Source: a bacterium
Lineage (GTDB): Bacteria; Pseudomonadota; Alphaproteobacteria; Rhizobiales; JAKIUO01
Assembly: GCA_024228495.1 (NCBI GenBank)
Contig: JAAETJ010000241.1
Span: 4,627 to 68,626 of the forward strand
Direction: 5' to 3'
DNA length: 64,000 nucleotides
Below the pieces are notes generated by a model. That model was not told where the DNA came from. It searched no databases and saw nothing but the letters and a program-made list of their open reading frames with translations. This document shows, piece by piece, positions 1-64,000 of this stretch. The number at the start of each line of letters is the position of its first letter. Position 1 is the first letter of the stretch. The position numbers and the translations under genes are program-made.

Positions 1-66
1 CTTGACCGTTGATGTGCCAGCTCCCGACGATCCGGTGACTGAAATGACAGGATACTTTTTCGTCAT
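1..66 (-). CDS. prk: phosphoribulokinase, first 22 codons only (gene runs off the left edge)
   Basis: Reverse complement of 1..66 reads MTKKYPVISVTGSSGAGTSTVK, starting at CAT (=ATG) 64-66. This is the typical N-terminus and P-loop (VTGSSGAGTST) of class I bacterial phosphoribulokinase. It is too short to appear in the ORF track. Confidence 0.65.
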   Translation of the reverse strand, partial: MTKKYPVISVTGSSGAGTSTVK

Positions 67-321
67 TCGTGATTCTAACCCCTCTTGCCCGTACAATACC
101 TGCTCATAGAACATTTCTGGTCCTGTGTGCAAGATGCAACAGTTTGAATATTCTATTTTGTCGCAGGGCGCAACCTTGGTCTTTTCGGCAAGCTTCACCT
201 GCCCCGCGCGCAACCTTTGTTCACCAAGGGGGCTTTGCACTTCGCGCCCAAAGGTGCTAGCAGTACGCCAATCCAATCACAAACTAATCGTAATCAATGA
301 ATTAACTACCAGGGAGAACCC

Positions 322-1578
322 ATGCCTAAAAATGCTTTTTATGCGCAGTCTGGCGGTGTTACAGCTGTCATAAATGCCTCTGCCTGCGGCGTTATTGAAA
401 CAGCGCGCAAGCATAGCGATAAAATCGGAACCGTCTATGCAGGCCGTAACGGCATAATCGGCGCCCTTACCGAAGAGCTGATCGATACCTCGCTTGAAAG
501 CGATGCCGATATCGCGGCGCTGCGCCACACACCTGCTGGTGCTTTTGGCTCGTGCCGCTTTAAACTCAAGAGCCTTGAGGACAACATACGCGAATATGAG
601 CGTCTGATCGAAGTCTTCAAAGCTCATGACATTGGCTATTTCTTTTATAATGGCGGCGGCGATAGTGCCGACACTTGCTACAAGGTCTCCCAGCTTTCTG
701 AAAAGATGGGCTATCCCGTGCAGGCCATCCATGTACCAAAAACCGTCGACAATGATTTGCCTGTCACCGATAATTGCCCGGGTTTTGGCTCAGTTGCCAA
801 ATATATCGCAATCTCGACCCGTGAAGCCTCTTACGACGTGCGCTCCATGGCCAAAACCTCGACCAAGCTTTTCGTGCTCGAAGTGATGGGCCGTCATGCC
901 GGCTGGATCGCCGCAGCTGGTGGACTTGCCGCAGATGAAACCAATGATATTCCGGTGATTATTCTGTTCCCCGAAATCGATCTCGATCAGGACAAGTTCT
1001 TTGCCAAGGTCAAAGAAAATGTCGACAAATATGATTATTGCTCGATTGTTGTGTCTGAAGGCGCCAAGTGGCCAGATGGCCGCTTCCTAGCGGAGCAAGG
1101 CACCAGAGACAGCTTTGGTCACGCCCAGCTTGGCGGCGCAGCTCCTGTTGTTGCCAATATGATCAAAGACGCACTGGGCTATAAATTCCATTGGGCCGTT
1201 GCTGACTATATGCAGCGCGCCGCTCGTCACATAGCCTCCAAAACCGATGTTGAGCAAGCTTATGCCATGGGTAAAGTCGGTGTTGAAATGGCGCTTGAGG
1301 GCAAGAACTCCATCATGCCCGCCATCATCCGTACCGGTAACAATCCCTACACATGGGAAGTTGGATCAGGCAATCTCGCTGATATTGCCAATGTCGAAAA
1401 AATGATGCCGCGCGAATATATTTCCGAAGATGGTTTCGGTATTTCGCAGGCTGGACGCGACTATCTGTTGCCGCTTATTCAGGGCGAAGATTACCCGCCT
1501 TACAAAAACGGCATGCCCGACTATGTCACGCTAAAAAATCAGATCACTGCCAAGAAACTCGAAAACTTCGAGATCTAG
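322..1578 (+). CDS. pfp: 6-phosphofructokinase, probably pyrophosphate-dependent (PfkA family)
   Basis: 418-aa ORF with PfkA motifs NGGGDS, PKTVDNDL and MGRHAG. The Lys in PKTVDND (Gly in ATP-dependent enzymes) and the ~420-aa size fit the PPi type. AGGGAGA lies just upstream of the ATG. Confidence 0.85.
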   Translation: MPKNAFYAQSGGVTAVINASACGVIETARKHSDKIGTVYAGRNGIIGALTEELIDTSLESDADIAALRHTPAGAFGSCRFKLKSLEDNIREYERLIEVFKAHDIGYFFYNGGGDSADTCYKVSQLSEKMGYPVQAIHVPKTVDNDLPVTDNCPGFGSVAKYIAISTREASYDVRSMAKTSTKLFVLEVMGRHAGWIAAAGGLAADETNDIPVIILFPEIDLDQDKFFAKVKENVDKYDYCSIVVSEGAKWPDGRFLAEQGTRDSFGHAQLGGAAPVVANMIKDALGYKFHWAVADYMQRAARHIASKTDVEQAYAMGKVGVEMALEGKNSIMPAIIRTGNNPYTWEVGSGNLADIANVEKMMPREYISEDGFGISQAGRDYLLPLIQGEDYPPYKNGMPDYVTLKNQITAKKLENFEI

Positions 1579-1602
1579 TCAGCACGAGGCTTGAACATTC
1601 AA

Positions 1603-1638
1603 GGGGCGGCTCTGCTTGATGGCGGGACCGCCCTTTTT
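1603..1638 (+). terminator. putative intrinsic terminator after pfp
   Basis: GGGGCGG (1603-1609) pairs with CCGCCC (1628-1633) and is followed by TTTTT (1634-1638), 25 nt after the pfp stop. Confidence 0.55.
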
Positions 1639-1741
1639 CATGCGCCTTAACAGCAACCATGGCTCGTGCTACGCTTGGTGTCCCGATCCGATCCAATCCA
1701 ATCAAACCGAACCGGTCATCAAACGAGAGTGGCAAATACTT

Positions 1742-2356
1742 ATGAGAACCACCCACCGAATAAAGCTCACTATTTCTCTCACCCTTATCGGGTTTCTCAT
1801 CTTTTTGAGCCTTATTCCGATTACCATTTATCTGGCGCCGCCGCGCCCCGCCAACGCGCAGTCAGCGGATCTCAACACCTCGGTGATTAAATGGTCTGGG
1901 GGTGGCCTAAAACTTGAATTGCAAGCCATGCCACTTGATCTCGTGCGCGCTTTTTTTCTGGGGCGTGGGTTTTCAGCCATTGACGCCGATTACATTGCCA
2001 AAACAGGCTGTATCTACCGCTCTGCGCTTGGCAATAATGGTGTAAAATCGGGCGATCCCGCAACAGTCATCGAACTGACCAAATGGCGCATTATTGGTCC
2101 CAAGGAGCCACAAGTTATTCAAACCCGCCAGCAATGGGCAAAAATATGGGACAACAGAAAAGTGTCCAAGAATGCCAAGGTTGCTTTCCACTGGGCTCTG
2201 TTTCCAACCAGCCAAAGCTACCGGTCCAGTGACTATAACTGGGGCATGATCAGCTTTAATATGCCTCCTGGAACGCGTTTTGACCTTGAAGTTCGCTGGC
2301 GAAGCGGCGATGTTGAAAAAAACAAAATGCTGAAAAAACTGGAGTGTGGGAAATGA
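1742..2356 (+). CDS. hypothetical exported or membrane-anchored protein
   Basis: Within ORF 1616..2356. ATG 1742 precedes a hydrophobic segment (IKLTISLTLIGFLIFLSLIPITIYLA) followed by PANAQS. Its stop overlaps the next start (ATGA at 2353-2356). I recognise no family, and the start is uncertain. Confidence 0.55.
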   Translation: MRTTHRIKLTISLTLIGFLIFLSLIPITIYLAPPRPANAQSADLNTSVIKWSGGGLKLELQAMPLDLVRAFFLGRGFSAIDADYIAKTGCIYRSALGNNGVKSGDPATVIELTKWRIIGPKEPQVIQTRQQWAKIWDNRKVSKNAKVAFHWALFPTSQSYRSSDYNWGMISFNMPPGTRFDLEVRWRSGDVEKNKMLKKLECGK

Positions 2357-2925
2357 TCTCGACGGGGCACAAAAACATGACGGAAAGATCGGTCAAGCAT
2401 ATAAGAAAATACTGCGCTGGCCTGCTGAGCTGCTTGTTGATCACTCTTTCACCGGTTGGCTCGGGACAAGCGCGAGAACTTTTGCACCCCGTTCCTGGCA
2501 CACCCCAAGCACAAGATTTTGAGCTTCATGATCTGGATAGCAACGCTCTCAAACTATCGGATTTCAAGGGGCATATTGTTGTCGTCAACTTCTGGGCAAC
2601 CTGGTGCCCTCCGTGCCGGGCAGAAATACCCTCCATGCAGCGGGCCTGGACACATCTAAAAAAACATAATGTGGTGATACTGGCCATTCATGTCGGTGGC
2701 AATGAAGATAAAATCTGGTCTTTTCTCACCGATTTTGGTGTGGATTTTCCAGTGTTGATTGACGCCAATTCGAAGGTCTCGCGTAGCTGGCCGATGAGAG
2801 GTCTGCCAACAACCTTCATTATTGATCCACAGGGGAAAATCGCCCTTCGCGCCATTGGCGGGCGAGAATGGGATGATCCGGCTCTGATAAAAACCATACT
2901 AGCACTGGCCAAACAGAAAAAATAG
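2353..2925 (+). CDS. TlpA/ResA-like periplasmic thiol:disulfide oxidoreductase (redoxin fold)
   Basis: FWATWCPPCRAEIP carries a CPPC active site and the protein has an N-terminal hydrophobic signal or anchor. ATG 2353 overlaps the upstream stop and has GGAG 8 nt upstream. The ORF-track start is 2344. Confidence 0.85.
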   Translation: MISTGHKNMTERSVKHIRKYCAGLLSCLLITLSPVGSGQARELLHPVPGTPQAQDFELHDLDSNALKLSDFKGHIVVVNFWATWCPPCRAEIPSMQRAWTHLKKHNVVILAIHVGGNEDKIWSFLTDFGVDFPVLIDANSKVSRSWPMRGLPTTFIIDPQGKIALRAIGGREWDDPALIKTILALAKQKK

Positions 2926-3287
2926 AGCGCGACATTCGTCTCTCTATCGGGTCGTTTTGTCGCACAAATGATCACCGTGCGCGGAGCAATCAAACAACCA
3001 AAAAGACCAGACTGAGCGCCATTGTCACACTGGCGCGCGCCATAAACTCAAATACTATACTCACAACTATTTCCCATAACGGGGCTGTCAGCATCCTATA
3101 CTGCAAGCGCTCTTCAACAGGCTCAAAGTGAGCCACGAAAGAGCAAACGAGAGGCAGTGATTGGACAATTAAGCATGACAACCTGAACACAAATCACAAT
3201 AAACCAGCTTCCAGCTTAACGCAAAAGCCCTAAAATTACGTAAGCACAGAAGATTTTATGCGCTGGTCAGAAATGATACGCAGCCAG

Positions 3288-5282
3288 CTAACGCCTGTTT
3301 ATGTGGAGACGACGCAAGTGTGGAACTTTTATTCTCTGACCGCTATATATCTTGTTGGGATTTTTGATCCTGCGGCGATTGGCTCGCTGGATATGTCGAT
3401 AATACCGACCGCGACCGTAATAGTGCTCGGAATATCCCCACAATGTCGTGCCGTTTCGAACTCTCACTCTGGCGGGTGTGCGCCGCGACTTTGGATACCT
3501 CTTTCTCTTGGCCATGTATCTGGCCTTGTTTTTACGCGACAGATAGTAACTTCCCACGGTGCGCCTTTTAACGGAGCGACGAGCACTTGAGCGGCGAGTC
3601 TTTGAACGGCGAGTCTTTGAACGGCGAACCATTTTCCGGCGTGGCTTTTGCACGCGATGGACGCGGCGGCGCGGTGCGGTTTTTTCTATGCCTGAACGTT
3701 GCACTGTAGCTTGCTCTACCTGGCCCTTTTGGGGTGTGGTCGCGATTGATGACTTCAAGCCGCCCGATGGAACTGAATGATCAGCCCCCTCACCGCTCAC
3801 AGCCGGCTGTGTATAAGGTGCACTTCGACCGTTCGTCATTTTAGCGGCGCTGCCATTGGTGGGCTTAGCCAACGGGGTCGGCTTTTGGTCCGCGCTCTTG
3901 GCTATTTGCGCGTCACGGACCTTTGCCACGTGATCATATTGCATGCGGGCTTCCGAAGCGATGCGGCCGCTTTTCAATAGATGACCTGCTTTAAATATAT
4001 GCGAGCCCGTCTTCATGTTATCGGGCTTTGCAAAGGTCCAGATACCCTTGCTATTGGCGACCACCTCGCCAATTTTCAGCAACCCTTTTGACAGGCGAAT
4101 ACGGCTACCGGGAATCCCACGACCTGATAGCTTCAACAAGCCTCCAGTTTTATTGGGTTCATAACTTAGCGATTCAAAGGCAAATTCTTCCGCGCCCGTA
4201 TCTGCAGATTTGATTGCAGGTGAGGCCAGTTTTGGCATGGATTTGGAGGCATCCGCTAACTTGCTCTCATCAACTTTATTTACAACTAACTTCATGGGAG
4301 TGGTCTTATCTGGGGCCGCCTTTGTGAGATCAGCCATTTTTGGCTGGTCAGAACTTGACTGTGGAGCCTCGCCGTTCGCATCCGTCTCAACTTTAAAAAT
4401 GCCTGCAAACCTGTCCCAAGCGGTTTTTTGCGTGCCCTTTGAGAGTGCATCGGCCCGATCAAATGGGACTTGCGCATGAGCAATACGCAGGCCCTTGTCA
4501 TTGCGCTGTTCAACAAGCAACATATGGGCTCCAGGAGACAATGACCGATTTGTCTCCAAACTCCAGGCACCCGATTTATCGGCAGTGGTGCGACCAATCT
4601 CTATGCCATCAATGTTAAAGTGCAGCTTTGCGCCGGCCTGCGCGGTGCCGGACAGCCTGACCTCTCCTGCTTCACCTTCTGCTGCGATATAGGCCGTTTC
4701 CTTGAACAAGATATTCGGCTGATCCTCCTTGCTGGGTGCGGCAACGCTCTTTGTCACATCCACAACTACTCCGGGTTGTTCCCCAGATTCGTCGTTTGGC
4801 GCTGGTGACGGAATGGATATGATTGGTGGCACAGCTTTTTTCATCGCCTGCTCAAAATTTTCAGGATGACTTTCCTTTGCCTGTTTATCTTCCAGCCCTT
4901 GCAAAATCTGTTGACCGGAAGCCAATGGCTGCTCCAGCTCAACGGTAAAATCGTCATCCTTACTGACGTCCGCCGTTTTAACGGTCTTGCCATTGAGTTC
5001 AAGCGCCACATTTGTATCGGGAAGAGCTTTGCCCGTCAGTGTCCCGGTGCCATCATTGGCCAGATTGGCGGATACCAAGCCGGGTTTTTGTGCGACAGCA
5101 ACCTGAGTACTATTATCTTGTACCGGCACGACATCTGCCGCCGGCATGACAAGGAGCGGTTCGACGACTTTTTGATCATCATCTGCATGACGCAATTTAT
5201 CAACCAATGCACCGCCGACCCCAAATAATACCATCACCACGAGGACTATGCCCGCAAATGATTTTCCACTTGATGAACTCAT
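3288..5282 (-). CDS. LysM-domain peptidoglycan-binding protein with an N-terminal anchor and an Arg/Lys-rich tract
   Basis: The C-terminus (VRVRNGTTLWGYSEHYYGRGRYYRHIQRANRRRIKNPNKIYSGQRIKVP) looks like a LysM domain. The N-terminal TM segment is FAGIVLVVMVLFGVGGALV. Before the LysM domain lies a basic stretch, RRRVHRVQKPRRKMVRRSKTRRSKTRRSSARRSVKRR. The start is either ATG 5282 or GTG 5300. Confidence 0.75.
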   Translation of the reverse strand: MSSSSGKSFAGIVLVVMVLFGVGGALVDKLRHADDDQKVVEPLLVMPAADVVPVQDNSTQVAVAQKPGLVSANLANDGTGTLTGKALPDTNVALELNGKTVKTADVSKDDDFTVELEQPLASGQQILQGLEDKQAKESHPENFEQAMKKAVPPIISIPSPAPNDESGEQPGVVVDVTKSVAAPSKEDQPNILFKETAYIAAEGEAGEVRLSGTAQAGAKLHFNIDGIEIGRTTADKSGAWSLETNRSLSPGAHMLLVEQRNDKGLRIAHAQVPFDRADALSKGTQKTAWDRFAGIFKVETDANGEAPQSSSDQPKMADLTKAAPDKTTPMKLVVNKVDESKLADASKSMPKLASPAIKSADTGAEEFAFESLSYEPNKTGGLLKLSGRGIPGSRIRLSKGLLKIGEVVANSKGIWTFAKPDNMKTGSHIFKAGHLLKSGRIASEARMQYDHVAKVRDAQIAKSADQKPTPLAKPTNGSAAKMTNGRSAPYTQPAVSGEGADHSVPSGGLKSSIATTPQKGQVEQATVQRSGIEKTAPRRRVHRVQKPRRKMVRRSKTRRSKTRRSSARRSVKRRTVGSYYLSRKNKARYMAKRKRYPKSRRTPARVRVRNGTTLWGYSEHYYGRGRYYRHIQRANRRRIKNPNKIYSGQRIKVPHLRRLHINRR
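3592..3627. repeat. 15-bp tandem repeat (2.4 copies) inside the LysM gene
   Basis: CGGCGAGTCTTTGAA occurs at 3592-3606 and 3607-3621, with a partial third copy. It encodes the RRSKT-RRSKT-RR repeat on the minus strand. Confidence 0.9.
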
Positions 5283-5669
5283 CTTGATCCGTCGCCTCAC
5301 ACACCAGTTATAGTTATCTTAAATCGCCACATTCTCGCCGATTTAGGAAACATGATTTAATCAAAAAACGCAATAATCCTCAAGGCCCACACACCATAAT
5401 AAAGGATCAAGAGGCAATTCCCAGCATTCATATTATATGAATAAAAGCGTGTGAACATCCTTATCTTACAATACAGTCTTTATGCTGCTTGGCCAATCCC
5501 TCTTAACGATAAGATAAAGGCTGAAGGGTGCATTGTTGCAAGAAGTCCCACGAACATGCGAGGCTGGTCATCCCGATCACACAGTTGCCAAATATTTCGA
5601 CGATACTGACACTTGGAAAACATATTGAGTGATCTAACCAAACGCCAATTGAATAGTCAGGAAACTTGC

Positions 5670-6290
5670 ATGGAACATAGCGCATTGAAAATGGCCGAGA
5701 TCAAAAATGTCTGTGTATATTGCGGCTCAGGTTCAGGGGTTAATCCCAACTTTGCCAGAGCCGCAAAAATATTGGGCAAAGACCTCGCCAATCGGAATAT
5801 AGGCCTGGTGTATGGCGGTGGCAGTCTTGGATTAATGGGCGAAGTTGCCCGCGCAACTCTTGAGGCCGGAGGTCAAGTGACAGGCATTATTCCCGAATTT
5901 CTATCAGAGAGGGAACATATGCTGGAAGAGGTGCAAGAGCTGATTGTCACCGACAGTATGCATGAGCGCAAACAATATATGTTTGCCAAATCAGATGCTT
6001 TCGTGGCGCTCCCCGGAGGTGCCGGCACTCTTGACGAGTTGATCGAGCAGGTGACGTGGTCACAGCTCAACCAGCACAACAAGCCAATCATCATCGCCAA
6101 TATCGATAATTACTGGCAGCCCTTATTGGAACTTTTGCATCATATGAGCGAAGAAACTTTTATCCGCCCCGGCCTTGAGGTCAGCTTCAAGGTGGTCAAA
6201 AACGCCAAAGACATCTTGCCCACCGCCATTGAAATGGCTTTAACCATGGAAATGCTGCCCGGAAACACCATTTTCCCTTCGGAATTCTAA
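5670..6290 (+). CDS. LOG family protein (TIGR00730, cytokinin riboside 5'-monophosphate phosphoribohydrolase-like)
   Basis: VCVYCGSGSG, GLVYGGGSLGLMG and PGGAGTLDEL are LOG/lysine-decarboxylase-like motifs. The start is ambiguous (5613, 5670 or 5691). Confidence 0.85.
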   Translation: MEHSALKMAEIKNVCVYCGSGSGVNPNFARAAKILGKDLANRNIGLVYGGGSLGLMGEVARATLEAGGQVTGIIPEFLSEREHMLEEVQELIVTDSMHERKQYMFAKSDAFVALPGGAGTLDELIEQVTWSQLNQHNKPIIIANIDNYWQPLLELLHHMSEETFIRPGLEVSFKVVKNAKDILPTAIEMALTMEMLPGNTIFPSEF

Positions 6291-6296
6291 TCGCCT

Positions 6297-6698
6297 TTAA
6301 AAACGTGGAATACGAAAACCCGAAACCATCATCATCACCCACCCAAGAACAAAGCTCATACCTCCTATGGGGATGAGGGGAATGAGCGGAGAACCGCCCA
6401 TGATGGCTTTCACGTAAAAGGAGCCCGAGAACAGCAGTATTCCGAAAAAGAAAAATACTGCAGACAGGCGTGCACTCCAGGAACCATGGGACTCCATCCC
6501 ATGATCAAACACCCAGATCAACCACGAACAAAACAGTATCGCAAACACATGGATCATGTGATAGCGCCAGGCTTTTTCAAAAAACACCGCCTTGTCGCCG
6601 GTGAGTGTGTCGGCCAGCATATGCGACCCCATGGCCCCCAGGAAAACACCAAGTGCGCCCAGTAAGCCAGCAACAATAATCCAGAAGCGAAATCCCAT
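6297..6698 (-). CDS. DUF423 (YgdD-like) small membrane protein
   Basis: 133 aa with four hydrophobic helices. The N-terminus FWIIVAGLLGALGVFLGAMGSHML is typical of DUF423. Confidence 0.7.
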   Translation of the reverse strand: MGFRFWIIVAGLLGALGVFLGAMGSHMLADTLTGDKAVFFEKAWRYHMIHVFAILFCSWLIWVFDHGMESHGSWSARLSAVFFFFGILLFSGSFYVKAIMGGSPLIPLIPIGGMSFVLGWVMMMVSGFRIPRF

Positions 6699-6791
6699 AA
6701 TCCTACCCTCGTCCTGTTATAAGTCCCTCATATCAATATAGGTTCTTCGTGTACATATTTCAAAACAATATGCGCGCCACTTTATAACCCC

Positions 6792-8168
6792 TTAGCGAGC
6801 GACTTCCCATGAAGTCACCATATCGCCGGTTTTGGGATCTTTGCCATCATTGAGGACAATGCCCATTTGCACCAGTTCGTCGCGCAACCGGTCAGCCTTC
6901 GCCCAGTCCTTGTCGGACCGCGCCTTGATGCGGGCATCGATCAGCGTTTGCACGACACTTTCATCAACCGCGCGCGCCGGGGAAGACAGGGCTTTCCATT
7001 CCTCAAGACTGTGAGTAAGCAGGCCCATAAACTGCGCGCAGGCTTTCAGGCAGCCAGCGGCTCCTTTTTCGCCTTTAGCGGCTTCACGGCGTAATTCATG
7101 CAGCGCCGTTATGGCTTTCGGCGTGTTAATATCATCTTCAAGTGCACCAAGCACATCGGTGCACAGCATGCACCCGGTCTTAACGTCAGACGTCAGCTCA
7201 TACCAGTGATCCAAGGTTTTTTGCGCGCTGGTCAGTGCCTTCACCGTCCAGTCAATGGGTTTGCGATAATGGGTCATCAGCATGGTGAGACGTATCACCT
7301 CCCCCGGCCACTCCTTGAGCAACTCATTGATGGTAATGAAATTGCCAAGGCTTTTGCTCATCTTTTCGCCCTCGACCTGCAAATAACCATTGTGCAGCCA
7401 ATAATTGGCCATCACCTCATTTTCGTGGGTGCAGGTACTTTGGGCAATTTCGTTTTCATGATGGGGAAATATGAGATCCAGCCCACCACCATGAATATCG
7501 AATGTCTCGCCCAGATATTTCTTCGACATGACCGAACATTCCAGATGCCATCCAGGGCGTCCCTTGCTCCATGGACTTTCCCAGCCGGGTTCATTGCCAC
7601 TGGAGGGTTTCCAGAGTACGAAATCCATTGGATTTTTCTTATAGTCCGCCACCTCAACCCGCGCACCTGCCATCATCTCATCGAGAGAGCGATTTGACAG
7701 GCCGCCATAGTTCTTGTCGCTGGCAACATCAAACAGGACATGCCCCTGCGCCTCATAGGCATGACCCTTTTCGATGAGTGTTTTGGTCATCTCGATCATG
7801 CCCTCAATATGCTCGGTGGCACGAGGTTCGATGGTTGGTTCCAAAACGCCGAGCGCTTTGATGTCTTCGTGAAACTGCTTGATCGTACGCTTTGTGAGAC
7901 CCGTGATTGATACGCCTTCCCTGGCGGCTCGTGCGTTGATCTTGTCATCAACATCCGTGATATTCCGCACATAAATCACCTGCTCCTTGCCATAGAGGTG
8001 GCGCAACAGGCGATATAGCACATCAAAAATGATCACCGGGCGGGCATTACCGATATGAGCATAATCATAAACCGTGGGGCCACATACATACATGCGGACA
8101 TTGTCCGGCTTCAAAGAAATAAATTTCTGTTTCGTGCGGGTCAGTGTATTATAGAGTTTAAGCGACAT
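6792..8168 (-). CDS. cysS: cysteine--tRNA ligase
   Basis: 458 aa with class I HIGH (HIGNARP) and KMSKS motifs and a CysRS-like overall sequence. Confidence 0.95.
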
Positions 8169-8298
8169 AATTTCTTTCTCATACGAGCCACAGAATTCTT
8201 ATAGTGAAAGATTGGTTTAACCTAATGCAGCGATAGTTGCTAGGGTGAGAACCCTTGGTCAAGAAACTCCTAATATAAAAGAGCTGCCGGGAACATTA

Positions 8299-10041
8299 AT
8301 GAAAAAGCGAAAGAGCAAAAGCAAAGCGCGCAATCAGGCAAAAAAAAATGCGACACAGGCGGCGCAAAAACAATCCCGAGAACAGGCAAAACCTCTCGCT
8401 GCAATGCCCCTGGATCCAGATGCACTGGTAGAAGTGCGCAATCTGTCAGTTGATTTTAAATCTTCCAAGAGCCTCACCCATGCCGTTAAAAACATCTCAT
8501 TTGATATCAAGCCGGGGGAAACAATTGCTCTGGTTGGTGAAAGTGGCTCGGGGAAAACCGTATCTGCACTCTCGATCATGCGTCTACTACCCTACCCGGC
8601 AGCCTCGCATCCCTCAGGAGAAATTTACTTCAAGGGCGACGATCTGCTAAAAATCGAGGGCAAGAAACTGCGCCAATATCGCGGCAATGCGATCTCCATG
8701 ATTTTTCAAGAGCCCATGTCGTCTCTCAATCCCCTGCATATGATCGAGCGTCAGATCGGCGAGGTGCTGGAAATGCATCGCGGCCTTTCGGGACAAGCGG
8801 CCCGCGCCCGTGTACTTGATTTACTGCACAAGGTTGGCATCAAGGATCCAGAACAACGGCTGGAGAGTTACCCCCATCAATTGTCTGGCGGTCAACGCCA
8901 GCGTGTCATGATCGCGATGGCGCTAGCCAATGAACCAGATCTGCTCATCGCCGACGAACCCACCACCGCACTTGATGTAACCATTCAGGCGCAAATCCTG
9001 GAGCTTTTGAAAAATCTGCAAAAAGAACTCGGTATGGCCCTGTTACTGATTACCCATGATCTGGGCATTGTGCGCAAAATGGCCGAGCGCACCTGCGTCA
9101 TGAAAGATGGCGAAATCGTCGAAAAAGGCGATACGGTCGATATATTCGATCATCCACAGCACAACTATACCAGGCATCTGTTGAACGCGGAGCCACGCGG
9201 CGAACCACCCGAGGAAGACTTCAGCGCCAAAACTGTAATCGAAACACATGATCTCAAGGTCTGGTTTCCGATCAAGCGTGGCCTGTTTCGCAAAACCGTC
9301 GATCACGTCAAGGCCGTCAATGGCATCTCCTTGCAATTAAAAGAAAAACAAACACTTGGCATTGTCGGGGAAAGCGGTTCAGGAAAAACCACGCTCGGCC
9401 TCGCTTTAATGCGCCTGATCTCTTCAAAAGGTCCGATTTCATACGTGGGGCAGCGCATTGATGACTATCAAATCAAGGATATGCGGCCTTTGCGACGCGA
9501 AATGCAAATCGTTTTTCAAGATCCCTACGGATCCTTGTCACCGCGCCTGTCGGTCAATCAAATCATCGAAGAGGGCCTGATAATCCAGCGCCCAGACATG
9601 ACAGCGGCGCAACGGCGCGAACGGGTTTCCCATGAACTCAACGAGGTGGGCCTCGATCCAGATTCACAGGATCGTTATCCGCACGAGTTTTCCGGTGGTC
9701 AGCGCCAGCGCATCGCGATTGCCCGCGCCATGATCCTGGAGCCCAAGTTCGTCATGCTGGACGAACCAACCAGCGCGCTTGACGTCTCGGTGCAAGCGCA
9801 GATCGTCGAGCTTTTGTTGAAGCTGCAAGAGGACCACAAGCTTTCTTATCTGTTTATCTCTCATGATCTACGCGTCGTGCGGGCACTGGCAAATCATGTC
9901 ATTGTAATGCGCAACGGCATTGCTGTCGAAGAAGGTCCCGCCACACAGATATTCAATAACCCCCAAACCGATTACACTGAGGCCTTGATGGCGGCAGCCT
10001 TCAACCTTGAGACTGCACCTGCGCACGTCATTGCGCAATAA
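8299..10041 (+). CDS. fused double-domain ABC transporter ATPase (YejF/DppDF-like)
   Basis: It has two Walker A motifs (GESGSGKT twice), two signature motifs ([16 protein letters not shown]) and two Walker B motifs ([24 protein letters not shown]). The Lys-rich N-terminal tail makes the start uncertain (8245 GTG, 8299 ATG or 8404 ATG). Confidence 0.85.
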
Positions 10042-10138
10042 GTCGCATGCTTATTACGAGATTGTGAATACGATGTGGTGCCCCGTTGAGCTATAGCATC
10101 AGGCACGCAATTATAATCTAGTAGGAGAACACAGCATT

Positions 10139-10942
10139 ATGGCAATCATCGGAGATAGTGGCACGATGCGGCTGATCGCTTTCTTTGGCATCTTGTTGAC
10201 ACTAATCGTGCTGGAGACCATCTGGCCGCGCCGCAAACATGTGCGCGCCAGTCTCACTCGTTTGAGCACCAATGTGCTGTTGACCGTACTCAATGGCTTG
10301 TTCATGAAAGTCCTGGCCAGCGCAATCGTCCCCATCGCCGCCGTTTCGGCTGCTATCTATGTCGAAAAGCAAGGCTGGGGGCTGTTTAATCTGCTCGCGC
10401 TCCCGTCCACGCTGGAAATAGTGTTATCGTTGATCCTGCTTGATCTGGCGATCTACGGCCAGCATGTCGCGGCTCACTATATTCCTATGCTGTGGCAATT
10501 TCACAGGGTCCACCATTCTGATGTGGAATATGATGTAACAACAGCATTGCGGTTCCATCCCATCGAAATCCTTATCTCCATGCTGTGGAAAATATTCCTG
10601 GTCTTTATCATTGGCCCCTCGGCCTTTGCCGTCATCCTATTTGAAATTATCCTCAATGGTTGCGCCATGTTCAATCACTCAAATTTGAAATTACCCTTCA
10701 AACTTGACAAATTTATCCGCCTTTTCATTGCTACACCCGATATGCACCGAATTCACCACTCCATTATCCCCCGCGAACTCAACACCAATTATGCTTTCAG
10801 CATTTCTCTCTGGGATCGCCTGTTTGGGACTTATACGGAGCAACCATCAAAAGGACATGCAAATATGAAAATTGGTCTAGAAAAACATCAAGATAGCGAA
10901 CCCACTAAATTTCTGTGGTCCCTTCGTTTCCCGTTCAATTAA
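10139..10942 (+). CDS. sterol desaturase / fatty acid hydroxylase family membrane protein
   Basis: His boxes HVAAH, HRVHHSD and HRIHH plus multiple TM helices. Confidence 0.8.
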   Translation: MAIIGDSGTMRLIAFFGILLTLIVLETIWPRRKHVRASLTRLSTNVLLTVLNGLFMKVLASAIVPIAAVSAAIYVEKQGWGLFNLLALPSTLEIVLSLILLDLAIYGQHVAAHYIPMLWQFHRVHHSDVEYDVTTALRFHPIEILISMLWKIFLVFIIGPSAFAVILFEIILNGCAMFNHSNLKLPFKLDKFIRLFIATPDMHRIHHSIIPRELNTNYAFSISLWDRLFGTYTEQPSKGHANMKIGLEKHQDSEPTKFLWSLRFPFN

Positions 10943-11123
10943 GGACCGAGATGGTGGCATGTTGGTCAGTAGCTTCCCAGTATTTTCAGCCAAAACTCAC
11001 ACTTACTCACGAGATTCACTTGATCTCTCGTCATCTTTTCGGCTAGATCCTGTAAAATACTGATAGTGAAGAAAGAATGACCATTTCCAAAAACTGGAAA
11101 TTGCATCAGTCAGGTTTTGCCAC

Positions 11124-11205
11124 GTCCCGATAGTATGGGACTGGCTTGAAGCGCCGGTTTAGTCTGTTGTTCATGGGTACCGCGTAGGACAGCATGAACC
11201 GGCGC
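11124..11205. other. pair of stem-loops in a 343-bp intergenic region (possible structured RNA)
   Basis: GTCCC (11124-28) pairs with GGGAC (11137-41). GCGCCGG..TTCATG (11151-11176) pairs with CATGAA-CCGGCGC (11194-11205). No adjacent T-run and no convincing ORF. Confidence 0.3.
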
Positions 11206-11285
11206 CGACCTCCCCTGAACTCTGACCCATTGCCTCACTCATTTGTGCTGTTAATTTACCAGGTGATTGGTATAAGCTCGCGCCC

Positions 11286-11936
11286 ATGAAACGCTTAGCC
11301 AAGAATCCGCAAAAATTTCCAGACTATCGCTATGAGACCTCCTTGCAAGAGGAGTTCAACGGACCGGTCGCTGGCGTTGATGAAGCAGGACGCGGACCGT
11401 GGGCAGGGCCGGTAGTAGCAGCCGCAGTGGTACTCGATAAGGATGCAATCCCCTCTGGTCTGAACGATTCAAAAAAGCTTAAAGAACAGCAGCGCGAGCT
11501 GTTATTCACGCAGATTTGCGTCACTTCGCTGGTCGGCATCGGCCTTTCCAGTGTGGAGGTGATAGATCGCGACAATATCCTCAAAGCCACACTTGGCGCC
11601 ATGTCGCTCGCCATTGCCCAGCTGCCATCTGCGCCGGCCATTGCTCTGATCGATGGCAATAATTGCCCAGAACTCAATTGCCCGGCACAAGCGCTGGTGA
11701 AAGGCGATCAACTCTCCTTGTCAATTGCCGCCGCCTCCATCATTGCCAAGGTCACCAGAGACCGCCTGATGCGAGAGATGGCGCTGCAATATCCCCATTA
11801 TGGATTTGAGCGACATAAAGGGTATGGCACCAAAGCCCATCAACAGGCCTTGACAGAATATGGCATCACACCGCACCATCGCCGCTCTTTCAAACCCATA
11901 CGCAAAATTATTGAGCAAAGCGGATCCAATTCGTGA
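11286..11936 (+). CDS. rnhB: ribonuclease HII
   Basis: GVDEAGRGPWAGPVV catalytic motif, GYGTKAH near the C-terminus, 216 aa. Confidence 0.95.
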   Translation: MKRLAKNPQKFPDYRYETSLQEEFNGPVAGVDEAGRGPWAGPVVAAAVVLDKDAIPSGLNDSKKLKEQQRELLFTQICVTSLVGIGLSSVEVIDRDNILKATLGAMSLAIAQLPSAPAIALIDGNNCPELNCPAQALVKGDQLSLSIAAASIIAKVTRDRLMREMALQYPHYGFERHKGYGTKAHQQALTEYGITPHHRRSFKPIRKIIEQSGSNS

Positions 11937-12685
11937 CCAGTCATCGCTACAAACTGACCATCGAATATGATGGCACGCCGTTTGTCGGCTGGCAGAAACA
12001 AGACAATGGCGCATCGGTTCAATCATCCATCGGGACCGCCTTCAAGGGATTTTGCGGCACGGATAACCTGCCATATGGAGCCGGGCGCACAGATGCCGGT
12101 GTTCATGCCACCGGCCAGATCGCTCATATTGATATGGCGAAAAGCTATCCAACCGATACCATCCGCGATGCAGTCAATCAGCATTTGCGCCCCATCCCCA
12201 TATCAATCCTCAAGGTGGAAACCGTGAGCGCGGAGTTTGACGCGCGTTTTTCAGCCCGCATGCGTCATTATCAATACAAAATTGTCAATCGGCGTCCTCC
12301 CTTGACCGTTCAAGAAAAACGCGTCTGGCTGGTGCATCGCCCGCTCGACGTCGATAAAATGAACAAAGCTGCTTCCCTGCTGCACGGCAAACATGATTTC
12401 ACGGCCTTTCGCTCAACCAATTGTCAGGCCAAATCTCCGGTTAAAACCCTATCACGTCTCGAAGTCACTCGCAGCGGTGAAGAATTAACGATCACCGCCT
12501 CTGCCCGCTCCTTCATGCATAATCAGGTGCGCTCAATGGTCGGCTCCCTGCAAATGGTCGGTGATGGCCGGTGGCCGGTACAACAGATCCGCGACGTGCT
12601 CGACAGCAAAGACCGTACCGCCTGTGGACCGGTAGCACCCGCTCACGGGCTGTATTTCACAAGGGTTGACTATGATCCCGCATAG
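11933..12685 (+). CDS. truA: tRNA pseudouridine(38-40) synthase
   Basis: YDGTPFVGWQKQ and GAGRTDAGVHATGQ (catalytic Asp). The GTG start overlaps the rnhB stop. Confidence 0.95.
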   Translation: MTSHRYKLTIEYDGTPFVGWQKQDNGASVQSSIGTAFKGFCGTDNLPYGAGRTDAGVHATGQIAHIDMAKSYPTDTIRDAVNQHLRPIPISILKVETVSAEFDARFSARMRHYQYKIVNRRPPLTVQEKRVWLVHRPLDVDKMNKAASLLHGKHDFTAFRSTNCQAKSPVKTLSRLEVTRSGEELTITASARSFMHNQVRSMVGSLQMVGDGRWPVQQIRDVLDSKDRTACGPVAPAHGLYFTRVDYDPA

Positions 12686-12691
12686 GATCTG

Positions 12692-13858
12692 TCAGTCTTT
12701 TGGGAAATAGGTCTTGAGAAATGCTGTATAAATTGCTGTCAGCGTTTGCATATGCGCAAGGGGTACTTGTTCATCGACTTGATGAATGGTGGCGTTGACC
12801 AGACCAAATTCAATCACGGGACAGAATTTTTTTATGAAACGCGCGTCCGATGTGCCCCCGGTCGTAGAAAGCTCAGGCGTCAGCCCTGTGACGCGTTTGA
12901 TGGCCTCTGACAGCTTGTCGGTGAAATCCCCCGATTTGGTGACAAAACTGTCTCCTGACACACGAAACGCCAGCTCAACCCCATAGGGACTTCCCGCAAG
13001 CGCCGTTTTTATGCGGTCTCGCATTAGCTGCTCAAGACTACTCGGCGAATGGGCATCATTGAACCGGATATTGAAGCGCGCGCTGGCTCTTGCCGGGATC
13101 ACATTGACCGCTTCATTATTGACCTTCAGATTGGTGATCTCGAGATTGGATGGCATAAAGGTGCTGGTGCCAATATCGAGTGGCTCACCCAAAAGCTTAC
13201 TAATTAACATCGCCAGACCTTCAATGGGATTATTGGCCATATGCTGATAGGCTACATGCCCTTGCTTGCCAATAATGATGATGTCGCCATTCATGCTACC
13301 ACGGCGGCCGATCTTGATCATCTCGCCGATTTTGTCCGGATTGGAAGGTTCACCAACAATGCAATGATCCAGCTTTTCGCCATGCTCATCCAACCAGTCC
13401 AGCATTTTTACCGTGCCATTAATGGCTGGTCCTTCCTCGTCACCGGTAATCAGAAAGCTGATAGACCCCGGCAAATCACCCGACAGTCCAGACAAAAACG
13501 CTTCAACGGCTGCCAGAAAACAGGCAATACTGCCTTTCATGTCCGCGGAGCCACGACCATGCAAGATCTGATTATCAATTCGCGCTTCAAAAGGCGTAAA
13601 TTCCCAGTCTGTCTCATCGCCAACCGGCACCACATCAGTATGACCGGCAAAACAGATATTTGGAGCATTGGTACCAATGCGCGCATATAAATTATCGACG
13701 TCCGGCGTCCCCTCTTCACGAAACGGCAGGCGCGTACAGGCAAAGCCAATTTTACTCAACGCCTGTTCGAGATAATCAAGGGCTCCTCCCTCAATTGGCG
13801 TCACGCTTTTGCATTGAATAAGTTTGACAGCATGTCTCACTGAGTCAGTTTCGATCAT
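12692..13858 (-). CDS. dapE: succinyl-diaminopimelate desuccinylase (M20 peptidase)
   Basis: GHTDVVP, GRGSADMKG and ITGDEEG motifs; 388 aa. Confidence 0.9.
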   Translation of the reverse strand: MIETDSVRHAVKLIQCKSVTPIEGGALDYLEQALSKIGFACTRLPFREEGTPDVDNLYARIGTNAPNICFAGHTDVVPVGDETDWEFTPFEARIDNQILHGRGSADMKGSIACFLAAVEAFLSGLSGDLPGSISFLITGDEEGPAINGTVKMLDWLDEHGEKLDHCIVGEPSNPDKIGEMIKIGRRGSMNGDIIIIGKQGHVAYQHMANNPIEGLAMLISKLLGEPLDIGTSTFMPSNLEITNLKVNNEAVNVIPARASARFNIRFNDAHSPSSLEQLMRDRIKTALAGSPYGVELAFRVSGDSFVTKSGDFTDKLSEAIKRVTGLTPELSTTGGTSDARFIKKFCPVIEFGLVNATIHQVDEQVPLAHMQTLTAIYTAFLKTYFPKD

Positions 13859-13979
13859 CGCGTTTCTTTCAATAAATCCAGGTATGACTGGTCAACGTAA
13901 TTCTTTGGCAACCATATGAGCCTAGTCTTTAATCATGTTCCCTTAGAAAAAGGTACCCCTATTTAAAGCGAGTTATATT

Positions 13980-14498
13980 ATGAAACCAGCAACGTCCCCA
14001 AATACCGAGCAATTGATCGAAGAATTCAGCAACACCATGCGCAAGCATCTTCGCGAACATACTGATGGTACCAATGTCAATAATACCAGCCTGCTGACAA
14101 CCGACTATCTAAATCATTATTCCGGTATGGTGATGCTGCTTGAGCAACTGCCAAGCACCCCCGAAGAGCTGATCATATATCTGCTTTCATGGGAGCCGAT
14201 AGGTTATGAAGAGCATTTTGAGACCTCCGGTTTTCGCGATGGTGATCTCGCCATAACCGCCTATCGTCATGCCCCCGCAAATATCCGTTCAACCTTTGAT
14301 ACCGTCATTGAGCGCTTGCATGAAGAAAGCATCAAGGCCCTCGATATTGTGCGCCGTCATGCAGAAGCTGGCAACACACAAGGTCTGTCACAGACCTGCG
14401 AGCAAAGCGCACCCTTTTTGCGTGAATTGATTGATAAAGCTTCTGCTATTGTCAACCAGCAGAATCATTCGCAAAGCTCTATCGACGATCATTTCTAA
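13980..14498 (+). CDS. hypothetical cytoplasmic protein
   Basis: 172-aa ORF with coding-like composition and no motif I recognise. Confidence 0.55.
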   Translation: MKPATSPNTEQLIEEFSNTMRKHLREHTDGTNVNNTSLLTTDYLNHYSGMVMLLEQLPSTPEELIIYLLSWEPIGYEEHFETSGFRDGDLAITAYRHAPANIRSTFDTVIERLHEESIKALDIVRRHAEAGNTQGLSQTCEQSAPFLRELIDKASAIVNQQNHSQSSIDDHF

Positions 14499-14632
14499 AA
14501 AATGCGTCCTTGAACGAAAGACATCCCCCTTGGTTTTGCTGCCGTTATTGGGTAACGTTGCAAAACCCGCCATGAATTGGCTTGATCGCAGATCTACTTA
14601 TGGAACAAGATCAATCTTGGGATGACTGACAA

Positions 14633-15058
14633 ATGACCAAACTGCCCCCTTTATCCAGAGCCCCACTGATCGGCTTTGTCTGCTTGTCAATTGCCATTGC
14701 AGCGATCCCCTCAGCAGCAGATGCACAGCGCCGCAATGATTTTGGCGACAGCAAAGAACAAAGACCCTATGACGATAAGCTGATGCGTCTGGCGGAAATT
14801 CTTGGCGCAACACATTATTTGCGCGAACTGTGCAAAGCCCAAGAAGGGCAAAGATGGCGTCAGCAAATGGACGCCTTGATTGATGCCGAGGGAACCTCTG
14901 CCAAACGCCGATCTCGCTTGGTGCGCAAATTCAATCGCGGCTATCGCGGCTATCAACGCACTTATCATAGCTGCACACGTCCTGCGACCCTGGCGATTAC
15001 CCGGTTTTTGAAAGAAGGTGTCACACTTTCCAAAGCAATCATCAGGTCAAACAAATAA
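14633..15058 (+). CDS. small secreted protein, TIGR02301-like (alphaproteobacterial)
   Basis: Signal peptide (LIGFVCLSIAIAAIPSAADA) and the motif LMRLAEILGATHYLRELC. The family assignment is from memory only. Confidence 0.55.
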   Translation: MTKLPPLSRAPLIGFVCLSIAIAAIPSAADAQRRNDFGDSKEQRPYDDKLMRLAEILGATHYLRELCKAQEGQRWRQQMDALIDAEGTSAKRRSRLVRKFNRGYRGYQRTYHSCTRPATLAITRFLKEGVTLSKAIIRSNK

Positions 15059-15388
15059 AACCTGCACCATATTTTACGCGCGATTACAATCACCAAATCA
15101 ACAGTTTCAAGCTGCTTGGTGATAAGCTGGGGGCATTAACCAGTTTTAGCAAGAATCCCGCAGCTGGTTCCTCACTCATGCTAAGAACGAATTCGTCTTG
15201 CGAGTTAGGGTTTAATTCGGCGCACCTGAATAAAAACCATCACAATATTTTCAAGACGCAAAGTTAATGGGGGATAGAAATCGGGTTTCACCTGCTTTCT
15301 TGATGCTTTTCACATTATTTGAATATGCACGACCAGCGAACTGCAAAAAAAATGTGGATTGCTTTGTCCAGCGGGGGAATTGTACGAA

Positions 15389-15634
15389 ATGAAACTCATC
15401 CAGGTCGAGTGTTCGACCAAAAACCACAAAAATGCATTGCAATACATCCTTGATGCCTGGGATGAAGCCAGCGCCAATGGAGTGCAAGCGGATGCGCTTG
15501 CCACAGCAGCCTTGTTTACTGCCATTTCCGCGCTCGTCGACAGTCATGGCGAAGAGGCAGTTGCCGCCCTGACAGAGAGATTGGCCAATCGCATTGAAAA
15601 AGGCGAGTTCTCGGTTGGGCATATTACCCACTAG
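15389..15634 (+). CDS. hypothetical small protein (81 aa)
   Basis: Helical Ala/Glu-rich product (MKLIQVECSTKNHKNALQYILDAWDEASANG...). It reads more like a real protein than the overlapping 147-aa minus-strand ORF. Confidence 0.45.
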   Translation: MKLIQVECSTKNHKNALQYILDAWDEASANGVQADALATAALFTAISALVDSHGEEAVAALTERLANRIEKGEFSVGHITH

Positions 15635-15781
15635 TTGATGTGTCTGGCAACTGTACGGCCACTTCTCAACACCCCAAAACGACTTCAAAACCAAATCCCT
15701 TTTCTTCGTGATTAAGAAGGTTTTAACCGCGAACCTGCATATTCTGTATATAAATTATTTTATGCGATTAAGGGGACGGAC

Positions 15782-16849
15782 ATGCCTTCGACATATACGG
15801 ATGATTTCGAGCGCTCGCTGGAAATAGGAGAAAGTGCTTTTTCCTCGCTGATCCAGGACACTATTCCAGCTTGGCCAGAAATGTATGAAGTCATGTACGC
15901 CTATGAGTCCGGCGGAAATATCGACGTCTCGTCAGCCATCGATGATCTAAAAAAGATCAATCCTCAGCTCAATTCAGAAGATATTGCCAAAATTCATGAC
16001 GATCTGCTTTCAAACAATAAAATGATGGACATATCAGAAGATATTGGCTCCAAAATCAATGTTGAAATCCGCAATATTATTGGTGTCATGAATGCCGCTG
16101 GTGAAAAATCCGACGAGTGCGATAACGCCTTGCGCAAGATTGAAACAAAATTCGCGAGTGTCAACACACCAGAACAACTCCATAGTGTAGTAGAAATTCT
16201 CAGCAATATTACTCGCGCAATGGCTGACAATAATCATAACCTGAACTCCAAACTGAAACAAACGACACAGCAGATCGATGTCCTCCACAAGGATTTGGAT
16301 ACGGCCCGCTATGAAAGCAATACCGATAGCCTCACCAACCTCGCAAATCGTAAAAAATTCGATAGCGAAATGAGGAGATCAATCAACGATATACAAAAAA
16401 ATGGCACTGATCTAACCCTGCTCATTGCCGATATCGATCACTTTAAAAAATTTAATGACACTTGGGGTCATCAAACGGGTGATCAGATCCTGAAACTGGT
16501 CGCACAGATTCTCAAAAACGAACTAAAAGGCGCTGATTTTCCAGCCCGATATGGCGGCGAAGAGTTCGCTGTAATTTTGCCAAACACCAACAAGAATGAC
16601 GCCTTTACGGTTGCCGAGCAAATACGCGAAGCCATAGCTGCAAAAGAGTTGTTCAAGAGATCTACAGGAGAAAATCTGGGACGCCTCACTGTCTCGATTG
16701 GCATTGCACAAGCAGCACCAGATGATATTCCCGCGACCCTGATTGAACGCTCTGACAAAGCCCTTTATCGGGCCAAGGATACCGGCCGCGATCGTTGTGA
16801 GATTGCGCCAGATCCAATGATGGAACAAGTACAAGACATAGCTGTATAA
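15782..16849 (+). CDS. diguanylate cyclase (GGDEF domain) with an uncharacterised ~170-aa N-terminal region
   Basis: RYGGEEFAV active site and DHFKKFNDTWGH. A coiled-coil-like linker precedes the GGDEF domain. No TM segment. Confidence 0.9.
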   Translation: MPSTYTDDFERSLEIGESAFSSLIQDTIPAWPEMYEVMYAYESGGNIDVSSAIDDLKKINPQLNSEDIAKIHDDLLSNNKMMDISEDIGSKINVEIRNIIGVMNAAGEKSDECDNALRKIETKFASVNTPEQLHSVVEILSNITRAMADNNHNLNSKLKQTTQQIDVLHKDLDTARYESNTDSLTNLANRKKFDSEMRRSINDIQKNGTDLTLLIADIDHFKKFNDTWGHQTGDQILKLVAQILKNELKGADFPARYGGEEFAVILPNTNKNDAFTVAEQIREAIAAKELFKRSTGENLGRLTVSIGIAQAAPDDIPATLIERSDKALYRAKDTGRDRCEIAPDPMMEQVQDIAV

Positions 16850-16907
16850 TCCCAGAGGACTTCCCTTAAAAACAAAACACCCCCCAATGCTCAAGGCAAA
16901 TAAAGCT

Positions 16908-18407
16908 CTACAAGAAGTTGACCAGTGAGAGGTTGGACAGCATTGACGTGACCTGATAGCTGGCCTGCAACTGGGTCTGCAATGACAATAAATTGACCGC
17001 AGCCTCATTTATGTCAGCGGTTTCAATCTCACTCAGGAACGTCGTTACCATATTGTCTGCGGATGTATGACGATCACTTGCTTCACCAAGCGCGCTTTGA
17101 GCTATGGCCAACTCGCCAATCACCCGATCGATGGTTTTGGATTCATCCGAGTTGCTTAACGTATCGCGAACCCGATCACCCATGGCGGTATATCTCGCCT
17201 GATCATTATCACCAGCTGGATCAAATGTCGCTGAAGCCAGAATAGCAAATTGTTTAATCATGGTACTAAAGGCTTCTTCATCAGCGCGCGCGCCATAAGC
17301 AACAAGGCGATTGTCATCAATGCGTGCAAGAGCGGTTTCGCGCGCGGGCGTATCAGAACGATCTCCGATGTACCACTCCACCGTATCATCGCTTGTTCCA
17401 TCCCTTAAACCAGTTGCCGTGTCAAAGGGTGGCCCATCGACGCGCTGTACTTCATCTGTCCCGCTGGTAAAGAAATCATTTGCCGCAGCCTGCATGGAAG
17501 CAGCACTCAAGCTGGTCTCTGCTTCGCGCTCAAGCAAGGACCCAAGAGCGGCTTGAAAATTGACAGCTGTAGCAGCTGCATCCGCACCAATCAAGAATTC
17601 CCCCACCCCAATATCACCATCAGATATCGCCGTAAGCTCAAGCTCAGTCGTCGTACCATCTGGCAAATCAAACGATATAAACAGTTGTTCACTATCCTCG
17701 GGTAGTGGCAACGAGAAATCAACAGTTATGCCAGATGGATCACCTATGGGACCTGTCGTTGTGACCCCTGTCAGGTCGGTGCGTAACCCATCCAGCTTGA
17801 AACCAAACGGACTGCCGGAGACATCCTCCAGAAGAACAACCTCTGTCGCACCACTTGCGGCGAGTGACAAGCGCCCCATGCCATCGCTACCCACATCCGC
17901 CTGACGGCGTTCATCCATGATCTGACGAAAGCCAGCTTTATCACCTGCACCATCTAGCATTTCTTTCGGCGTAACAACCGGAAGCTCGTCTATATTCGCA
18001 CCCGCAAACAAGGAGCGTCCACCAACATCCGTATTAAGAGTATCGACCGCATCAGCCAAGCGGGCTCCGGCCTGTATTTGTGCAAGCGTTTGCCCGGTAT
18101 CAGTTGGCTCATAACCGCTGATGATCATCTGACTACTCATGTCGGATGCAGTTTTACGTAATTGACCAACGGCAACATCCATGACTTGCAGGCGTGTCTG
18201 GACGAGCGTAATGGTATTTTGAAACCCCTCAATATCGGATTTTTCAGCGCGTAGAGATACTGCCATGCCGCGCTCACTACCGAGCCCACCATAAGTGTCG
18301 GCGACTTTGCCACTTGAGATTTGCCGATGCAAATCATCCATCTGCGTACGATTATTGGCGATCTGACGTAACAGCACCGACTGCTGCGCGCTTCCAATAC
18401 GAGTCAT
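16908..18407 (-). CDS. flgL: flagellar hook-associated protein 3
   Basis: Flagellin-like N-terminus (LLRQIANNRTQMDDLHRQISSGK) and C-terminus (LSLQTQLQASYQVTSMLSNLSLVNFL). It lies downstream of flgK. Confidence 0.8.
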   Translation of the reverse strand: MTRIGSAQQSVLLRQIANNRTQMDDLHRQISSGKVADTYGGLGSERGMAVSLRAEKSDIEGFQNTITLVQTRLQVMDVAVGQLRKTASDMSSQMIISGYEPTDTGQTLAQIQAGARLADAVDTLNTDVGGRSLFAGANIDELPVVTPKEMLDGAGDKAGFRQIMDERRQADVGSDGMGRLSLAASGATEVVLLEDVSGSPFGFKLDGLRTDLTGVTTTGPIGDPSGITVDFSLPLPEDSEQLFISFDLPDGTTTELELTAISDGDIGVGEFLIGADAAATAVNFQAALGSLLEREAETSLSAASMQAAANDFFTSGTDEVQRVDGPPFDTATGLRDGTSDDTVEWYIGDRSDTPARETALARIDDNRLVAYGARADEEAFSTMIKQFAILASATFDPAGDNDQARYTAMGDRVRDTLSNSDESKTIDRVIGELAIAQSALGEASDRHTSADNMVTTFLSEIETADINEAAVNLLSLQTQLQASYQVTSMLSNLSLVNFL

Positions 18408-18499
18408 GGCTTTTGCCTTACTTCAGTTGATCTCTACTCGTTACAATATATTGTTCTCGAAATCACAAAATCAAAACTGGCGTGATTAACTCAATCTTT

Positions 18500-20353
18500 C
18501 TAGATGCGCATCAATGACTGCATCATCTCATCAACCACCTGCAAAATACGAGCATTCGCGGCATAGGAGTTTTGCAAGGAGATAAGTTTCGTCAATTCCT
18601 CATCGATCTCAACGCCGGTCACATCGTAAAGCTGCTGCTCGAGTGAAGCGACAACGATATCTTGCGATTGTTTGGCTTGTGATGCTGAAGCCGCTTTACC
18701 AGTCTGGTCCGATATGACCTGGCGCGCGAATTCCGCGACCGATGCACGGTAGGGTGCCGTCTTGGAGCCAATGCCAGCCTCTGGATCAAAGTCCATTTTT
18801 GCAGTTGTCAGACGGTCGATAATATCTAGGGGGCGCGTTGGGTCTCCAAGAGCTATTTCAGTACTGGAGCTGTATTTGACAAGCAGTTCATTATCATCGA
18901 TCACGGCAAAATTGACAGAGATTCGGTTCGAAAAACCAATTTTCTGGTCCATGCTCTCCATTGAGCCACTAAAAATAACCTGCGAGCCATGACCGTCCAC
19001 AAACAAGGGCAGACCAAGTGAACCATCTTGCAGCCCCACACTCGTTTGTGTTGACGAGAGCGCTGTCACATCGGTGGTGCCCGCTGCTCCATCATCAACA
19101 AATGCCAGACCATCGACCGTTGCAATTGCTACAATTGCGGGAGAAAGCTCTGTATTAATCGCCGTGGCCGCTGCCGTAAAACCAGATGAGAAATCAATGC
19201 CAATAACCGTGTCACCGAGCGATGCCGTATGATCATTCGACAAGGGTAAAAGCGTTGGATCATCAACGCGCACAATGGTGACATTCTTGGTCTCACCGCC
19301 TTCGCTATATGACAGTGAAATTGAATTGCCTTGTTGCAAGCCAGCCAGATCCACTTGAAACCCGGTACTCACTCCGCTTGTCACTGCCGTACCAACGACT
19401 TGATTATTCGACAAGGAGCTGGATAAGCCGGCTGCGATTTCATCGAGTTGCGCCTGCGTCTCCACAAGCACATTGTCGCGCAAGTCAATGAGCGCACCCA
19501 TTTTACCAGTATCCAGCATGCCATTATTGATGAGATCAATATTGTAGCCGTTAGACGAACGCAGCGTCACTGTCCCAACGTCACGAAGCGCTTCATCGTG
19601 GTTATAAAGAGAGTTCGCCGTTATTATGCCATGCTGATCAAAGTCAAACTGTGCCGCCGTACCCTGCAGCAGGCTATTGCCACTCTTGGTCTGAATGGAA
19701 ATGGTTCCATCATCAGCCGAATTTACCTGAATTTCCATATATTGCGAGAGGCGCGACAATTGCCGATCACGTTCGTTCAACAATTCGGAATGAGCCGAAT
19801 TTCCACTGCTGATGCCGACAACACGTACATTGATATTCTGTAGCTTGTTCAAGCTATCGTTGATATCGGCAACGCCGATGGCAATTTCATTTTCAGCCAG
19901 CTGGCGCAGTGACTGAACCTGCTCCGAGATGGTATTGAGACCATTGGCCAGATCTTCAGCGGCCCCAACGACTAGCTGACGCGTCACATAATCACCGGGT
20001 GACGTGGTCAGTTGTTGTATGGAATTAGTGAACCCGTTTAACAGATTGTCTAGCGACCCATCCTCGCCAGGCACCCCAAACAGTTTATCGACCCGCGACA
20101 AGAATGTGTCATAAACGGCTGTCTCACCGGAACGTGAGGTTTCTTCTCTCACCTGATTTTCAAGAAATCTATCCGAGGCGCGCGCAATCACCGGGCGCAC
20201 ACCACTAATAAGCCCCAGAGTCTCCGGGCGGAGATCCTGACGCTTATAACCTTCAACGTCGGCCTGGGCCACATTGTTGGCCACCGAATTCAGTCCACTT
20301 TGAACCGTCCGGAGACCAGAACTGGCTATATTGAGTGATGTGCTCAAACCCAT
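18500..20353 (-). CDS. flgK: flagellar hook-associated protein 1
   Basis: The N-terminus MGLSTSLNIASSGLRTVQSGLNSVANNVAQADVEGYKRQ and the C-terminus LISLQNSYAANARILQVVDEMMQSL are typical of FlgK. Confidence 0.9.
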   Translation of the reverse strand: MGLSTSLNIASSGLRTVQSGLNSVANNVAQADVEGYKRQDLRPETLGLISGVRPVIARASDRFLENQVREETSRSGETAVYDTFLSRVDKLFGVPGEDGSLDNLLNGFTNSIQQLTTSPGDYVTRQLVVGAAEDLANGLNTISEQVQSLRQLAENEIAIGVADINDSLNKLQNINVRVVGISSGNSAHSELLNERDRQLSRLSQYMEIQVNSADDGTISIQTKSGNSLLQGTAAQFDFDQHGIITANSLYNHDEALRDVGTVTLRSSNGYNIDLINNGMLDTGKMGALIDLRDNVLVETQAQLDEIAAGLSSSLSNNQVVGTAVTSGVSTGFQVDLAGLQQGNSISLSYSEGGETKNVTIVRVDDPTLLPLSNDHTASLGDTVIGIDFSSGFTAAATAINTELSPAIVAIATVDGLAFVDDGAAGTTDVTALSSTQTSVGLQDGSLGLPLFVDGHGSQVIFSGSMESMDQKIGFSNRISVNFAVIDDNELLVKYSSSTEIALGDPTRPLDIIDRLTTAKMDFDPEAGIGSKTAPYRASVAEFARQVISDQTGKAASASQAKQSQDIVVASLEQQLYDVTGVEIDEELTKLISLQNSYAANARILQVVDEMMQSLMRI

Positions 20354-20444
20354 GAGGCTTACCTAAAATCCTTTCCCGGGGTCAACCGCTTGGCGCCAGA
20401 CACTCACAAAAAGCGCCAAACAGAGAATGGAAGAAGCCTGTCTT

Positions 20445-21815
20445 CTACCTGACCATATTCAGAGTTTCCTGCATCATTTCATCACCAGTCGAAACGATTC
20501 GTGTATTAGCGGCATATGCCTGCTGCGTAATAATGAGCTTCGAAAATTCATCCGCAATATCCGTATTTGATGATTCAAGAGCCCCTGAAACAATACTACC
20601 AATTGTTGTAAAGCTGGGTACGCCGGAAGATGCAGTCTCGCGAAAGGCGCCACCATTAGTTTTTGCAAGACTATTACTCGCCGGAAAATTTGCCAGCGCA
20701 ATACTTGAAATGGGTATAATACCCCCATTGCTGTAATTCGCATTGATGCGCCCATCATCGGACAGCGCCACCGATACAAATTCACCAGCTGTGTAGCCAT
20801 TTTGCTGCACGGTTGTTCTTGCCGTGCCATCTATTGTTGAATATTGCGTTACTTCACCACTGGTGTGATCAATATCAATATCACCAAGCGCTACGCCGTT
20901 CACTGAGACAGAGCTCAAGGTAATGCTATCGATCCCAGGGTCCAGCTCGCCATCTGATCCAAAGGCATAGACCTGCCCTGCATTAGTCCAGGCCTCATCT
21001 GAACCCGTCGCATCCGAATCAGACAGATAGAACAATTCCCAGCTATCGGTACCACCAGCCTGTACACTATCCGTTTTCGCCCAGCGAAATTCGATATTGG
21101 CTGGCACACCGGTCGCATTATAACTGGTAACCGAACCACCTGAAATAGATTGATCGATAAATTCTTCCGCATCATCACCAGTTACAATCCCAGTGCCAGC
21201 AATCGTTGGGTCGGAACTAAAAGAAGCAGTGTTCAAAAGTTCACTATTGGCAACCTGTGAATCAGCAGCAGACGTCACTGGCTGACTTGGAAGGTTCAAT
21301 ATGTAGTCGATTTCTGTTGTCGCCTTGGCCGGTAAAAAATCACCAGAAATCTTGATAAGTTCGGGCACACTACCCGACTGATTGCCCGTATCTGGATTGA
21401 GCGCCAGACCTTTGAGGTAATAGCCCGTTGAGTTGACGAGATAACCACTGGCGTCGAGTTCAAAATCGCCGCGCCGCGTGTAGAGACTATCACTTCCAAA
21501 TACTGGCTCTCCATCAACAGTGGACTGCTGCTCGGAGACAATAAAGTATCCAGTGCCATTGATCGCAAAATGGGTGTCCATGGAGCTACTTTGGGTTTGG
21601 CCTTGAATATCATTGGTGGCTCGCGAAGATGCTGCAACAACGCCGAGCGCCTGCTTGCGTGGATTACTCTCTTGAACCAGCTCAGAAAAGCTTGTCTCTG
21701 TTCGCTTGTAACCAACTGTCTGAGAATTTGCGATATTGTTAGAGATATGCTCCAATGCGGCTGACTGCGCATTCAACCCGGTAATCGCCGTATTCATCGC
21801 ACTAAAAATACCCAT
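20445..21815 (-). CDS. flgE: flagellar hook protein
   Basis: The N-terminus MGIFSAMNTAITGLNAQSAALEHISNNIANSQTVGYKR and the C-terminus LIITQQAYAANTRIVSTGDEMMQETLNMVR are typical of FlgE. Confidence 0.9.
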   Translation of the reverse strand: MGIFSAMNTAITGLNAQSAALEHISNNIANSQTVGYKRTETSFSELVQESNPRKQALGVVAASSRATNDIQGQTQSSSMDTHFAINGTGYFIVSEQQSTVDGEPVFGSDSLYTRRGDFELDASGYLVNSTGYYLKGLALNPDTGNQSGSVPELIKISGDFLPAKATTEIDYILNLPSQPVTSAADSQVANSELLNTASFSSDPTIAGTGIVTGDDAEEFIDQSISGGSVTSYNATGVPANIEFRWAKTDSVQAGGTDSWELFYLSDSDATGSDEAWTNAGQVYAFGSDGELDPGIDSITLSSVSVNGVALGDIDIDHTSGEVTQYSTIDGTARTTVQQNGYTAGEFVSVALSDDGRINANYSNGGIIPISSIALANFPASNSLAKTNGGAFRETASSGVPSFTTIGSIVSGALESSNTDIADEFSKLIITQQAYAANTRIVSTGDEMMQETLNMVR

Positions 21816-22098
21816 TCAACTTCTCCTAAACATAACAGCTCTGATCTACTACAGACCAATCCACAAAAATCTTTCATTTAAGGTTAGCAATTTGAGGGCC
21901 AATTATTTTATAACTAAATAACAATGCCTTACGGCATTTTCTATTTCGAGTTGCGAGGGGAAAAGGCAGTTTTTACCTGTTCTGGAGGCAATATTTGCCG
22001 GGATCGGACATATATTGACCCATCCCTAAAAAACTGCGCATGCCAGATGCGCTTCAATTGGACATTCTACAAGTAGCCCCCTATTCTGACCACACAAC

Positions 22099-23592
22099 AT
22101 GCTGTTGATGCGAGGACAACTTTTGAACGAAAATTCCATAATTGATAGTCTTTGGCACAGCGTTCGCGATGCTGGTGATTATGTCAGCGGTCTGCGCAAT
22201 CCAACCATTCGCCTCGGCGTGACTGGATTGGCCCGCTCGGGAAAAACCGTTTTTATCACCTCGGTCATTCATAATCTTTTGCATGGAGGTCGCCTGCCGT
22301 TTTTTGACGCGATGGCCGAGGGACGTATCAACCGCGCCTATCTGGAACCCCAGCCGAATGATGAGATCCCCCGTTTTGATTATGATATGCATCTTGATGA
22401 GTTGATCGGCACCCCCCCAAGATGGCCATCCAATACGGAACGTATCCGGCAATTGCGTGTCACCATCGAATTTGAAACCAATAATGTCTTACGCAAGACG
22501 CTTGGGCAGGACCGCCTGCACCTTGATATTATCGACTATCCCGGCGAATGGCTGCTGGATCTGCCGCTCTTGAATATGAGCTTTGAGGAATGGTCAAGCC
22601 AGGCCTTTTCCCTGAGTGGCGAACCCGAACGCCTGTCCCTTGCTGCGGACTGGCGCGCAATGGTGATGGGTCTCGATCCTCTTGCTCCGCAATCTGAAAA
22701 AACCGCCGAAAAGATTTCACAGCTGTTTCGCTCTTATCTCATTTCCTGCCGTGATGACGCTCATGCCTTGTCGATGCTACCGCCTGGGCGCTTTTTGATG
22801 CCGGGTGAGCTTGCTGGCTCTCCCGCTCTCACTTTCAGCCCGCTGCAATTACCCAAAAATGGCCGTGCCTCTAAAAACAGTCTTTGGCAAATGATGGCGC
22901 GCCGCTTCGAGAGCTATAAAACTCATGTCGTAAAACCATTTTTCAAGGACCATTTCACCAAGCTGGATCGCCAGATCGTCCTTGTTGATACGCTTTCGGC
23001 TCTCAATGCCGGTCCCGGCGCCCTCAACGATCTTGAAAACACCCTCACCGGCATCTTGAATTGTTATCGTCCGGGGCAAAACTCGTGGCTGTCCAGCCTG
23101 CTAGGCAGACGTATTGATCGCATCATGTTCGCGGCAACCAAGGCCGATCATCTACATCAAAGCAGTCATGAACGACTAAAAAAGGTACTCAAAACCTTGA
23201 CCGAGCGCGCCAGTGATCGCGCCAATATCGCCGGTGCCAAGGTGGAGGTGATGACCATTGCCTCGATCAGATCCACCAGCGAAACCCACATTACGCAAGC
23301 TGGGGAAACCTTACCACTGATCAAGGGCATCCCACTGAAAGACGAAAAACTTGGCAATATGGTGTTTGACGGGCTTGAAAAAATCGCTATTTTCCCCGGT
23401 GACCTACCCGATGATCCCGAAAAGGCCCTTCTTGAAGGCAGAGCCAGTCCCGACAAGGGCGAGGAAGATATTCGCTTCATCCGGTTTCGCCCTCCTCAAC
23501 TCGAAAAGAAACTTGACGGCACCCCAATGGCCCTGCCGCATATTCATCTTGATCATGTGCTGAACTTTTTGCTGGGAGATTATCTGGAATGA
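22099..23592 (+). CDS. ycjX: YcjX-like P-loop NTPase (DUF463)
   Basis: IRLGVTGLARSGKTVFITSVIHNL P-loop, ~500 aa, immediately followed by a ycjF-like gene. Confidence 0.8.
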   Translation: MLLMRGQLLNENSIIDSLWHSVRDAGDYVSGLRNPTIRLGVTGLARSGKTVFITSVIHNLLHGGRLPFFDAMAEGRINRAYLEPQPNDEIPRFDYDMHLDELIGTPPRWPSNTERIRQLRVTIEFETNNVLRKTLGQDRLHLDIIDYPGEWLLDLPLLNMSFEEWSSQAFSLSGEPERLSLAADWRAMVMGLDPLAPQSEKTAEKISQLFRSYLISCRDDAHALSMLPPGRFLMPGELAGSPALTFSPLQLPKNGRASKNSLWQMMARRFESYKTHVVKPFFKDHFTKLDRQIVLVDTLSALNAGPGALNDLENTLTGILNCYRPGQNSWLSSLLGRRIDRIMFAATKADHLHQSSHERLKKVLKTLTERASDRANIAGAKVEVMTIASIRSTSETHITQAGETLPLIKGIPLKDEKLGNMVFDGLEKIAIFPGDLPDDPEKALLEGRASPDKGEEDIRFIRFRPPQLEKKLDGTPMALPHIHLDHVLNFLLGDYLE

Positions 23593-24752
23593 GTGACAAG
23601 CCATCAGCCCAAAAGCCGCCGTCCCGCAAGCCACAATTTTTCCGTCCGGATGAAGTAGATGTGCCGGGTGAACAAGCCAGTCCGAAGACCGTTTCGCCAG
23701 ATCTGCAACAAACACCAATCCCTGCACAGCCTAAAGAAGATCCCAGTGCGCCGCGCACTGCTGGACTGCACCAACCAAAAGACAAACGCGGGAGCTTTGA
23801 TCCTCCAGAGGGGGAAGAGGAGTTCGCCGATGACGAGTTCTCTGGTGAAACAAATGCGCAAGGCAACACCATCCCGACGCTCAACGATATAGAGCGGGGC
23901 TTTCACTGGACCGGCATTTTAGTCGGCGCTGCCGGAGCGCTTGCGGCAATGGCCTTCACGGCCTGGCTACATTCCCATGTTAAAGACCTGATGGCCCGCC
24001 AGGACTGGATTGGCTGGCTGGCGCTGGGGCTCGTGTCACTTGTCTGTCTGGCCCTGTTGATGATTGCCCTCAAGGAGTTCTTTGCTCTGCGTCGTCTCAA
24101 AAAGCTCGGCAATCTGCGCGAGCTCGCCGAGCGCGCTCTAAAGCATGATGAGCGCAAACCTGCACAAAAAATCCAGTCGCAGATCACTGGCCTGTTTCAT
24201 GGTCGCCATTCCCTTGCCTGGGGATTGGCCAATCTCAAAGAGAACGAGAAAGAAGTGCTGTCAGCCCGCGACCGCCTGATGCTCGTGGAACGCAGTTTGA
24301 TGATGCCACTTGATGGGGATGCAAGAAGGATCGTTGCCGACAGCGCCAAGCGGGTCAGCGTCATGACCGCTATTAGCCCTTTTGTATTTCTCGACATGCT
24401 GCTGGTGGCCGTTGAAAATTTCAAGATGTTGCGCCGATTGATGACTCTTTATGGAGGGCGTCCGGGCCTGCTTAGTCAATTCAGGATGATCAAGCTGATG
24501 ATCGCTAATCTTGCTATATCCGGGGGCGTTGCCGTTGGTGCAGATCTCATCGGCCATGTCATTGGTGGGCAGGTCGCGACCAAACTGGCCGGGCGTGTTG
24601 GTGAGGGTATGATCAATGGGTCACTCACTGCCCGCCTTGGTATCACCGCCACCAAGCTGATCCGACCACTCCCCTATATAGAAGCCAAACCCACCACAAT
24701 AACAGCCTTTGTCAAGGAACTGACGCGGGGCAGCAAGAAGGTGGACAAGTAG
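23589..24752 (+). CDS. ycjF: YcjF-like membrane protein (UPF0283/TIGR01620) with a ~100-aa Pro/Glu-rich N-terminal tail
   Basis: The ATG overlaps the ycjX stop (ATGA at 23589-23592). Central TM pairs follow the typical YcjF layout. Confidence 0.75.
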   Translation: MSDKPSAQKPPSRKPQFFRPDEVDVPGEQASPKTVSPDLQQTPIPAQPKEDPSAPRTAGLHQPKDKRGSFDPPEGEEEFADDEFSGETNAQGNTIPTLNDIERGFHWTGILVGAAGALAAMAFTAWLHSHVKDLMARQDWIGWLALGLVSLVCLALLMIALKEFFALRRLKKLGNLRELAERALKHDERKPAQKIQSQITGLFHGRHSLAWGLANLKENEKEVLSARDRLMLVERSLMMPLDGDARRIVADSAKRVSVMTAISPFVFLDMLLVAVENFKMLRRLMTLYGGRPGLLSQFRMIKLMIANLAISGGVAVGADLIGHVIGGQVATKLAGRVGEGMINGSLTARLGITATKLIRPLPYIEAKPTTITAFVKELTRGSKKVDK

Positions 24753-24867
24753 AGTGTAAAATATGGAACCCCGTTTCAACTCCGAAACGCAACATCTGCC
24801 TACTGATGGAATATGATTCTGCGAAACCTGTTTTACACAATCGGCAAGCATTTCATTCAAACGCCTC

Positions 24868-26244
24868 CTATTCAAATTCCATGGCACGAAAAACATGTCC
24901 GGCATTACGCTTGGCCAGCTGACGAAAGGTTGGTAGATGACTGTAGGGAGATTGATCAATCAAATAAGCCTCTTTCAGCCCCCCACCCTCTTCGATAAGT
25001 TTTCCTACCTTTTCGCGCAAATAAACCAGATAATTTTTGGTATATTTCGTCACCTGATCATAGGTCGTTGCCTCGCCATGACCGGGGATGATAATTTTTG
25101 CCTTCAGACCTTCAAATACTTCCCAGGTTTCCAGCCAGGTCTTGGTATCGGTATGACCAAACAGAGGTAACAGGCGTTGATGAAATGAGACATCTCCAGA
25201 GATCACCAATCGCTCCTTGGGAAGCCACGTCACAATATCACCGGGACTATGAGCGGGCCCCAGATTGCGCAACTCGATATGAGTACCACCCAGATCGATA
25301 ATATATTCTTTGTCAAAAGTAATGTCGGGCATCACCAATCGAGTTTTTGAGGCCTTTTCACGCATACGCCGTTTCATTCGATCCAAAATATCATGACCTC
25401 TCTTCTTGAGCTCGTGGGCTGCATCGGTATGCGCGATTATTTTAGCCCCCTGCTCTTGCCAATAATTTGAACCAAGGGCGGCATGTCCCTGGCCATTTTC
25501 CAGCACCACATATTTCACCTTCTGCCTGGTAATTTTTTTGATCTCATCGTGCAGGGCACTAGCGAGTTGATAATTGTCGCCAGCATTGACTACCACGACG
25601 CCGTTGGTGGTGATAATAAATGACAGATTATTATTATGGCCGCCGTTTTCATAGGTGCCAGGCGCCGTTGCACCAATCGCCGACCAGACATTTGGCGCAA
25701 CTTTCACAGGCTTTGAAAAAAGTGCTGTATCGGGTGCCCTGTCACTGACCTCTACTGGCAAGCCAGCCTTGCGCCATTCAAAAAAGCCTCCGGCATAGTT
25801 TGAGACATTCGTGTAACCCATTTTCATCAACATACGCGCTGCCAGAGGGCTGCGCTGATTGGTGCCGCAATAAACTACAATCGGCGTATCTTTGGTGATT
25901 GCCCCATTAGCAATCCTGAATTCTAGCCAGCCTCGCGGAATGTTCTGGTTTTGATGCACACCGATTGTGCCACCAACCGTGGCAATCTCACGACGAGTCC
26001 GCACATCAATCAACGCCATATCTCTGCTATTCTTGAGCATTTCCTCAAGATTGCCAATTTTTATCTCACTAATTTCGCCCTTGGCAGCTGCCAGTATAGT
26101 GTCGCCCGTTTTGAGCCCCGCCATTGGCGTCGTAGCTTTTTGAGCAAAAGCACTCGCACTTCCCAGCAGCAGAAAAATACTGATAGATAACATCCAAAAA
26201 CCACGTCCAGCTTTACAAGAAACTGTCATTTTTATTTCCTTCAA
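24868..26244 (-). CDS. secreted rhodanese domain fused to a metallo-beta-lactamase-fold domain
   Basis: Signal peptide (WMLSISIFLLLGSASAFA). The rhodanese domain has an active-site loop VVYCGTNQRS. MBL-fold motifs AHSPGD, ISGDVSF and IIPGHGE are present, but the HxHxDH position reads LENGQGHAA. Confidence 0.75.
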   Translation of the reverse strand: MKEIKMTVSCKAGRGFWMLSISIFLLLGSASAFAQKATTPMAGLKTGDTILAAAKGEISEIKIGNLEEMLKNSRDMALIDVRTRREIATVGGTIGVHQNQNIPRGWLEFRIANGAITKDTPIVVYCGTNQRSPLAARMLMKMGYTNVSNYAGGFFEWRKAGLPVEVSDRAPDTALFSKPVKVAPNVWSAIGATAPGTYENGGHNNNLSFIITTNGVVVVNAGDNYQLASALHDEIKKITRQKVKYVVLENGQGHAALGSNYWQEQGAKIIAHTDAAHELKKRGHDILDRMKRRMREKASKTRLVMPDITFDKEYIIDLGGTHIELRNLGPAHSPGDIVTWLPKERLVISGDVSFHQRLLPLFGHTDTKTWLETWEVFEGLKAKIIIPGHGEATTYDQVTKYTKNYLVYLREKVGKLIEEGGGLKEAYLIDQSPYSHLPTFRQLAKRNAGHVFRAMEFE

Positions 26245-26434
26245 TATCTCTCTTGCGACATTTGCTGTTTTTTATATCTGGCTACACGATGCCCTCTCTT
26301 GCAAGTCATATATTCGTGTGATGCTTCACTTCAACACCTCATTCTTTTCTGTATCTCTCCCTCTTAAACGCCCCCCTTTTGCCACATTAACGACAATAGA
26401 CTTACCCGATCGCAACCTTATTGGAGACGTGGAA

Positions 26435-26854
26435 ATGGAGCAAAGCTATGTGGTTGGACAAGCCTGGAGCTATAACGCCCCCCCAGGATTTGAGAGGTCA
26501 CGAATCATTATCGGCGCTATATTGACATTTGCCAGTCATCAACCCATCATCTGTGTCGCCGTTACTAAGGCCCCTATGAGCGATACGAATGGGGATGTCC
26601 AACCCTTGACCATTCCTTTTTTACCCTTCTCAAAAATAGCCTTTGATCAGACCGTCATGACCATTGATCGCTCAGCCCAATTGCCAGAAAACTTCTCAAA
26701 CCACTATACGAGCTGGAAAAATGACCTAAAAGGTCTTGGTTTTATAAACACTCCATTCAAGGATTTGTTGCGCTCCATGAATGATAAACTCTTCGAAAAA
26801 GAGAAACAGATGACCCACGCAATGAACAATATTACCTACCTCAACAATCATTAG
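26435..26854 (+). CDS. hypothetical protein (139 aa)
   Basis: ATG 26435 is preceded by GGAGACGTGGAA. No motif recognised. Confidence 0.5.
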   Translation: MEQSYVVGQAWSYNAPPGFERSRIIIGAILTFASHQPIICVAVTKAPMSDTNGDVQPLTIPFLPFSKIAFDQTVMTIDRSAQLPENFSNHYTSWKNDLKGLGFINTPFKDLLRSMNDKLFEKEKQMTHAMNNITYLNNH

Positions 26855-26997
26855 GTCCATAATCACAATTTTATCGCTACTTAACTAACAACACTCACAC
26901 TGTACCAGCCGCAAATACCTCGCCCCCTTTCCCTTCAAGAAAGCAACCGTCTTAACGGAGACACATACTCATGATTTACTAAATCGCAGCATATTAG

Positions 26998-27033
26998 TTG
27001 ACAATACATTGTCAAATTGACTATACATTGACA
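26998..27033. promoter_or_regulatory. putative MarR operator overlapping a promoter
   Basis: Perfect inverted repeat TTGACAAT-ac-ATTGTCAA (26998-27015), followed 19 nt later by a near-copy, TTGACTATACATTGACA (27017-27033). The TTGACA doubles as a consensus -35, with CTATAC 17 nt downstream. The element lies 15 nt upstream of the marR ATG. Confidence 0.6.
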
Positions 27034-27047
27034 TATTGGAGACAGAA

Positions 27048-27515
27048 ATGAAAAAAACCTCGGAAGCGACAGCGCTTACAAGCCTCATCCTCGAAGTTTT
27101 TCGTCTGAACGGGCAATTGCTGTCTCAGGGCAATCGGCTAACCGAACCATTGGGACTAACAAGCGCCCGTTGGCAGGTGCTGGGCTCTATCAAACTTGCT
27201 GGTCATCCAATCTCGGTTGCTCAGGCCGCGCGGCGCATGGGACTGACGAGGCAAGCTGTTCAACGAGTTGCCAACGACCTTGAAACTCTCGGATTCACGC
27301 GGTTTGAAAATAACCCTGACCACGCAAGAGCAAAGCTCATCGTGCCTACAGCCAAAGGTCGCGATGCACTTGAACTCATCGAAAAACGCCAGATTGAGTG
27401 GTCGAACAAACTAGCTAAGGGAATCAACACCTCACTGATAAACAATGCAGTTGAGTTGTTTGGCGAACTTCATGACCGCTGTAACAAAATGGAAACCACT
27501 CCCATAGAAGCCTAG
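27048..27515 (+). CDS. MarR family transcriptional regulator
   Basis: Winged-helix segment LTSARWQVLGSI...ISVAQAARRMGLTRQAVQRVANDLETLGF. ATG 27048 has GGAGAC upstream. The ORF-track start is 27036. Confidence 0.85.
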   Translation: MKKTSEATALTSLILEVFRLNGQLLSQGNRLTEPLGLTSARWQVLGSIKLAGHPISVAQAARRMGLTRQAVQRVANDLETLGFTRFENNPDHARAKLIVPTAKGRDALELIEKRQIEWSNKLAKGINTSLINNAVELFGELHDRCNKMETTPIEA

Positions 27516-27526
27516 GAGTAAATCAG

Positions 27527-27994
27527 ATGCTTACAATCACAAAAGCTCTGCATATCATTGGCGTTGCGCTCTTTTTTGGAAGTATTCTTGGTCACGCAAT
27601 CACCGGCCTGGCGGAAGGTGTTCACGGCGATGCGCAGGCCGTTCTCGTCGCTCGCCAAATTCTCAATGTTGCGACTTGGTATCTGACACTTCCTGGCCTC
27701 GTGCTTGTCACTTTAACAGGGATTGGACTGGTGGTCATACACGAGCGACCACAAACAAATTTAAGACCGCATCTACTTATCGCGGCACTCATTTTTATGA
27801 ATGCCATTTTCATCTTGCTACCAACCGGACAAGCGATTTTAGGCACGGCAAATGAGCTCGCTACCGGGAGCGGCAACGCAAGTAAATTTGCAAATCTGCG
27901 GGGGCGGGAGGCAATGTTTGGAGCAATCAACATCCTATTATGTATTGTTGCTATTTTCATCGGCGTCTTAAAGCCCGGCAGCACACAAAATTAA
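27527..27994 (+). CDS. integral membrane protein, DUF2269-like
   Basis: 155 aa with four predicted TM helices. The N-terminus is LHIIGVALFFGSILGH. It is paralogous in layout to the next gene. Confidence 0.55.
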   Translation: MLTITKALHIIGVALFFGSILGHAITGLAEGVHGDAQAVLVARQILNVATWYLTLPGLVLVTLTGIGLVVIHERPQTNLRPHLLIAALIFMNAIFILLPTGQAILGTANELATGSGNASKFANLRGREAMFGAINILLCIVAIFIGVLKPGSTQN

Positions 27995-28006
27995 GGGACG
28001 CTGACT

Positions 28007-28579
28007 ATGGACACCTATCTATTACTCAAATTCGCGCATATTCTTGGCTTCATATTGCTCGGGGGCGGCTTGCTGGCTGTCTGGGTGTCCGAATTTCAGG
28101 CCTACCGCACCAATGAGATCGGCGTGTTCGCGGAAAGCGCCCGCTACACCGCAATCTTCTATGACTTTCTGGTTATTCCTGGTGCTATTACTGTTGCCAC
28201 ATCCGGATTTTTTCTGGTGCAAAATCTTGGGCTGGGTTTTTTCGAAGAACCCTGGCTGATCACCATGTGGGGACTGTTCTTGTTTGAATTTGTCGAAGGC
28301 AATACAATCACCCGCATTCAGTTCCGCAAAACCTTGCGCCGCTCAAAAGAGGCGTTGAACGATGGAAAATCCCTTAACACCGAAGTCCGCGAAGAGGCTC
28401 GCAGCCTGATCAGTCAAATCGTCCATTTCCTTGATATCCCCATGACCATGGTCATCGTCTATTGCGGGACCGTGCGCCCCGACAATTGGACAACCATCCT
28501 GATCGCCATCAGCATGGCGCTCATCGCCACCACGCTGCTTGTTATTTTCGTGCCGCGCCTGGCAAGAAAAAATGATTAG
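28007..28579 (+). CDS. integral membrane protein, DUF2269-like (paralog)
   Basis: 190 aa. The N-terminus is LLLKFAHILGFILLGGGLLAVW; four TM helices. Confidence 0.55.
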   Translation: MDTYLLLKFAHILGFILLGGGLLAVWVSEFQAYRTNEIGVFAESARYTAIFYDFLVIPGAITVATSGFFLVQNLGLGFFEEPWLITMWGLFLFEFVEGNTITRIQFRKTLRRSKEALNDGKSLNTEVREEARSLISQIVHFLDIPMTMVIVYCGTVRPDNWTTILIAISMALIATTLLVIFVPRLARKND

Positions 28580-28635
28580 CTGATCGGGAACAAATGTGGC
28601 GACCATAAAACGATCAGCACAAAACACTGGAACAG

Positions 28636-28976
28636 TCACGCCATCTTGCGATATGAAACACGGCTGAAACCATCCTCTTGCCAACTGCCTGTTTCCTTAT
28701 AGCCTTTGGATTCATAGAAGCTGAAATTCTCAGTCATTTTTTCGTTGGTGTAGAGCTTTATTGTTTCACAGCCTTGATCACGGCTGCTAACTCGGCAAAT
28801 TCAACAAGCCGCGAATCGTAACCCTTGCCGTGCTCGCTTGGCAACACCGAAACATTCTCTAGATGCATGGAATTATCGATGGGATAAAAGCATTGAAACC
28901 CACTACCTGAATGGCAAGAAAGTCCGCAACCATTGGTGCTGGTTCCTTGCCTATGCGCCGTTAGTAACGAGTGCAA
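28636..28976 (-). pseudogene. GNAT-family acetyltransferase remnant with a frameshift
   Basis: One frame gives ...IDNSMHLENVSVLPSEHGKGYDSRLVEFAELAAVIKAVKQ*. A neighbouring frame continues ...SSRDQGCETIKLYTNEKMTENFSFYESKGYKETGSWQEDGFSRVSYRKMA*, a typical GNAT C-terminus. The two parts join only with a 1-nt shift near 28785-28795. The N-terminal part is also short and odd. Confidence 0.6.
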
Positions 28977-29031
28977 ACGTCAACAGCACGTTTTTCAACC
29001 GCATCAATATGTGATATTGCGGCTCGCCTGA

Positions 29032-30252
29032 TCACTCCCTGGCTCCAAGTGCCTGCACTAGGTCTTCGATCAGATCTTGCGCGTCTTCAAGGCCTACAGA
29101 CAAACGCATAAGAGCCGGGGTGATGCCAAGTTCAGACCGCTCCTCATCAGACAAGCGTTGATGGGTGGTGGTGGTTGGGTGCGTAATCAGACTTTTGGCG
29201 TCGCCAAGATTATTGCAGATCTTGATGATCGACAATTTATTCATGAACGCAAAGGCTTCGCGTTTGCCGCCCTTGATCTCGAAGGCGACCAGTGGTCCCC
29301 CGCCCCCCATCTGTTTTTTATGCAGCTCATAATGTGGGTGATCGGTGCGGCCGGGGTAAATGACGCGCGCAATCGATTTGTGTTCCCCCAGGAAATCAGC
29401 GACCTTCGCAGCGTTCTTGCCATGTTGGCGTACGCGCAGCGACAAGGTCTCCAGACCCTTCAGCATCACCCAGGCATTGAACGGGCTCAGCGACGGGCCG
29501 GTCTGGCGTACATATTCGCGAAAATCACCGCCAATATAGTCTTTTGACCCAAGCACAATACCGCCGAGGCAACGCCCCTGCCCATCGATATGCTTGGTCG
29601 CCGAATAAAGCACAATATCAGCGCCAAATTTGAAGGGCTGTTGTAAAATCGGCGTCGCAAAAACATTATCAACCACCAGCTTGGCCCCCACCGAATGAGC
29701 AATATCTGCAACCTTTTTGAGATCAATCAGATCGAGTGTCGGGTTGGTCGGCGTTTCCAGAAAGACCAGTTTGGTGTTGGCGCGAATACCGGCCTGCCAG
29801 GCATCAAGGTCGCCGCCATCGACCAGCGTTGTCTCGACTCCAAGACGCGGCAGTAATTCATTGAGCAAATAGAGCGAGGCACCAAACAAAGCCTTTGCCG
29901 CCAGTATATGATCACCTGACGACAGCTGGCTCATGAACACCGCATTGACCGCCGCCATGCCCGAACTCGTCGCCATAGCAGCTTCCGCTCCCTCCAGCAG
30001 ACGCATACGTTCTTCAAACATAGAAACAGTAGGATTGCCATAACGCGAATAAATATATCCCTCTGCCTCTACCTTGAAGCGTTTTTCAGCCTCCTCTGGC
30101 GATGGATAAACATAACTCGACGTCAGATAAAGCGCTTCGGAGGTTTCGCCATATTGAGAACGCATCTCACCCGCCCCGTGAACAGAGCGCGTATCAAAGC
30201 ACCAATTGTTGCCATATTGCTCTTTTGAATTGTCGGGTTTGTTGTTAGTCAT
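29032..30252 (-). CDS. metZ: O-succinylhomoserine sulfhydrylase (PLP-dependent Cys/Met metabolism family)
   Basis: The YSATKHIDGQGR PLP-lysine motif and the overall sequence are MetZ-like. ATG 30252 is chosen because the 30 upstream ORF codons overlap a terminator hairpin. Confidence 0.85.
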   Translation of the reverse strand: MTNNKPDNSKEQYGNNWCFDTRSVHGAGEMRSQYGETSEALYLTSSYVYPSPEEAEKRFKVEAEGYIYSRYGNPTVSMFEERMRLLEGAEAAMATSSGMAAVNAVFMSQLSSGDHILAAKALFGASLYLLNELLPRLGVETTLVDGGDLDAWQAGIRANTKLVFLETPTNPTLDLIDLKKVADIAHSVGAKLVVDNVFATPILQQPFKFGADIVLYSATKHIDGQGRCLGGIVLGSKDYIGGDFREYVRQTGPSLSPFNAWVMLKGLETLSLRVRQHGKNAAKVADFLGEHKSIARVIYPGRTDHPHYELHKKQMGGGGPLVAFEIKGGKREAFAFMNKLSIIKICNNLGDAKSLITHPTTTTHQRLSDEERSELGITPALMRLSVGLEDAQDLIEDLVQALGARE

Positions 30253-30298
30253 GTTCAAAAACTCCTTTTGCCAATCGGCATATTTGTCAAAAAGGCAT

Positions 30299-30336
30299 AA
30301 AAAAGCCCCCAAACCGGACCGAGGCCAAGCTGGGGG
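30299..30336 (-). terminator. putative attenuator/terminator hairpin in the metZ leader
   Basis: On the minus-strand RNA, CCCCCA (30336-30331) pairs with UGGGGG (30311-30306) and is followed by C-UUUUUU (30305-30299). It lies between the riboswitch-like element and the metZ ATG. Confidence 0.5.
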
Positions 30337-30364
30337 AAACACCCTCCAAAAGTGCTTGTAGCTC

Positions 30365-30416
30365 GGCCTTTTAGCGAATTATTTATAGTGGCTGCAAGCC
30401 GACCGGCCAAATCACC
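30365..30416 (-). promoter_or_regulatory. SAM-II-type (metA-element) riboswitch candidate
   Basis: The minus strand reads GGUGAUUUGGCCGGUCGGCUUGCAGCCACUAUAAAUAAUUCGCUAAAAGGCC. From memory, the GAUUU...GCUUGCAGCC...CGCUAAAAGG pattern matches the SAM-II consensus found upstream of alphaproteobacterial met genes. Confidence 0.6.
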
Positions 30417-30573
30417 ACATAAATTCAATCTATAATAACTATTATAGATTGGGGATTAAGAACCAGTTCCAGCTTGGCGTCAAGAGGGAAAAGCTTTAGG
30501 GTTCCAGCAAATAACATCACTGCCGGTCGTACCAACCAAGCGATCAATCCGGCACCAGCATAACAGGCAGAAT

Positions 30574-31692
30574 ATGACAGGCATCTTGCCAGCCCACGCT
30601 ATTGAGCGTTTGATTGAACAAAAAACCATCTCCCTCGATACGCCCGTCGCTGACGGGCAAATCCAACCCGCCTCTTTGGATTTACGGCTTGGTGATGTCG
30701 CCTACCGGGTGCGCGCCAGCTTCCTGCCAGGCCCTGGCACATTGGTTGGTGATCGCATCGGCGACCTCAAAATGCACGAAATTGATCTGACGAGCGGTGG
30801 TGCCGTACTTGAGCGCGATTGCGTTTATATCGTGCCCTTGCAAGAAAGCCTTGATCTGGACGACAACCTTTGCGCATTTACCAATCCCAAAAGTTCTACG
30901 GGGCGCCTTGATGTATTTACGCGGGTCATCTGCGATGAGTCACGCGCCTTTGACCAGGTCGGGGCTGGGTATAAAGGACCGCTATACGCAGAAATTTGCC
31001 CACAAACTTTTCCGGTGCTGGTGCGCAAGGGATCAAGACTATCGCAAATCCGCCTTCGTCTCGAGGGAGAAAATCCAGACGGCAAACAAGTGCTCGCTGA
31101 TTACCCCGCACTATTGGAGCAAACCAAAGCCAACGACACTTTAATGCATATGAGCGGCATCCCCTTATCGGTAGAGTTGCTTGGCAAGGGCCAGGATGAT
31201 CTGATCGGCTATCGCGCCAAGAAACACACCGGCGTTGTCGATATGGATGCCCCGAACTCGTGCGAAGTGCATGATTATTGGGAACCTATTTATTCACGTG
31301 GCAAGCGGCATTTAATCCTTGATCCAGATGAGTTTTATATTCTCGCGTCCAAGGAATCCGTGCATGTGCCACCAGAATATGCCGCCGAAATGGTGCCATT
31401 CAATCCGCTTGTCGGGGAATTTCGCGTGCATTATGCAGGCTTTTTTGATCCAGGATTTGGTCATAGCTCTTCGGGGGGAAGCGGCTCAAAAGGCGTGCTT
31501 GAAGTGCGCAGCCACAAAGTCCCTTTTATTCTGGAAGATGGACAAATCATTGGCCATCTCATCTATGAACACCTGAGCGAAGCGCCCAAGCAGCTCTATG
31601 GCACCGATATTGGCTCCCATTATCAAGCGCAAGGCCTCAAACTCTCCAAGCATTTTATAGCAAATAGCGTGACCCGCACGGGAGATCAGTGA
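30574..31692 (+). CDS. dcd: 2'-deoxycytidine 5'-triphosphate deaminase (long ~370-aa form)
   Basis: 372 aa. The N-terminus GILPAHAIERLIEQKTISLD...IQPASLDLRLG and the size are typical of the long alphaproteobacterial Dcd family. Confidence 0.75.
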   Translation: MTGILPAHAIERLIEQKTISLDTPVADGQIQPASLDLRLGDVAYRVRASFLPGPGTLVGDRIGDLKMHEIDLTSGGAVLERDCVYIVPLQESLDLDDNLCAFTNPKSSTGRLDVFTRVICDESRAFDQVGAGYKGPLYAEICPQTFPVLVRKGSRLSQIRLRLEGENPDGKQVLADYPALLEQTKANDTLMHMSGIPLSVELLGKGQDDLIGYRAKKHTGVVDMDAPNSCEVHDYWEPIYSRGKRHLILDPDEFYILASKESVHVPPEYAAEMVPFNPLVGEFRVHYAGFFDPGFGHSSSGGSGSKGVLEVRSHKVPFILEDGQIIGHLIYEHLSEAPKQLYGTDIGSHYQAQGLKLSKHFIANSVTRTGDQ

Positions 31693-31719
31693 ACGCTTCA
31701 AAGGACGCCTGGATGCAAC

Positions 31720-31754
31720 AAAAAAACGGCCCCCCTTTCGAAGAGCCGTTTTTC
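31720..31754. terminator. putative bidirectional terminator between convergent dcd and ldt
   Basis: A7 run, then CGGC...CTT-tcg-AAG...GCCG, then T5 run (31720-31753). Confidence 0.5.
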
Positions 31755-31778
31755 CTGATTTTCAAGGTTCAAGAACCC

Positions 31779-32435
31779 TTAGAAACCAAAGTTAAAGACC
31801 GAGCGCGAGAAGTTCGCTCTGCGTTTCCTGTTTCTGCTATAAGAAGCATAAGTCGGGTTGCTTGTTTTAAACCTGTTATAAGTCACGACAATCTTGCTTC
31901 CGACAGAAGCACGATTATAGAGATCAACAACATCCTTGTTAAACATCCGCACACAACCATGAGATACCGCTTCACCAATCAGCCAAGGGGCATCGGTGCC
32001 GTGGATCCGATAAAGTGTATTTCCGACATACAAAGCACGTACTCCAAGTGGATTTTTAGGATCTCCACCTCGAACAACCAATGGCAGTTTGGGATTTTTA
32101 CGACGCATTGATGGCGTTGGTGTCCAAGTAGGATCAACCCGTTTGGACGTCATTCTGAAATTCCCAGACCATCTTGCATCGGCTTTGGGAACAGCAATAG
32201 GATAGCTGATTGCACGTTTACCTTTAAGGACATAGTACAAACGACGATCACTGAAGCTGACAACCATTGTGCCAGGAGTGTGTCTTGTTTTGAAGGAAAC
32301 AATATGCTTGCTTTCAGCTTTGGAGGAAGAACCCCATCCCCAGCTTTGGGCCGCTGCTTTATCTGCTGGAAGACCAACAGCAAAAGACACAGCGCAAACA
32401 CCAACAATCAACGACTTCAAACTAACTAACTTCAT
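31779..32435 (-). CDS. L,D-transpeptidase (YkuD domain)
   Basis: Signal peptide plus the catalytic motif YRIHGT...SHGCVRM. Confidence 0.9.
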   Translation of the reverse strand: MKLVSLKSLIVGVCAVSFAVGLPADKAAAQSWGWGSSSKAESKHIVSFKTRHTPGTMVVSFSDRRLYYVLKGKRAISYPIAVPKADARWSGNFRMTSKRVDPTWTPTPSMRRKNPKLPLVVRGGDPKNPLGVRALYVGNTLYRIHGTDAPWLIGEAVSHGCVRMFNKDVVDLYNRASVGSKIVVTYNRFKTSNPTYASYSRNRKRRANFSRSVFNFGF

Positions 32436-32658
32436 ACCACTAACCTTTTTTTACACTTTACAGGGCTTACTTAATACTAGAGCCAAGCCTTTGATACCTC
32501 ATTAAGGTTACCATCTTGTTACTTTGCTCTTTTTCCCTGTGCCAATGGCCCCCGACAATTCACCCTTGCGAACGCATACAATTCAGTACAATTTCTTCCC
32601 GACCGACGGTTTCCCTGACTTGCTCTTCATCAATATGAGCTCAGGAATACCACGTTTC

Positions 32659-32994
32659 TTACCACTTCAAATTTCTCTTAAATCGTCTTGCAGCAACAGA
32701 TCTTGCCTTCATGTCCGTCGCATCTTGCCGTAACATAAGATCACGCATCACAAAACCATTATGCTTCTTTTTGCTGGTAACATGGATCAATAGAGCCCGA
32801 CCATTGCCAAGGCTGAAGGTGACCCTATCTCCCACAGTATTTGTGGTCATCGCACCAAGTGGTTGTTGTTTTTTAAGATCGATTATGGTGGCAGCCGTTG
32901 AAGATTGGGCCATTGAAAACTGACAAGTCAGCCCGACAAGTATGAACGAGCATACAAGCACTTTTTTGAAGTCGTGCAACTGATCTGCAAACAT
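32659..32994 (-). CDS. hypothetical small secreted protein
   Basis: MFADQLHDFKKVLVCSFILVGLTCQFSMAQS looks like a signal peptide. No family recognised. The start is uncertain (33021 or 32994). Confidence 0.4.
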   Translation of the reverse strand: MFADQLHDFKKVLVCSFILVGLTCQFSMAQSSTAATIIDLKKQQPLGAMTTNTVGDRVTFSLGNGRALLIHVTSKKKHNGFVMRDLMLRQDATDMKARSVAARRFKRNLKW

Positions 32995-33253
32995 TTTACC
33001 AACCTGACAACGTGCAACCATACGGCGCTCTACAAGGCACTGAACTCATTGCACCAACAAAATACCTACAAGTAACTCTTGGATTATTTGGTCACAGCCG
33101 GGGAGCTAATTCAAGAGTTCCGCCCTGTTTATACTCTTGATTTTCTTTATCACAGGCCAGTTTTCCGACAACTGTGGGTTTCTTGTCACAAAATAGCCGC
33201 AATTAAAACGCGCGACATGATGGGCCAGCGACAAACGCTCGCCCCTCTTTGTA

Positions 33254-35494
33254 CTATCTCGCCAACAGTTTCCCCTCGACCGGTTCCAGACATATCTCAT
33301 CGGAACAGGCCTGCAGTGTCAATTTGAGATTGAGACTATCGCCGACCTCTTTTGCAAGAGGGGCAATGATTTCAACATCACCTTCATACAAAGCCAATAT
33401 TTCATCATTAAATTTCAGATTTTTGTTAACGGCTGCTGGATATTGAACTGCTCCCTTCAACGCCTTTTTACTCTGCGTTTCCAGTTTGGTGGGAATAAAA
33501 TCTTCACTGAGCGGCTTGTCAGAATTGATATGCCAGCCCGGTGCAATCTTCAAAGAGACGATGGCAGTGGCATTGGCTTTATCAATTTTTGCTTCAACCC
33601 GTACTTTGCCTTGGGCGAAATATTGCACGGGGCCAACTTCTCCGCTGCGCATCATATTGGCGCCGCGCAGCACATAGGCAACCGAGCGTGGTGACTCTAC
33701 GGCTAACCCCGACAAGGCCGCGAGTAATGCATCACCGCGATTGCGCGTTTCAAGATCCGGACTACGATTGGTCAGCATGGACAAAACCTCTAGAGCCGTT
33801 GAATTGCCAGAAGGGATCGCTCCGTCCGATCGGGCCTTGCCGCGAATAAAGGTATCAGATTTCGCCACCATGAAAAAATCACCGGTATCTGGATCGCCAA
33901 ACTTTTTAATCATATGCGTGGTTAGCTCTTGCGCCTTTTTCAAATGTACAGGATTTTTGGTGGCGTCAAAAGTGTGCACATAGGCCAGCGCCAGATAGGC
34001 GTAATCTTCCTGCTGTGCTTCAAGTTCGGCCTTGCCACCAAAATAGGAACGCAGATAACCACCATCTGCCGTCTTCATGTTGTTTTCAATAAAGAACAGG
34101 GCCTTTTCAGCCAGCTCCACATAATGCGGGTTATTCAAAATGATCGAGGCTTCCGCAATGGCGGCAATCATCATGCCGTTCCACGAAAGCACCGTTTTTT
34201 CATCAAGATGCGGAGCGATACGCTTTTCACGTACCTTATCAAGCTTGGCGCGAAAACCGGTCACAACTTTGGTAAATTGCTCATCGCTAATTTGGAGCGT
34301 AGCTGCCAGCTTTTGTGGGTTTTCGAGGAAATGCAAGATAGTCTTGCCCTCAAAATTACCATCCTTCGTGACACCAAATATCTTTGCCGCCAATGCGCCA
34401 TCTGTTTTCCCTAAAACCTTGTTGAACTGCTCGGGGGTCCAGACATAAAAAGTCCCCTCTTCCCCTTCGCTATCGGCATCCCAGGCAGAATAAAAACTCC
34501 CCTTCTTTGACATCAATTTGCGCTCAACATAAGCAATCGTCCGCTCGGCGGCTCGCGCATAGCGTTCGCGCCCGGTCAATCGATAGGCATGCAATAAAAC
34601 CCGGACCATCTGCGCCTGATTGTAGAGCATTTTTTCAAAATGCGGGATCCGCCATTCATTGTCCGTGGCATAGCGGTGAAAGCCCCCACCGACATGATCA
34701 TGGATGCCGCCATCAAGCATAAAATCAAGCGTTCTCGTCACCGCCTCAAGCGCGTCACCATCCTTGTGCCCAGCTGCCAGTTGCAGCAAGAACATCAAGG
34801 TCGGCTCGTTGGGAAATTTGGGAGCGGTATCAAAGCCGCCATTGAAAATATCGGCACTAGCGATAATCTCTCGCCCCGCCTTGGCCAGAACCTCTGGCGT
34901 GATAGTGCGCGCCTCAACCCGCCGATTGAGGATTTGCTTGATCACATCTGAAATTTTTTCGCCATCCGCGATCAAGGCCTTTTCATTGATGACCCACTGA
35001 TTGCCAATTTCAGTTAGCAATTTGGCAAAGGTTTCGCGCGGGAAGTAGGTACCAGCATAAAATGGCTTGAGTTCAGGGGTCAAAAACAAGGAATTCGGCC
35101 AGCCGCCACTGCGGGTAATAATCTGCGTTGCTATCATATAGGTTTCATCGACATCGGGGCGGCGTTCGCGATCCACTTTGATGGCCACAAAATGCTTGTT
35201 GAGAATTTTTGCCAGACCCTCATTTTCGAAGCTTTCACGCTCCATCACATGGCACCAGTGGCATGTCGAATAGCCAACAGACAGAAAAATCGGCTTGTTT
35301 TGCTTGCGCGCCGCTTCAAAAGCTTCGGGGCCCCATGGATACCAGTCAACCGGATTGTTGGCATGTTGCCGCAAATAAGGGGATGCCGCTCCTGCAAGCC
35401 TGTTAGTCATCTCATGGCTATCTTTTCCTGTGGCATGCATATTTGGTACAAGCAATGCGAGCGCCATACTGGATGCTGCAATAAAGTTTTTCAT
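33254..35494 (-). CDS. exported YyaL/DUF255 thioredoxin-domain protein with a C-terminal DsbD-N-terminal-like domain
   Basis: Signal peptide [21 protein letters not shown]. The DUF255 motif is [40 protein letters not shown] long alpha/alpha-toroid-like middle region follows. The C-terminal ~110 aa end in [16 protein letters not shown], as in DsbD/ScsB N-terminal domains. Confidence 0.8.
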
Positions 35495-35630
35495 ATAGCT
35501 CCCGGACACTAGATCTATTTGTAATTTTCCACCAACCTATAAGCTCTCCTCCCCATATACGAATAAACAATTCGTGATCCGTTTTCTCACCGTTTATTTC
35601 CTCTCTTGACTCTGCCCTTTCCTTTTATTA

Positions 35631-35645
35631 GAACAAACAAGGAAC
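35631..35645. promoter_or_regulatory. alphaproteobacterial-type LexA (SOS) box
   Basis: GAACaaacaagGAAC is the reverse orientation of GTTC-N7-GTTC. It lies 23 nt upstream of the imuA ATG. Confidence 0.7.
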
Positions 35646-35667
35646 GCGCGCAAGGAAAATATCATAA

Positions 35668-36498
35668 ATGCCACTTGAAAATCTTGATAAGTTACGTACA
35701 CAAATAAAGCGTATTGAAGGGCATACCGCCTTTCTTGAAGGGGCAAGGAAGAGCTTACCTGCACGACACCCCCCCTCGCCTTCCTTACCCGCCTGGTCGT
35801 TTGGAGCAAAAGAGGTCGATCAATGTCTGGAACACGGCCTTGCCCCTCATGCCCTGCATGAGATCAACCCCCTTGCCTATAAAGATTGTTGGGCAGCTCT
35901 GTCTTTTGCTCTGGCTCTGGCCTCCAAGCGGGCCAGCTTTGATCAACGCCCTCTCTTATGGTGCTCTTCACGTGCCAATAAATCCGAATTTGGAGGACTT
36001 TACGGGCAAGGGCTGCAACGCTTTAATCTTGATCCTGCGCGTTTCATTCTGATTGAAACAAAAAACGATAATGAGACCGCATTTGTTCTTGAAGAAGCCT
36101 TGAAATCAGCCAGTCTCTGCGCGGTCATTGGTTTGATAGCAGCGCCAGGATTAACCGCTTCACGCCGTTTGTCCTTGATGGCCAACAAGGGGCAGACCCC
36201 CGCCTTGCTGGTCACAAAACCAGAAGATACCGGTATCAAAAATGCCACTACCCGCTGGCAGGTCGCCAGCCTGCGCGCCGATCAATCTCTTTTTACCACT
36301 CCCTCTTTTCCTCAACTAGCCCTTCCTCAACTATCCTGGCAGGTCGCCCTCACCCGCAATAGCCAGGGACCTGCAGATAAAAAGTGGCATCTGGAGTTTC
36401 CATCTTATGAACAACCTCTCCACAAATCTTCCAAAGAAGCGTTTCGTTTCGCTCTTCCTTCCCCATTTCGCAATCGAAAATCACGAGCGGCAGCCTGA
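35668..36498 (+). CDS. imuA: ImuA-like SOS mutagenesis protein (RecA/SulA-fold)
   Basis: 276 aa, first gene of an imuA-imuB-dnaE2 arrangement downstream of a LexA box. The segment FGAKEVDQCLEHGLAPHALHEI is ImuA-like. Confidence 0.75.
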   Translation: MPLENLDKLRTQIKRIEGHTAFLEGARKSLPARHPPSPSLPAWSFGAKEVDQCLEHGLAPHALHEINPLAYKDCWAALSFALALASKRASFDQRPLLWCSSRANKSEFGGLYGQGLQRFNLDPARFILIETKNDNETAFVLEEALKSASLCAVIGLIAAPGLTASRRLSLMANKGQTPALLVTKPEDTGIKNATTRWQVASLRADQSLFTTPSFPQLALPQLSWQVALTRNSQGPADKKWHLEFPSYEQPLHKSSKEAFRFALPSPFRNRKSRAAA

Positions 36499-38026
36499 AG
36501 GACATAAAAGACAAAACGCGCCCTTTGCCCTTGTTGATCTTATCTCAAAAGGTCAAAGGCTTTGGGCTGTTGATGAGGCCGCCCGCAAACAGGGTCTTGT
36601 TCGCAATATGGCGTTAAGCGATGCTCTGGCGCTTTGCCCCTCGCTTGCCACAAAGCAAGCGGCACCGCAAAAAGATGTTCGCAGGCTTTTGCAACTGGCC
36701 AGCTGGTGCGAACGTTACAGCCCCCTAAGCAATGTCCATGATGATAACAGCCTGTGGATTGATGTCACCGGCAGCACCCATCTGTTTGCGGGCGAACAAG
36801 GCCTACTGGCAGCCATCAGCAAAGATTTTCGCCAGCAGGGCTACACCGTAAAACTCGCACTTGCGGGTAGTTTTGCCGCCGCTTTTGCGCTTTCTCATTT
36901 TGTATTTGATGACAAGGCGAAGGCACCCATCATCCCGTCTCAAAGCTCTTTTACGCAATTACAACATTACCTTTACTCCCTGCCGGTCACAGCCCTTCGT
37001 CTGCACGAAAACACCTGCTCCTTGCTGCATCGCCTTGGCCTGATGACGCTGGGGCAATTGATGGACCTGCCACGAGAAAGCCTGAAGCGCCGCTTTCCCT
37101 CGCCTGATCAGGCCCGCTCCGTGTTGTTCCGGCTCGATCAGATCCTGGAGCTGCGCGATGAACCTCTTGCGCCCCTCACTCCGCCTGTGCTTTTTTCCAG
37201 CCGCCTGCGTTTTGCCCAAGCGCTGTTTTCCAAACATGGACTGGAACGAGCCCTCACCCGCCTTCTTGACGATGTAACCTGGCAGCTTGAACGTCAAAAT
37301 CAGGGTGCCCGTAGCCTCACATTCAGCCTGTGGCGCTCTGATGGCAGCACCAGCCATATTGCTATTGGCACCGCGCAACCTTGCCGCGACAAGGCCCATT
37401 TGTTCAACCTGTTCAAGGAAAAAATAAGCCGGATCGAACCAGGATTTGGCATCGATGTGATCGCGCTTTTTGTCGCCAAGGCAGAACCGCTGTCAGTAAA
37501 ACAGATCTCTCTTCAAAGCAGGCAAAAATCAGATCGCTCTCGCAGCCCCTTTGTACTCATTGATCGTTTGCGCAACCATCTTGGTGCGCAAAAAATTGGC
37601 TATTTGCAAGCCCTCCCAAGCCATATTCCCGAGCGGGCGCAAAGCCTGACAACCAGTTCACCGCCTCAAACCATGCCCCCCTTGCACGCAGCATCCCCCG
37701 CCTCACCTTCTGTCATATATGACCGGCCCTTCTTGCTGCTGAACCCTCCAGAAAGTATTGACGTACTAGCGCCCCTGCCCGACGACCCGCCCCTCTCCTT
37801 TACCTGGCGCCGCGTCACCAGAAAAGTCATTACCAGCAACGGCCCCGAACGCCTGACCCGCGAATGGTGGCGAGAGCTTGGGCAAAAACCCAGCCGCCCC
37901 CGCGATTATTATAAAGTCAGCACCAGAGAAGGCGGCACATTCTGGCTCTATCGCAACGGGCTTTACCAAGGGAGTGAAGAATGTCGCTCGCCCCCGCAAT
38001 GGTTCATACACGGCTTTTTTGGATGA
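36407..38026 (+). CDS. imuB: ImuB, Y-family DNA polymerase-like protein
   Basis: The N-terminus KKRFVSLFLPHFAIE is ImuB-typical. 539 aa, located between imuA and dnaE2. It overlaps the imuA 3' end by 92 nt if ATG 36407 is used. Confidence 0.8.
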   Translation: MNNLSTNLPKKRFVSLFLPHFAIENHERQPEGHKRQNAPFALVDLISKGQRLWAVDEAARKQGLVRNMALSDALALCPSLATKQAAPQKDVRRLLQLASWCERYSPLSNVHDDNSLWIDVTGSTHLFAGEQGLLAAISKDFRQQGYTVKLALAGSFAAAFALSHFVFDDKAKAPIIPSQSSFTQLQHYLYSLPVTALRLHENTCSLLHRLGLMTLGQLMDLPRESLKRRFPSPDQARSVLFRLDQILELRDEPLAPLTPPVLFSSRLRFAQALFSKHGLERALTRLLDDVTWQLERQNQGARSLTFSLWRSDGSTSHIAIGTAQPCRDKAHLFNLFKEKISRIEPGFGIDVIALFVAKAEPLSVKQISLQSRQKSDRSRSPFVLIDRLRNHLGAQKIGYLQALPSHIPERAQSLTTSSPPQTMPPLHAASPASPSVIYDRPFLLLNPPESIDVLAPLPDDPPLSFTWRRVTRKVITSNGPERLTREWWRELGQKPSRPRDYYKVSTREGGTFWLYRNGLYQGSEECRSPPQWFIHGFFG

Positions 38027-38032
38027 AAAAAT

Positions 38033-38152
38033 AATGTCCTACGCGGATGGCGGACAAGGGCGAGCCCCTTTCATCCCCATTTTATAAAATCAGGGGCGCT
38101 GGGGACTAGTCCCCAGCGCCATCTGTGCTAGATGCCATCCTTTAAGGACATT
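38033..38152. repeat. 120-bp nested inverted-repeat element between imuB and dnaE2
   Basis: The outer arms are AATGTCCT-N4-GGATGGC (38033-38051) and GCCATCC-N4-AGGACATT (38134-38152). They enclose a perfect 26-nt palindrome, GGCGCTGGGGACT/AGTCCCCAGCGCC (38095-38120). Confidence 0.8.
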
Positions 38153-38182
38153 GAATTGCGCATCTCCACAATGAGATAAAAC

Positions 38183-41100
38183 ATGATCGACACGTTCCCA
38201 TATGCCGCTCTGCAGGTCACCACAAATTTTTCGTTCCTGCGCGGAGCCTCTCATCCTGATGAGCTGGTAAAAACCGCGAAACGTCTAGGCCTTGCGGCGA
38301 TTGCTATCACGGACCGCAATACACTGGCAGGGATTGTACGCATGCATGTCGCGGCAAAAAAGCTGGATATGCGCCTGATCATTGGCGTGCGGCTTATCTT
38401 GAACGATGCGCCTGATCTTTTATGCTACCCGAAAGACCGCCCCGCTTATGGACGCTTGTCGCGGCTGTTAAGCCTTGGGCAGAGACGGACGAAAAAAGGC
38501 CTGTGCGATCTTGCCCTTGCAGATGTTGCTGCTCATCAAAAGGGACAGCTGTTTATCGTCCCTCCCCCCTCTCAATCTGAATTGAGTTCCTTTGGCGCGC
38601 AATTAGGCCGTTTGAAAGAACAACTGACGGCACCCTTATATCTCGGCCTTGCCCATAATTATTGCGGCAATGAGCAAGCCCGCTTTAATGCCCTGCGACA
38701 GCTTGGCACGCTCTACAAGCTGCCTCTCATTGCAGCGAGCAACGTGCTTTATCATCAACCCGCCCGCAAACCCCTTGCTGATATACTCACCTGCATCCGC
38801 GAAAAATGCACCATCGATGAGGCGGGCCTGCGGCTCTCGCCGAACGCTGAAGCCCATTTCAAGCCTTCTTGCGAAATGCAGCGCCTTTACAAGGGTTACG
38901 AAGATACGCTTGCCCGCACCATGGAGATCGCCGATCATTGTCATTTTTCTCTTGATGAACTGGCCTATGATTATCCCCGCGAACCCGTGCCAAAAGGAGC
39001 AACCACTCAGCAACATCTGGAAAAACTGAGCTATGAGGGAGCCAACTGGCGCTATCCGCAAGGCTTGCCGAACAAAGTCCGAGCCAGTCTTTTGCATGAG
39101 CTAAAGCTGATTGATGAACTGAACTATGCCCCCTACTTTCTCACCGTCCATGATATTGTCAACTTTGCCCGCTCAAAGGATATTTTGTGTCAGGGGCGCG
39201 GCTCGGCGGCCAATTCTGCCGTTTGTTATTGCCTTGGTATCACCAATGTCGACCCCACCAAAATCGATCTTTTGTTCGAACGCTTTATTTCAGCGGAGCG
39301 AGACGAGCCCCCCGATATTGATGTCGATTTCGAACATGAGCGCCGCGAAGAGGTGATCCAGTATATCTATCAGCGCTTTGGTCGCGAGCATGCCGGTCTG
39401 GCTGCAACCCTCATTACCTATCGCCCGCGCTCGGCCGTGCGCGATGTTGGTAAGGCCATGGGCTTGTGCGAAGATATTGTTTCGCGCCTGGCGGGCACGG
39501 TATGGGGCCATGGCCACTCAAAAAAGGGGAGCAAGGATATTTCCGACAAGCGGGTACGTGAAGCCGGGCTCAATGCCGATGACCCGCGTCTCATTCGTAC
39601 CTTGCAACTGACAACTGAGATCATGGGGTTTCCCCGCCATCTGTCGCAACATGTCGGTGGCTTTGTGCTCACCCACTCGCCCTTGTGCGAGATGGTGCCG
39701 ATTGGCAATGCAGCCATGAAAGACCGTACCGTCATCGAATGGGACAAGACCGATCTGGCCGCACTGGGTCTCTTGAAGATCGACATACTGGCGCTTGGCA
39801 TGTTGTCTTGTGTGCACCGCTCCTTTGATCTTATTGAGCAGCATTATGACCGGTCCTTGACGCTAGCCAGCGTGCCGCGCGAAGACAGCGACACGTATGA
39901 CATGCTGTGCAAGGCGGATACGGTCGGGGTGTTTCAGATCGAAAGCCGGGCGCAGATGAACATGCTGCCACGCCTTAAACCACGCATTTTTTATGATCTG
40001 GTCATTGAGGTGGCGATTGTCCGTCCCGGTCCCATTCAGGGCGATATGGTGCATCCCTACCTGCGCCGTCGCGACGGGCTGGAAGAAGAAATCTACCCCG
40101 CCCCCGACCCCCGTTTTGGTCCCCCTAATGAGCTGCGCACCATTCTTGGCAAAACCAAGGGCGTGCCCCTGTTTCAAGAACAAGCCATGCGTCTAGCGAT
40201 GGTGGCTGCTGATTTTTCTCCCGCCGAGGCCAATGCATTGCGCAAAAGCATGGCAACATTTCGCCACCGAGGCACCATTGAATTACTGCAAGATAAAATG
40301 GTCGAGCGCATGGTAACACGCGGCTATGAACGCAACTTTGCCGAGCGCTGTTTCAACCAGATTAAAGGATTTGGTGATTATGGCTTCCCAGAAAGCCATG
40401 CCGCCAGCTTCGCACATCTGGTTTATATCTCTTCCTGGATCAAATGCCATTATCCCGATGTGTTCGCCTGTGCCCTTCTAAACTCCCAGCCCATGGGATT
40501 TTATGCCCCCGCGCAAATTGTTCGCGATGCCCGTGAACATGGTATCAAAGTGCTGCCGGTTGATGTCTCGACCAGCGATTGGGATTGTACGCTGGAAGCA
40601 AACGGCGACGAGACCTGGGCCTTGCGCCTTGGTATGCGGCAGATCTCCGGATTACGCCGCGATGAAGCGGAAAAGATTGTGGAGGCCAGATCTTTTACTC
40701 ACCCTCACACATTCCACGACATGGAAGAACTGCGTACCCGCTCCCATGTCCGCTGCGAGACATTGGAGAAGCTGGCGGGGGCTGATGCATTTCGCTCCAT
40801 GGGATTGGAGCGCCGCACCGCTCTTTGGCATATAAGAGGGCTTGCCGACGCTACCCCTTTGCCTTTGTTCGCTCATGCCAGTGCTAGCGAGCTATCACTC
40901 GAACCAAAAGTCGAGCTGCCACGCCTGCCCTTGTCGGCGCATGTATTGGAGGATTATCGCAACACGCGCCTGTCCCTCAAAGCTCACCCCCTGTCTTTTC
41001 TGCGCAACCGCTTGCAAGCACAAAAAGCCCTGACCTGCCTTGATCTTATGTCCCTGCATGACGGGGCCTTTGTCAAACTTTCCGGGGTGGTGCTGATCCG

Positions 41101-41440
41101 CCAGCGCCCCGGCAGTGCCAAGGGCGTAGTGTTCATGACCATCGAGGATGAAACCGGCATCGCCAATCTGATGATCTGGAGCAAGGTCATGGAAAAATTC
41201 CGCAAGACCATCATGACGGCGCGGCTCATAGAAGTGCAAGGGCGTTTACAACGTCACAAAGACATATTGCATGTAGTGGCCGATCGCCTTTATGACCAAA
41301 CGGATTGGCTATCACTGCTGGAAGAGCAGGCACAACAGGACCTCGTATCTCGCACCTCGCACCCTCATGAAGTCCCCGCCGCTCGCCGCAGCCACCCGCG
41401 CAATGTCCGCATCATTCCCAAATCACGGGACTTTCATTAA
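38183..41440 (+). CDS. dnaE2: error-prone DNA polymerase III alpha-like subunit
   Basis: 1085 aa with an N-terminal PHP domain and a Pol III alpha core (GLLKIDILALGMLS, FQIESRAQM). It is the third gene of the imuAB cassette. Confidence 0.9.
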   Translation: MIDTFPYAALQVTTNFSFLRGASHPDELVKTAKRLGLAAIAITDRNTLAGIVRMHVAAKKLDMRLIIGVRLILNDAPDLLCYPKDRPAYGRLSRLLSLGQRRTKKGLCDLALADVAAHQKGQLFIVPPPSQSELSSFGAQLGRLKEQLTAPLYLGLAHNYCGNEQARFNALRQLGTLYKLPLIAASNVLYHQPARKPLADILTCIREKCTIDEAGLRLSPNAEAHFKPSCEMQRLYKGYEDTLARTMEIADHCHFSLDELAYDYPREPVPKGATTQQHLEKLSYEGANWRYPQGLPNKVRASLLHELKLIDELNYAPYFLTVHDIVNFARSKDILCQGRGSAANSAVCYCLGITNVDPTKIDLLFERFISAERDEPPDIDVDFEHERREEVIQYIYQRFGREHAGLAATLITYRPRSAVRDVGKAMGLCEDIVSRLAGTVWGHGHSKKGSKDISDKRVREAGLNADDPRLIRTLQLTTEIMGFPRHLSQHVGGFVLTHSPLCEMVPIGNAAMKDRTVIEWDKTDLAALGLLKIDILALGMLSCVHRSFDLIEQHYDRSLTLASVPREDSDTYDMLCKADTVGVFQIESRAQMNMLPRLKPRIFYDLVIEVAIVRPGPIQGDMVHPYLRRRDGLEEEIYPAPDPRFGPPNELRTILGKTKGVPLFQEQAMRLAMVAADFSPAEANALRKSMATFRHRGTIELLQDKMVERMVTRGYERNFAERCFNQIKGFGDYGFPESHAASFAHLVYISSWIKCHYPDVFACALLNSQPMGFYAPAQIVRDAREHGIKVLPVDVSTSDWDCTLEANGDETWALRLGMRQISGLRRDEAEKIVEARSFTHPHTFHDMEELRTRSHVRCETLEKLAGADAFRSMGLERRTALWHIRGLADATPLPLFAHASASELSLEPKVELPRLPLSAHVLEDYRNTRLSLKAHPLSFLRNRLQAQKALTCLDLMSLHDGAFVKLSGVVLIRQRPGSAKGVVFMTIEDETGIANLMIWSKVMEKFRKTIMTARLIEVQGRLQRHKDILHVVADRLYDQTDWLSLLEEQAQQDLVSRTSHPHEVPAARRSHPRNVRIIPKSRDFH

Positions 41441-41478
41441 AACAAACATCACACAAAATTTATCATGTTGCACAATGA

Positions 41479-43284
41479 ATGTTTTCAACGACCCGTAAAA
41501 CTCCTATATTACAAACTATGACCCCAAACCTAAGTTCCATATTGTCCCTCACATTGCTGGCACTATCGTCTATCTGTATCACAAACCCAGCCACCGCATT
41601 TGATCCACGCGCGGAACCAGAGGGGGCAACAAGCAGCAAACTTAACAACAGCCCTCAAAGCAAAGTCGTAAAAGCAAGGTATCATATGGTTGTTGCTGCC
41701 AACCCTCATGCCAGCGAGGCCGGGCGTGCTATTTTGCGCCGTGGCGGCACCGCCATTGACGCAGCGATTGCCGTACAAATGGTGCTCAATCTTGTGGAAC
41801 CACAATCTTCGGGGATCGGTGGCGGCGCATTCTTGTTGCACTGGAGCCAAAACGAGCGAAAATTAACGAGCTTTGATGGCCGTGAAACGGCCCCCCTTGC
41901 CGCCAAACCAACCCGCTTCATGAAAAACGGCAAGCCCATGAAGTTTCGCGAGGCCGTGCCAGGCGGTCTTTCCGTTGGTACACCGGGCGTTTTAAAAATG
42001 CTTGAAAAAATCCACAAGCGACATGGCCGTCTGCCGTGGGCGCAATTATTCGATCCTGCCATCAAACTATCTATACGCGGTTTTGCCCTTTCCCCGCGCC
42101 TATACACCCTCTTGAAAAAAGCTGACGCCCACAGCTTTAACGGGGCCGCACGGGCCTATTTTTTCGATAAAACAGGAAGTCCAAAACCTGTTGGCACCAT
42201 TCTCAAAAATCCAGCTTTTGCACAAGCCCTGAAGGGCATCGCCCGTTATGGAGCCGATTATTTTTATCACGGACCTCTCGCCAAGCAGATCGCCAAAGCG
42301 GTGCAGACCTCGCACGCCAATAAAGGCGACATGACACCCACAGATCTTGCAACCTACAAAGCCCTTGAACGCTCTCCGATCTGCGTCCCCTACCGCACAT
42401 ATCATGTTTGCGGCATGGGGCCTCCCTCTTCTGGTATGTTGACCATCGCGCAAGTGCTGAAAATCATTGAGCCGTTTTATCTTGGCCGCATCCCCCTCAA
42501 TCGAACGGCTCTGCATCTCATCGCTGAAGCTGAAAAACTCGCCTATGCAGACCGCAAACGTTATATGGCAGACCACGATTTTATTGAGATTCCACAAGGT
42601 CTGCTGGATGCACGATATCTGACAAGCCGGCGCGCCCTCATCAAACCAACCAAAACAATGGGCAAGGCAAAACCGGGCACACCTGTCGCCAGGCAAAAAC
42701 GTACGGGCATTGATGCCACCACAGAAAATAATGGCACCAGCCATATATCGATCATAGATGTGCAAGGCAATGCCATCTCCATGACCTCCTCCATTGAAGG
42801 AGCATTTGGGGCACGCTTGATGGTATCGGGGTTTTTGCTAAACAATGAACTGACAGACTTTTCTTTTCGCCCCAAAGACAAGCAAGGCAGCTTGATCGCC
42901 AACCGCGTTGAACCACTGAAACGACCGCGCAGCTCCATGGCTCCCACCATGATTTTCGATCGGAATGGTCGTCTTCACATGGTAGTCGGCTCGCCGGGTG
43001 GCAGTCGCATCATTCTTTATGTGCTAAAAATAATCATTGGGCATATTAATTGGGGGCTGGATGCGAAAGCGCTGATCGAAATACCCAATTTTGGCTCGCG
43101 TAACGGCCCGCTGGAGCTGGAAAAAGGTCCCGGCGTGCAAATGATTGATACCGGTCTGCAAACCCTTGGACACAAGAACCGCATTACCACGATGACCAGC
43201 GGCGTGCATCTGATCTTGCATAAGGAGAACGCCCTGATTGGGGCGGCTGACCCCCGCCGCGAAGGCGTACCGCTCGGCGACTAA
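41479..43284 (+). CDS. ggt: gamma-glutamyltranspeptidase
   Basis: Signal peptide, GGGAFLL, and an autoprocessing Thr in NNGTSHISIID; ~600 aa. The start may instead be ATG 41518. Confidence 0.9.
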   Translation: MFSTTRKTPILQTMTPNLSSILSLTLLALSSICITNPATAFDPRAEPEGATSSKLNNSPQSKVVKARYHMVVAANPHASEAGRAILRRGGTAIDAAIAVQMVLNLVEPQSSGIGGGAFLLHWSQNERKLTSFDGRETAPLAAKPTRFMKNGKPMKFREAVPGGLSVGTPGVLKMLEKIHKRHGRLPWAQLFDPAIKLSIRGFALSPRLYTLLKKADAHSFNGAARAYFFDKTGSPKPVGTILKNPAFAQALKGIARYGADYFYHGPLAKQIAKAVQTSHANKGDMTPTDLATYKALERSPICVPYRTYHVCGMGPPSSGMLTIAQVLKIIEPFYLGRIPLNRTALHLIAEAEKLAYADRKRYMADHDFIEIPQGLLDARYLTSRRALIKPTKTMGKAKPGTPVARQKRTGIDATTENNGTSHISIIDVQGNAISMTSSIEGAFGARLMVSGFLLNNELTDFSFRPKDKQGSLIANRVEPLKRPRSSMAPTMIFDRNGRLHMVVGSPGGSRIILYVLKIIIGHINWGLDAKALIEIPNFGSRNGPLELEKGPGVQMIDTGLQTLGHKNRITTMTSGVHLILHKENALIGAADPRREGVPLGD

Positions 43285-43381
43285 TTTTATATCTTTGTAG
43301 ACGACCTCAGGACAAATCATTTTTTCCCAGTATTTGACCTAGGCCCTTGCACTATCCTGACAATTGCTCCATGAAAGGCCG

Positions 43382-44383
43382 ATGAGTGAAAAACAACTCA
43401 ATATCACCGTGCGCGGCACCGGCATTGTTGGGGTCTGGCAGGCATTTGTATTGGCATCAAAGGGCCATAACGTCACTCTTGTCAGTAAAACAAGAGAGCC
43501 GTTTAGCGAAGCATCAAGCTGGATCGCCGGGGCCATGCTGGCGCCTTTTTGCGAGACAGAAAGCGCTGAACCCATTATCCGCCGTCTGGGTCTCCAATCC
43601 ATACCTTTGTGGCAAGAGGCGTTCCCCCATATCGAAAACAATGGCTCGCTGGTGGTGGCACAGCCGCGCGACACAAGCGACTTGAAACGATTTGCCCGCC
43701 AGACCAGTGAGCATACGACGCTTGACGCCGTGCAGCTCGAAAAGCTGGAGCCGGACCTTGCTGGGCGCTTTCGCACAGGATTGTTTTTTGCGGGAGAAGC
43801 CCATTTGCAGCCCCACTGGGCGCTCGCACATATTTTGCAAAAAGCCGCGGACGCGGGAGCAAAAACAAAGTTTGGATCCACCGACGTTCCAGCCAATAGC
43901 GATTATGTGATTGATTGCCGGGGCATAGCCGCGAAAGACGAGTTACCGAACCTGCGCGGCGTGCGCGGCGAGATGGCCATTATTCGTACTAGCGAGATCA
44001 GCTTTTCACGTCCCATCCGTCTGCTGCACCCCCGCTTCCCGCTTTATATGGTACCCTGGCCAGAAAATTATTTCATGATCGGCGCCACTGTTATTGAAAG
44101 CGATGACACCGCTCCTGTCAGCGTACGCTCTGGACTTGAATTGCTGGGATCGGCCTATGGCCTGCATCCAGCATTTGGCGAGGCGGAAATTATCAAACTA
44201 TCGGCCGATATACGCCCGTCTTTTCCCGATAATATCCCAAAAATCATCGTGCGCGATAAGGTCCTTCATGTTAACGGTCTATACAGACACGGATTTTTGA
44301 CGTCACCGGCGCTTGCCCATTATGTCGCCGACTATTTGGAGACAAAGGCGGTCAACGAGGAGGTATTTGTCGTTGAACATTAG
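43382..44383 (+). CDS. thiO: FAD-dependent glycine oxidase-like protein (ThiO)
   Basis: GTGIVG dinucleotide-binding motif, ~330 aa, located directly upstream of thiS-thiG-thiE. Confidence 0.75.
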   Translation: MSEKQLNITVRGTGIVGVWQAFVLASKGHNVTLVSKTREPFSEASSWIAGAMLAPFCETESAEPIIRRLGLQSIPLWQEAFPHIENNGSLVVAQPRDTSDLKRFARQTSEHTTLDAVQLEKLEPDLAGRFRTGLFFAGEAHLQPHWALAHILQKAADAGAKTKFGSTDVPANSDYVIDCRGIAAKDELPNLRGVRGEMAIIRTSEISFSRPIRLLHPRFPLYMVPWPENYFMIGATVIESDDTAPVSVRSGLELLGSAYGLHPAFGEAEIIKLSADIRPSFPDNIPKIIVRDKVLHVNGLYRHGFLTSPALAHYVADYLETKAVNEEVFVVEH

Positions 44384-44573
44384 ATTAAATGGCGCGGATG
44401 CGGAAACCGATGCCAAAACCCTGGCCGGACTTTGCGATCAGTTGGGCTATGATAGCGATGCCAAAATCGCCACCGCCGTCAATGGAGAATTTATGGCCAA
44501 GATGCAGCGCGCCAATTACCAGCTTGCCAACGGCGACGATATCGAGATCGTTGCGCCAAGGCAAGGTGGGTGA
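44373..44573 (+). CDS. thiS: sulfur carrier protein ThiS
   Basis: 66 aa ending ...[10 protein letters not shown] (C-terminal GG). A TTG start at 44373 has GAGGAGG 9 nt upstream. The ORF-track start 44313 would add a non-ThiS-like extension. Confidence 0.8.
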
Positions 44574-45379
44574 GCTCCATGATGCTTGAGTTTTACGGGC
44601 AAAAAGTCCAATCGAGACTGCTCATGGGAACGGCTCTTTATCCCTCCCCCGATATTTTGCAAAAAGCAGTGAAAGCCTCCCATGCTGACATTGTCACGAT
44701 TTCTGTACGCCGCGAAGCCGCCACCACTCAATTGGGACAATCCGCTCAATCTGGAGAGGGATTCTGGGAGTTGATCCGTGAGCTTAATGTGCGTCTACTA
44801 CCAAACACAGCTGGCTGTAAGAGCGTCAAGGAAGCAGTGACCACTGCGAAAATGGCCCGCGAGCTATTTGAAACAAACTGGATCAAGCTCGAAGTCATCG
44901 CAAATGACGATATGTTGCAACCCGATCTGTTCGGCCTTGTGGAAGCGGCCAAGATTTTATGCGACGACGGCTTTGACGTCTTTCCTTATACAACCGAAGA
45001 CCTGGGCGCCGCCGAACGGCTTCTTGAGGTCGGATGCAAAGTCTTAATGCCATGGGGCGCGCCCATCGGTTCGGCACGCGGTCTCAATAATCCGTTCGCA
45101 CTGGAAAGTATGCGCGCCTATTTCCCAGATATTCCCCTTGTTGTCGACGCGGGAGTCGGCGCGCCGTCCCATGCCGCCAAAGCGATGGAAATGGGCTATG
45201 ATGCGGTGCTACTCAACACCGCGATCGCCAAGGCAGGAGACCCGGTCTATATGGCCGAAGCCTTCGCCGGGGCAATTGCCGCGGGCCGCTCCGCCTATAA
45301 AGCTGGCGTCATGGAACCGCGGAACATGGCCTCTCCCTCAACCCCGGTTGCCGGTACACCGTTTTTTAAACTGGACTAA
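44570..45379 (+). CDS. thiG: thiazole synthase
   Basis: ~265 aa TIM-barrel sequence (LLPNTAGC..., [15 protein letters not shown]). The start overlaps the thiS stop. Confidence 0.9.
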
Positions 45380-45381
45380 GT

Positions 45382-45984
45382 ATGCCGCCTTTATTGCACC
45401 CGTTTTATCCTGTCGTGCCAGACATCAACTGGCTCGTGCGCCTCGTGCCACTTGGAGTCAAAACCATCCAGCTACGGCTCAAGGATGAGCCAGCGGGCGA
45501 AGTAAAACGCCAAATCGAAATGGCCATTGCTATTTGTGATCGCCACGATTGCACACTCATCATCAATGATTATTGGCGCGAAGCGATTGAACTTGGAGGC
45601 GGTTTCATTCATCTGGGTCAAGAAGATCTGGCGATTGCCGATCTTGAAAAAATCCGCAATGCAGGCATTAGATTTGGGCTTAGCACTCATTCTCATGAAG
45701 AGCTTGATATCGCCCTAGCCGTAAAGCCTGACTATGTAGCGCTTGGCCCGATCTGGGAAACCAGCCTCAAAAAAATGAAATGGCAACCCCAGGGGCTTGA
45801 GCGTCTGAAAGATTGGGCGCAAAAATCACCCGTTCCCGTCGTCGCCATTGGTGGCATTACATTGGAGCGTGCACCTAAGACCCTCACAACCGGCGCTATG
45901 TCAATTGCCGTTGTCACGGATATTGTCTTCCATGCTAACCCGGAACAAAGGGTAAGGGATTGGCTAAACCTCATTAATAAGTGA
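45382..45984 (+). CDS. thiE: thiamine-phosphate synthase
   Basis: 200 aa with IQLRLKD, LIINDYW, HLGQEDL and VAIGGI motifs. Confidence 0.9.
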   Translation: MPPLLHPFYPVVPDINWLVRLVPLGVKTIQLRLKDEPAGEVKRQIEMAIAICDRHDCTLIINDYWREAIELGGGFIHLGQEDLAIADLEKIRNAGIRFGLSTHSHEELDIALAVKPDYVALGPIWETSLKKMKWQPQGLERLKDWAQKSPVPVVAIGGITLERAPKTLTTGAMSIAVVTDIVFHANPEQRVRDWLNLINK

Positions 45985-46034
45985 TAGGGTCATTGATATA
46001 GATAACTGGCCAACTCAATTGGAAAAACCCACAC

Positions 46035-46357
46035 ATGCCTCTTATGGATTTCCTCACTTTCAAGGCTTTTATCAGCACTGAAGTGCTCATTGTTTTTTAG
46101 TATATTGGTGCGGTCGTCCTGCCGTTATTAATCTGGTCGCTATCAAAATGGGTCATACAGAAATATAAAATCGTTGATTTCGTTAATCGACACAAAAACC
46201 TTTGACCGGCCAGCCTTTTGGCAAAACCCGGCGCACGAAAATGATCCTGCTATTCATCTGGCTGTTCATTTTTATGGAGCTGTGTTGGCGTTTGCTGTTC
46301 GAGTTCATGATCGCCTATATGCAAATGCGCGATGCTCTGCTGAGTATTAATTTGTAG
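46035..46357 (+). pseudogene. decayed DUF4282-like small membrane protein gene
   Basis: Translation gives MPLMDFLTFKAFISTEVLIVF*YIGAVVLPLLIWSLSKWV...NL*, then in another frame MILLFIWLFIFMELCWRLLFEFMIAYMQMRDALLSINL*. The N- and C-terminal segments resemble DUF4282. The reading frame has an in-frame TAG at codon 22, a TGA and a frameshift. Confidence 0.5.
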
Positions 46358-46456
46358 AGATCAATAGAGCCAAAATATGGACCAGTAAATATATTTGCTT
46401 CATATAATACACAAGTTATAATGCCGATATCTTTAATAAATGCGTGAGGAAAAAAA

Positions 46457-47029
46457 ATGAAGAAAATTTTTGCCGGATTGATGTGTACTTTTTTCACCTT
46501 GCACGCCACCCTTGCTTATGGAAGTGATCAAGACAAGCTGACAAAGGAAGCTAGAACCGTCATGAAAGGTGTCGGCAAGCAACTCAAGACAACGCTGGTT
46601 TCGGCGATGAAAAAAGGCGGACCCGTGAATGCCCTTGGAGTCTGCAACACCAAAGCCGGTCCGATCACGATGAGAAATGCCAGGGAAACCGGTTGGGATA
46701 TTGGGCGGACCTCTTTGAAGCTGCGCAATCCCTCCAATGGGGCTGATGCCTGGGAACTCGCGGTTCTAAAAGACTTCGAGGCGAAAAAAGCAGCCGGAGC
46801 AAACCCTAAAAAGCTGGAATATTCTGCTATCATCGAAAAAGATGGGAAAAAAATATTCCGCTATATGAAGGCCATTCCTACTGCCGCGCCCTGTCTTCAT
46901 TGTCATGGAAAGCAGATACAAGCACCAGTGAAAGAAAAGATTGCAGCTCATTATCCAAGTGACAAGGCCATCGGCTTTAAACGTGGCGATATTCGTGGTG
47001 CATTTTCTGTGTCAAAAGAGCTAAAATAA
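46457..47029 (+). CDS. periplasmic DUF3365 (Tll0287-like) c-type haem protein
   Basis: Signal peptide, a single CXXCH (CLHCH) near the C-terminus, and the typical tail RGDIRGAFSV. Confidence 0.7.
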   Translation: MKKIFAGLMCTFFTLHATLAYGSDQDKLTKEARTVMKGVGKQLKTTLVSAMKKGGPVNALGVCNTKAGPITMRNARETGWDIGRTSLKLRNPSNGADAWELAVLKDFEAKKAAGANPKKLEYSAIIEKDGKKIFRYMKAIPTAAPCLHCHGKQIQAPVKEKIAAHYPSDKAIGFKRGDIRGAFSVSKELK

Positions 47030-47046
47030 ACAGCCTATCTCGCTGT

Positions 47047-48429
47047 TCAATCACGCTTGCAACGCCGCACGAAATCAACGAAGCGCACGGCCCAGTCATT
47101 TTGAGCAGTAGTACGGTGGTGGCAAAAGCCCGCTTGCACATTGTCCAAGACAATGCCGTCATGAGCACCATCGATACCATGGCCACGCAGCACTTTATGC
47201 GCAAATACCGTATCGTCTGGCAGACCCTCCAATGAGGCATAGTGGAATTCGTGAGCCTTGATGGTCGCGGGCTGCTCATCACCACTTTGCTCGGGCCAAG
47301 CGCCCTGCCCGGTTTCTTGCAAAAGCACCAAACCACGCCCTTGCGGCGCGTCATGCATGGTGACAGTACCAGGGATAAAGCCAACCATTTCGGCGATCTC
47401 ATCTCTCCAGATGATCTGCTTTGAGAGGTACATCAGACCACCACATTCGGCATAGACGGGTAGGCCGCCTTGCGCCGCAACTTTTATATCAGCACGAAGG
47501 GACTTGTTGTTCTGCAAGGCTTTCATATGGGTTTCAGGGAAGCCTCCCCCCAAAAACAGGCCATCAATAGCGGGCAATTTTTGTTCTTCAAGTGTGTTCA
47601 CAAACACCAGCTCCGCCCCCGCATTTTCAAGCGTTTCCAAATCATCTTGATAGTAAAAGCCAAAGGCGCTATCGCGAGCGATACCGATGCGTAACTTGTG
47701 GGGCATGGTTTCAACAACGGGGACAGATTTCGATGTTGGGGGCGGCGGTGCCAATTGTGCCATTTCACTCAGTTGGTCAATATCCAGGGATGCTTCCATC
47801 ATCTTCGCCAGCTCAGTGATACGCTCAGATACATGATCGCTTTCACTGGGTGGCACCAAACCAAGATGGCGCTCTGGTGCCAGCAGGTTATTATCGCGCG
47901 GCACGGAACCAACGATCGATATATCCGTATAGCGCTCTACCGAAGTGCGCAGTTTATCTTCCTGGCGAGGACTGCCAACCTTGTTAAAAATGACGCCAGC
48001 GATATTTACATTTGGATCAAACGTGCTGTAGCCTACCAGCAACGGTGCGATCCCACGCGTAATGCCCATGACATCAATTACCAGAATGACCGGCGCTTGC
48101 AGCTTGACCGCCAGAGCTGCGTTAGAATCCTGACCATCGAGGGCCACGCCATCATAAAGACCCTTGTTGCCCTCGATCAGCCCTATCTCGGAATCAGCCA
48201 GTTTCCGCGCGAACAAATCCATGATCTCCTCGGTGTTCTGAGTATTGAAATCCAAATTATAACACGGGTGATCTGAAGCGAGTTGCAGCCATAGTGGATC
48301 AATATAGTCCGGCCCTTTTTTGAAGGTCTGAACCCTAGAGCCGCGTCTTGTTAACGCAGCCGCCAATCCCACTGACAAAGTGGTCTTGCCCGATGACTTG
48401 TGAGCCGCTGATATATAAAGGTGCGCCAA
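47047..48429 (-). CDS. dsrN: cobyrinic acid a,c-diamide synthase family protein, DsrN (sirohaem amidase)
   Basis: CobB/CbiA N-terminus (ISAAHKSSGKTT) plus a glutamine amidotransferase C-terminus (YAECGGLMYL). It is the last gene of the dsr operon, as in Allochromatium vinosum. Confidence 0.85.
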   Translation of the reverse strand: MAHLYISAAHKSSGKTTLSVGLAAALTRRGSRVQTFKKGPDYIDPLWLQLASDHPCYNLDFNTQNTEEIMDLFARKLADSEIGLIEGNKGLYDGVALDGQDSNAALAVKLQAPVILVIDVMGITRGIAPLLVGYSTFDPNVNIAGVIFNKVGSPRQEDKLRTSVERYTDISIVGSVPRDNNLLAPERHLGLVPPSESDHVSERITELAKMMEASLDIDQLSEMAQLAPPPPTSKSVPVVETMPHKLRIGIARDSAFGFYYQDDLETLENAGAELVFVNTLEEQKLPAIDGLFLGGGFPETHMKALQNNKSLRADIKVAAQGGLPVYAECGGLMYLSKQIIWRDEIAEMVGFIPGTVTMHDAPQGRGLVLLQETGQGAWPEQSGDEQPATIKAHEFHYASLEGLPDDTVFAHKVLRGHGIDGAHDGIVLDNVQAGFCHHRTTAQNDWAVRFVDFVRRCKRD

Positions 48430-48452
48430 AATAAACTCGACAGCCTTAAGGA

Positions 48453-49640
48453 CTACTGATTTTCCGTGACGGGAGCTGGCAGGAACGGCAATATTTTAAG
48501 GGCAAATCCGACAATAAACATCGCCATGGAAACGCCCGCCAGCCCGAGCAGAAGCTCTGGCATAGTTGGCATATAGTTGGCATATACGCCATCCTGGAAG
48601 GTACTGGTTACCCCCATCCCCGGAAACAGGCTCAAGGGATATGACTGACCACCAATGATGATGACATACGTATGAGCCATGCCACCAAGCAGCATCAAAA
48701 TGGAAGAAAAGGTCAGCCCTGCTCTTGAGGATCCAAAATCAGATTTCATCAAAATCAGAAGTGGCAAAACGGTACCAAGGAACACATGCCCGCCCCAGAA
48801 CAACCAGGTAAAGACACTGCCACTCCACAAGATATAGCGCTCAACGCCGATATGCTCTGCCGCATACAAATTGGTGAGATGATGAACTAGGGTAAAATAC
48901 AACATGGCGGCAATAAAGATAATGAACAGCTCGCGCAGTTTTTCCGAAACCCCTTGAGTGAGCAAACGATGACCCGTTGCCTGACACATGGTGATCAACA
49001 CCCATACAGTGAATGCCATGCCATAAACAAAGGAGGAGGAAATAAACAACGGCGCCATGATGGCTGCATCATAAGCTTCACGTGCGACCAGAAACCCAAA
49101 GATGGAGCCTGTACCAGTAGTCAAAATAATCCGCCAAATAAAGGCGCCCCAACCAGCGGCCTTGTTAAAGCGGGTAACGGTCTTGTCCATCATGGTCCAC
49201 AGATAGATCCCGACAATCGTGATAAAGCCAGTATAGAGGATGATATTCCACGCAAAGATGGATTTGAAATTATAATGGGTCATCGCAACGATCAAACGAT
49301 CCGGGCGACCAAGGTCGAGCAAAAGAACGACCAGACCACCAATCAGCAGCGCAATCGCCAAAATCGCAGATAAACGTGCAAAACGTTTGTAGGCCAGTTT
49401 GCTAAAAACAGAAGAAGCAGAAGCCAGATTAAGAGCGCCGGACGCAGAGACGATCAAGAAAACCGCGAACACATGTGGCAGCCCCCAGACAATTTGATTA
49501 TTCATGCCAGTGACGACGTGACCATTGTGCTCCATATAAAAGGCGGCACCCAAGCCGATCGCGATAATCAAAACATGCAGCACCAACAAGATATTGAAAC
49601 CGTAGTTATATTCGCGAAGCTGTCTATATGTCTCTGCCAT
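48453..49640 (-). CDS. dsrP: DsrP, NrfD/PsrC-like integral membrane quinone-interacting subunit
   Basis: 395 aa with ~10 TM helices, located after dsrO. Confidence 0.85.
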   Translation of the reverse strand: MAETYRQLREYNYGFNILLVLHVLIIAIGLGAAFYMEHNGHVVTGMNNQIVWGLPHVFAVFLIVSASGALNLASASSVFSKLAYKRFARLSAILAIALLIGGLVVLLLDLGRPDRLIVAMTHYNFKSIFAWNIILYTGFITIVGIYLWTMMDKTVTRFNKAAGWGAFIWRIILTTGTGSIFGFLVAREAYDAAIMAPLFISSSFVYGMAFTVWVLITMCQATGHRLLTQGVSEKLRELFIIFIAAMLYFTLVHHLTNLYAAEHIGVERYILWSGSVFTWLFWGGHVFLGTVLPLLILMKSDFGSSRAGLTFSSILMLLGGMAHTYVIIIGGQSYPLSLFPGMGVTSTFQDGVYANYMPTMPELLLGLAGVSMAMFIVGFALKILPFLPAPVTENQ

Positions 49641-49699
49641 TTTCTCTTCTCACATTCAAAATTGCGACCCATCAATTCTCGACAAGGAGAACGGGAACA

Positions 49700-50476
49700 T
49701 CAAATATTTCTGTAACGGACACCAGGATCAAGATTGAGATCTGCACGCACCTGCTGGGTAGCCACAGACTTGATCAATTGTGCAAGCTTGCTCGTCTTGT
49801 CATTCAAGTCACCAAATACCATGGCACCCTCGGGGGCCGCTTTCACGCAAGCAGGTTCCTTGCCTTCATCAACCAGATGCACGCACATGGTGCAGCTTTC
49901 GACGGTGCCAATGCCGCGCGGGGCATGTTCTTTTTGATCTTCAATATGTTCATGTACAAAGGAGCGTGCTTTGTAAGGGCAAGCCATCATGCAATAGCGA
50001 CAACCAATACAAATATGCTTGTCGACCAGTACGATCCCATCCTTGCGCTTGAACGATGCCCCCGTTGGACACACATCCACACAAGGGGCTTCAGCACAAT
50101 GCTGGCACATCATCGGCAAAGAGAATTGCTCATCGGTCTTCTTGTTTTTGAGATTAACGCGGCGGATCCATTGCGCATCTGTCATGGGTTTGCCGGTATC
50201 ACGCCAGCCGTTTTCGTCCTGACAGGCCTTGACGCAGGCATCGACATCCTCATCGCTAAACTTTGCAGCATCGATCAGCAATCCCCAGCGTGATTTGGTG
50301 GTCACAGCTTGTTCGGCTGGCTTGGTGATCGCTTCGCCATAAGCGAACAATGTCATGCCAGGGGCGAGCGCAAGTGCTGCAGCCGACCCCTTTAGAAATT
50401 TACGGCGGCCAGCTTCATCGACAGGTGCCGTTTTGTGTTCACCCGCTTCTATCTGACCTTGCTTCAAGGAGATCAT
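49700..50476 (-). CDS. dsrO: DsrO, periplasmic Tat-exported 4Fe-4S ferredoxin-like subunit
   Basis: Twin-arginine signal (GRRKFLKGSAAALA) and several CxxCxxCxxxCP-type clusters. The start overlaps the dsrJ stop (ATGA). Confidence 0.9.
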   Translation of the reverse strand: MISLKQGQIEAGEHKTAPVDEAGRRKFLKGSAAALALAPGMTLFAYGEAITKPAEQAVTTKSRWGLLIDAAKFSDEDVDACVKACQDENGWRDTGKPMTDAQWIRRVNLKNKKTDEQFSLPMMCQHCAEAPCVDVCPTGASFKRKDGIVLVDKHICIGCRYCMMACPYKARSFVHEHIEDQKEHAPRGIGTVESCTMCVHLVDEGKEPACVKAAPEGAMVFGDLNDKTSKLAQLIKSVATQQVRADLNLDPGVRYRNI

Positions 50477-50997
50477 TTGACTTCTCCTGCAATAAATCTG
50501 CGCAATGTCGTGTCCGTTGTATCGCCCGTTTTGCCAATCGAGGAAAGGCCCGCCAACTTGTCATGGGAATTGCCAGCAGCCTTGGTCGCTTTGTTCAATG
50601 AGTCTTCAGGACGCGAGGCATGACAATCAAAGCAGTCAATACGTACGGCTGCATAATCGTGGCAGGAGCGACAAAAATGGCGCTCATCCTTAACCGTCAC
50701 ACATTTATTGCTCTTATCTTTGACGGCATGGCAGGCAATACATTTCTTAAGACTATATTTTTTTGTTCTGATACCGTCACGCATGGTTTGATCACGTTTG
50801 TGATCAAGCAAGGTCATATGCGTTTTGCGCATTTCCTTGGGATCAAGATCACATTGTCCACCAATCGCCTTAGGTGGATTTGGCATCCATTCAGGCTGTG
50901 CACTTGCCTGCCCGACTGACGCCAGTAAGCTCACACCAATGAATGCTACGCCAAGCAGTGTTATGATCAGCTTTTGCATGATGAGTACAATTTTCAT
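50473..50997 (-). CDS. dsrJ: DsrJ, periplasmic trihaem cytochrome c
   Basis: Three CXXCH motifs (CIACH, CRSCH, CFDCH) and a signal/anchor LIITLLGVAFIGVSLLASVGQASA. ATG 50997 lies downstream of GGAGG. The ORF-track start is 51039. Confidence 0.85.
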   Translation of the reverse strand: MKIVLIMQKLIITLLGVAFIGVSLLASVGQASAQPEWMPNPPKAIGGQCDLDPKEMRKTHMTLLDHKRDQTMRDGIRTKKYSLKKCIACHAVKDKSNKCVTVKDERHFCRSCHDYAAVRIDCFDCHASRPEDSLNKATKAAGNSHDKLAGLSSIGKTGDTTDTTLRRFIAGEVK

Positions 50998-51111
50998 CGT
51001 CTTTGCCAGTCCTCCTTCGGCCAGTCCGTTAAGGACCAAGCTTCTCTTAGCATCAAAACCTGATCGAGGTGACCACTTGCGGCTACCTCGATCATTTGTA
51101 TCGGGGCTGAC

Positions 51112-53073
51112 TTATTCGCCAAGACCCATTTCAATATAACCACTTGGGCAAACATCGGCGCAGATGTGACAACCGATACATTTGGTATAGTCGGTGTCTA
51201 CATAGCGGCCCAAAGCGGATTTGTCTTTTTTGACTTTAAAGACCGCATCCTGCGGGCAATAGATAACGCAGTTGTCGCATTCAAAGCACATCCCGCAACT
51301 CATACAGCGATCGCCTTCCTTGCTGGCCTGTTCACCAGAAAGAGATTTGATCCGCTCCTCAAAGTTGCCCATGACGTGATCGGCATCAACCAGTACATGA
51401 TCACGCTTGTTGCGATCTTCGAACTGGAAATGACCCAGGAACAAATCATCATGCGCAATGATTCTAGTGGATGAGCGATCTTCATAATTGTGAACCGCCC
51501 AGTCGCTATCTGATGTACCCATTGTCTGGGTATTGTCATGCTCGGTTGGATCCAATTCACGGTTATGCAATTCGTTCAACAGGTTAAAGTGATGCACGTC
51601 CACTTTGGGGCGTTTTTTCGCATTGACCTTGCCATTGTCGAGGAAATCATTGATGGCCTCAACGGCAATGTTGGCATGACCAATGGCCGTTGTCAGAAGA
51701 TGAGGGCGCACAATATCACCAATGGCGAAATGTTTTTCCTTGTCCTTGACGCGATAGAACGTATCAACATTCATAAAGCCGCGACCATTGTCGAGGCCTT
51801 CTTCCAGACCTTCCAGATCACCAAACTGACCAATAGCCGAGACGACCATATCGCATTCGATATCATATTCTTCCGCACCCTCAACGGCAGAGGGAATACC
51901 TGTATTATCAACGGTACAATCGACTACACGCAGCGCGATAGCCAAACCTTTGTCATTTTTTACAACCTTGACCGGCATAACACCGCCCTTGATATCGATG
52001 CCTTCGCGTTTGGCATCTTCACGCTCATGTTCAGCAGCCGTCATCTGTTCGATGGGGAACAAGGACGTCAAAACCGTCGTCACTCCTACGCGATGCAAAT
52101 TGCCAGCGACGTCATGAGCGGTATAGCCAAGAACTTCGGCACCAGCCACATCCTTGTTGGCAACCTTGGTGATATGACCAAGACGACGAGCAACGGAGGC
52201 CACGTCAACCGAGGTATCACCGCCGCCTACGACAACCACTTTCTTGGCCGTACCAACTACCCAGCCTTCATTAAAGGCATCAAGGAAATCAACACCGGCG
52301 AGACAGTTCTCAGTACCTTCCCAACCCTCGGTTGGCAGGCCACGGCCCTTTTGAGCACCAATCGCCCAGACAACCGCGTCATATTCATTGATCTCTTCCA
52401 TGCTGACATCCTTGCCAACAGTTGTATTGAGACGAACCTCAACACCAAGATCAATAATACGATTGATTTCACTATCAAGCATTTCACGCGGGGTGCGATA
52501 GTTTGGAATACCGTAACGCATCATGCCACCAAGTTTGCTATGACTATCAAAGATTGTCACAGCATGACCTTTTTGGCGCAGATTATATGCGGCCGTCAAG
52601 CCACCGGGACCAGCCCCGACAATCGCGACTTTCTTGCCTGTATCAGCTCCAGTTGGAAGCAGTTTGAGATTGTTCTCATTGGCATAATCACCGACATATT
52701 GCTCAACCGAGTTGATGCCAACGGTGTCATCAAGCTCATTACGATTACAACCATCTTCACAAGGCGCAGGGCAAACGCGGCCCATGGTGGCTGGGAACGG
52801 ATTGGCTTTTGCCATGCGGTTAAACGCATATTCTTCCCAAGCCTGGCCTTCAACCGGTGACTTGTCCATGCCGCGTGCTATCGCCAGCCAGCCACGAATA
52901 TCATGACCTGACGGGCAACTACCCTGACACGGAGGCGTCTTGTGAATGTAAGTCGGGCACTTGTGGGACATATCTGCTTTAAAGATTTTATCCTGCAATT
53001 CCCATTCCGTATCACCCTCTTCAAACCGGTGATAGGTGTGACCTTCTGCTTCTATATCTGCCACGTCGCTCAT
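51112..53073 (-). CDS. dsrL: DsrL, NAD(P)H:acceptor oxidoreductase (GltD-like with a C-terminal ferredoxin domain)
   Basis: 653 aa. VAIVGAGPGGLTAA and VVVVGGGDTSVD nucleotide-binding motifs, an N-terminal Fe-S cysteine cluster, and a C-terminal 2x[4Fe-4S] domain (CMSCGMCFECDNCVIYCP...CIGCHICADVCP). Confidence 0.9.
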   Translation of the reverse strand: MSDVADIEAEGHTYHRFEEGDTEWELQDKIFKADMSHKCPTYIHKTPPCQGSCPSGHDIRGWLAIARGMDKSPVEGQAWEEYAFNRMAKANPFPATMGRVCPAPCEDGCNRNELDDTVGINSVEQYVGDYANENNLKLLPTGADTGKKVAIVGAGPGGLTAAYNLRQKGHAVTIFDSHSKLGGMMRYGIPNYRTPREMLDSEINRIIDLGVEVRLNTTVGKDVSMEEINEYDAVVWAIGAQKGRGLPTEGWEGTENCLAGVDFLDAFNEGWVVGTAKKVVVVGGGDTSVDVASVARRLGHITKVANKDVAGAEVLGYTAHDVAGNLHRVGVTTVLTSLFPIEQMTAAEHEREDAKREGIDIKGGVMPVKVVKNDKGLAIALRVVDCTVDNTGIPSAVEGAEEYDIECDMVVSAIGQFGDLEGLEEGLDNGRGFMNVDTFYRVKDKEKHFAIGDIVRPHLLTTAIGHANIAVEAINDFLDNGKVNAKKRPKVDVHHFNLLNELHNRELDPTEHDNTQTMGTSDSDWAVHNYEDRSSTRIIAHDDLFLGHFQFEDRNKRDHVLVDADHVMGNFEERIKSLSGEQASKEGDRCMSCGMCFECDNCVIYCPQDAVFKVKKDKSALGRYVDTDYTKCIGCHICADVCPSGYIEMGLGE

Positions 53074-53125
53074 GTTCTTTCTCCCTTGAGACCGCGCTTC
53101 TTACCGGCCAACTGCTTAATTCTGC

Positions 53126-54763
53126 TTATCCGATCCGGTCGTTCTGGTGCGGATCATCCATTTTTTTATCTGCTTCACTTGAAGGGGATGGCTCATCCTC
53201 GCTTTTTGCTGGGGATTCTGGAGCCGGCGTTTCTTCTTCTTTTGGCGCATCGCTCATGATAATAGCATTGCTCACCAACTGATGCACACTCTGGATAGCT
53301 TCCATATCGAAATCATATTTCGGCAATACCTTGGTAAACTGGCTTTTACAGATCGCACAGATCGCCGCCAGATTGGTGACACCATGTTCTTCGGTGACCT
53401 TGCGCAAAGCCCGCATGCGAGGCTGAGCCCCCTTGACACGAACATCCATCAAATCATCGGTCAGAATTCCGCCACCGCCACCGCAGCAGACCGTTCCTTC
53501 CTTGATCGTATCTTCATCCATATCGTGATAATTGTTGCACACTGCCTTGATAACAGCGCGCGGAATTTCAAACTGACCACCGGGCTTGTCACCCATGCGC
53601 GTCGCGCGGGCAATATTGCAGCTATCGTGGAAGGTCAGCGTCATATGATCATTTTGCGTCTTGTCGAATTCCAACTTGCCATCATTGATGGCGTCAAAGG
53701 TGAATTCGCAAACATGCTGTGGTACAGGATATTTTGGATCCAGAAAATCCCAGGGACCAGCCAGCGTATTCAAGAAAGCATAAGCAACGCGCCAGGCATG
53801 GCCACATTCACCAAAAATGATGCGCTTGACACCGAGCTCCAACGCCGCTTCGCGAATACGCAGCGATACTTTGCGCATATTATCATACGAACCGATAAAC
53901 ATGCCAAAATTACCGGCTTCAGAAGCCGTTGTGCTCAAAGTCCAATCAACGCCCAGCTCATGAAAAACCTTGGCATAACCGAACAAGCCATCAATGTGCG
54001 GCTCTGCAAAAAAGTCGGCGGAGGGCGTTACCAACAAAACATCGGCACCCTTCTTGTCCACCGGTAACTTGATTGGAATACCGGTGTCTTCTTCCAGCTC
54101 TTCTTCGAAATCTTCCATCGTCGCCTTGATGGCTTTGGCTGGCATACCCAGATTATTACCAATGGAATGAACCTTGCCGATAATCTCATTGCAATATTTC
54201 TGGCCCTTGCCAACGCTATCCATAATCTCGCGAGCGGCCATGGAAATTTCAGCGGTATCAATACCGTAAGGGCAATAGACAGAACAGCGACGACATTGTG
54301 AACACTGGTGATAATAATTATACCATTCACTCAGCACATCTTCCGTGAGATCACGGGCACCAACCAGCCAAGGAGCAATTTTTCCAGGGATCGTATAATA
54401 ACGGCGATAAACGCTGCGCAGTAAATCCTGACGGGCCACCGGCATGTTTTTGGGGTCACCCGTACCAAGATAATAATGGCATTTGTCGGTACAAGCGCCG
54501 CATTTGACACAGCTGTCCAGATAGACGCGAAAGGAACGATATTTCTGGCGCAGATCACCGATTTTGGCAATTGCCACGTCCTGCCAGTCATCAACCAGCT
54601 CACCGGGAAAGCCCAGGTCATTTTGATGTTTGGGAGCCGCTTCAAAACTGTGCAGGTCTTTCATCGCATCAGGCACCATTACTGGCATCTCAAGTGGATC
54701 AGGCAAGGCTGTATCAGCGTCGCTATTCAATTCATCCAGCTCTGATTTATCGAGTTCTGACAC
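53126..54763 (-). CDS. dsrK: DsrK, HdrD-like CCG-domain iron-sulfur catalytic subunit
   Basis: CVKCGACTDKC and CSQCRRCSVYCP clusters plus the CCG motif (VCCGGGGG). GTG start with AGGGAGGG upstream. It has an acidic Pro/Glu-rich C-terminal tail. Confidence 0.9.
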   Translation of the reverse strand: MSELDKSELDELNSDADTALPDPLEMPVMVPDAMKDLHSFEAAPKHQNDLGFPGELVDDWQDVAIAKIGDLRQKYRSFRVYLDSCVKCGACTDKCHYYLGTGDPKNMPVARQDLLRSVYRRYYTIPGKIAPWLVGARDLTEDVLSEWYNYYHQCSQCRRCSVYCPYGIDTAEISMAAREIMDSVGKGQKYCNEIIGKVHSIGNNLGMPAKAIKATMEDFEEELEEDTGIPIKLPVDKKGADVLLVTPSADFFAEPHIDGLFGYAKVFHELGVDWTLSTTASEAGNFGMFIGSYDNMRKVSLRIREAALELGVKRIIFGECGHAWRVAYAFLNTLAGPWDFLDPKYPVPQHVCEFTFDAINDGKLEFDKTQNDHMTLTFHDSCNIARATRMGDKPGGQFEIPRAVIKAVCNNYHDMDEDTIKEGTVCCGGGGGILTDDLMDVRVKGAQPRMRALRKVTEEHGVTNLAAICAICKSQFTKVLPKYDFDMEAIQSVHQLVSNAIIMSDAPKEEETPAPESPAKSEDEPSPSSEADKKMDDPHQNDRIG

Positions 54764-54784
54764 AACGGCCCTCCCTAAAAGTCG

Positions 54785-55549
54785 TTATTTCTTATCGGAT
54801 CCGCTCTCAAGTGCCTTGGCCCAGGGAGCCAGACGCCGCTTTTCGCGTGGATTATCGACCTGATTGCGGGTCGGACTGAAAAAGATCCCGGGTGCATGCA
54901 GCAGCTTGCTGTAGGGGAAAATGATCATCAATATGAGAACCAGTGTCAGATGAACCATCAAGGGCAGGCTGTCAGGCAGCGGCTGCCAGTCAAACATGTT
55001 CAAATAGGCAAGGCTCAAAAAGAAGTTTTTGACTGAAACGATATCGGTGCGATCAACATATTGCATCATGAACCCGCTGACACCGATCATGATCAGCAAC
55101 AACAGCATCAAATGATCAGAGGGCGATGAAATATAGCGCACACGATTGACAACGATCCGCCTTATGGCCAATCCCGCCAGACCAAAGACCATAGCAAAGC
55201 CAGCATATTTACCGATCGGTTGAATATAGGCGATACCCAGCCAAATGAAGTCAGGCACATGGCGCGGATCGACGAAATAGCGAATATGACGGATCAGCAC
55301 CAGCAAGAGGCCAGCATGAAACAGATAGCCAAATATCCAGATCCATTTATTGGACTTGAACAGGCTTTCAAACAGAGCTACTTCACAGAACATTCGCAAC
55401 CAGACCCCAGAAACCGTAGTCGGCGCAGGCGTGGTCGCGATATTAAGGGGGGCCGGTACTTTTGCATACTCAAAGATTCTATAAGCAATCCCGACAACCA
55501 GCAGGATTGTCGCGAAATAGAATGCAAGGGCATAAATCGTGGTGATCAC
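54785..55549 (-). CDS. dsrM: DsrM, NarI-like dihaem b membrane subunit
   Basis: 254 aa with 5-6 TM helices and conserved His residues (YLFHAGLLLVLIRHIRYF). GTG start with GGAGGA upstream. Confidence 0.85.
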   Translation of the reverse strand: MITTIYALAFYFATILLVVGIAYRIFEYAKVPAPLNIATTPAPTTVSGVWLRMFCEVALFESLFKSNKWIWIFGYLFHAGLLLVLIRHIRYFVDPRHVPDFIWLGIAYIQPIGKYAGFAMVFGLAGLAIRRIVVNRVRYISSPSDHLMLLLLIMIGVSGFMMQYVDRTDIVSVKNFFLSLAYLNMFDWQPLPDSLPLMVHLTLVLILMIIFPYSKLLHAPGIFFSPTRNQVDNPREKRRLAPWAKALESGSDKK

Positions 55550-55961
55550 GAGTTTGTTCCTCCGTTACCGACTTCTATCGTTTTCAGCTTGAAATGACTT
55601 GTCATTAACAGTGTCACATGGCTTTTCTAACGACATTTGTTCTAATTTCTCAAACACATAATTCAATTTAATCAAGCGAGCGGTCCTGGACGCAGCTCAA
55701 TCGATGATACGAGCTTTCCCAAATCGTCCCGGTCACTTGATTTAATCGCAAATCACGCTCACCGGCCCCTGGAAAAAACAACAACGTATCCCCCCTACCC
55801 TGTTATACGGCAGAACATTTGATCCTGAATACAAAGAGAGGTTTGAAACGCCTGTCGTCCCCAATCAAAAATACCTGAAGCTTTCATTTAAAAAACAACG
55901 GGCAATTTCAAAGCGCCCCACCGATCGGAGCGTTCCAACCAGCGAGACACAATTTCATTGA

Positions 55962-56294
55962 CTAGATACAGCCAGTTGGTTTTGGCAGACCGCCAACTTT
56001 ACAAGCCTGTTTGGCAGGACCATAGGGAAACAACTCATAGAGATATTTGTTGCTACCTTTTTCAGGGCCAAACTTCTTCTTAAGCGCTTTAACAAGCACG
56101 CGAATAGCAGGAGCAATTTGATACTCTTCATAATATTCGCGCAAAAAGTTAATCACCTCCCAATGCTCATCAGTCATCTCGATGCCTTCATCCTTTGCAA
56201 GCAAACCTGCAAGTTCTGGAGTCCACTGATTGATGTCAGAAAGATAACCTTCTTCGTCATGTTCAATGCTTTCGCCACCAATTTCATAAGCCAT
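55962..56294 (-). CDS. dsrC: DsrC, sulfur-trafficking/sulfite reductase substrate protein
   Basis: 110 aa ending ...AKQACKVGGLPKPTGCI, with the two conserved C-terminal-arm cysteines. ATG 56294 has AGGAGA upstream. Confidence 0.95.
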   Translation of the reverse strand: MAYEIGGESIEHDEEGYLSDINQWTPELAGLLAKDEGIEMTDEHWEVINFLREYYEEYQIAPAIRVLVKALKKKFGPEKGSNKYLYELFPYGPAKQACKVGGLPKPTGCI

Positions 56295-56435
56295 TTTAAT
56301 TCTCCTGTTTTCTATCATTCCCGTCATTTTGCTTCTTAAATCAAGAAACAACCGAAAGCGGGAATTCTTTTTTACAAAAGCCTTTTCCGCTCAATTCCCA
56401 AGCCCAACCCATTGCCAGGTCAGATTTTCAAGGTA

Positions 56436-56741
56436 TTACAGCCATGCCTGTGTTGCTGTGTGCTTTTCGACCAGGTCGACAAAACCACCAAAATCAACAC
56501 TTTCAATGCCATCGATCATGGTCTGATTGGCGAGACCGCGCGCATCAACATCTGGACCAAGTACATAGAACTTGATATTGCCCATGCGCTTTTTGATAAA
56601 GTCGGCGACCGCAGTATTGTCGAGAGCGCCATAGACGCCATCTTCGATCAGCAAGATACCAGCGCCGTCCTCGCAAACCCGCAGGCAGCTTTCGAGCGTA
56701 TTACGCTCAAAAGGCGACTTGTTCACTGTATGTAGTAGCAT
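56436..56741 (-). CDS. dsrH: DsrH sulfurtransferase subunit
   Basis: MLLHTVNKSPFERNTLESCL...VDFGGFVDLVEKHTATQAWL closely follows the A. vinosum DsrH pattern as I recall it. Confidence 0.9.
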   Translation of the reverse strand: MLLHTVNKSPFERNTLESCLRVCEDGAGILLIEDGVYGALDNTAVADFIKKRMGNIKFYVLGPDVDARGLANQTMIDGIESVDFGGFVDLVEKHTATQAWL

Positions 56742-56753
56742 ATTCAGTCTCCT

Positions 56754-57146
56754 TTAGGCTGTCAGAATTACTTCTTGTTTCGACATCAGAGATTTAAGAT
56801 CATCAGAACTCAAAACTTCAACCGGCACAACCAAATCTTCGACGGTCAGACCACGTGCTTCCAGACTTTCTTTTTCGACATAGAGTTTTTCAACGTCATA
56901 GCCTTCAAGTGCCCGAAATGTTGGCGAAAAATTCTTCATGTTGACGCCTTTGGTCTCTTGCTCTTTCTTGAGCTGATAGACCCCATCATCCATAAAAACC
57001 ACATGCACATCTTGTTCAAAAGCGGCAGCGATCAAAACTTTCTCAAGCATTTCCAGAGCATAGACCGTCCCATAAGGGGCCTTGCGATTGACATACATGA
57101 AGCGTTTGACAACTTCTGGTCCGTCCTCATCCCATTCTTCTTCCAT
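56754..57146 (-). CDS. dsrF: DsrF sulfurtransferase subunit
   Basis: DsrE/F fold (FMYVNRKAPYGT...). ATG 57146 has AGGAGA 6 nt upstream. The ORF-track start is 57167. Confidence 0.9.
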   Translation of the reverse strand: MEEEWDEDGPEVVKRFMYVNRKAPYGTVYALEMLEKVLIAAAFEQDVHVVFMDDGVYQLKKEQETKGVNMKNFSPTFRALEGYDVEKLYVEKESLEARGLTVEDLVVPVEVLSSDDLKSLMSKQEVILTA

Positions 57147-57156
57147 CAAATATCTC

Positions 57157-57531
57157 CTAATCACCAAACGTTATCTGTCGGTCTGCAACGATACCGGATT
57201 CAATCAACTGCCCCAGACCCGAGATACGGAATCCAGGTGCCAGAATGTCATCCTTGATACCGCGACGTAGCGCAGCAGCAACACAGACAACGAGGTCCAC
57301 TTTGTGCTCCTCAGCAAGTGCTGACCAGAGTTTCACAAGGTCCCTGTCGTCAGCCTGTGGCTCGGACAGTTTATTGGCGTTATTCACACCATCATAATAA
57401 AAGAACACCCGATAAATCTCGTGCCCTTTTTCCAATGCAGCCTTCGTAAACAGATAGGCGCTATCAGATGCTTGGTGCTGAAACGGCCCTTCATTGACCA
57501 GAATACCAAATTTCAAAGCGTCATCCCCCAA
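57157..57531 (-). CDS. dsrE: DsrE sulfurtransferase subunit (active-site Cys)
   Basis: LKFGILVNEGPFQHQASDSAYLFTKAALEKGHEIYRVFFYYDGV...VVCVAAALRRG. Compared with A. vinosum DsrE from memory, the real start may be TTG 57516 (GGGGGA 7 nt upstream) rather than TTG 57531. Confidence 0.9.
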   Translation of the reverse strand: MGDDALKFGILVNEGPFQHQASDSAYLFTKAALEKGHEIYRVFFYYDGVNNANKLSEPQADDRDLVKLWSALAEEHKVDLVVCVAAALRRGIKDDILAPGFRISGLGQLIESGIVADRQITFGD

Positions 57532-57683
57532 CTTGATAAGTTACGTTTTTTTCAACAGGCTTTCGCCATGTTGTAATTTCGCTCATGTCAGACGTTCAAA
57601 GCAACTATGCTTATCCGCCTCGCTTCATTATGACGCAATCCATACCCAAAATGAGCAAGCTCAAAATCAAAAGGACCGCAAAG

Positions 57684-57712
57684 AGTAGAGGCATACAAAA
57701 TACGCCTCTACT
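57684..57712 (-). terminator. putative partial terminator / stabilising hairpin after dsrB
   Basis: GTAGAGGC (57685-92) pairs with GCCTCTAC (57704-11). On the minus-strand RNA it is followed by the U-rich CUUUGCGGUCCUUUUGAUUUUGA. Confidence 0.5.
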
Positions 57713-57726
57713 TACTTGTCTTCGCT

Positions 57727-57749
57727 CTAGTCGATAAGTTCTCGACTAG
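57727..57749 (-). other. perfect 8-bp hairpin spanning the dsrB stop codon
   Basis: CTAGTCGA (57727-34) pairs with TCGACTAG (57742-49), and the dsrB TAG lies within the right arm. Confidence 0.6.
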
Positions 57750-58828
57750 AAGCGGATATGCGCCGAGTGGTTCATTGAATTGCGAGCGCCGACCCAAGTA
57801 TCAATGTGATGCTTGGTAAAGGCGAACCCGGTTTTTTCAAAGAAGGCAGGCCAACCGATACGGTCAATCCACTCTCCAACACGCTCCCAATCACGCGCAT
57901 CAGCTTTGTAAATGGATAGAATTGTGCGAACAACCGCCTCAACTTCAGGCCAACGCGGTGGATTATTGGGAAGGTTAGCAACCACAAGTTTGTGAAACGT
58001 TGGTTTGGAGCGCGCATTTGAATGCTTGCCACCCACCCACACTGCAATCCGGGTTTCTTCTTTACCGTTGATCTGCATAGGCGGACAAGGCGCGAAACAC
58101 GCACCACAGCAAATGCATTTCTTTTCGTCAACTTCAAGCGATGGCTTGCCATTGACCATGGCTGGGCGAATAGCCGCAACCGGACAACGAGCCACAACAG
58201 ATGGGCGCTCACAAACCTTGCTGACGAGATCATGATTGATCCGTGGTGGTTTGGTATATTGCACATTGATGGCGATATCACCCTGGCCACCACAGTTAAT
58301 CTGACAACAAGATGTTGTCACCTTGACGCGGTTAGGCATCTCTTCAGAAATAAAGTCCTTATGGAAGATATCCATCAGACTTTTTGTGACGCCAGAAGCG
58401 TCTGTTCCTGGAATGTCGCAATGCAACCAACCCTGCGTATGGGAGACCATGGCAATCGAATTGCCGGTACCACCAACGGGATAGCCAGCTTCACCAAGTT
58501 TGGCGATCAGTGGATCAACCTTGCTTTGATCGGCGCACAAGAATTCAAGAGAGCTACGCGCGGTAAAACGCAGGAAGCCATCGCAAAACTCGTCAGCCAA
58601 ATCGCACAATTGATGGATCTGGAATGAATCCATCTGACGCGTTGTACCCGCCTTGACAGTCCAGATTTCATCGCCACTTTTTGCAACATGATGCAAAACA
58701 CCTGGGCGTGGCCGGTCGTGCCAGTCCCATTTTCCGTAATTGGCTTTCATAATCGGGTGCATATATGGCATGGGATCTGGAACACCGTGCTCATCGGGTA
58801 GCTTTGGCGGTGGTGGTCTATCATTCAT
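57746..58828 (-). CDS. dsrB: dissimilatory sulfite reductase beta subunit (oxidative type by context)
   Basis: 360 aa with sirohaem/Fe-S cysteine motifs (TSCCQINCGG, CERPSVVARCP, KKCICCGACFAPCP). Confidence 0.95.
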   Translation of the reverse strand: MNDRPPPPKLPDEHGVPDPMPYMHPIMKANYGKWDWHDRPRPGVLHHVAKSGDEIWTVKAGTTRQMDSFQIHQLCDLADEFCDGFLRFTARSSLEFLCADQSKVDPLIAKLGEAGYPVGGTGNSIAMVSHTQGWLHCDIPGTDASGVTKSLMDIFHKDFISEEMPNRVKVTTSCCQINCGGQGDIAINVQYTKPPRINHDLVSKVCERPSVVARCPVAAIRPAMVNGKPSLEVDEKKCICCGACFAPCPPMQINGKEETRIAVWVGGKHSNARSKPTFHKLVVANLPNNPPRWPEVEAVVRTILSIYKADARDWERVGEWIDRIGWPAFFEKTGFAFTKHHIDTWVGARNSMNHSAHIRF

Positions 58829-58931
58829 ATTAAATTCTCCTTGATCTTCCTCTTGTCGAGACCCGTTTCAGCCTCTGGAATTCTGATTGAAAGATCTGAT
58901 AAACAAGGATCCACCAGATCAATATTGTTTG

Positions 58932-60188
58932 CTATTCAGCAGCTTCTGCCTCACCTTTTTTGACGAAATATTTAGCGGCCTCCTCATCGAAATCGGATGT
59001 ATCAACATAGCTCGATGTACGTGGATGCGCGATCATATTGGGGTTTGGATCGATGCTCAGAGCTTCCAGGAAGTCCGGCAGACCAACGCGGTCGATAGTT
59101 TCACCAACGCGTTCATGCTCAAGGGCATTGTCAGCAAAGAAGTCAATGCATTCACCGGCAAATTCAACCAATTCGTCATAATCTTCGTCGCTATCAAGCT
59201 TGATGAAAGGCTTGATCATGGTACCCATGAGATCGCCTATTTTCAGTGAGCGCTTGCCGCCCATGAGGATTGAAGCGCCTTTGTCATCGCCAGGAGATAG
59301 AGCCTTTGGCATGACGTTGAGGCAATGCATGCAACGAACACAGCTGCGATTGTCAATCTCGACGGTATCATTGTCATTCAGCGAGATGGCGTTGCTTGGG
59401 CAACGGGTCACAACACTGTCTATGAAATATTTGCGACCCGCTTCTTTTATGTAAGCAGTGACCTCTTCCTGGTTGATCTTGATATCATCACGCCAGGTAC
59501 CTATGACGGCGAAATCGGAGCGATGGATGGCATTGACGCAGTCATTACCACAACCAGAGAATTTGAATTTGAACTTGTAGGGAAGCGCAGGACGATGCAT
59601 TTCATCAAGATATTCATTGATGATCATGCGCATGGCTTTGGCCTCATCATAGCAGGACATTTCGCAACGGGCATGGCCAACACAGCTCATGCTCGTACGA
59701 AGAGCAGGGCCAGCACCACCAAGGTCAAAACCAAGAGCGTTGAGTTTGTCAAAAGCTGGCTGGGTCTGTTCGGTTGTACAACCCTGGAACATAATGTCAC
59801 CAGATTGTCCATGAAACGCAATCAAACCTGAACCATGCTCTTCCCAGATATCACTCATGGAGCGCAAAAGATCGGTAGTGTAATGCATGCCAGCTGGCGG
59901 CATGATGCGCAGAGTATGAAATTCTTTTGCTGCTGGATAGACATCAGCTACTTCGGAGAAACGAGGAATAATACCACCGCCATAACCAAACACCGAAACC
60001 GTGCCGCCCTTCCAGAAACCAAGGCGCTCTTGATAAGAATGCTCAAGCTGTCCCAAAATGTCATTGACCATTGGCGTATAAGATTTGCCACTGTCGCGCA
60101 GACGTTTCAGCGCCGTCACAAAACTAGGCCATGGACCTTTTTCCAGCTCATCAAGCATGTCGGTTGAGTGAATTTTCATATCTGACAT
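58932..60188 (-). CDS. dsrA: dissimilatory sulfite reductase alpha subunit (oxidative type by context)
   Basis: From ATG 60188 (GGAGGG 8 nt upstream) the product starts MSDMKIHSTDMLDELEKGPWPSFVTALKRL, aligning with DsrA N-termini. Motifs include SMSCVGHARCEMSC, FSGCGNDC and a ferredoxin insert CVRCMHC. 418 aa. The full ORF extends to 60485. Confidence 0.9.
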   Translation of the reverse strand: MSDMKIHSTDMLDELEKGPWPSFVTALKRLRDSGKSYTPMVNDILGQLEHSYQERLGFWKGGTVSVFGYGGGIIPRFSEVADVYPAAKEFHTLRIMPPAGMHYTTDLLRSMSDIWEEHGSGLIAFHGQSGDIMFQGCTTEQTQPAFDKLNALGFDLGGAGPALRTSMSCVGHARCEMSCYDEAKAMRMIINEYLDEMHRPALPYKFKFKFSGCGNDCVNAIHRSDFAVIGTWRDDIKINQEEVTAYIKEAGRKYFIDSVVTRCPSNAISLNDNDTVEIDNRSCVRCMHCLNVMPKALSPGDDKGASILMGGKRSLKIGDLMGTMIKPFIKLDSDEDYDELVEFAGECIDFFADNALEHERVGETIDRVGLPDFLEALSIDPNPNMIAHPRTSSYVDTSDFDEEAAKYFVKKGEAEAAE

Positions 60189-60485
60189 ATTGTCGTTCCC
60201 TCCTTCGGATATCTCTTTTTTTGCTTCTTCAATTTGCTGTGAGGCATTTCCTATCGCGTTTCCCTGAACATCAAATTCAAGAATCGCATCGCCTGCTTCA
60301 AGCTGTATTTCTATCTCATCGAGTCGCTCCAGAGCGGTGAAGTAACGCGCTTGTTCTTCATCTTTTTTTAGTTCTTCAACAGCCTTATTACGCAAATCTT
60401 GAATAGACCTTAGTAAACTTTCCTTATTCAATTCGCTCCTCCTCCGGCGTATCGACTCAATCCCGCAAACCATCGCCATCAACAA
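60189..60485 (-). other. 99-codon stop-free in-frame region upstream of the dsrA start (possible N-terminal extension or translated leader)
   Basis: Same frame as dsrA with no stop codon. It encodes a Glu/Lys/Leu-rich helical sequence. An internal GGAGGAGGAG (60436-60445) precedes an in-frame TTG (60431). Confidence 0.35.
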
Positions 60486-60941
60486 TGAGCGCGCACTATA
60501 TAGGTTGTTTTTGGCCTGACATGGCGCTTAATTCCCATCTCACTGGCTCGCGAAGTTCAACCTCGATATCAGATCGTATGAACCCACATCAAAACAAATC
60601 CTGCACCACATTTTTATCACTTGCAGTCCATTGAATATGCGGTTTATATCATTGAAGTAGAATATTTAAAAGCGCTAATATGAATTTGCATGTAAACTCG
60701 CTGTCAAATAGTCTCAAACAACCAAGCATATGAAGAAAAATTGTAAAAAATGCGTTTATTTACAAAAGGTTATAAAAACAAGAATACAGCTTAAAACAAC
60801 CATTCTTGCGCTGCTATGTGGAAGGATTATCTCCCTTTCAAGCGATACGATATAGTTTGAATTGGCAAAAATGAGGCAATATGTCCCGAATTCTATTTTC
60901 GAGAAAACAGACCGTAACAGGGTATTGGACACAAGTATAAA

Positions 60942-61865
60942 ATGAAACCTGGAACAAAAAAGCAAGCAGCCATCTATCGGCTTGATCGGAGCGAGGTTTA
61001 TAAACATTGGCGCGACGACAAGCTGTCGCATGCCTCGATTGATGCTAGCGAGATACTCGTAGAGATAGAGGATATCAGTGCGCCGAACCCGACTGAAAGC
61101 GCCGAGATCCTCAAGCATTGCTGCCATAATAATATGGCGCTGTACCGCTGCAATAGTGCATGCGACAAAGAACAGGTGGTACGAAACAAGGCCCATGCCT
61201 TTGCCCATCATTTTGGCTTGCACCGGGTCGAACAGCACCGCTCCATGACGCCGGACGGGCTGGTATCAATTGAGATCATCGACAATAGCACGGAGGGCCG
61301 TGCGGGCTTTATCCCCTACACCGACAAACCAATCAGCTGGCACACCGATGGCTACTATAATCCAACGACCTCGCGCATTAAGGCGATGATCCTGCATTGC
61401 GTGCGCTCAGCGCCAGAGGGCGGCATCAATGAGCTATTTGATCCCGAACTCGCTTATATCGCGCTGCGCGACGAAAATCCCGACTATATCAACGCTTTGT
61501 CCCATCGCCGCACTCTGACGATACCAGCTTTCGCGGAAAAGGATGGGACTACACGAGCTCAATCTGTTGGTCCCGTCTTTACCTGGGATCGCTATACCGG
61601 CAATCTCCACATGCGCTTCACCGATCGCAAACGCTATATCGAATGGTGCAAAGATGACATAACAGCCGAAGCTGTCGGTTTTTTGCGCCACGTGCTTGCC
61701 AATGACGATCATGTCCTTAAATATAAAATGAACGCTGGCGAGGGCATTATCTGTAACAATGTCCTGCATAACCGCTCCGCGTTTGAGGACAATAACAAGC
61801 CCGCAGCAGGCCGTCTGCTCATGCGCGCACGCTATCTCGACCGTATTGAGGGTACCTGCGACTGA
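60942..61865 (+). CDS. TauD/TfdA-family Fe(II)/2-oxoglutarate-dependent dioxygenase
   Basis: 307 aa. HxD in ISWHTDGYY, a distal His in VLHNRSAF and an Arg-rich C-terminus. It is divergent from dsrA. Confidence 0.7.
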   Translation: MKPGTKKQAAIYRLDRSEVYKHWRDDKLSHASIDASEILVEIEDISAPNPTESAEILKHCCHNNMALYRCNSACDKEQVVRNKAHAFAHHFGLHRVEQHRSMTPDGLVSIEIIDNSTEGRAGFIPYTDKPISWHTDGYYNPTTSRIKAMILHCVRSAPEGGINELFDPELAYIALRDENPDYINALSHRRTLTIPAFAEKDGTTRAQSVGPVFTWDRYTGNLHMRFTDRKRYIEWCKDDITAEAVGFLRHVLANDDHVLKYKMNAGEGIICNNVLHNRSAFEDNNKPAAGRLLMRARYLDRIEGTCD

Positions 61866-61969
61866 GCGGCGCTTAACAATAGACGCCAACCTTGTTAAAA
61901 TCCCCACAATAGATACGAAAAAAAGGCAACAGCCCCCCTTGGAAGCCTTGCCATAGAAGGGACAAAAAC

Positions 61970-62200
61970 ATGCATTTAAGTGATCTGATTATTTCAAACC
62001 CGGAAGTAACAAATTTTGACGATCTAAAACAACTTATTGTTGCTGCAGCTCAATCTGGTGAACGCTTTTTGCATCTCGATATCAAGCCGGATTATCGCGA
62101 CACACCAAGCAATTGGGAACTCAAGCTGGAAGCTGCGTTCTACTGGGGCGACCAAATCCTCCCGCCAGCCGAAAACGCCGCCAAAAAAGAAAACAAATAG
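61970..62200 (+). CDS. hypothetical small protein (76 aa)
   Basis: GAAGGGA lies 7 nt upstream of the ATG. The product is acidic with a Lys-rich tail and no Cys. No family recognised. Confidence 0.5.
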   Translation: MHLSDLIISNPEVTNFDDLKQLIVAAAQSGERFLHLDIKPDYRDTPSNWELKLEAAFYWGDQILPPAENAAKKENK

Positions 62201-62213
62201 AAGGCTGAAGCAA

Positions 62214-62483
62214 ATGAGCGATGAACGAGCAGGACGACGCATGGGGGGAGCCGAGCTTGAAGGCGTTGGAGAACACAAAGACGAGTTCGCCAGTTTTCAC
62301 GCGCCTTATCGCAATGCCGTTATTACCTTGATCGACAAGCCATCTGATGACGTGCCACTTATGGAAATGCGCATCCGCGAGGGGCGACGTATCACCGTCC
62401 TTGAACTTGATAGTGATACAGCTGAAAATCTCGCCAAGACGCTGCAGTGCTGGGCCGACAAAGTACAAAATAAAGGGGCTTGA
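62214..62483 (+). CDS. hypothetical small protein (89 aa), directly abutting cysG
   Basis: ATG 62214 has GAAGG upstream, and the TGA stop (62481-83) abuts the cysG ATG at 62484. The longer 148-aa track ORF (62037) overlaps the previous gene and is less likely. Confidence 0.55.
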   Translation: MSDERAGRRMGGAELEGVGEHKDEFASFHAPYRNAVITLIDKPSDDVPLMEMRIREGRRITVLELDSDTAENLAKTLQCWADKVQNKGA

Positions 62484-63941
62484 ATGGAATATCTGCCCAT
62501 AAATATTGACCTTAGAGGTCGCAAGGTCATTGTCACAGGTGGCATCACCGGCTCGGCTCGTAAGGTTGACCTGGCACTGCGTGCGGGGGCCAAGGTCACG
62601 GTCCATGCGCAAAAGCTTGGGCCTGACTTTCATGAACTGGTAAAAAACCGTGCCCTCACCCACGTCAATACACGCCTCTGTAGCGACGAGCTTACCGATG
62701 TGGCGCTGATCTTTGCTGCCTGCGAAGAAGTGGACGAAGACAAGCGCATTTTCGATATGGCAAGAGCGGCTGGCGTACTGGTCAATGTGCCTGACAAATC
62801 CGAACTTTGCGATTTCATCATGCCCGCCATTCTGGATCGCAGCCCACTGGTCATCTCTGTTTCCTCGGGCGGTGCCTCCCCTATACTGGCGCGGGTTATC
62901 AAGGCTCGGCTCGAGACCCTGTTCCCCGCTGCTTACGGTCAGCTGGCCAGTTTTGTCAGTCGTTTTCGCGACGATGTCATGGACAATATCAAATCGGGAG
63001 CCGGGCGATTACGCTTTTGGGAAAAAGCCATTGATGGTCCCGTGGCCGATATGGCGCTTTCTGGCGACCTGCGCGGCGCCGAAGAGCAAATGCGTGCCGA
63101 ACTGAAAGCTTCAATTGAAACAGATGGCAAACCTCTGATGGGGGAAGTTTATGTAGTGGGCGCTGGCCCCGGCGATCCCGATCTTTTGACCTTCAAGGCT
63201 CTGCGCCTCATCCAGCGCGCCGATGTGGTGCTTTACGATCGTCTGATCGGTAAGGGATTGCTCAATCTTGTGCGCCGCGATGCCGAGCGGATTTATGTCG
63301 GCAAGCTGCCCAAAGACCATATCATGCACCAGGAAGAAATTACCAAACGCCTTGTGGAGTTCGCCAAACAGGGTAAGCGGGTGTTGCGCCTCAAGGGCGG
63401 TGATCCTTTTATCTTTGGCCGCGGCGGCGAAGAAATCGAAATGCTCGCCGAACATGGGGTACCCTTTCAAGTTGTGCCCGGTGTAACCGCAGCGGCTGGA
63501 TGCTCGTCATATGCGGGCATTCCCCTCACCCACCGCGATCATGCCCAATGCTGCATCTTCGTGACCGGCCATGGCAAGGATGGCAAGGTGGACCTCGACT
63601 GGGAAGCGCTCATCAAGCCCCACCAGACCGTCGCCATTTATATGGGCCTCGCGCAACTGGCGATTTTGACCAGTGAATTTATTGGCAATGGCGCCGACAG
63701 GGATTTACCAGTCGCTGTCATCGACAATGGCACAAGGCACAATCAACGCGTCATCATTGGCACGCTGTCGACCATTGCTGACAAGGTCAAGGATTCTGGC
63801 ATTGAAGGCCCAGCCGTGACCATAGTCGGTACCGTCGTCACTCTGCATGACAAGCTCAAATGGTTCATGCCGGAAAAACAAAGCGCCCGAGCTGCGCAAT
63901 CATCGAGAGATGCCATCCCCGCTCATATAAGTACGAAATAA
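62484..63941 (+). CDS. cysG: sirohaem synthase (precorrin-2 dehydrogenase/ferrochelatase + uroporphyrinogen-III C-methyltransferase)
   Basis: 485 aa. An N-terminal Rossmann/CysG-N part is followed by a C-terminal SUMT part with [12 protein letters not shown] and [15 protein letters not shown]. Confidence 0.9.
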
Positions 63942-64000
63942 CCCACAAAAGAACGGCATGCCCAAGCCAAACATTAGAGACAAGAATGAATATCGTCACT

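Follow-up and report, generated by a model that had tools for sequence, protein, structure and literature searches.

A 64-kb stretch of DNA, in the following called the window, carries 13 minus-strand genes (47047-60188), all intact and ordered dsrABEFHCMKLJOPN. They are predicted, with high confidence, to encode a functional Dsr system of the oxidative (reverse) type in a Hyphomicrobiaceae-like, uncultured alphaproteobacterium. An earlier reading of the DNA (the sequence-only reading) had named the same 13 consecutive genes; all of them are present in the order given, their translations contain no frameshifts or internal stops and their lengths are as expected. The same 13-gene order occurs in 45 of 80 related genome loci and the cluster thus belongs to an already known arrangement. 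As far as these loci tell, it is an intact, canonical and ordinary 'reverse' type, and a small neighbouring gene, orf76, is the sole fresh point. The predicted genes are:

58932-60188 (-), dsrA, oxidative-type dissimilatory sulfite reductase alpha subunit, 418 aa (TIGR02064, 553 bits)
57746-58828 (-), dsrB, beta subunit, 360 aa (TIGR02066, 478 bits)
57157-57516 (-), dsrE, 119 aa, probable TTG start at 57516 (TIGR03012, TusD, 141 bits, above cut-off)
56754-57146 (-), dsrF, 130 aa (TIGR03010, TusC, 136 bits, above cut-off)
56436-56741 (-), dsrH, 101 aa (TIGR03011, TusB, 95 bits, above cut-off)
55962-56294 (-), dsrC, 110 aa (TIGR03342, DsrC/TusE family, 163 bits)
54785-55549 (-), dsrM, membrane dihaem cytochrome b (NarI-like), 254 aa
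53126-54763 (-), dsrK, cytoplasmic Fe-S protein with CCG domain, 545 aa (NF045796 DsrK, 596 bits)
51112-53073 (-), dsrL, Fe-S flavoprotein NAD(P)H oxidoreductase, 653 aa (PRK12771, 687 bits)
50473-50997 (-), dsrJ, trihaem cytochrome c of the periplasm, starting at 50997 or 50979
49700-50476 (-), dsrO, periplasmic Fe-S protein with twin-arginine signal RRKFLKG (NF045797 DsrO, 295 bits)
48453-49640 (-), dsrP, NrfD-type integral membrane quinone-interacting subunit, 395 aa (Pfam NrfD, 167 bits)
47047-48429 (-), dsrN, CobB-type glutamine amidotransferase (sirohaem amidase), 460 aa, TTG start

Extent of the locus and its host

The sequence-only reading took the locus to be complete and set its upper bound at 60485. 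This position is the first TTG of the maximal dsrA reading frame; the gene starts 297 nt short of it, at the ATG at 60188. An SD motif, GAAGGAGG, stands ahead of this ATG, and the family match starts only at residue 111 of the maximal frame. For the 99 codons upstream of the ATG, none of the 80 related loci has a homolog, and one of them (L002) becomes similar at the DNA level from 60182 on. Taken together, these observations fix dsrA at 58932-60188 with 418 aa. While the 13 genes had been correctly recognised, the cut at dsrA does not hold, and a divergent module of dsrQ, orf76, a DUF6967 gene and cysG had been missed.

The alphaproteobacterial origin proposed earlier is borne out by a SAM_alpha riboswitch (alphaproteobacterial SAM-II, 69 bits) located outside the dsr locus in the same window, and by closest relatives classified as Rhizobiales;Hyphomicrobiaceae; a Hyphomicrobiaceae-like, uncultured marine alphaproteobacterium is supported as the host. 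The nearest relatives are Hyphomicrobiaceae MAGs from vent chimneys of the Southwest Indian Ridge (Dive100-bin1.47, GCA_024280895.1; D100SM.bin.2), and Rhizobiales and Hyphomicrobiaceae are already listed in the literature among rDsr-bearing vent sulfur oxidisers. Locus L001 is collinear with the window from inside dsrA into dsrN over 11.3 kb at 87% nucleotide identity; L081, from the same MAG (Rhizobiales;Hyphomicrobiaceae), shows dsrA-dsrQ-orf76-DUF6967-cysG with the spacing found here. DsrB shares 94% identity with L001 and 89% with L002, and the public sequence collection holds no exact match to DsrB or DsrC. Judged by these comparisons, the source of the window is a different strain and species from the vent-chimney MAGs. 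Between the window and L001, coding regions are 83-95% identical and most long spacers 71.5-84.5%, and this higher conservation of the coding regions suggests purifying selection.

Oxidative-type assignment

The oxidative (reverse) direction claimed for the locus is supported by all sequence tests applied. DsrA contains the CX5C and CX3C cysteine motifs for siroheme/[4Fe-4S] binding. Over 756 concatenated columns, DsrAB shares 64.6-87.8% identity with 68 loci; wherever the contigs extend far enough, nearly all of these loci have dsrEFH and dsrL. Identity to the crystallised reductive enzymes of D. vulgaris, D. gigas and A. fulgidus is 44.5-44.9%. It groups with Chromatiaceae, Thiodiazotropha, Sedimenticola and SUP05, whose loci contain dsrEFH and dsrL, and with alphaproteobacterial loci. 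A neighbour-joining tree (no bootstraps, three reductive references) places it together with L002 inside a Hyphomicrobiales/Rhodobacterales clade of the oxidative group and apart from the reductive enzymes, as the sequence-only reading had anticipated.

The sulfur-transfer proteins point in the same direction. DsrE aligns from residue 1 to DsrE of Allochromatium vinosum (2hy5_A, E 1.5e-46) with Cys78 conserved, and DsrH aligns to its A. vinosum counterpart (2hy5_C, E 7e-33) with the equivalent of Cys20 conserved. DsrC ends in ...QACKVGGLPKPTGCI, and its alignment with A. vinosum DsrC (1yx3, E 2e-49; ...AKQACKVGGLPKPTGCI) runs from one end to the other; CysA and CysB, the two C-terminal cysteines noted before, are both conserved. 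DsrL comprises Fer4_20, Pyr_redox_2 and a Fer4 dicluster in this order. Compared with its Nfn/GltD relatives it has SLF at the position of YRR and about 35 additional residues (301-335) in the NAD-binding domain. Absence of YRR and a long insert are the criteria for DsrL-1A (PMC7596348), and the alignment supports DsrL-1A features here; organisms with rDsrAB and DsrL-1 can be confidently called sulfur oxidisers according to the same study. No dsrD-sized reading frame follows dsrB, and none was found within the locus.

Among the remaining subunits, DsrK shows the sequence CCGGGGG. DsrM (160 bits, cut-off of 300 not reached; Pfam Nitrate_red_gam 69 bits), DsrJ (63 bits, under cut-off) and DsrP (64 bits, under cut-off) each find the NCBIfam model of their own name best, these models being named for the DsrMKJOP complex of sulfate reduction. 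The assignments of DsrP and DsrM gain support from the Pfam hits to NrfD and Nitrate_red_gam, respectively. DsrJ has three CXXCH motifs (CIACH, CRSCH, CFDCH). DsrN matches cobB (a,c-diamide synthase, TIGR00379) with 412 bits and the F430 CfbB type with 415 bits, and dsrN is the final gene of the 13-gene order in the 45 of 80 loci that share it.

Transcription units

Several junctions had been described as translationally coupled. The dsrJ/dsrO overlap (ATGA), in which the dsrO ATG overlaps the dsrJ stop, was found, but it is the sole overlap; six other junctions measure 10-59 nt and the long gaps 103, 229, 141, 412 and 114 nt. SD motifs, said to precede nearly every start, are clear at 11 of 13 genes (e.g. 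TAGGAG ahead of the dsrF ATG at 57146) and weak at dsrP and dsrN. Two of the long spacers open with hairpins:

57685-57711 (-), 12-bp stem-loop directly 3' of the dsrB stop, with a U-rich stretch behind it
55913-55950 (-), 17-bp stem-loop 12 nt past the dsrC stop, at the start of the 412-nt spacer

The 86-nt segment with the first hairpin has an MFE of -30.5 kcal/mol (z -4.55) and the 102-nt segment with the second one of -37.8 kcal/mol (z -4.50), and in both cases 0 of 200 shuffles were as good. The post-dsrB stem is conserved in L001 with a variable flanking spacer; it is a candidate partial terminator or mRNA stabiliser. The post-dsrC stem is also conserved, its changes being one-sided, and is a candidate for a terminator, or for a processing barrier that separates dsrABEFHC from dsrMKLJOPN. 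The long dsrC-dsrM spacer is confined to the window, L001 and L002 among the 80 related loci compared, and a block about 60-130 nt upstream of dsrM is highly conserved between the window and L001.

A single translationally coupled operon of all 13 genes, with hairpins devoid of a regulatory role, is conceivable but somewhat doubtful. The common strand and order, the SD motifs at most starts, the dsrJ/dsrO overlap and the six short junctions are what one would expect of it, and consensus scans gave chance levels of sigma-70-like promoters (24 sites versus 21.7 expected) and of terminators (13 versus 17.9). The 229-nt (dsrB-dsrE) and 412-nt (dsrC-dsrM) spacers with their strong, conserved hairpins nevertheless make a single 13-gene transcript doubtful, and the conserved block ahead of dsrM argues against it as well. 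In A. vinosum, moreover, a secondary promoter for dsrC has been reported. Going by the hairpins and spacer lengths, the 13 genes are probably expressed as at least two to three units, namely dsrAB, dsrEFHC and dsrMKLJOPN.

The divergent module

Upstream of dsrA, four genes are transcribed in the opposite direction:

60942-61865 (+), dsrQ, TauD-family Fe(II)/2-oxoglutarate dioxygenase-like, divergent from dsrA (Pfam TauD, 82 bits)
61970-62200 (+), orf76, small conserved protein of 76 aa with a core of about 58 aa, companion of rDsr loci
62214-62483 (+), DUF6967 protein, 89 aa (Pfam DUF6967, E 7e-14)
62484-63941 (+), cysG, sirohaem synthase (NF007922 CysG, 581 bits)

This unit is probably co-regulated with the dsr genes via the common 753-nt intergenic region, and the module is conserved across many loci. 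Of the 62 loci with enough upstream DNA, 27 have a divergent TauD-like gene no more than 1.5 kb from dsrA, and 21 have a divergent CysG no more than 5 kb from it. According to PMC7596348, the name dsrQ goes back to Lenk et al. 2012. The DsrQ residues H134-x-D136...H276 and R291/R295 recur in 95% or more of 30 homologs; sequence search returned no PDB relative, and the nearest curated families, all far under cut-off, belong to the betaine/trimethyllysine hydroxylase group and not to TauD proper. The DUF6967 gene begins 13 nt past orf76 and abuts cysG; its homologs follow orf76 in about 20 loci, plus L081, L084, L085, L088, L089 and L090.

The orf76 product matches no Pfam or NCBIfam model. Of the 80 loci, 45 have a homolog, which in every case lies upstream of dsrA and on the strand opposite to it, and 11 residues are invariant in alpha- and gammaproteobacterial members. 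The family is large, with 2,895 database clusters, and all seven members sampled adjoin dsr genes. The AF2 model shows three helices (pLDDT about 95 for residues 1-62) and finds no fold match in the PDB. Some members are mislabelled "DsrC", and comparison revealed no relationship to DsrC.

Flanking regions

Downstream, the locus ends at dsrN, where it meets a convergent haem protein gene as had been stated:

46457-47029 (+), Tll0287-like c-type haem protein gene, convergent, outside the system, downstream boundary (Pfam Tll0287-like, 97 bits)

Its translation contains CLHCH, and a comparison with the 80 related loci, of which few reach beyond dsrN, gave no homolog. An IscA-like dsrR was not detected in the window in a query search run without a positive control. 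At the left edge, where prk and pfp had been announced, pfp is present (322-1578, 637 bits) and prk is represented by its 22 N-terminal residues only, which match phosphoribulokinase positions 1-22 (E 3e-7). A prediction of lithoautotrophy from pfp and this fragment appears to have gone too far; no RuBisCO was found in the 64-kb window. The window also contains no sox, sqr, fcc, aprAB/sat or soeABC and no tusA/rhd/dsrE2, so that the entry and exit steps of the pathway are not seen within these 64 kb.

Proposed mechanism and alternatives

We infer a reaction scheme from the A. vinosum model. Sulfane sulfur entering the cytoplasm would be loaded onto Cys78 of DsrE in DsrEFH, passed to the C-terminal cysteines of DsrC and oxidised to sulfite by the sirohaem-containing DsrAB. 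Electrons would pass via the DsrL-1A flavoprotein to NAD+, while the membrane complex DsrMKJOP would couple redox cycling of DsrC to the quinone pool and the periplasm. The sirohaem of DsrAB would be made by CysG and amidated by DsrN.

Catalysis by DsrAB is reversible in principle, and dsrQ adjoins dsrA. The system might therefore work in a reductive or disproportionating direction on sulfite, e.g. from organosulfonates via the TauD-like DsrQ; it has been speculated that DsrQ frees sulfite from sulfonates, which is possibly then disproportionated (PMC7596348). We regard this direction as very unlikely, given that DsrAB falls in the oxidative group, the active-site cysteines of DsrEFH are present, dsrD is missing from the locus, DsrL lacks the NADP-binding YRR tied to reductive use in PMC7596348, and DsrQ is nearest to hydroxylases other than TauD proper. 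Even smaller is the chance that the locus is a recently acquired island or decaying remnant with little bearing on host physiology. Gammaproteobacterial loci (Woeseiaceae, Xanthomonadales) do nest among alphaproteobacterial ones in the DsrAB tree, indicating that dsr genes moved between classes, and horizontal transfer of dsrEFH is discussed in PMC11406059. Against this stand the undamaged 13 genes, a GC content (0.46-0.50) in agreement with the window (0.46-0.54), the absence of a transposase or integrase adjoining the locus, its housekeeping flanking genes (thiOGE, cysG), and the same arrangement in the related MAG at 87% nucleotide identity with coding regions mostly more conserved than long spacers.

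Comparison with known systems

The oxidative-type system predicted here closely resembles the experimentally characterised dsrABEFHCMKLJOPNRS cluster of A. vinosum, the first 13 genes of which have the identical order. DsrE, DsrH and DsrC align end to end with the solved proteins, functional cysteines included, and DsrL shows the 1A features known from AvDsrL. In contrast to A. vinosum, dsrN is followed by the convergent haem protein gene instead of dsrR and dsrS, an 11-residue loop is missing from DsrE, the spacers after dsrB and dsrC are long and contain hairpins, and the divergent module is present.

Sulfate reducers (D. vulgaris 2v4j, A. fulgidus 3mm5) likewise have homologs of DsrA, DsrB, DsrC and DsrMKJOP, in which the cysteine motifs for cofactor binding are the same, but DsrAB identity is only about 45%, and the present operon includes dsrEFH, dsrL and dsrN and no dsrD.

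According to PMC7596348, citing Lenk et al. 2012, dsrQ is typical of (facultatively) aerobic chemotrophs, and in clusters of the Roseobacter clade and other aerobic chemotrophs the tauD-like dsrQ is transcribed away from dsrA, as here; DsrAB of the window is, however, closest to Hyphomicrobiaceae and not to Rhodobacterales. No dsrQ, orf76 or cysG lies within 8.6 kb upstream of dsrA in L002. The trio of dsrQ, a small reading frame and DUF6967 adjoins dsrA, as in the window, in L088, L089 and L085, the last of these being a contig that encodes a protein attributed to Ruegeria marina by NCBI; other genes follow the trio in these three, whereas here cysG completes the divergent unit.

Composition and boundaries of the dsr cluster

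Thirteen consecutive open reading frames on the minus strand, between 47047 and 60485 in the ORF table, were matched by NCBIfam and Pfam in the order dsrABEFHCMKLJOPN, exactly as the sequence-only reading had claimed. The observation holds and goes far beyond what chance would give. The individual matches were as follows.

Profile matches and motifs of the proteins encoded by the thirteen-gene cluster
DsrA: NCBIfam, 553 bits
DsrB: NCBIfam, 478 bits
DsrE, DsrF, DsrH: TusD, TusC and TusB models, above cut-off
DsrC: 163 bits
DsrM: NCBIfam, 160 bits, under the cut-off of 300; supported by Pfam Nitrate_red_gam
DsrK: 596 bits, above cut-off; CCG motif in the translation
DsrL: PRK12771-type NAD(P)-binding Fe-S flavoprotein, 687 bits
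DsrJ: NCBIfam, 63 bits, under cut-off; three CXXCH in the translation
DsrO: 295 bits, above cut-off; RRKFL Tat signal in the translation
DsrP: NCBIfam, 64 bits, under cut-off; Pfam NrfD, 167 bits
DsrN: CobB-type a,c-diamide synthase, 412 bits

For DsrM, DsrJ and DsrP the sub-threshold NCBIfam match was the best match of each protein, and the models concerned are named for the DsrMKJOP complex of sulfate reduction. The DsrMKJOP membrane complex is complete, with DsrK and DsrO recognised above the cut-off and the other three by their best matches, Pfam and motifs. It is of practical relevance for annotation that the NCBIfam models of DsrM, DsrJ and DsrP miss oxidative homologs at their cut-offs.

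The upper bound of the cluster had to be corrected. Position 60485 is the first TTG of a maximal open reading frame and not the start of dsrA, which we place at 58932-60188 because the DsrA profile match begins only at residue 111 of the maximal frame, the ATG at 60188 is preceded by GAAGGAGG, the codons upstream are without homologs and nucleotide similarity to the second-closest relative, the MAG D100SM.bin.2, starts at 60182. The stretch from 60189 to 60485 (minus strand) is free of stops, in frame with dsrA and reads like a charged helical protein. As a coding extension its 99 codons were rejected, since none of the 80 related loci has a homolog and the similarity to D100SM.bin.2 ends at 60182; the frame probably stayed open by chance and lies in the dsrQ-dsrA intergenic region, which at 753 nt exceeds that of most related loci. 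Open reading frames of 25 aa or more were searched for in this spacer, and those of 20 aa or more in the two spacers dsrB-dsrE and dsrC-dsrM, with no convincing result. Refined starts were obtained for dsrE (TTG at 57516), dsrF (57146), dsrC (56294) and dsrJ (50997 or 50979).

Several translationally coupled junctions had been suggested; the ATGA overlap of dsrJ and dsrO was found as described and no other overlap is present. The remaining junctions comprise six with 10-59 nt between the genes and five long ones (103, 229, 141, 412 and 114 nt). A clear Shine-Dalgarno motif precedes 11 of the 13 starts. The end of the cluster at dsrN, where it was said to meet a convergent haem protein gene, is correct: a Tll0287-like gene starts 17 nt past the dsrN stop. 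In the A. vinosum operon, which extends from dsrA to dsrS, dsrR and dsrS follow dsrN, whereas the convergent Tll0287-like gene occupies this place in the window. A tblastn search of the window for a dsrR-like (IscA) gene with an approximate E. coli IscA query returned nothing below E 1; the related loci were negative too, so that none of them served as a positive control. A repeat search over 46400-62500 detected just short, chance-like pairs.

Oxidative type of the Dsr system

The sequence-only reading interpreted the locus as an oxidative (reverse) Dsr system and proposed a DsrAB phylogeny as a check. DsrA and DsrB were taken from 68 genome loci found with the DsrB of the window, and the crystal-structure enzymes of D. 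vulgaris, D. gigas and A. fulgidus, with sequences from PDB alignments, served as reductive references. Over 756 columns of concatenated DsrAB the window shares 64.6-87.8% identity with the 68 loci and 44.5-44.9% with the three reductive enzymes. In a neighbour-joining tree without bootstraps, rooted on these three references, the window falls into the proteobacterial oxidative group, where it stands with D100SM.bin.2 within a Hyphomicrobiales/Rhodobacterales clade. The compared loci include Chromatiaceae, Thiodiazotropha, Sedimenticola, SUP05 and Vesicomyosocius; dsrEFH and dsrL are present in nearly all of them as far as the contigs extend.

For DsrE, DsrH and DsrC, alignments to the A. vinosum proteins of solved structure extend over the full length. 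Cys78 of DsrE and Cys20 of DsrH are kept in the alignment to A. vinosum DsrEFH (2hy5), and both C-terminal cysteines of DsrC, to which attention had been drawn before, are present: the window's ...QACKVGGLPKPTGCI aligns to ...QACRFAGLPKPTGCV of A. vinosum DsrC (1yx3). DsrL, a protein of 653 aa, has the Pfam domain order of DsrL proteins. The position of YRR, which binds NADP in the Nfn/GltD relatives, is taken by SLF, residues 301-335 (≈35 residues) are without counterpart in these relatives, and ≈100 residues separate the flavoprotein body from the C-terminal ferredoxin. DsrL-1 proteins lack YRR, and type 1A is further marked by a long linker and by ≈32 aa inserted into the NAD-binding domain (PMC7596348). 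By comparison with the Nfn/GltD relatives, the DsrL of the window shows the sequence marks of type 1/1A as defined there. The combination of rDsrAB and DsrL-1 identifies sulfur oxidisers (PMC7596348). A dsrD gene was not found within the locus: ORFs on the coding strand of the dsrB-dsrE spacer do not exceed 36 aa, and the operon has no unassigned ORF.

The placement of DsrAB, the cysteines of DsrEFH and DsrC, the type 1 marks of DsrL and the lack of a dsrD-sized ORF thus support the oxidative interpretation and favour annotating this Hyphomicrobiaceae-like lineage as a cytoplasmic sulfur oxidiser. By analogy with the A. vinosum model, sulfane sulfur would be loaded onto Cys78 of DsrE in the DsrEFH complex and handed on to the cysteines of DsrC, where DsrAB would oxidise it to sulfite. 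The electrons would presumably reach NAD+ via DsrL-1A, while DsrMKJOP would tie the cycling of DsrC to quinones and CysG together with DsrN would supply the amidated sirohaem.

Predicted expression segments

The 229-nt spacer behind dsrB begins with a 12-bp hairpin followed by a U-rich tail (z -4.55), and the 412-nt spacer behind dsrC begins with a 17-bp hairpin (z -4.50); in neither case did any of 200 shuffles fold as well. The closest relative, the MAG Dive100_bin1.47, has both stems with one-sided substitutions, and the neighbouring spacer varies or is deleted. A highly conserved block is present ≈60-130 nt upstream of dsrM in the comparison of the window with the same relative. From the two strong hairpins, their conservation and the block before dsrM we infer that dsrAB, dsrEFHC and dsrMKLJOPN probably constitute differentially expressed segments and not one evenly coupled transcript. 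Simple consensus scans for promoters and terminators remained at chance level, and the terminator scan missed both strong hairpins.

Companion genes divergent from dsrA

The locus extends beyond the bounds assumed by the first reading, with four genes divergent from dsrA.

Genes divergent from dsrA
60942-61865, plus strand: dsrQ; Pfam TauD, 82 bits (cut-off 27)
61970-62200, plus strand: orf76, small protein of 76 aa, following dsrQ
62214-62483, plus strand: DUF6967 protein of 89 aa, between orf76 and cysG
62484-63941, plus strand: cysG

The spacers from dsrQ via orf76 and the DUF6967 gene to cysG amount to 104, 13 and 0 nt. The name dsrQ for the tauD-like gene goes back to Lenk et al. 2012, as cited in a passage of PMC7596348; the same passage places dsrQ upstream of the dsr clusters in fosmids of the Roseobacter clade and in most aerobic chemotrophic sulfur oxidisers. 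His134, Asp136 and His276 of DsrQ, the HxD...H motif of a 2-His-1-carboxylate triad, as well as the 2-oxoglutarate-binding arginines Arg291 and Arg295 are conserved in at least 95% of 30 homologs, and DsrQ is probably an active Fe(II)/2-oxoglutarate dioxygenase. No PDB relative of DsrQ was found by sequence. Its nearest curated NCBIfam families, all far under their cut-offs, are TmpA, TMLD and BBOX, hydroxylases of trimethylammonium substrates and not TauD proper; the usual guess of sulfonate cleavage may be wrong for this protein.

Among the 62 related loci with enough upstream DNA, a divergent dsrQ is present in 27 and cysG in 21. Many dsr loci of alphaproteobacteria and of Woeseiaceae type have the trio of dsrQ, small ORF and DUF6967 gene. 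This set, which encodes DsrQ, a three-helix small protein and the DUF6967 protein and is in many cases joined by cysG, goes along with rDsr clusters and is placed either divergently from dsrA or behind dsrN. This companion module is the one part of the locus that might repay further work.

A small-protein family next to dsr genes

Homologs of orf76 were found in 45 of the 80 related loci, every one upstream of dsrA and on the opposite strand. In gammaproteobacterial loci the homolog leads the divergent genes at a distance of 460-680 nt from dsrA, and in alphaproteobacterial and Woeseiaceae-type loci it comes after dsrQ. Eleven residues are invariant across the members from Alpha- and Gammaproteobacteria; the protein of the window has no cysteine, and none is conserved in the aligned homologs. 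Pfam and NCBIfam searches with orf76 were without match. A profile search yielded 2,895 clusters at 90% identity; the matches listed have no Pfam domain and bear the name "hypothetical" or, in NCBI annotation, "sulfur relay protein DsrC". NCBI assigns homologs to Rhodobium gokarnense and Ruegeria marina, among others. Membership in the DsrC/TusE family was considered and rejected, since hhalign gave a probability of 0.2% against the DsrC of the window, Pfam DsrC did not match and no cysteine is conserved. To judge from these comparisons the NCBI label is a misnomer, by which an unrelated small protein is automatically called "DsrC". The AlphaFold model of orf76 is a confident one of three helices (pLDDT ≈95 over residues 1-62), for which Foldseek gave no fold match in the PDB.

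Seven family members were sampled on long contigs, and each of them has dsr genes as neighbours. In five loci (L085, L086, L088, L089 and, from Dive100_bin1.47, L081) the gene is divergent from dsrA, and in two (L084 and, from Rhodobium gokarnense, L090) it follows dsrN on the same strand in the order dsrN-dsrQ-orf-DUF6967-cysG. On a contig of gammaproteobacterial metagenome origin (L086, 8218-9999; L087, 1005-2786) the small protein divergent from dsrA is followed by a 238-aa gene, a protein with a Cas6 match in Pfam and a second DsrC-like gene. A limited literature search, which included named genes upstream of dsrA, found no paper naming the orf76 protein.

We tentatively raise the idea, to which we assign a rather low likelihood, that the rDsr system of aerobic Proteobacteria includes components not yet counted as Dsr proteins, with orf76 among the candidates. 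The protein could serve oxidative DsrAB as its own partner or regulator and as such be a functional counterpart to the DsrD of reducers. With DsrQ and DUF6967 it may make up an accessory module that depends on oxygen and is tied to sirohaem supply via cysG. Should the orf76 protein bind or regulate DsrAB, a gap in the oxidative Dsr model for aerobic chemotrophs would be closed.

Host lineage and related loci

The best matches of DsrB were to Dive100_bin1.47, labelled "Alphaproteobacteria" (94%), and to the Hyphomicrobiaceae MAG D100SM.bin.2 (89%). The former is collinear with the window across 11.3 kb at 87% nucleotide identity and was classed by its source paper as Rhizobiales;Hyphomicrobiaceae, no genus. 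In public assemblies an exact match was found neither to the DsrB nor to the DsrC of the window. Both MAGs originate from hydrothermal chimneys of the Southwest Indian Ridge, and in the MAG papers Rhizobiales and Hyphomicrobiaceae are already counted with the sulfur oxidisers that carry rDsr. The GC content of the locus is in line with that of the window and no mobile-element genes flank it. An identical thirteen-gene order was found in 45 of the 80 related loci, and contig ends cut most of the others. The cluster is a canonical system that had been correctly read, and it adds one more uncultured Hyphomicrobiaceae-like lineage, kin of the chimney MAGs, to the alphaproteobacteria with dsrABEFHCMKLJOPN.

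Thirteen related loci (L005, L009, L013, L014, L024, L027, L031, L043, L051, L054, L061, L071 and L078) are longer by 1.0-1.3 kb in the interval from dsrP to dsrN. In L084 (6508-7515) and L090 (1905-2912) this position is occupied by a Glycos_trans_3N gene, anthranilate phosphoribosyltransferase-like. The window and its two closest relatives are without such an insert.

Other features of the window

An Rfam search detected a SAM-II (SAM_alpha) riboswitch, an alphaproteobacterial hallmark, far from the dsr locus and nothing else, and no tRNAs were found in the window. The further features were as follows.

Features outside the dsr locus
1-66, minus strand: 22 N-terminal residues matching phosphoribulokinase (E 3e-7); gene runs off the left edge
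322-1578, plus strand: pfp, PPi-dependent phosphofructokinase, divergent from the adjoining prk fragment
16908-21815, minus strand: flagellar hook and hook-associated genes flgE, flgK and flgL
24868-26244, minus strand: rhodanese-metallo-beta-lactamase fusion protein
30351-30428, minus strand: SAM-II riboswitch, Rfam 69 bits, upstream of the O-succinylhomoserine sulfhydrylase gene (29032-30342)
35668-41440, plus strand: imuA-like/imuB/dnaE2 mutagenesis cassette

The pairing of prk with a PPi-dependent pfp occurs in energy-saving variants of the Calvin cycle in sulfur-oxidising symbionts. As regards the lithoautotrophy predicted by the sequence-only reading, the prk fragment and pfp are present and no RuBisCO gene was found in the 64-kb window; sox, sqr, fcc, apr, sat, soe and tusA were not found among its larger ORFs. 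The rhodanese-metallo-beta-lactamase fusion has weak SoxH-related matches and no link to the dsr locus; it may function in sulfur transfer or in the handling of persulfides. In the mutagenesis cassette the error-prone DNA polymerase scored 1435 bits, with an ImpB/MucB-family ORF upstream of it. The presence of flgE, flgK and flgL indicates a motile organism.

Follow-up and report, generated by a model that had tools for sequence, protein, structure and literature searches.

Background

The enzyme DsrAB stands at the core of dissimilatory sulfur metabolism and also serves as a standard marker gene; for its oxidative form, we know of no small partner comparable to the winged-helix protein DsrD. 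DsrD is a small allosteric activator of reductive DsrAB that is absent from sulfur oxidisers (PMC8794893), and a statement in the same paper, which cites Laue et al. 2001, has it fused to DsrB in Bilophila wadsworthia. The helical hairpin described here resembles DsrD in being a small protein beside dsrAB that is encoded separately in some cases and fused to a catalytic subunit in others. However, DsrD is encoded downstream of dsrB and is fused to the C-terminus of DsrB, whereas the hairpin is encoded upstream of dsrA, at the N-terminus of DsrA, in an oxidative cluster. The two have no sequence similarity; neither the 81-aa peptide of our locus nor five family members gave a Pfam match to DsrD at E<=1. 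By analogy with the DsrD-DsrB fusion, a fusion of the hairpin to DsrA would be evidence of physical association.

Genes in which in-frame tandem starts give long and short isoforms are represented by IF2 alpha/beta, the long and short forms of CheA, and ClpB. Our locus is similarly organized, with one open reading frame (ORF), two in-frame pairs of Shine-Dalgarno element and start codon, and a long form with an extra N-terminal module; dual start use has been demonstrated for those genes, whereas here it is suggested by the conservation of both sites. Among small helical-hairpin proteins, XseB, uL29, and Rop act by protein-protein contact or bundle formation. The present hairpin has a size of about 50-80 aa and two antiparallel helices in common with them, but the resemblance is structural only; the hairpin belongs to none of these families, and its scores lie far below threshold (XseB, 16.2 bits where NCBIfam requires 94 and 14.7 where it requires 107; uL29, E 0.3).

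The dsr locus and the open frame upstream of dsrA

The window, that is, the whole stretch of 64,000 nucleotides analyzed, carries the following genes around dsrA:

58932 to 60188, minus strand: canonical dsrA, 418 codons plus stop, start codon ATG 60188-60186, in an oxidative-type context
57746 to 58828, minus strand: dsrB, downstream of dsrA
57157 to 57531 and 56754 to 57167, minus strand: two DsrE-family genes, dsrE and dsrF
56436 to 56741, minus strand: dsrH
55962 to 56351, minus strand: dsrC
54785 to 55549, minus strand: DsrM-like gene
60942 to 63941, plus strand: divergent operon of a TauD-family dioxygenase (60942 to 61865), a 76-aa ORF, DUF6967, and sirohaem synthase CysG

The presence of dsrB, dsrE/dsrF, dsrH, dsrC, and a DsrM-like gene downstream of dsrA identifies an oxidative-type (reverse) dsr cluster. 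The gene directly after dsrB is dsrE, and no dsrD occupies that place in the cluster. The dsrA profile TIGR02064 scored 552.7 bits against an NCBIfam cutoff of 392.85, its positions 1-399 of 402 aligning with residues 111-509 of the 517-aa ORF listed for this frame; the alignment begins at the DELEKGPW motif, in agreement with the sequence-only reading, which had taken ATG 60188 as the canonical DsrA start. The Pfam domains NIR_SIR_ferr (PF03460; 29.9 bits) and NIR_SIR (PF01077; 111.9 bits) were also recognized in dsrA.

The same reading had pointed to 99 further codons open in the dsrA frame, and the rechecked coordinates bear this out. From the first start-type codon, TTG 60485, to ATG 60188 there are 99 stop-free codons, and from the stop codon TAA 60530-60528 there are 113; the ORF list accordingly gives 58932 to 60485 as a single ORF of 517 aa starting at TTG 60485, and the frame measures 531 codons from stop to stop. 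Over the same 297 nt, the remaining five frames contain 2-11 stops each. In simulations with a first-order Markov model of the local base composition (43% GC, A-rich), the probability of 99 stop-free codons was 0.0017-0.0023 and that of 81 codons was 0.004. The earlier estimate of about 1% was therefore somewhat high; at roughly 0.002, the open frame is rarer than supposed, and the observation is slightly stronger.

The elements within and in front of this frame are as follows:

58932 to 60431, minus strand: long ORF comprising hairpin, linker, and DsrA, 499 codons plus stop, start codon TTG 60431, frame continuous
60436 to 60445, minus strand: Shine-Dalgarno element GGAGGAGGAG, followed by CGAA and then TTG 60431-60429, a 4-nt gap, in frame with dsrA
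60279 to 60431, minus strand: helical-hairpin domain, 51 codons (about 50 aa), consensus MDxDSFLxAIRxLRxKAVEELxKDEEQARYxxALEKLDEIE
60189 to 60278, minus strand: variable, low-confidence linker, 30 codons, acidic and rich in Gly/Ala/Ser
60198 to 60203, minus strand: internal Shine-Dalgarno element GGAGGG, 9 nt 5' of ATG 60188, coding for Gly-Gly of ...SEGGNDN-M

Both ribosome-binding signals proposed from the letters are thus in place. The upstream run lies at 60436-60445 with the 4-nt gap to TTG 60431, and GGAGGG precedes ATG 60188 at a distance of 9 nt, not the 8 nt first given.

Coding constraint and start position

Comparison with the nearest relative suggested that the peptide, and not merely the DNA, has been maintained. 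Among 5.8 billion clustered proteins, the 81-aa peptide had one match, P0001 (ENA contig L081), which is 78% identical, has the same start position, and runs in frame into DsrA. In hairpin codons 1-45, dN/dS between the window and L081 was 0.09-0.10, close to the 0.106 of the first 57 dsrA codons, with 9-10 synonymous and 4-5 non-synonymous changes (9 of 13 synonymous; binomial P 2.4e-4) and with 5, 1, and 9 differences at the first, second, and third codon positions. The linker (codons 46-81) was almost unconstrained in the same comparison, with an omega of 0.58 and 8, 7, and 9 differences at the three positions. Since the two loci have diverged to a dS of 0.44, the low dN/dS of the domain indicates that selection acted after the split between the window and L081. 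In five other orthologous pairs for which dS could be estimated, free-free or fused-fused, the domain gave a dN/dS of 0.08-0.17, and the P values of the synonymous excess ranged from 2e-4 to 6e-6 across pairs. Judged from these substitution patterns, the hairpin region is protein-coding, and its peptide is under purifying selection.

The position of the N-terminus is indicated by several features of the homologues. All of them begin with M-D/N/E-x-D/E-S at the position of TTG 60431, and a Shine-Dalgarno element lies 5' of each start. For domains that are single-copy or fused (copy 2), this element is GGAGG-like and lies 5-9 nt 5' of the start; the starts of the stand-alone copies (copy 1) are preceded by weaker GGGAG/GGAAGGG elements. 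The upstream start codon is TTG in the window and in L081, and ATG in other family members; TTG is a weak codon. In L081 the TTG lies behind GGAGGGGG and is directly preceded by an in-frame TAG, so that the N-terminus of the L081 protein cannot be further upstream. A family hidden Markov model matched the window frame with 98.7 bits (E 1e-28), a score that is not independent because the window sequence is one of the five in the model, and the match covered residues 34-83 of the stop-to-stop frame, which places the beginning of the domain at TTG 60431. A phmmer search with the window peptide alone recovered P0001-P0003 at E values of 9e-30 to 2e-7.

Architecture and searches for known relatives

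The 499-aa protein is predicted to consist of a two-helix hairpin, a disordered linker, and the DsrA body. In the AF2 model, based on an alignment of 126 sequences, helices span residues 3-23 and 28-53 at a pLDDT of 72-88, linker residues 51-81 are below 50, and a normal DsrA body follows; residues 82-499 are an ordinary full-length DsrA with the expected mixed alpha/beta fold. The hairpin modeled alone gave the same two helices with a mean pLDDT of 73, which is only moderate, the alignment being shallow. Over 45 residues, the hairpin has a net charge of -4 to +1 (net acidic), and its hydrophobic residues are spaced as in amphipathic helices. In an alignment of the 14 sequences that define the family, L7, L13, L21, R29, A33, and L37 are invariant, and R14, A17, D24, Y30, D38, and E41 are also invariant or nearly so; the window hairpin carries all of L7, L13, R14, L21, R29, Y30, A33, L37, D38, and E41.

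Searches of Pfam, NCBIfam, and PDB sequences gave no significant match to the hairpin, Foldseek found none in the PDB, and no recognizable HTH or RHH was seen in it. Solved DsrA chains (2V4J, 3MM5, 2XSJ, 3OR1, and 3OR2) align from query residue 87-89, which corresponds to their chain residue 2-3, and hence none of them has a counterpart of the first 81 residues. Our literature search, judged by titles and abstracts, found no paper describing an N-terminal extension of DsrA or the hairpin. Sequence comparison places the hairpin in a small-protein family that has not been described before.

Members and distribution of the hairpin family

An exhaustive HMMER search of 1.84 billion representatives recovered P0002 (64 aa) and P0003 (62 aa); P0007 (57 aa) and P0008 (63 aa) came from a profile search. 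All four are stand-alone genes, and on contigs that include the flanking genes they have a divergent TauD-like gene on one side and dsrA on the other. Three longer proteins (P0004-P0006; 1356-2462 aa) were set aside as compositional, coiled-coil-like matches, which were short or fragmented, with none reported for P0004. When the whole long ORF was used as the query, four more long DsrAs with the N-terminal domain were obtained, namely, P0012 (533 aa), P0013 (522 aa), P0016 (494 aa), and P0036 (519 aa), and the 90%-identity cluster of P0012 contained the further members P0129-P0131 (486, 489, and 492 aa), differing chiefly in linker length. The domain was present in just 4 of the 120 best database DsrAs.

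The family is usually fused to DsrA, with a stand-alone gene of 57-64 aa sometimes present in addition or instead, as judged from these loci. Eleven distinct sequences are in-frame fusions (the window, L081/P0001, L084/85, L087/88, P0012/P0132, P0129, P0130, P0131, P0013, P0016, and P0036), which, together with the dN/dS values and the start common to all homologues, argues for the proposed extended DsrA that begins at TTG 60431 and has an 81-aa extension. In L084/85 and L087/88, the free copy is followed downstream by another that continues in frame into DsrA, the dsrA of L084 being called as 516 aa; L094 (P0036) is likewise a two-copy locus, and L086 has a second copy on a contig that ends before dsrA. 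With L086 counted as a probable case, an extra free copy is found upstream of the fused one in four loci. Single fused copies are present in L089, L090, and L093. One lineage (L082/83) has a free copy only, which ends in TAG 29 nt before dsrA and in another frame. In one further lineage, L001, the copy is decayed.

The L001 locus belongs to a metagenome-assembled genome (MAG; 'Alphaproteobacteria bacterium Dive100_bin10.29'), and the hairpin DNA at its positions 759-990 is disrupted by indels (-1, -2, and -9 nt) as well as in-frame stops. Its dsrA is intact, encoding a DsrA about 90% identical to that of the window, and both the dsrA Shine-Dalgarno element and a 43-nt upstream core, described below, are kept; from these letters, L001 holds a freshly decayed copy of the hairpin ORF. 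The sequence-only reading had named stops and frameshifts in close relatives as a sign of untranslated sequence. They occur in L001, and a stop with a change of frame occurs in L082, whereas L081 and the other fused forms are open; the other line of evidence that it had proposed, peptide conservation and dN/dS, went in favor of translation, with the peptide conserved in relatives and the first 45 codons at 0.09. In L081 itself, a 1-nt deletion in a G run of dsrA (about positions 6414-6420, TTTCT-GAAAGG) splits the gene call into products of 139 aa and 119 aa. The contig name indicates 4x coverage, and the deletion is thus probably an assembly error rather than the mark of a pseudogene.

In species-representative genomes, the domain was absent in any frame from 79 other dsrA loci (L002-L080). 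It was also absent upstream of the close DsrAs of P0010/L092 and L002, and from the 215 nt visible upstream of the close DsrA of P0009/L091. All relatives come from metagenomic contigs or MAGs. Within this sampling, the family is restricted to the neighbourhood of oxidative-type dsrA in one narrow alphaproteobacterial clade, and the module is evidently dispensable in some lineages. A rough, approximate neighbor-joining tree placed the window in a subclade holding all states and sister to a mostly fused clade; the fused state therefore looks ancestral, with splitting, decay, and loss occurring later. A metagenome DNA scan with a 30-mer from the conserved core had 0 matches because more distant relatives differ from it at 1-2 positions, and a metagenome scan with peptide patterns from the family alignment gave 600 pattern matches with 0 confirmed because the patterns were too degenerate.

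The layout is shared by the window, L081, L084-L086, L089, L090, L093, and L094, in which the domain lies directly 5' of dsrA in the same orientation, with the 43-nt core upstream of it and the TauD-like gene diverging on the other strand; the contigs of L082 and L087 are too short to identify the neighbouring gene in this comparison. Over 42 positions, the window copy matches the free copies of the two-copy loci at 20-24 residues and their fused copies at 20-22, which favors neither as its ortholog. The free paralogues in two-copy loci (L084 3480-3668, L086 1657-1830, L087 516-707, and L094 1521-1697) always have Cys22 and Gly28, with the sequences ELCRDEELGRYY and ALCEDEELGRYF, and the free-only copy of L082 is without Cys22. 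Fused copies have Gly/Lys/Ala22 and Ala/Ser28. The single conserved cysteine of the free paralogue might have a sulfur-relay or redox role.

Fusion, linkers, and the putative internal start

Linker length varies widely, and the reading frame does not. From hairpin codon 45 to the DsrA methionine there are 36 codons in the window and L081, 18, 27, 50, 54, 58, and 69 codons in the other loci measured, and about 22-28 in P0129-P0131, so that extensions before the DsrA methionine amount to 63-114 codons across fused forms. Linkers of 22 to 69 aa occur inside one 90%-identity cluster, and L084 and L087 differ by a 69-nt indel in the linker. No linker sequence is conserved, and all fused linkers are in frame and stop-free. 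A spacer would be expected to be in frame and stop-free with a probability of 1/3 x 0.07-0.56 per lineage, an estimate in which the lineages are not independent. P0012, P0013, P0016, and P0036 came to light because they had already been called as long proteins, and this introduces an ascertainment bias; L084 and L087, recovered via the stand-alone copy, are free of that bias, and both proved to be fused.

The canonical methionine and a purine-rich GGAGG/GGGAAGG element in front of it are kept in every fused relative. This internal Shine-Dalgarno element is read as Gly/Glu/Lys codons within otherwise unconserved linkers, giving the protein motifs EGGND-N-M, EGGKD-x-M, EEGKDA-M, NEGKGP-M, EKGKEG-M, KQGGKN-M, and NKGGKT-M at the internal start. 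Continued internal initiation would most simply account for the retention of element and methionine in all fused forms, which makes long and short DsrA isoforms likely; both long and short alpha subunits are probably made. The presence of stand-alone copies beside the same enzyme as the fused copies is, at the level of gene order, a Rosetta-stone pattern.

Upstream core and putative promoters

Two promoter-like elements lie upstream of TTG 60431:

60640 to 60682, minus strand: 43-nt AT-rich core CATATTAGCGCTTTTAAATATTCTACTTCAATGATATAAACCG, 208 nt upstream of TTG 60431, containing TTTAAA, a 16-nt spacer, and TGATATAAA
60495 to 60522, minus strand: second sigma-70-like site, ATGTCA-16-TATAGT, inside the upstream open frame

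The core occurs once in the window. Its consensus is CATATTAGCGCTTTAAAATATTCCRCTTCAATGATATAAACGC, in which TTTAAA is followed by a 16-17 nt spacer and then TGATATAAA, and it includes the small palindromes AGCGCT, TTTAAA, and AATATT. Among the domain-bearing loci, 12 reach far enough upstream, those of 65-70% GC genomes included, and in all of them the core is nearly invariant and lies 208-293 nt 5' of the first domain start. Positions of the core elsewhere are L081 5750, L001 481, L082 400, L084 3157, L086 1333, L087 180, L089 5734, L090 3713, L093 2747, and L094 1215. Across genomes of 43% to 70% GC, the core is conserved more than dsrA itself, and it was absent from the 79 other dsrA loci (L002-L080). 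It resembles an extended -10 promoter combined with an operator. L001 shares the second site, L081 has a weaker version of it, and more distant relatives have none; as a possible secondary promoter, it would place a transcription start near 60488, upstream of TTG 60431. Given the core and this second site, the putative transcription start lies upstream of TTG 60431. A sigma-54 reading of the sequence after the core was dismissed on visual inspection, the spacing being wrong for GG-N10-GC. At E<=1, Rfam gave no match in 60100-61000, and the RNA fold of the 216-nt leader had a z of +0.69, with no unusual structure.

Proposed function and alternative explanations

We consider it likely that 60189-60431 (minus strand) is translated as a hairpin-linker extension of DsrA, with a second, short isoform and a docking role as the corollaries that we infer. 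Ribosomes would start at TTG 60431 behind the strong Shine-Dalgarno element and produce the 499-aa DsrA, the first ~50 residues of which would fold as a two-helix hairpin tethered by ~30 flexible residues to the DsrA body. The same mRNA may also yield the ordinary 418-aa DsrA from ATG 60188, resulting in a mixture of long and short alpha subunits. The hairpin could then serve as a protein-protein module through self-pairing across alpha2-beta2, pairing with a free copy, or docking onto DsrAB or a Dsr partner, the leash keeping it at a high local concentration. By analogy, its function is most likely that of a tethered accessory or docking module of rDsrAB. A more specific proposal, which we put forward only tentatively and hold to be rather doubtful, is that the hairpin is an accessory subunit of reverse DsrAB, a counterpart of DsrD in both tethered and free form, that the ratio of long to short isoforms tunes assembly or the recruitment of DsrC/DsrL/DsrEFH, and that the Cys-bearing free paralogue pairs with the tethered one.

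The retention of the hairpin could have other reasons. It might be a real small protein for which fusion is only a mode of delivery: cleavage within the linker would release it from the long chain, or fused and free versions would be equivalent, and the active species would be a free protein of ~6-8 kDa. Stand-alone versions exist and are under equal purifying selection, a separate gene suffices in L082, and the linkers are of low complexity and low predicted confidence, hence probably protease-accessible. However, no conserved cleavage motif is visible in the linkers, and two-copy loci keep free and fused paralogues that differ systematically at residues 22 and 28; the contrast between Cys22/Gly28 in free copies and Gly/Lys/Ala22 with Ala/Ser28 in fused copies suggests that the two forms are not interchangeable, and we regard this alternative as unlikely. 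Even less probable is a decaying relic, in which an ancestral small gene lost its stop, came to lie in frame by accident, and is now translated little or not at all from TTG 60431. The decay in L001, the several close DsrAs without the domain, the TTG start, and the almost neutral linker (omega 0.58) would agree with this, but a domain dN/dS of 0.09 over a dS of 0.44 between the window and L081, a strong Shine-Dalgarno element kept in both, and a fused state that is in the majority across the family in spite of variable in-frame linkers are difficult to reconcile with it.

Two regulatory explanations fare worse. The sequence-only reading had raised the option of a translated leader, in which ribosomes loaded at the upstream Shine-Dalgarno element raise dsrA expression and the peptide is irrelevant. 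The very strength of the element at 60436-60445 and the absence of a stop before dsrA speak for such coupling, but conservation at the amino-acid level from 43% GC to 70% GC genomes indicates that the peptide itself matters; moreover, stand-alone paralogues lie ~130-290 nt upstream of the next start (that of the fused copy), which makes coupling impossible there, and the leader has neither an unusual fold nor an Rfam match. In its pure form, this option is not supported and is very improbable. The least probable of all is that the hairpin is an autoregulator that binds the 43-nt core and controls dsr transcription. Core and domain do co-occur wherever both are visible, and both are absent from the 79 other dsrA loci, but shared ancestry of the whole intergenic region explains this co-occurrence, and L001 keeps the core with the domain decayed. 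A net acidic domain (-4 to +1) of two long helices without a recognizable HTH/RHH would be a poor candidate for DNA binding, and a DNA-binding domain tethered to a 200-kDa enzyme would be odd.

With a hairpin-linker extension of DsrA as the preferred reading, a conserved module repeatedly fused to DsrA would be direct genomic evidence for a new physical partner of this enzyme. Because gene callers place the start of these dsrA genes at one site or the other, the extension is invisible in most protein databases, and DsrA lengths in the clade are inconsistent (418 versus 486-533 aa). The significance of the module is bounded by its narrow taxonomic range and its evident dispensability.

Other observations in the dsr neighbourhood

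The divergent operon (TauD, an unannotated 67-79-aa ORF, DUF6967, and CysG) is syntenic with hairpin-dsrA in L081, L084, L085, L089, L090, and L093; in L086 and L094, the TauD gene alone is visible before the contig end. To our knowledge, a TauD-like enzyme and DUF6967 beside dsr have no described role in sulfur oxidation. L093, a fused-type relative, has an extra 80-aa gene without a Pfam match between dsrB and dsrE (5791-6033), and the corresponding place in the window is a 214-nt gap with no minus-strand ORF of at least 40 aa. The mechanical dsrC ORF of the window (55962-56351, minus strand) comprises 129 aa from a TTG; the DsrC profile aligns from its residue 24, the DsrC of relatives has 110 aa, and the true start is probably an internal codon ~19 codons further downstream.
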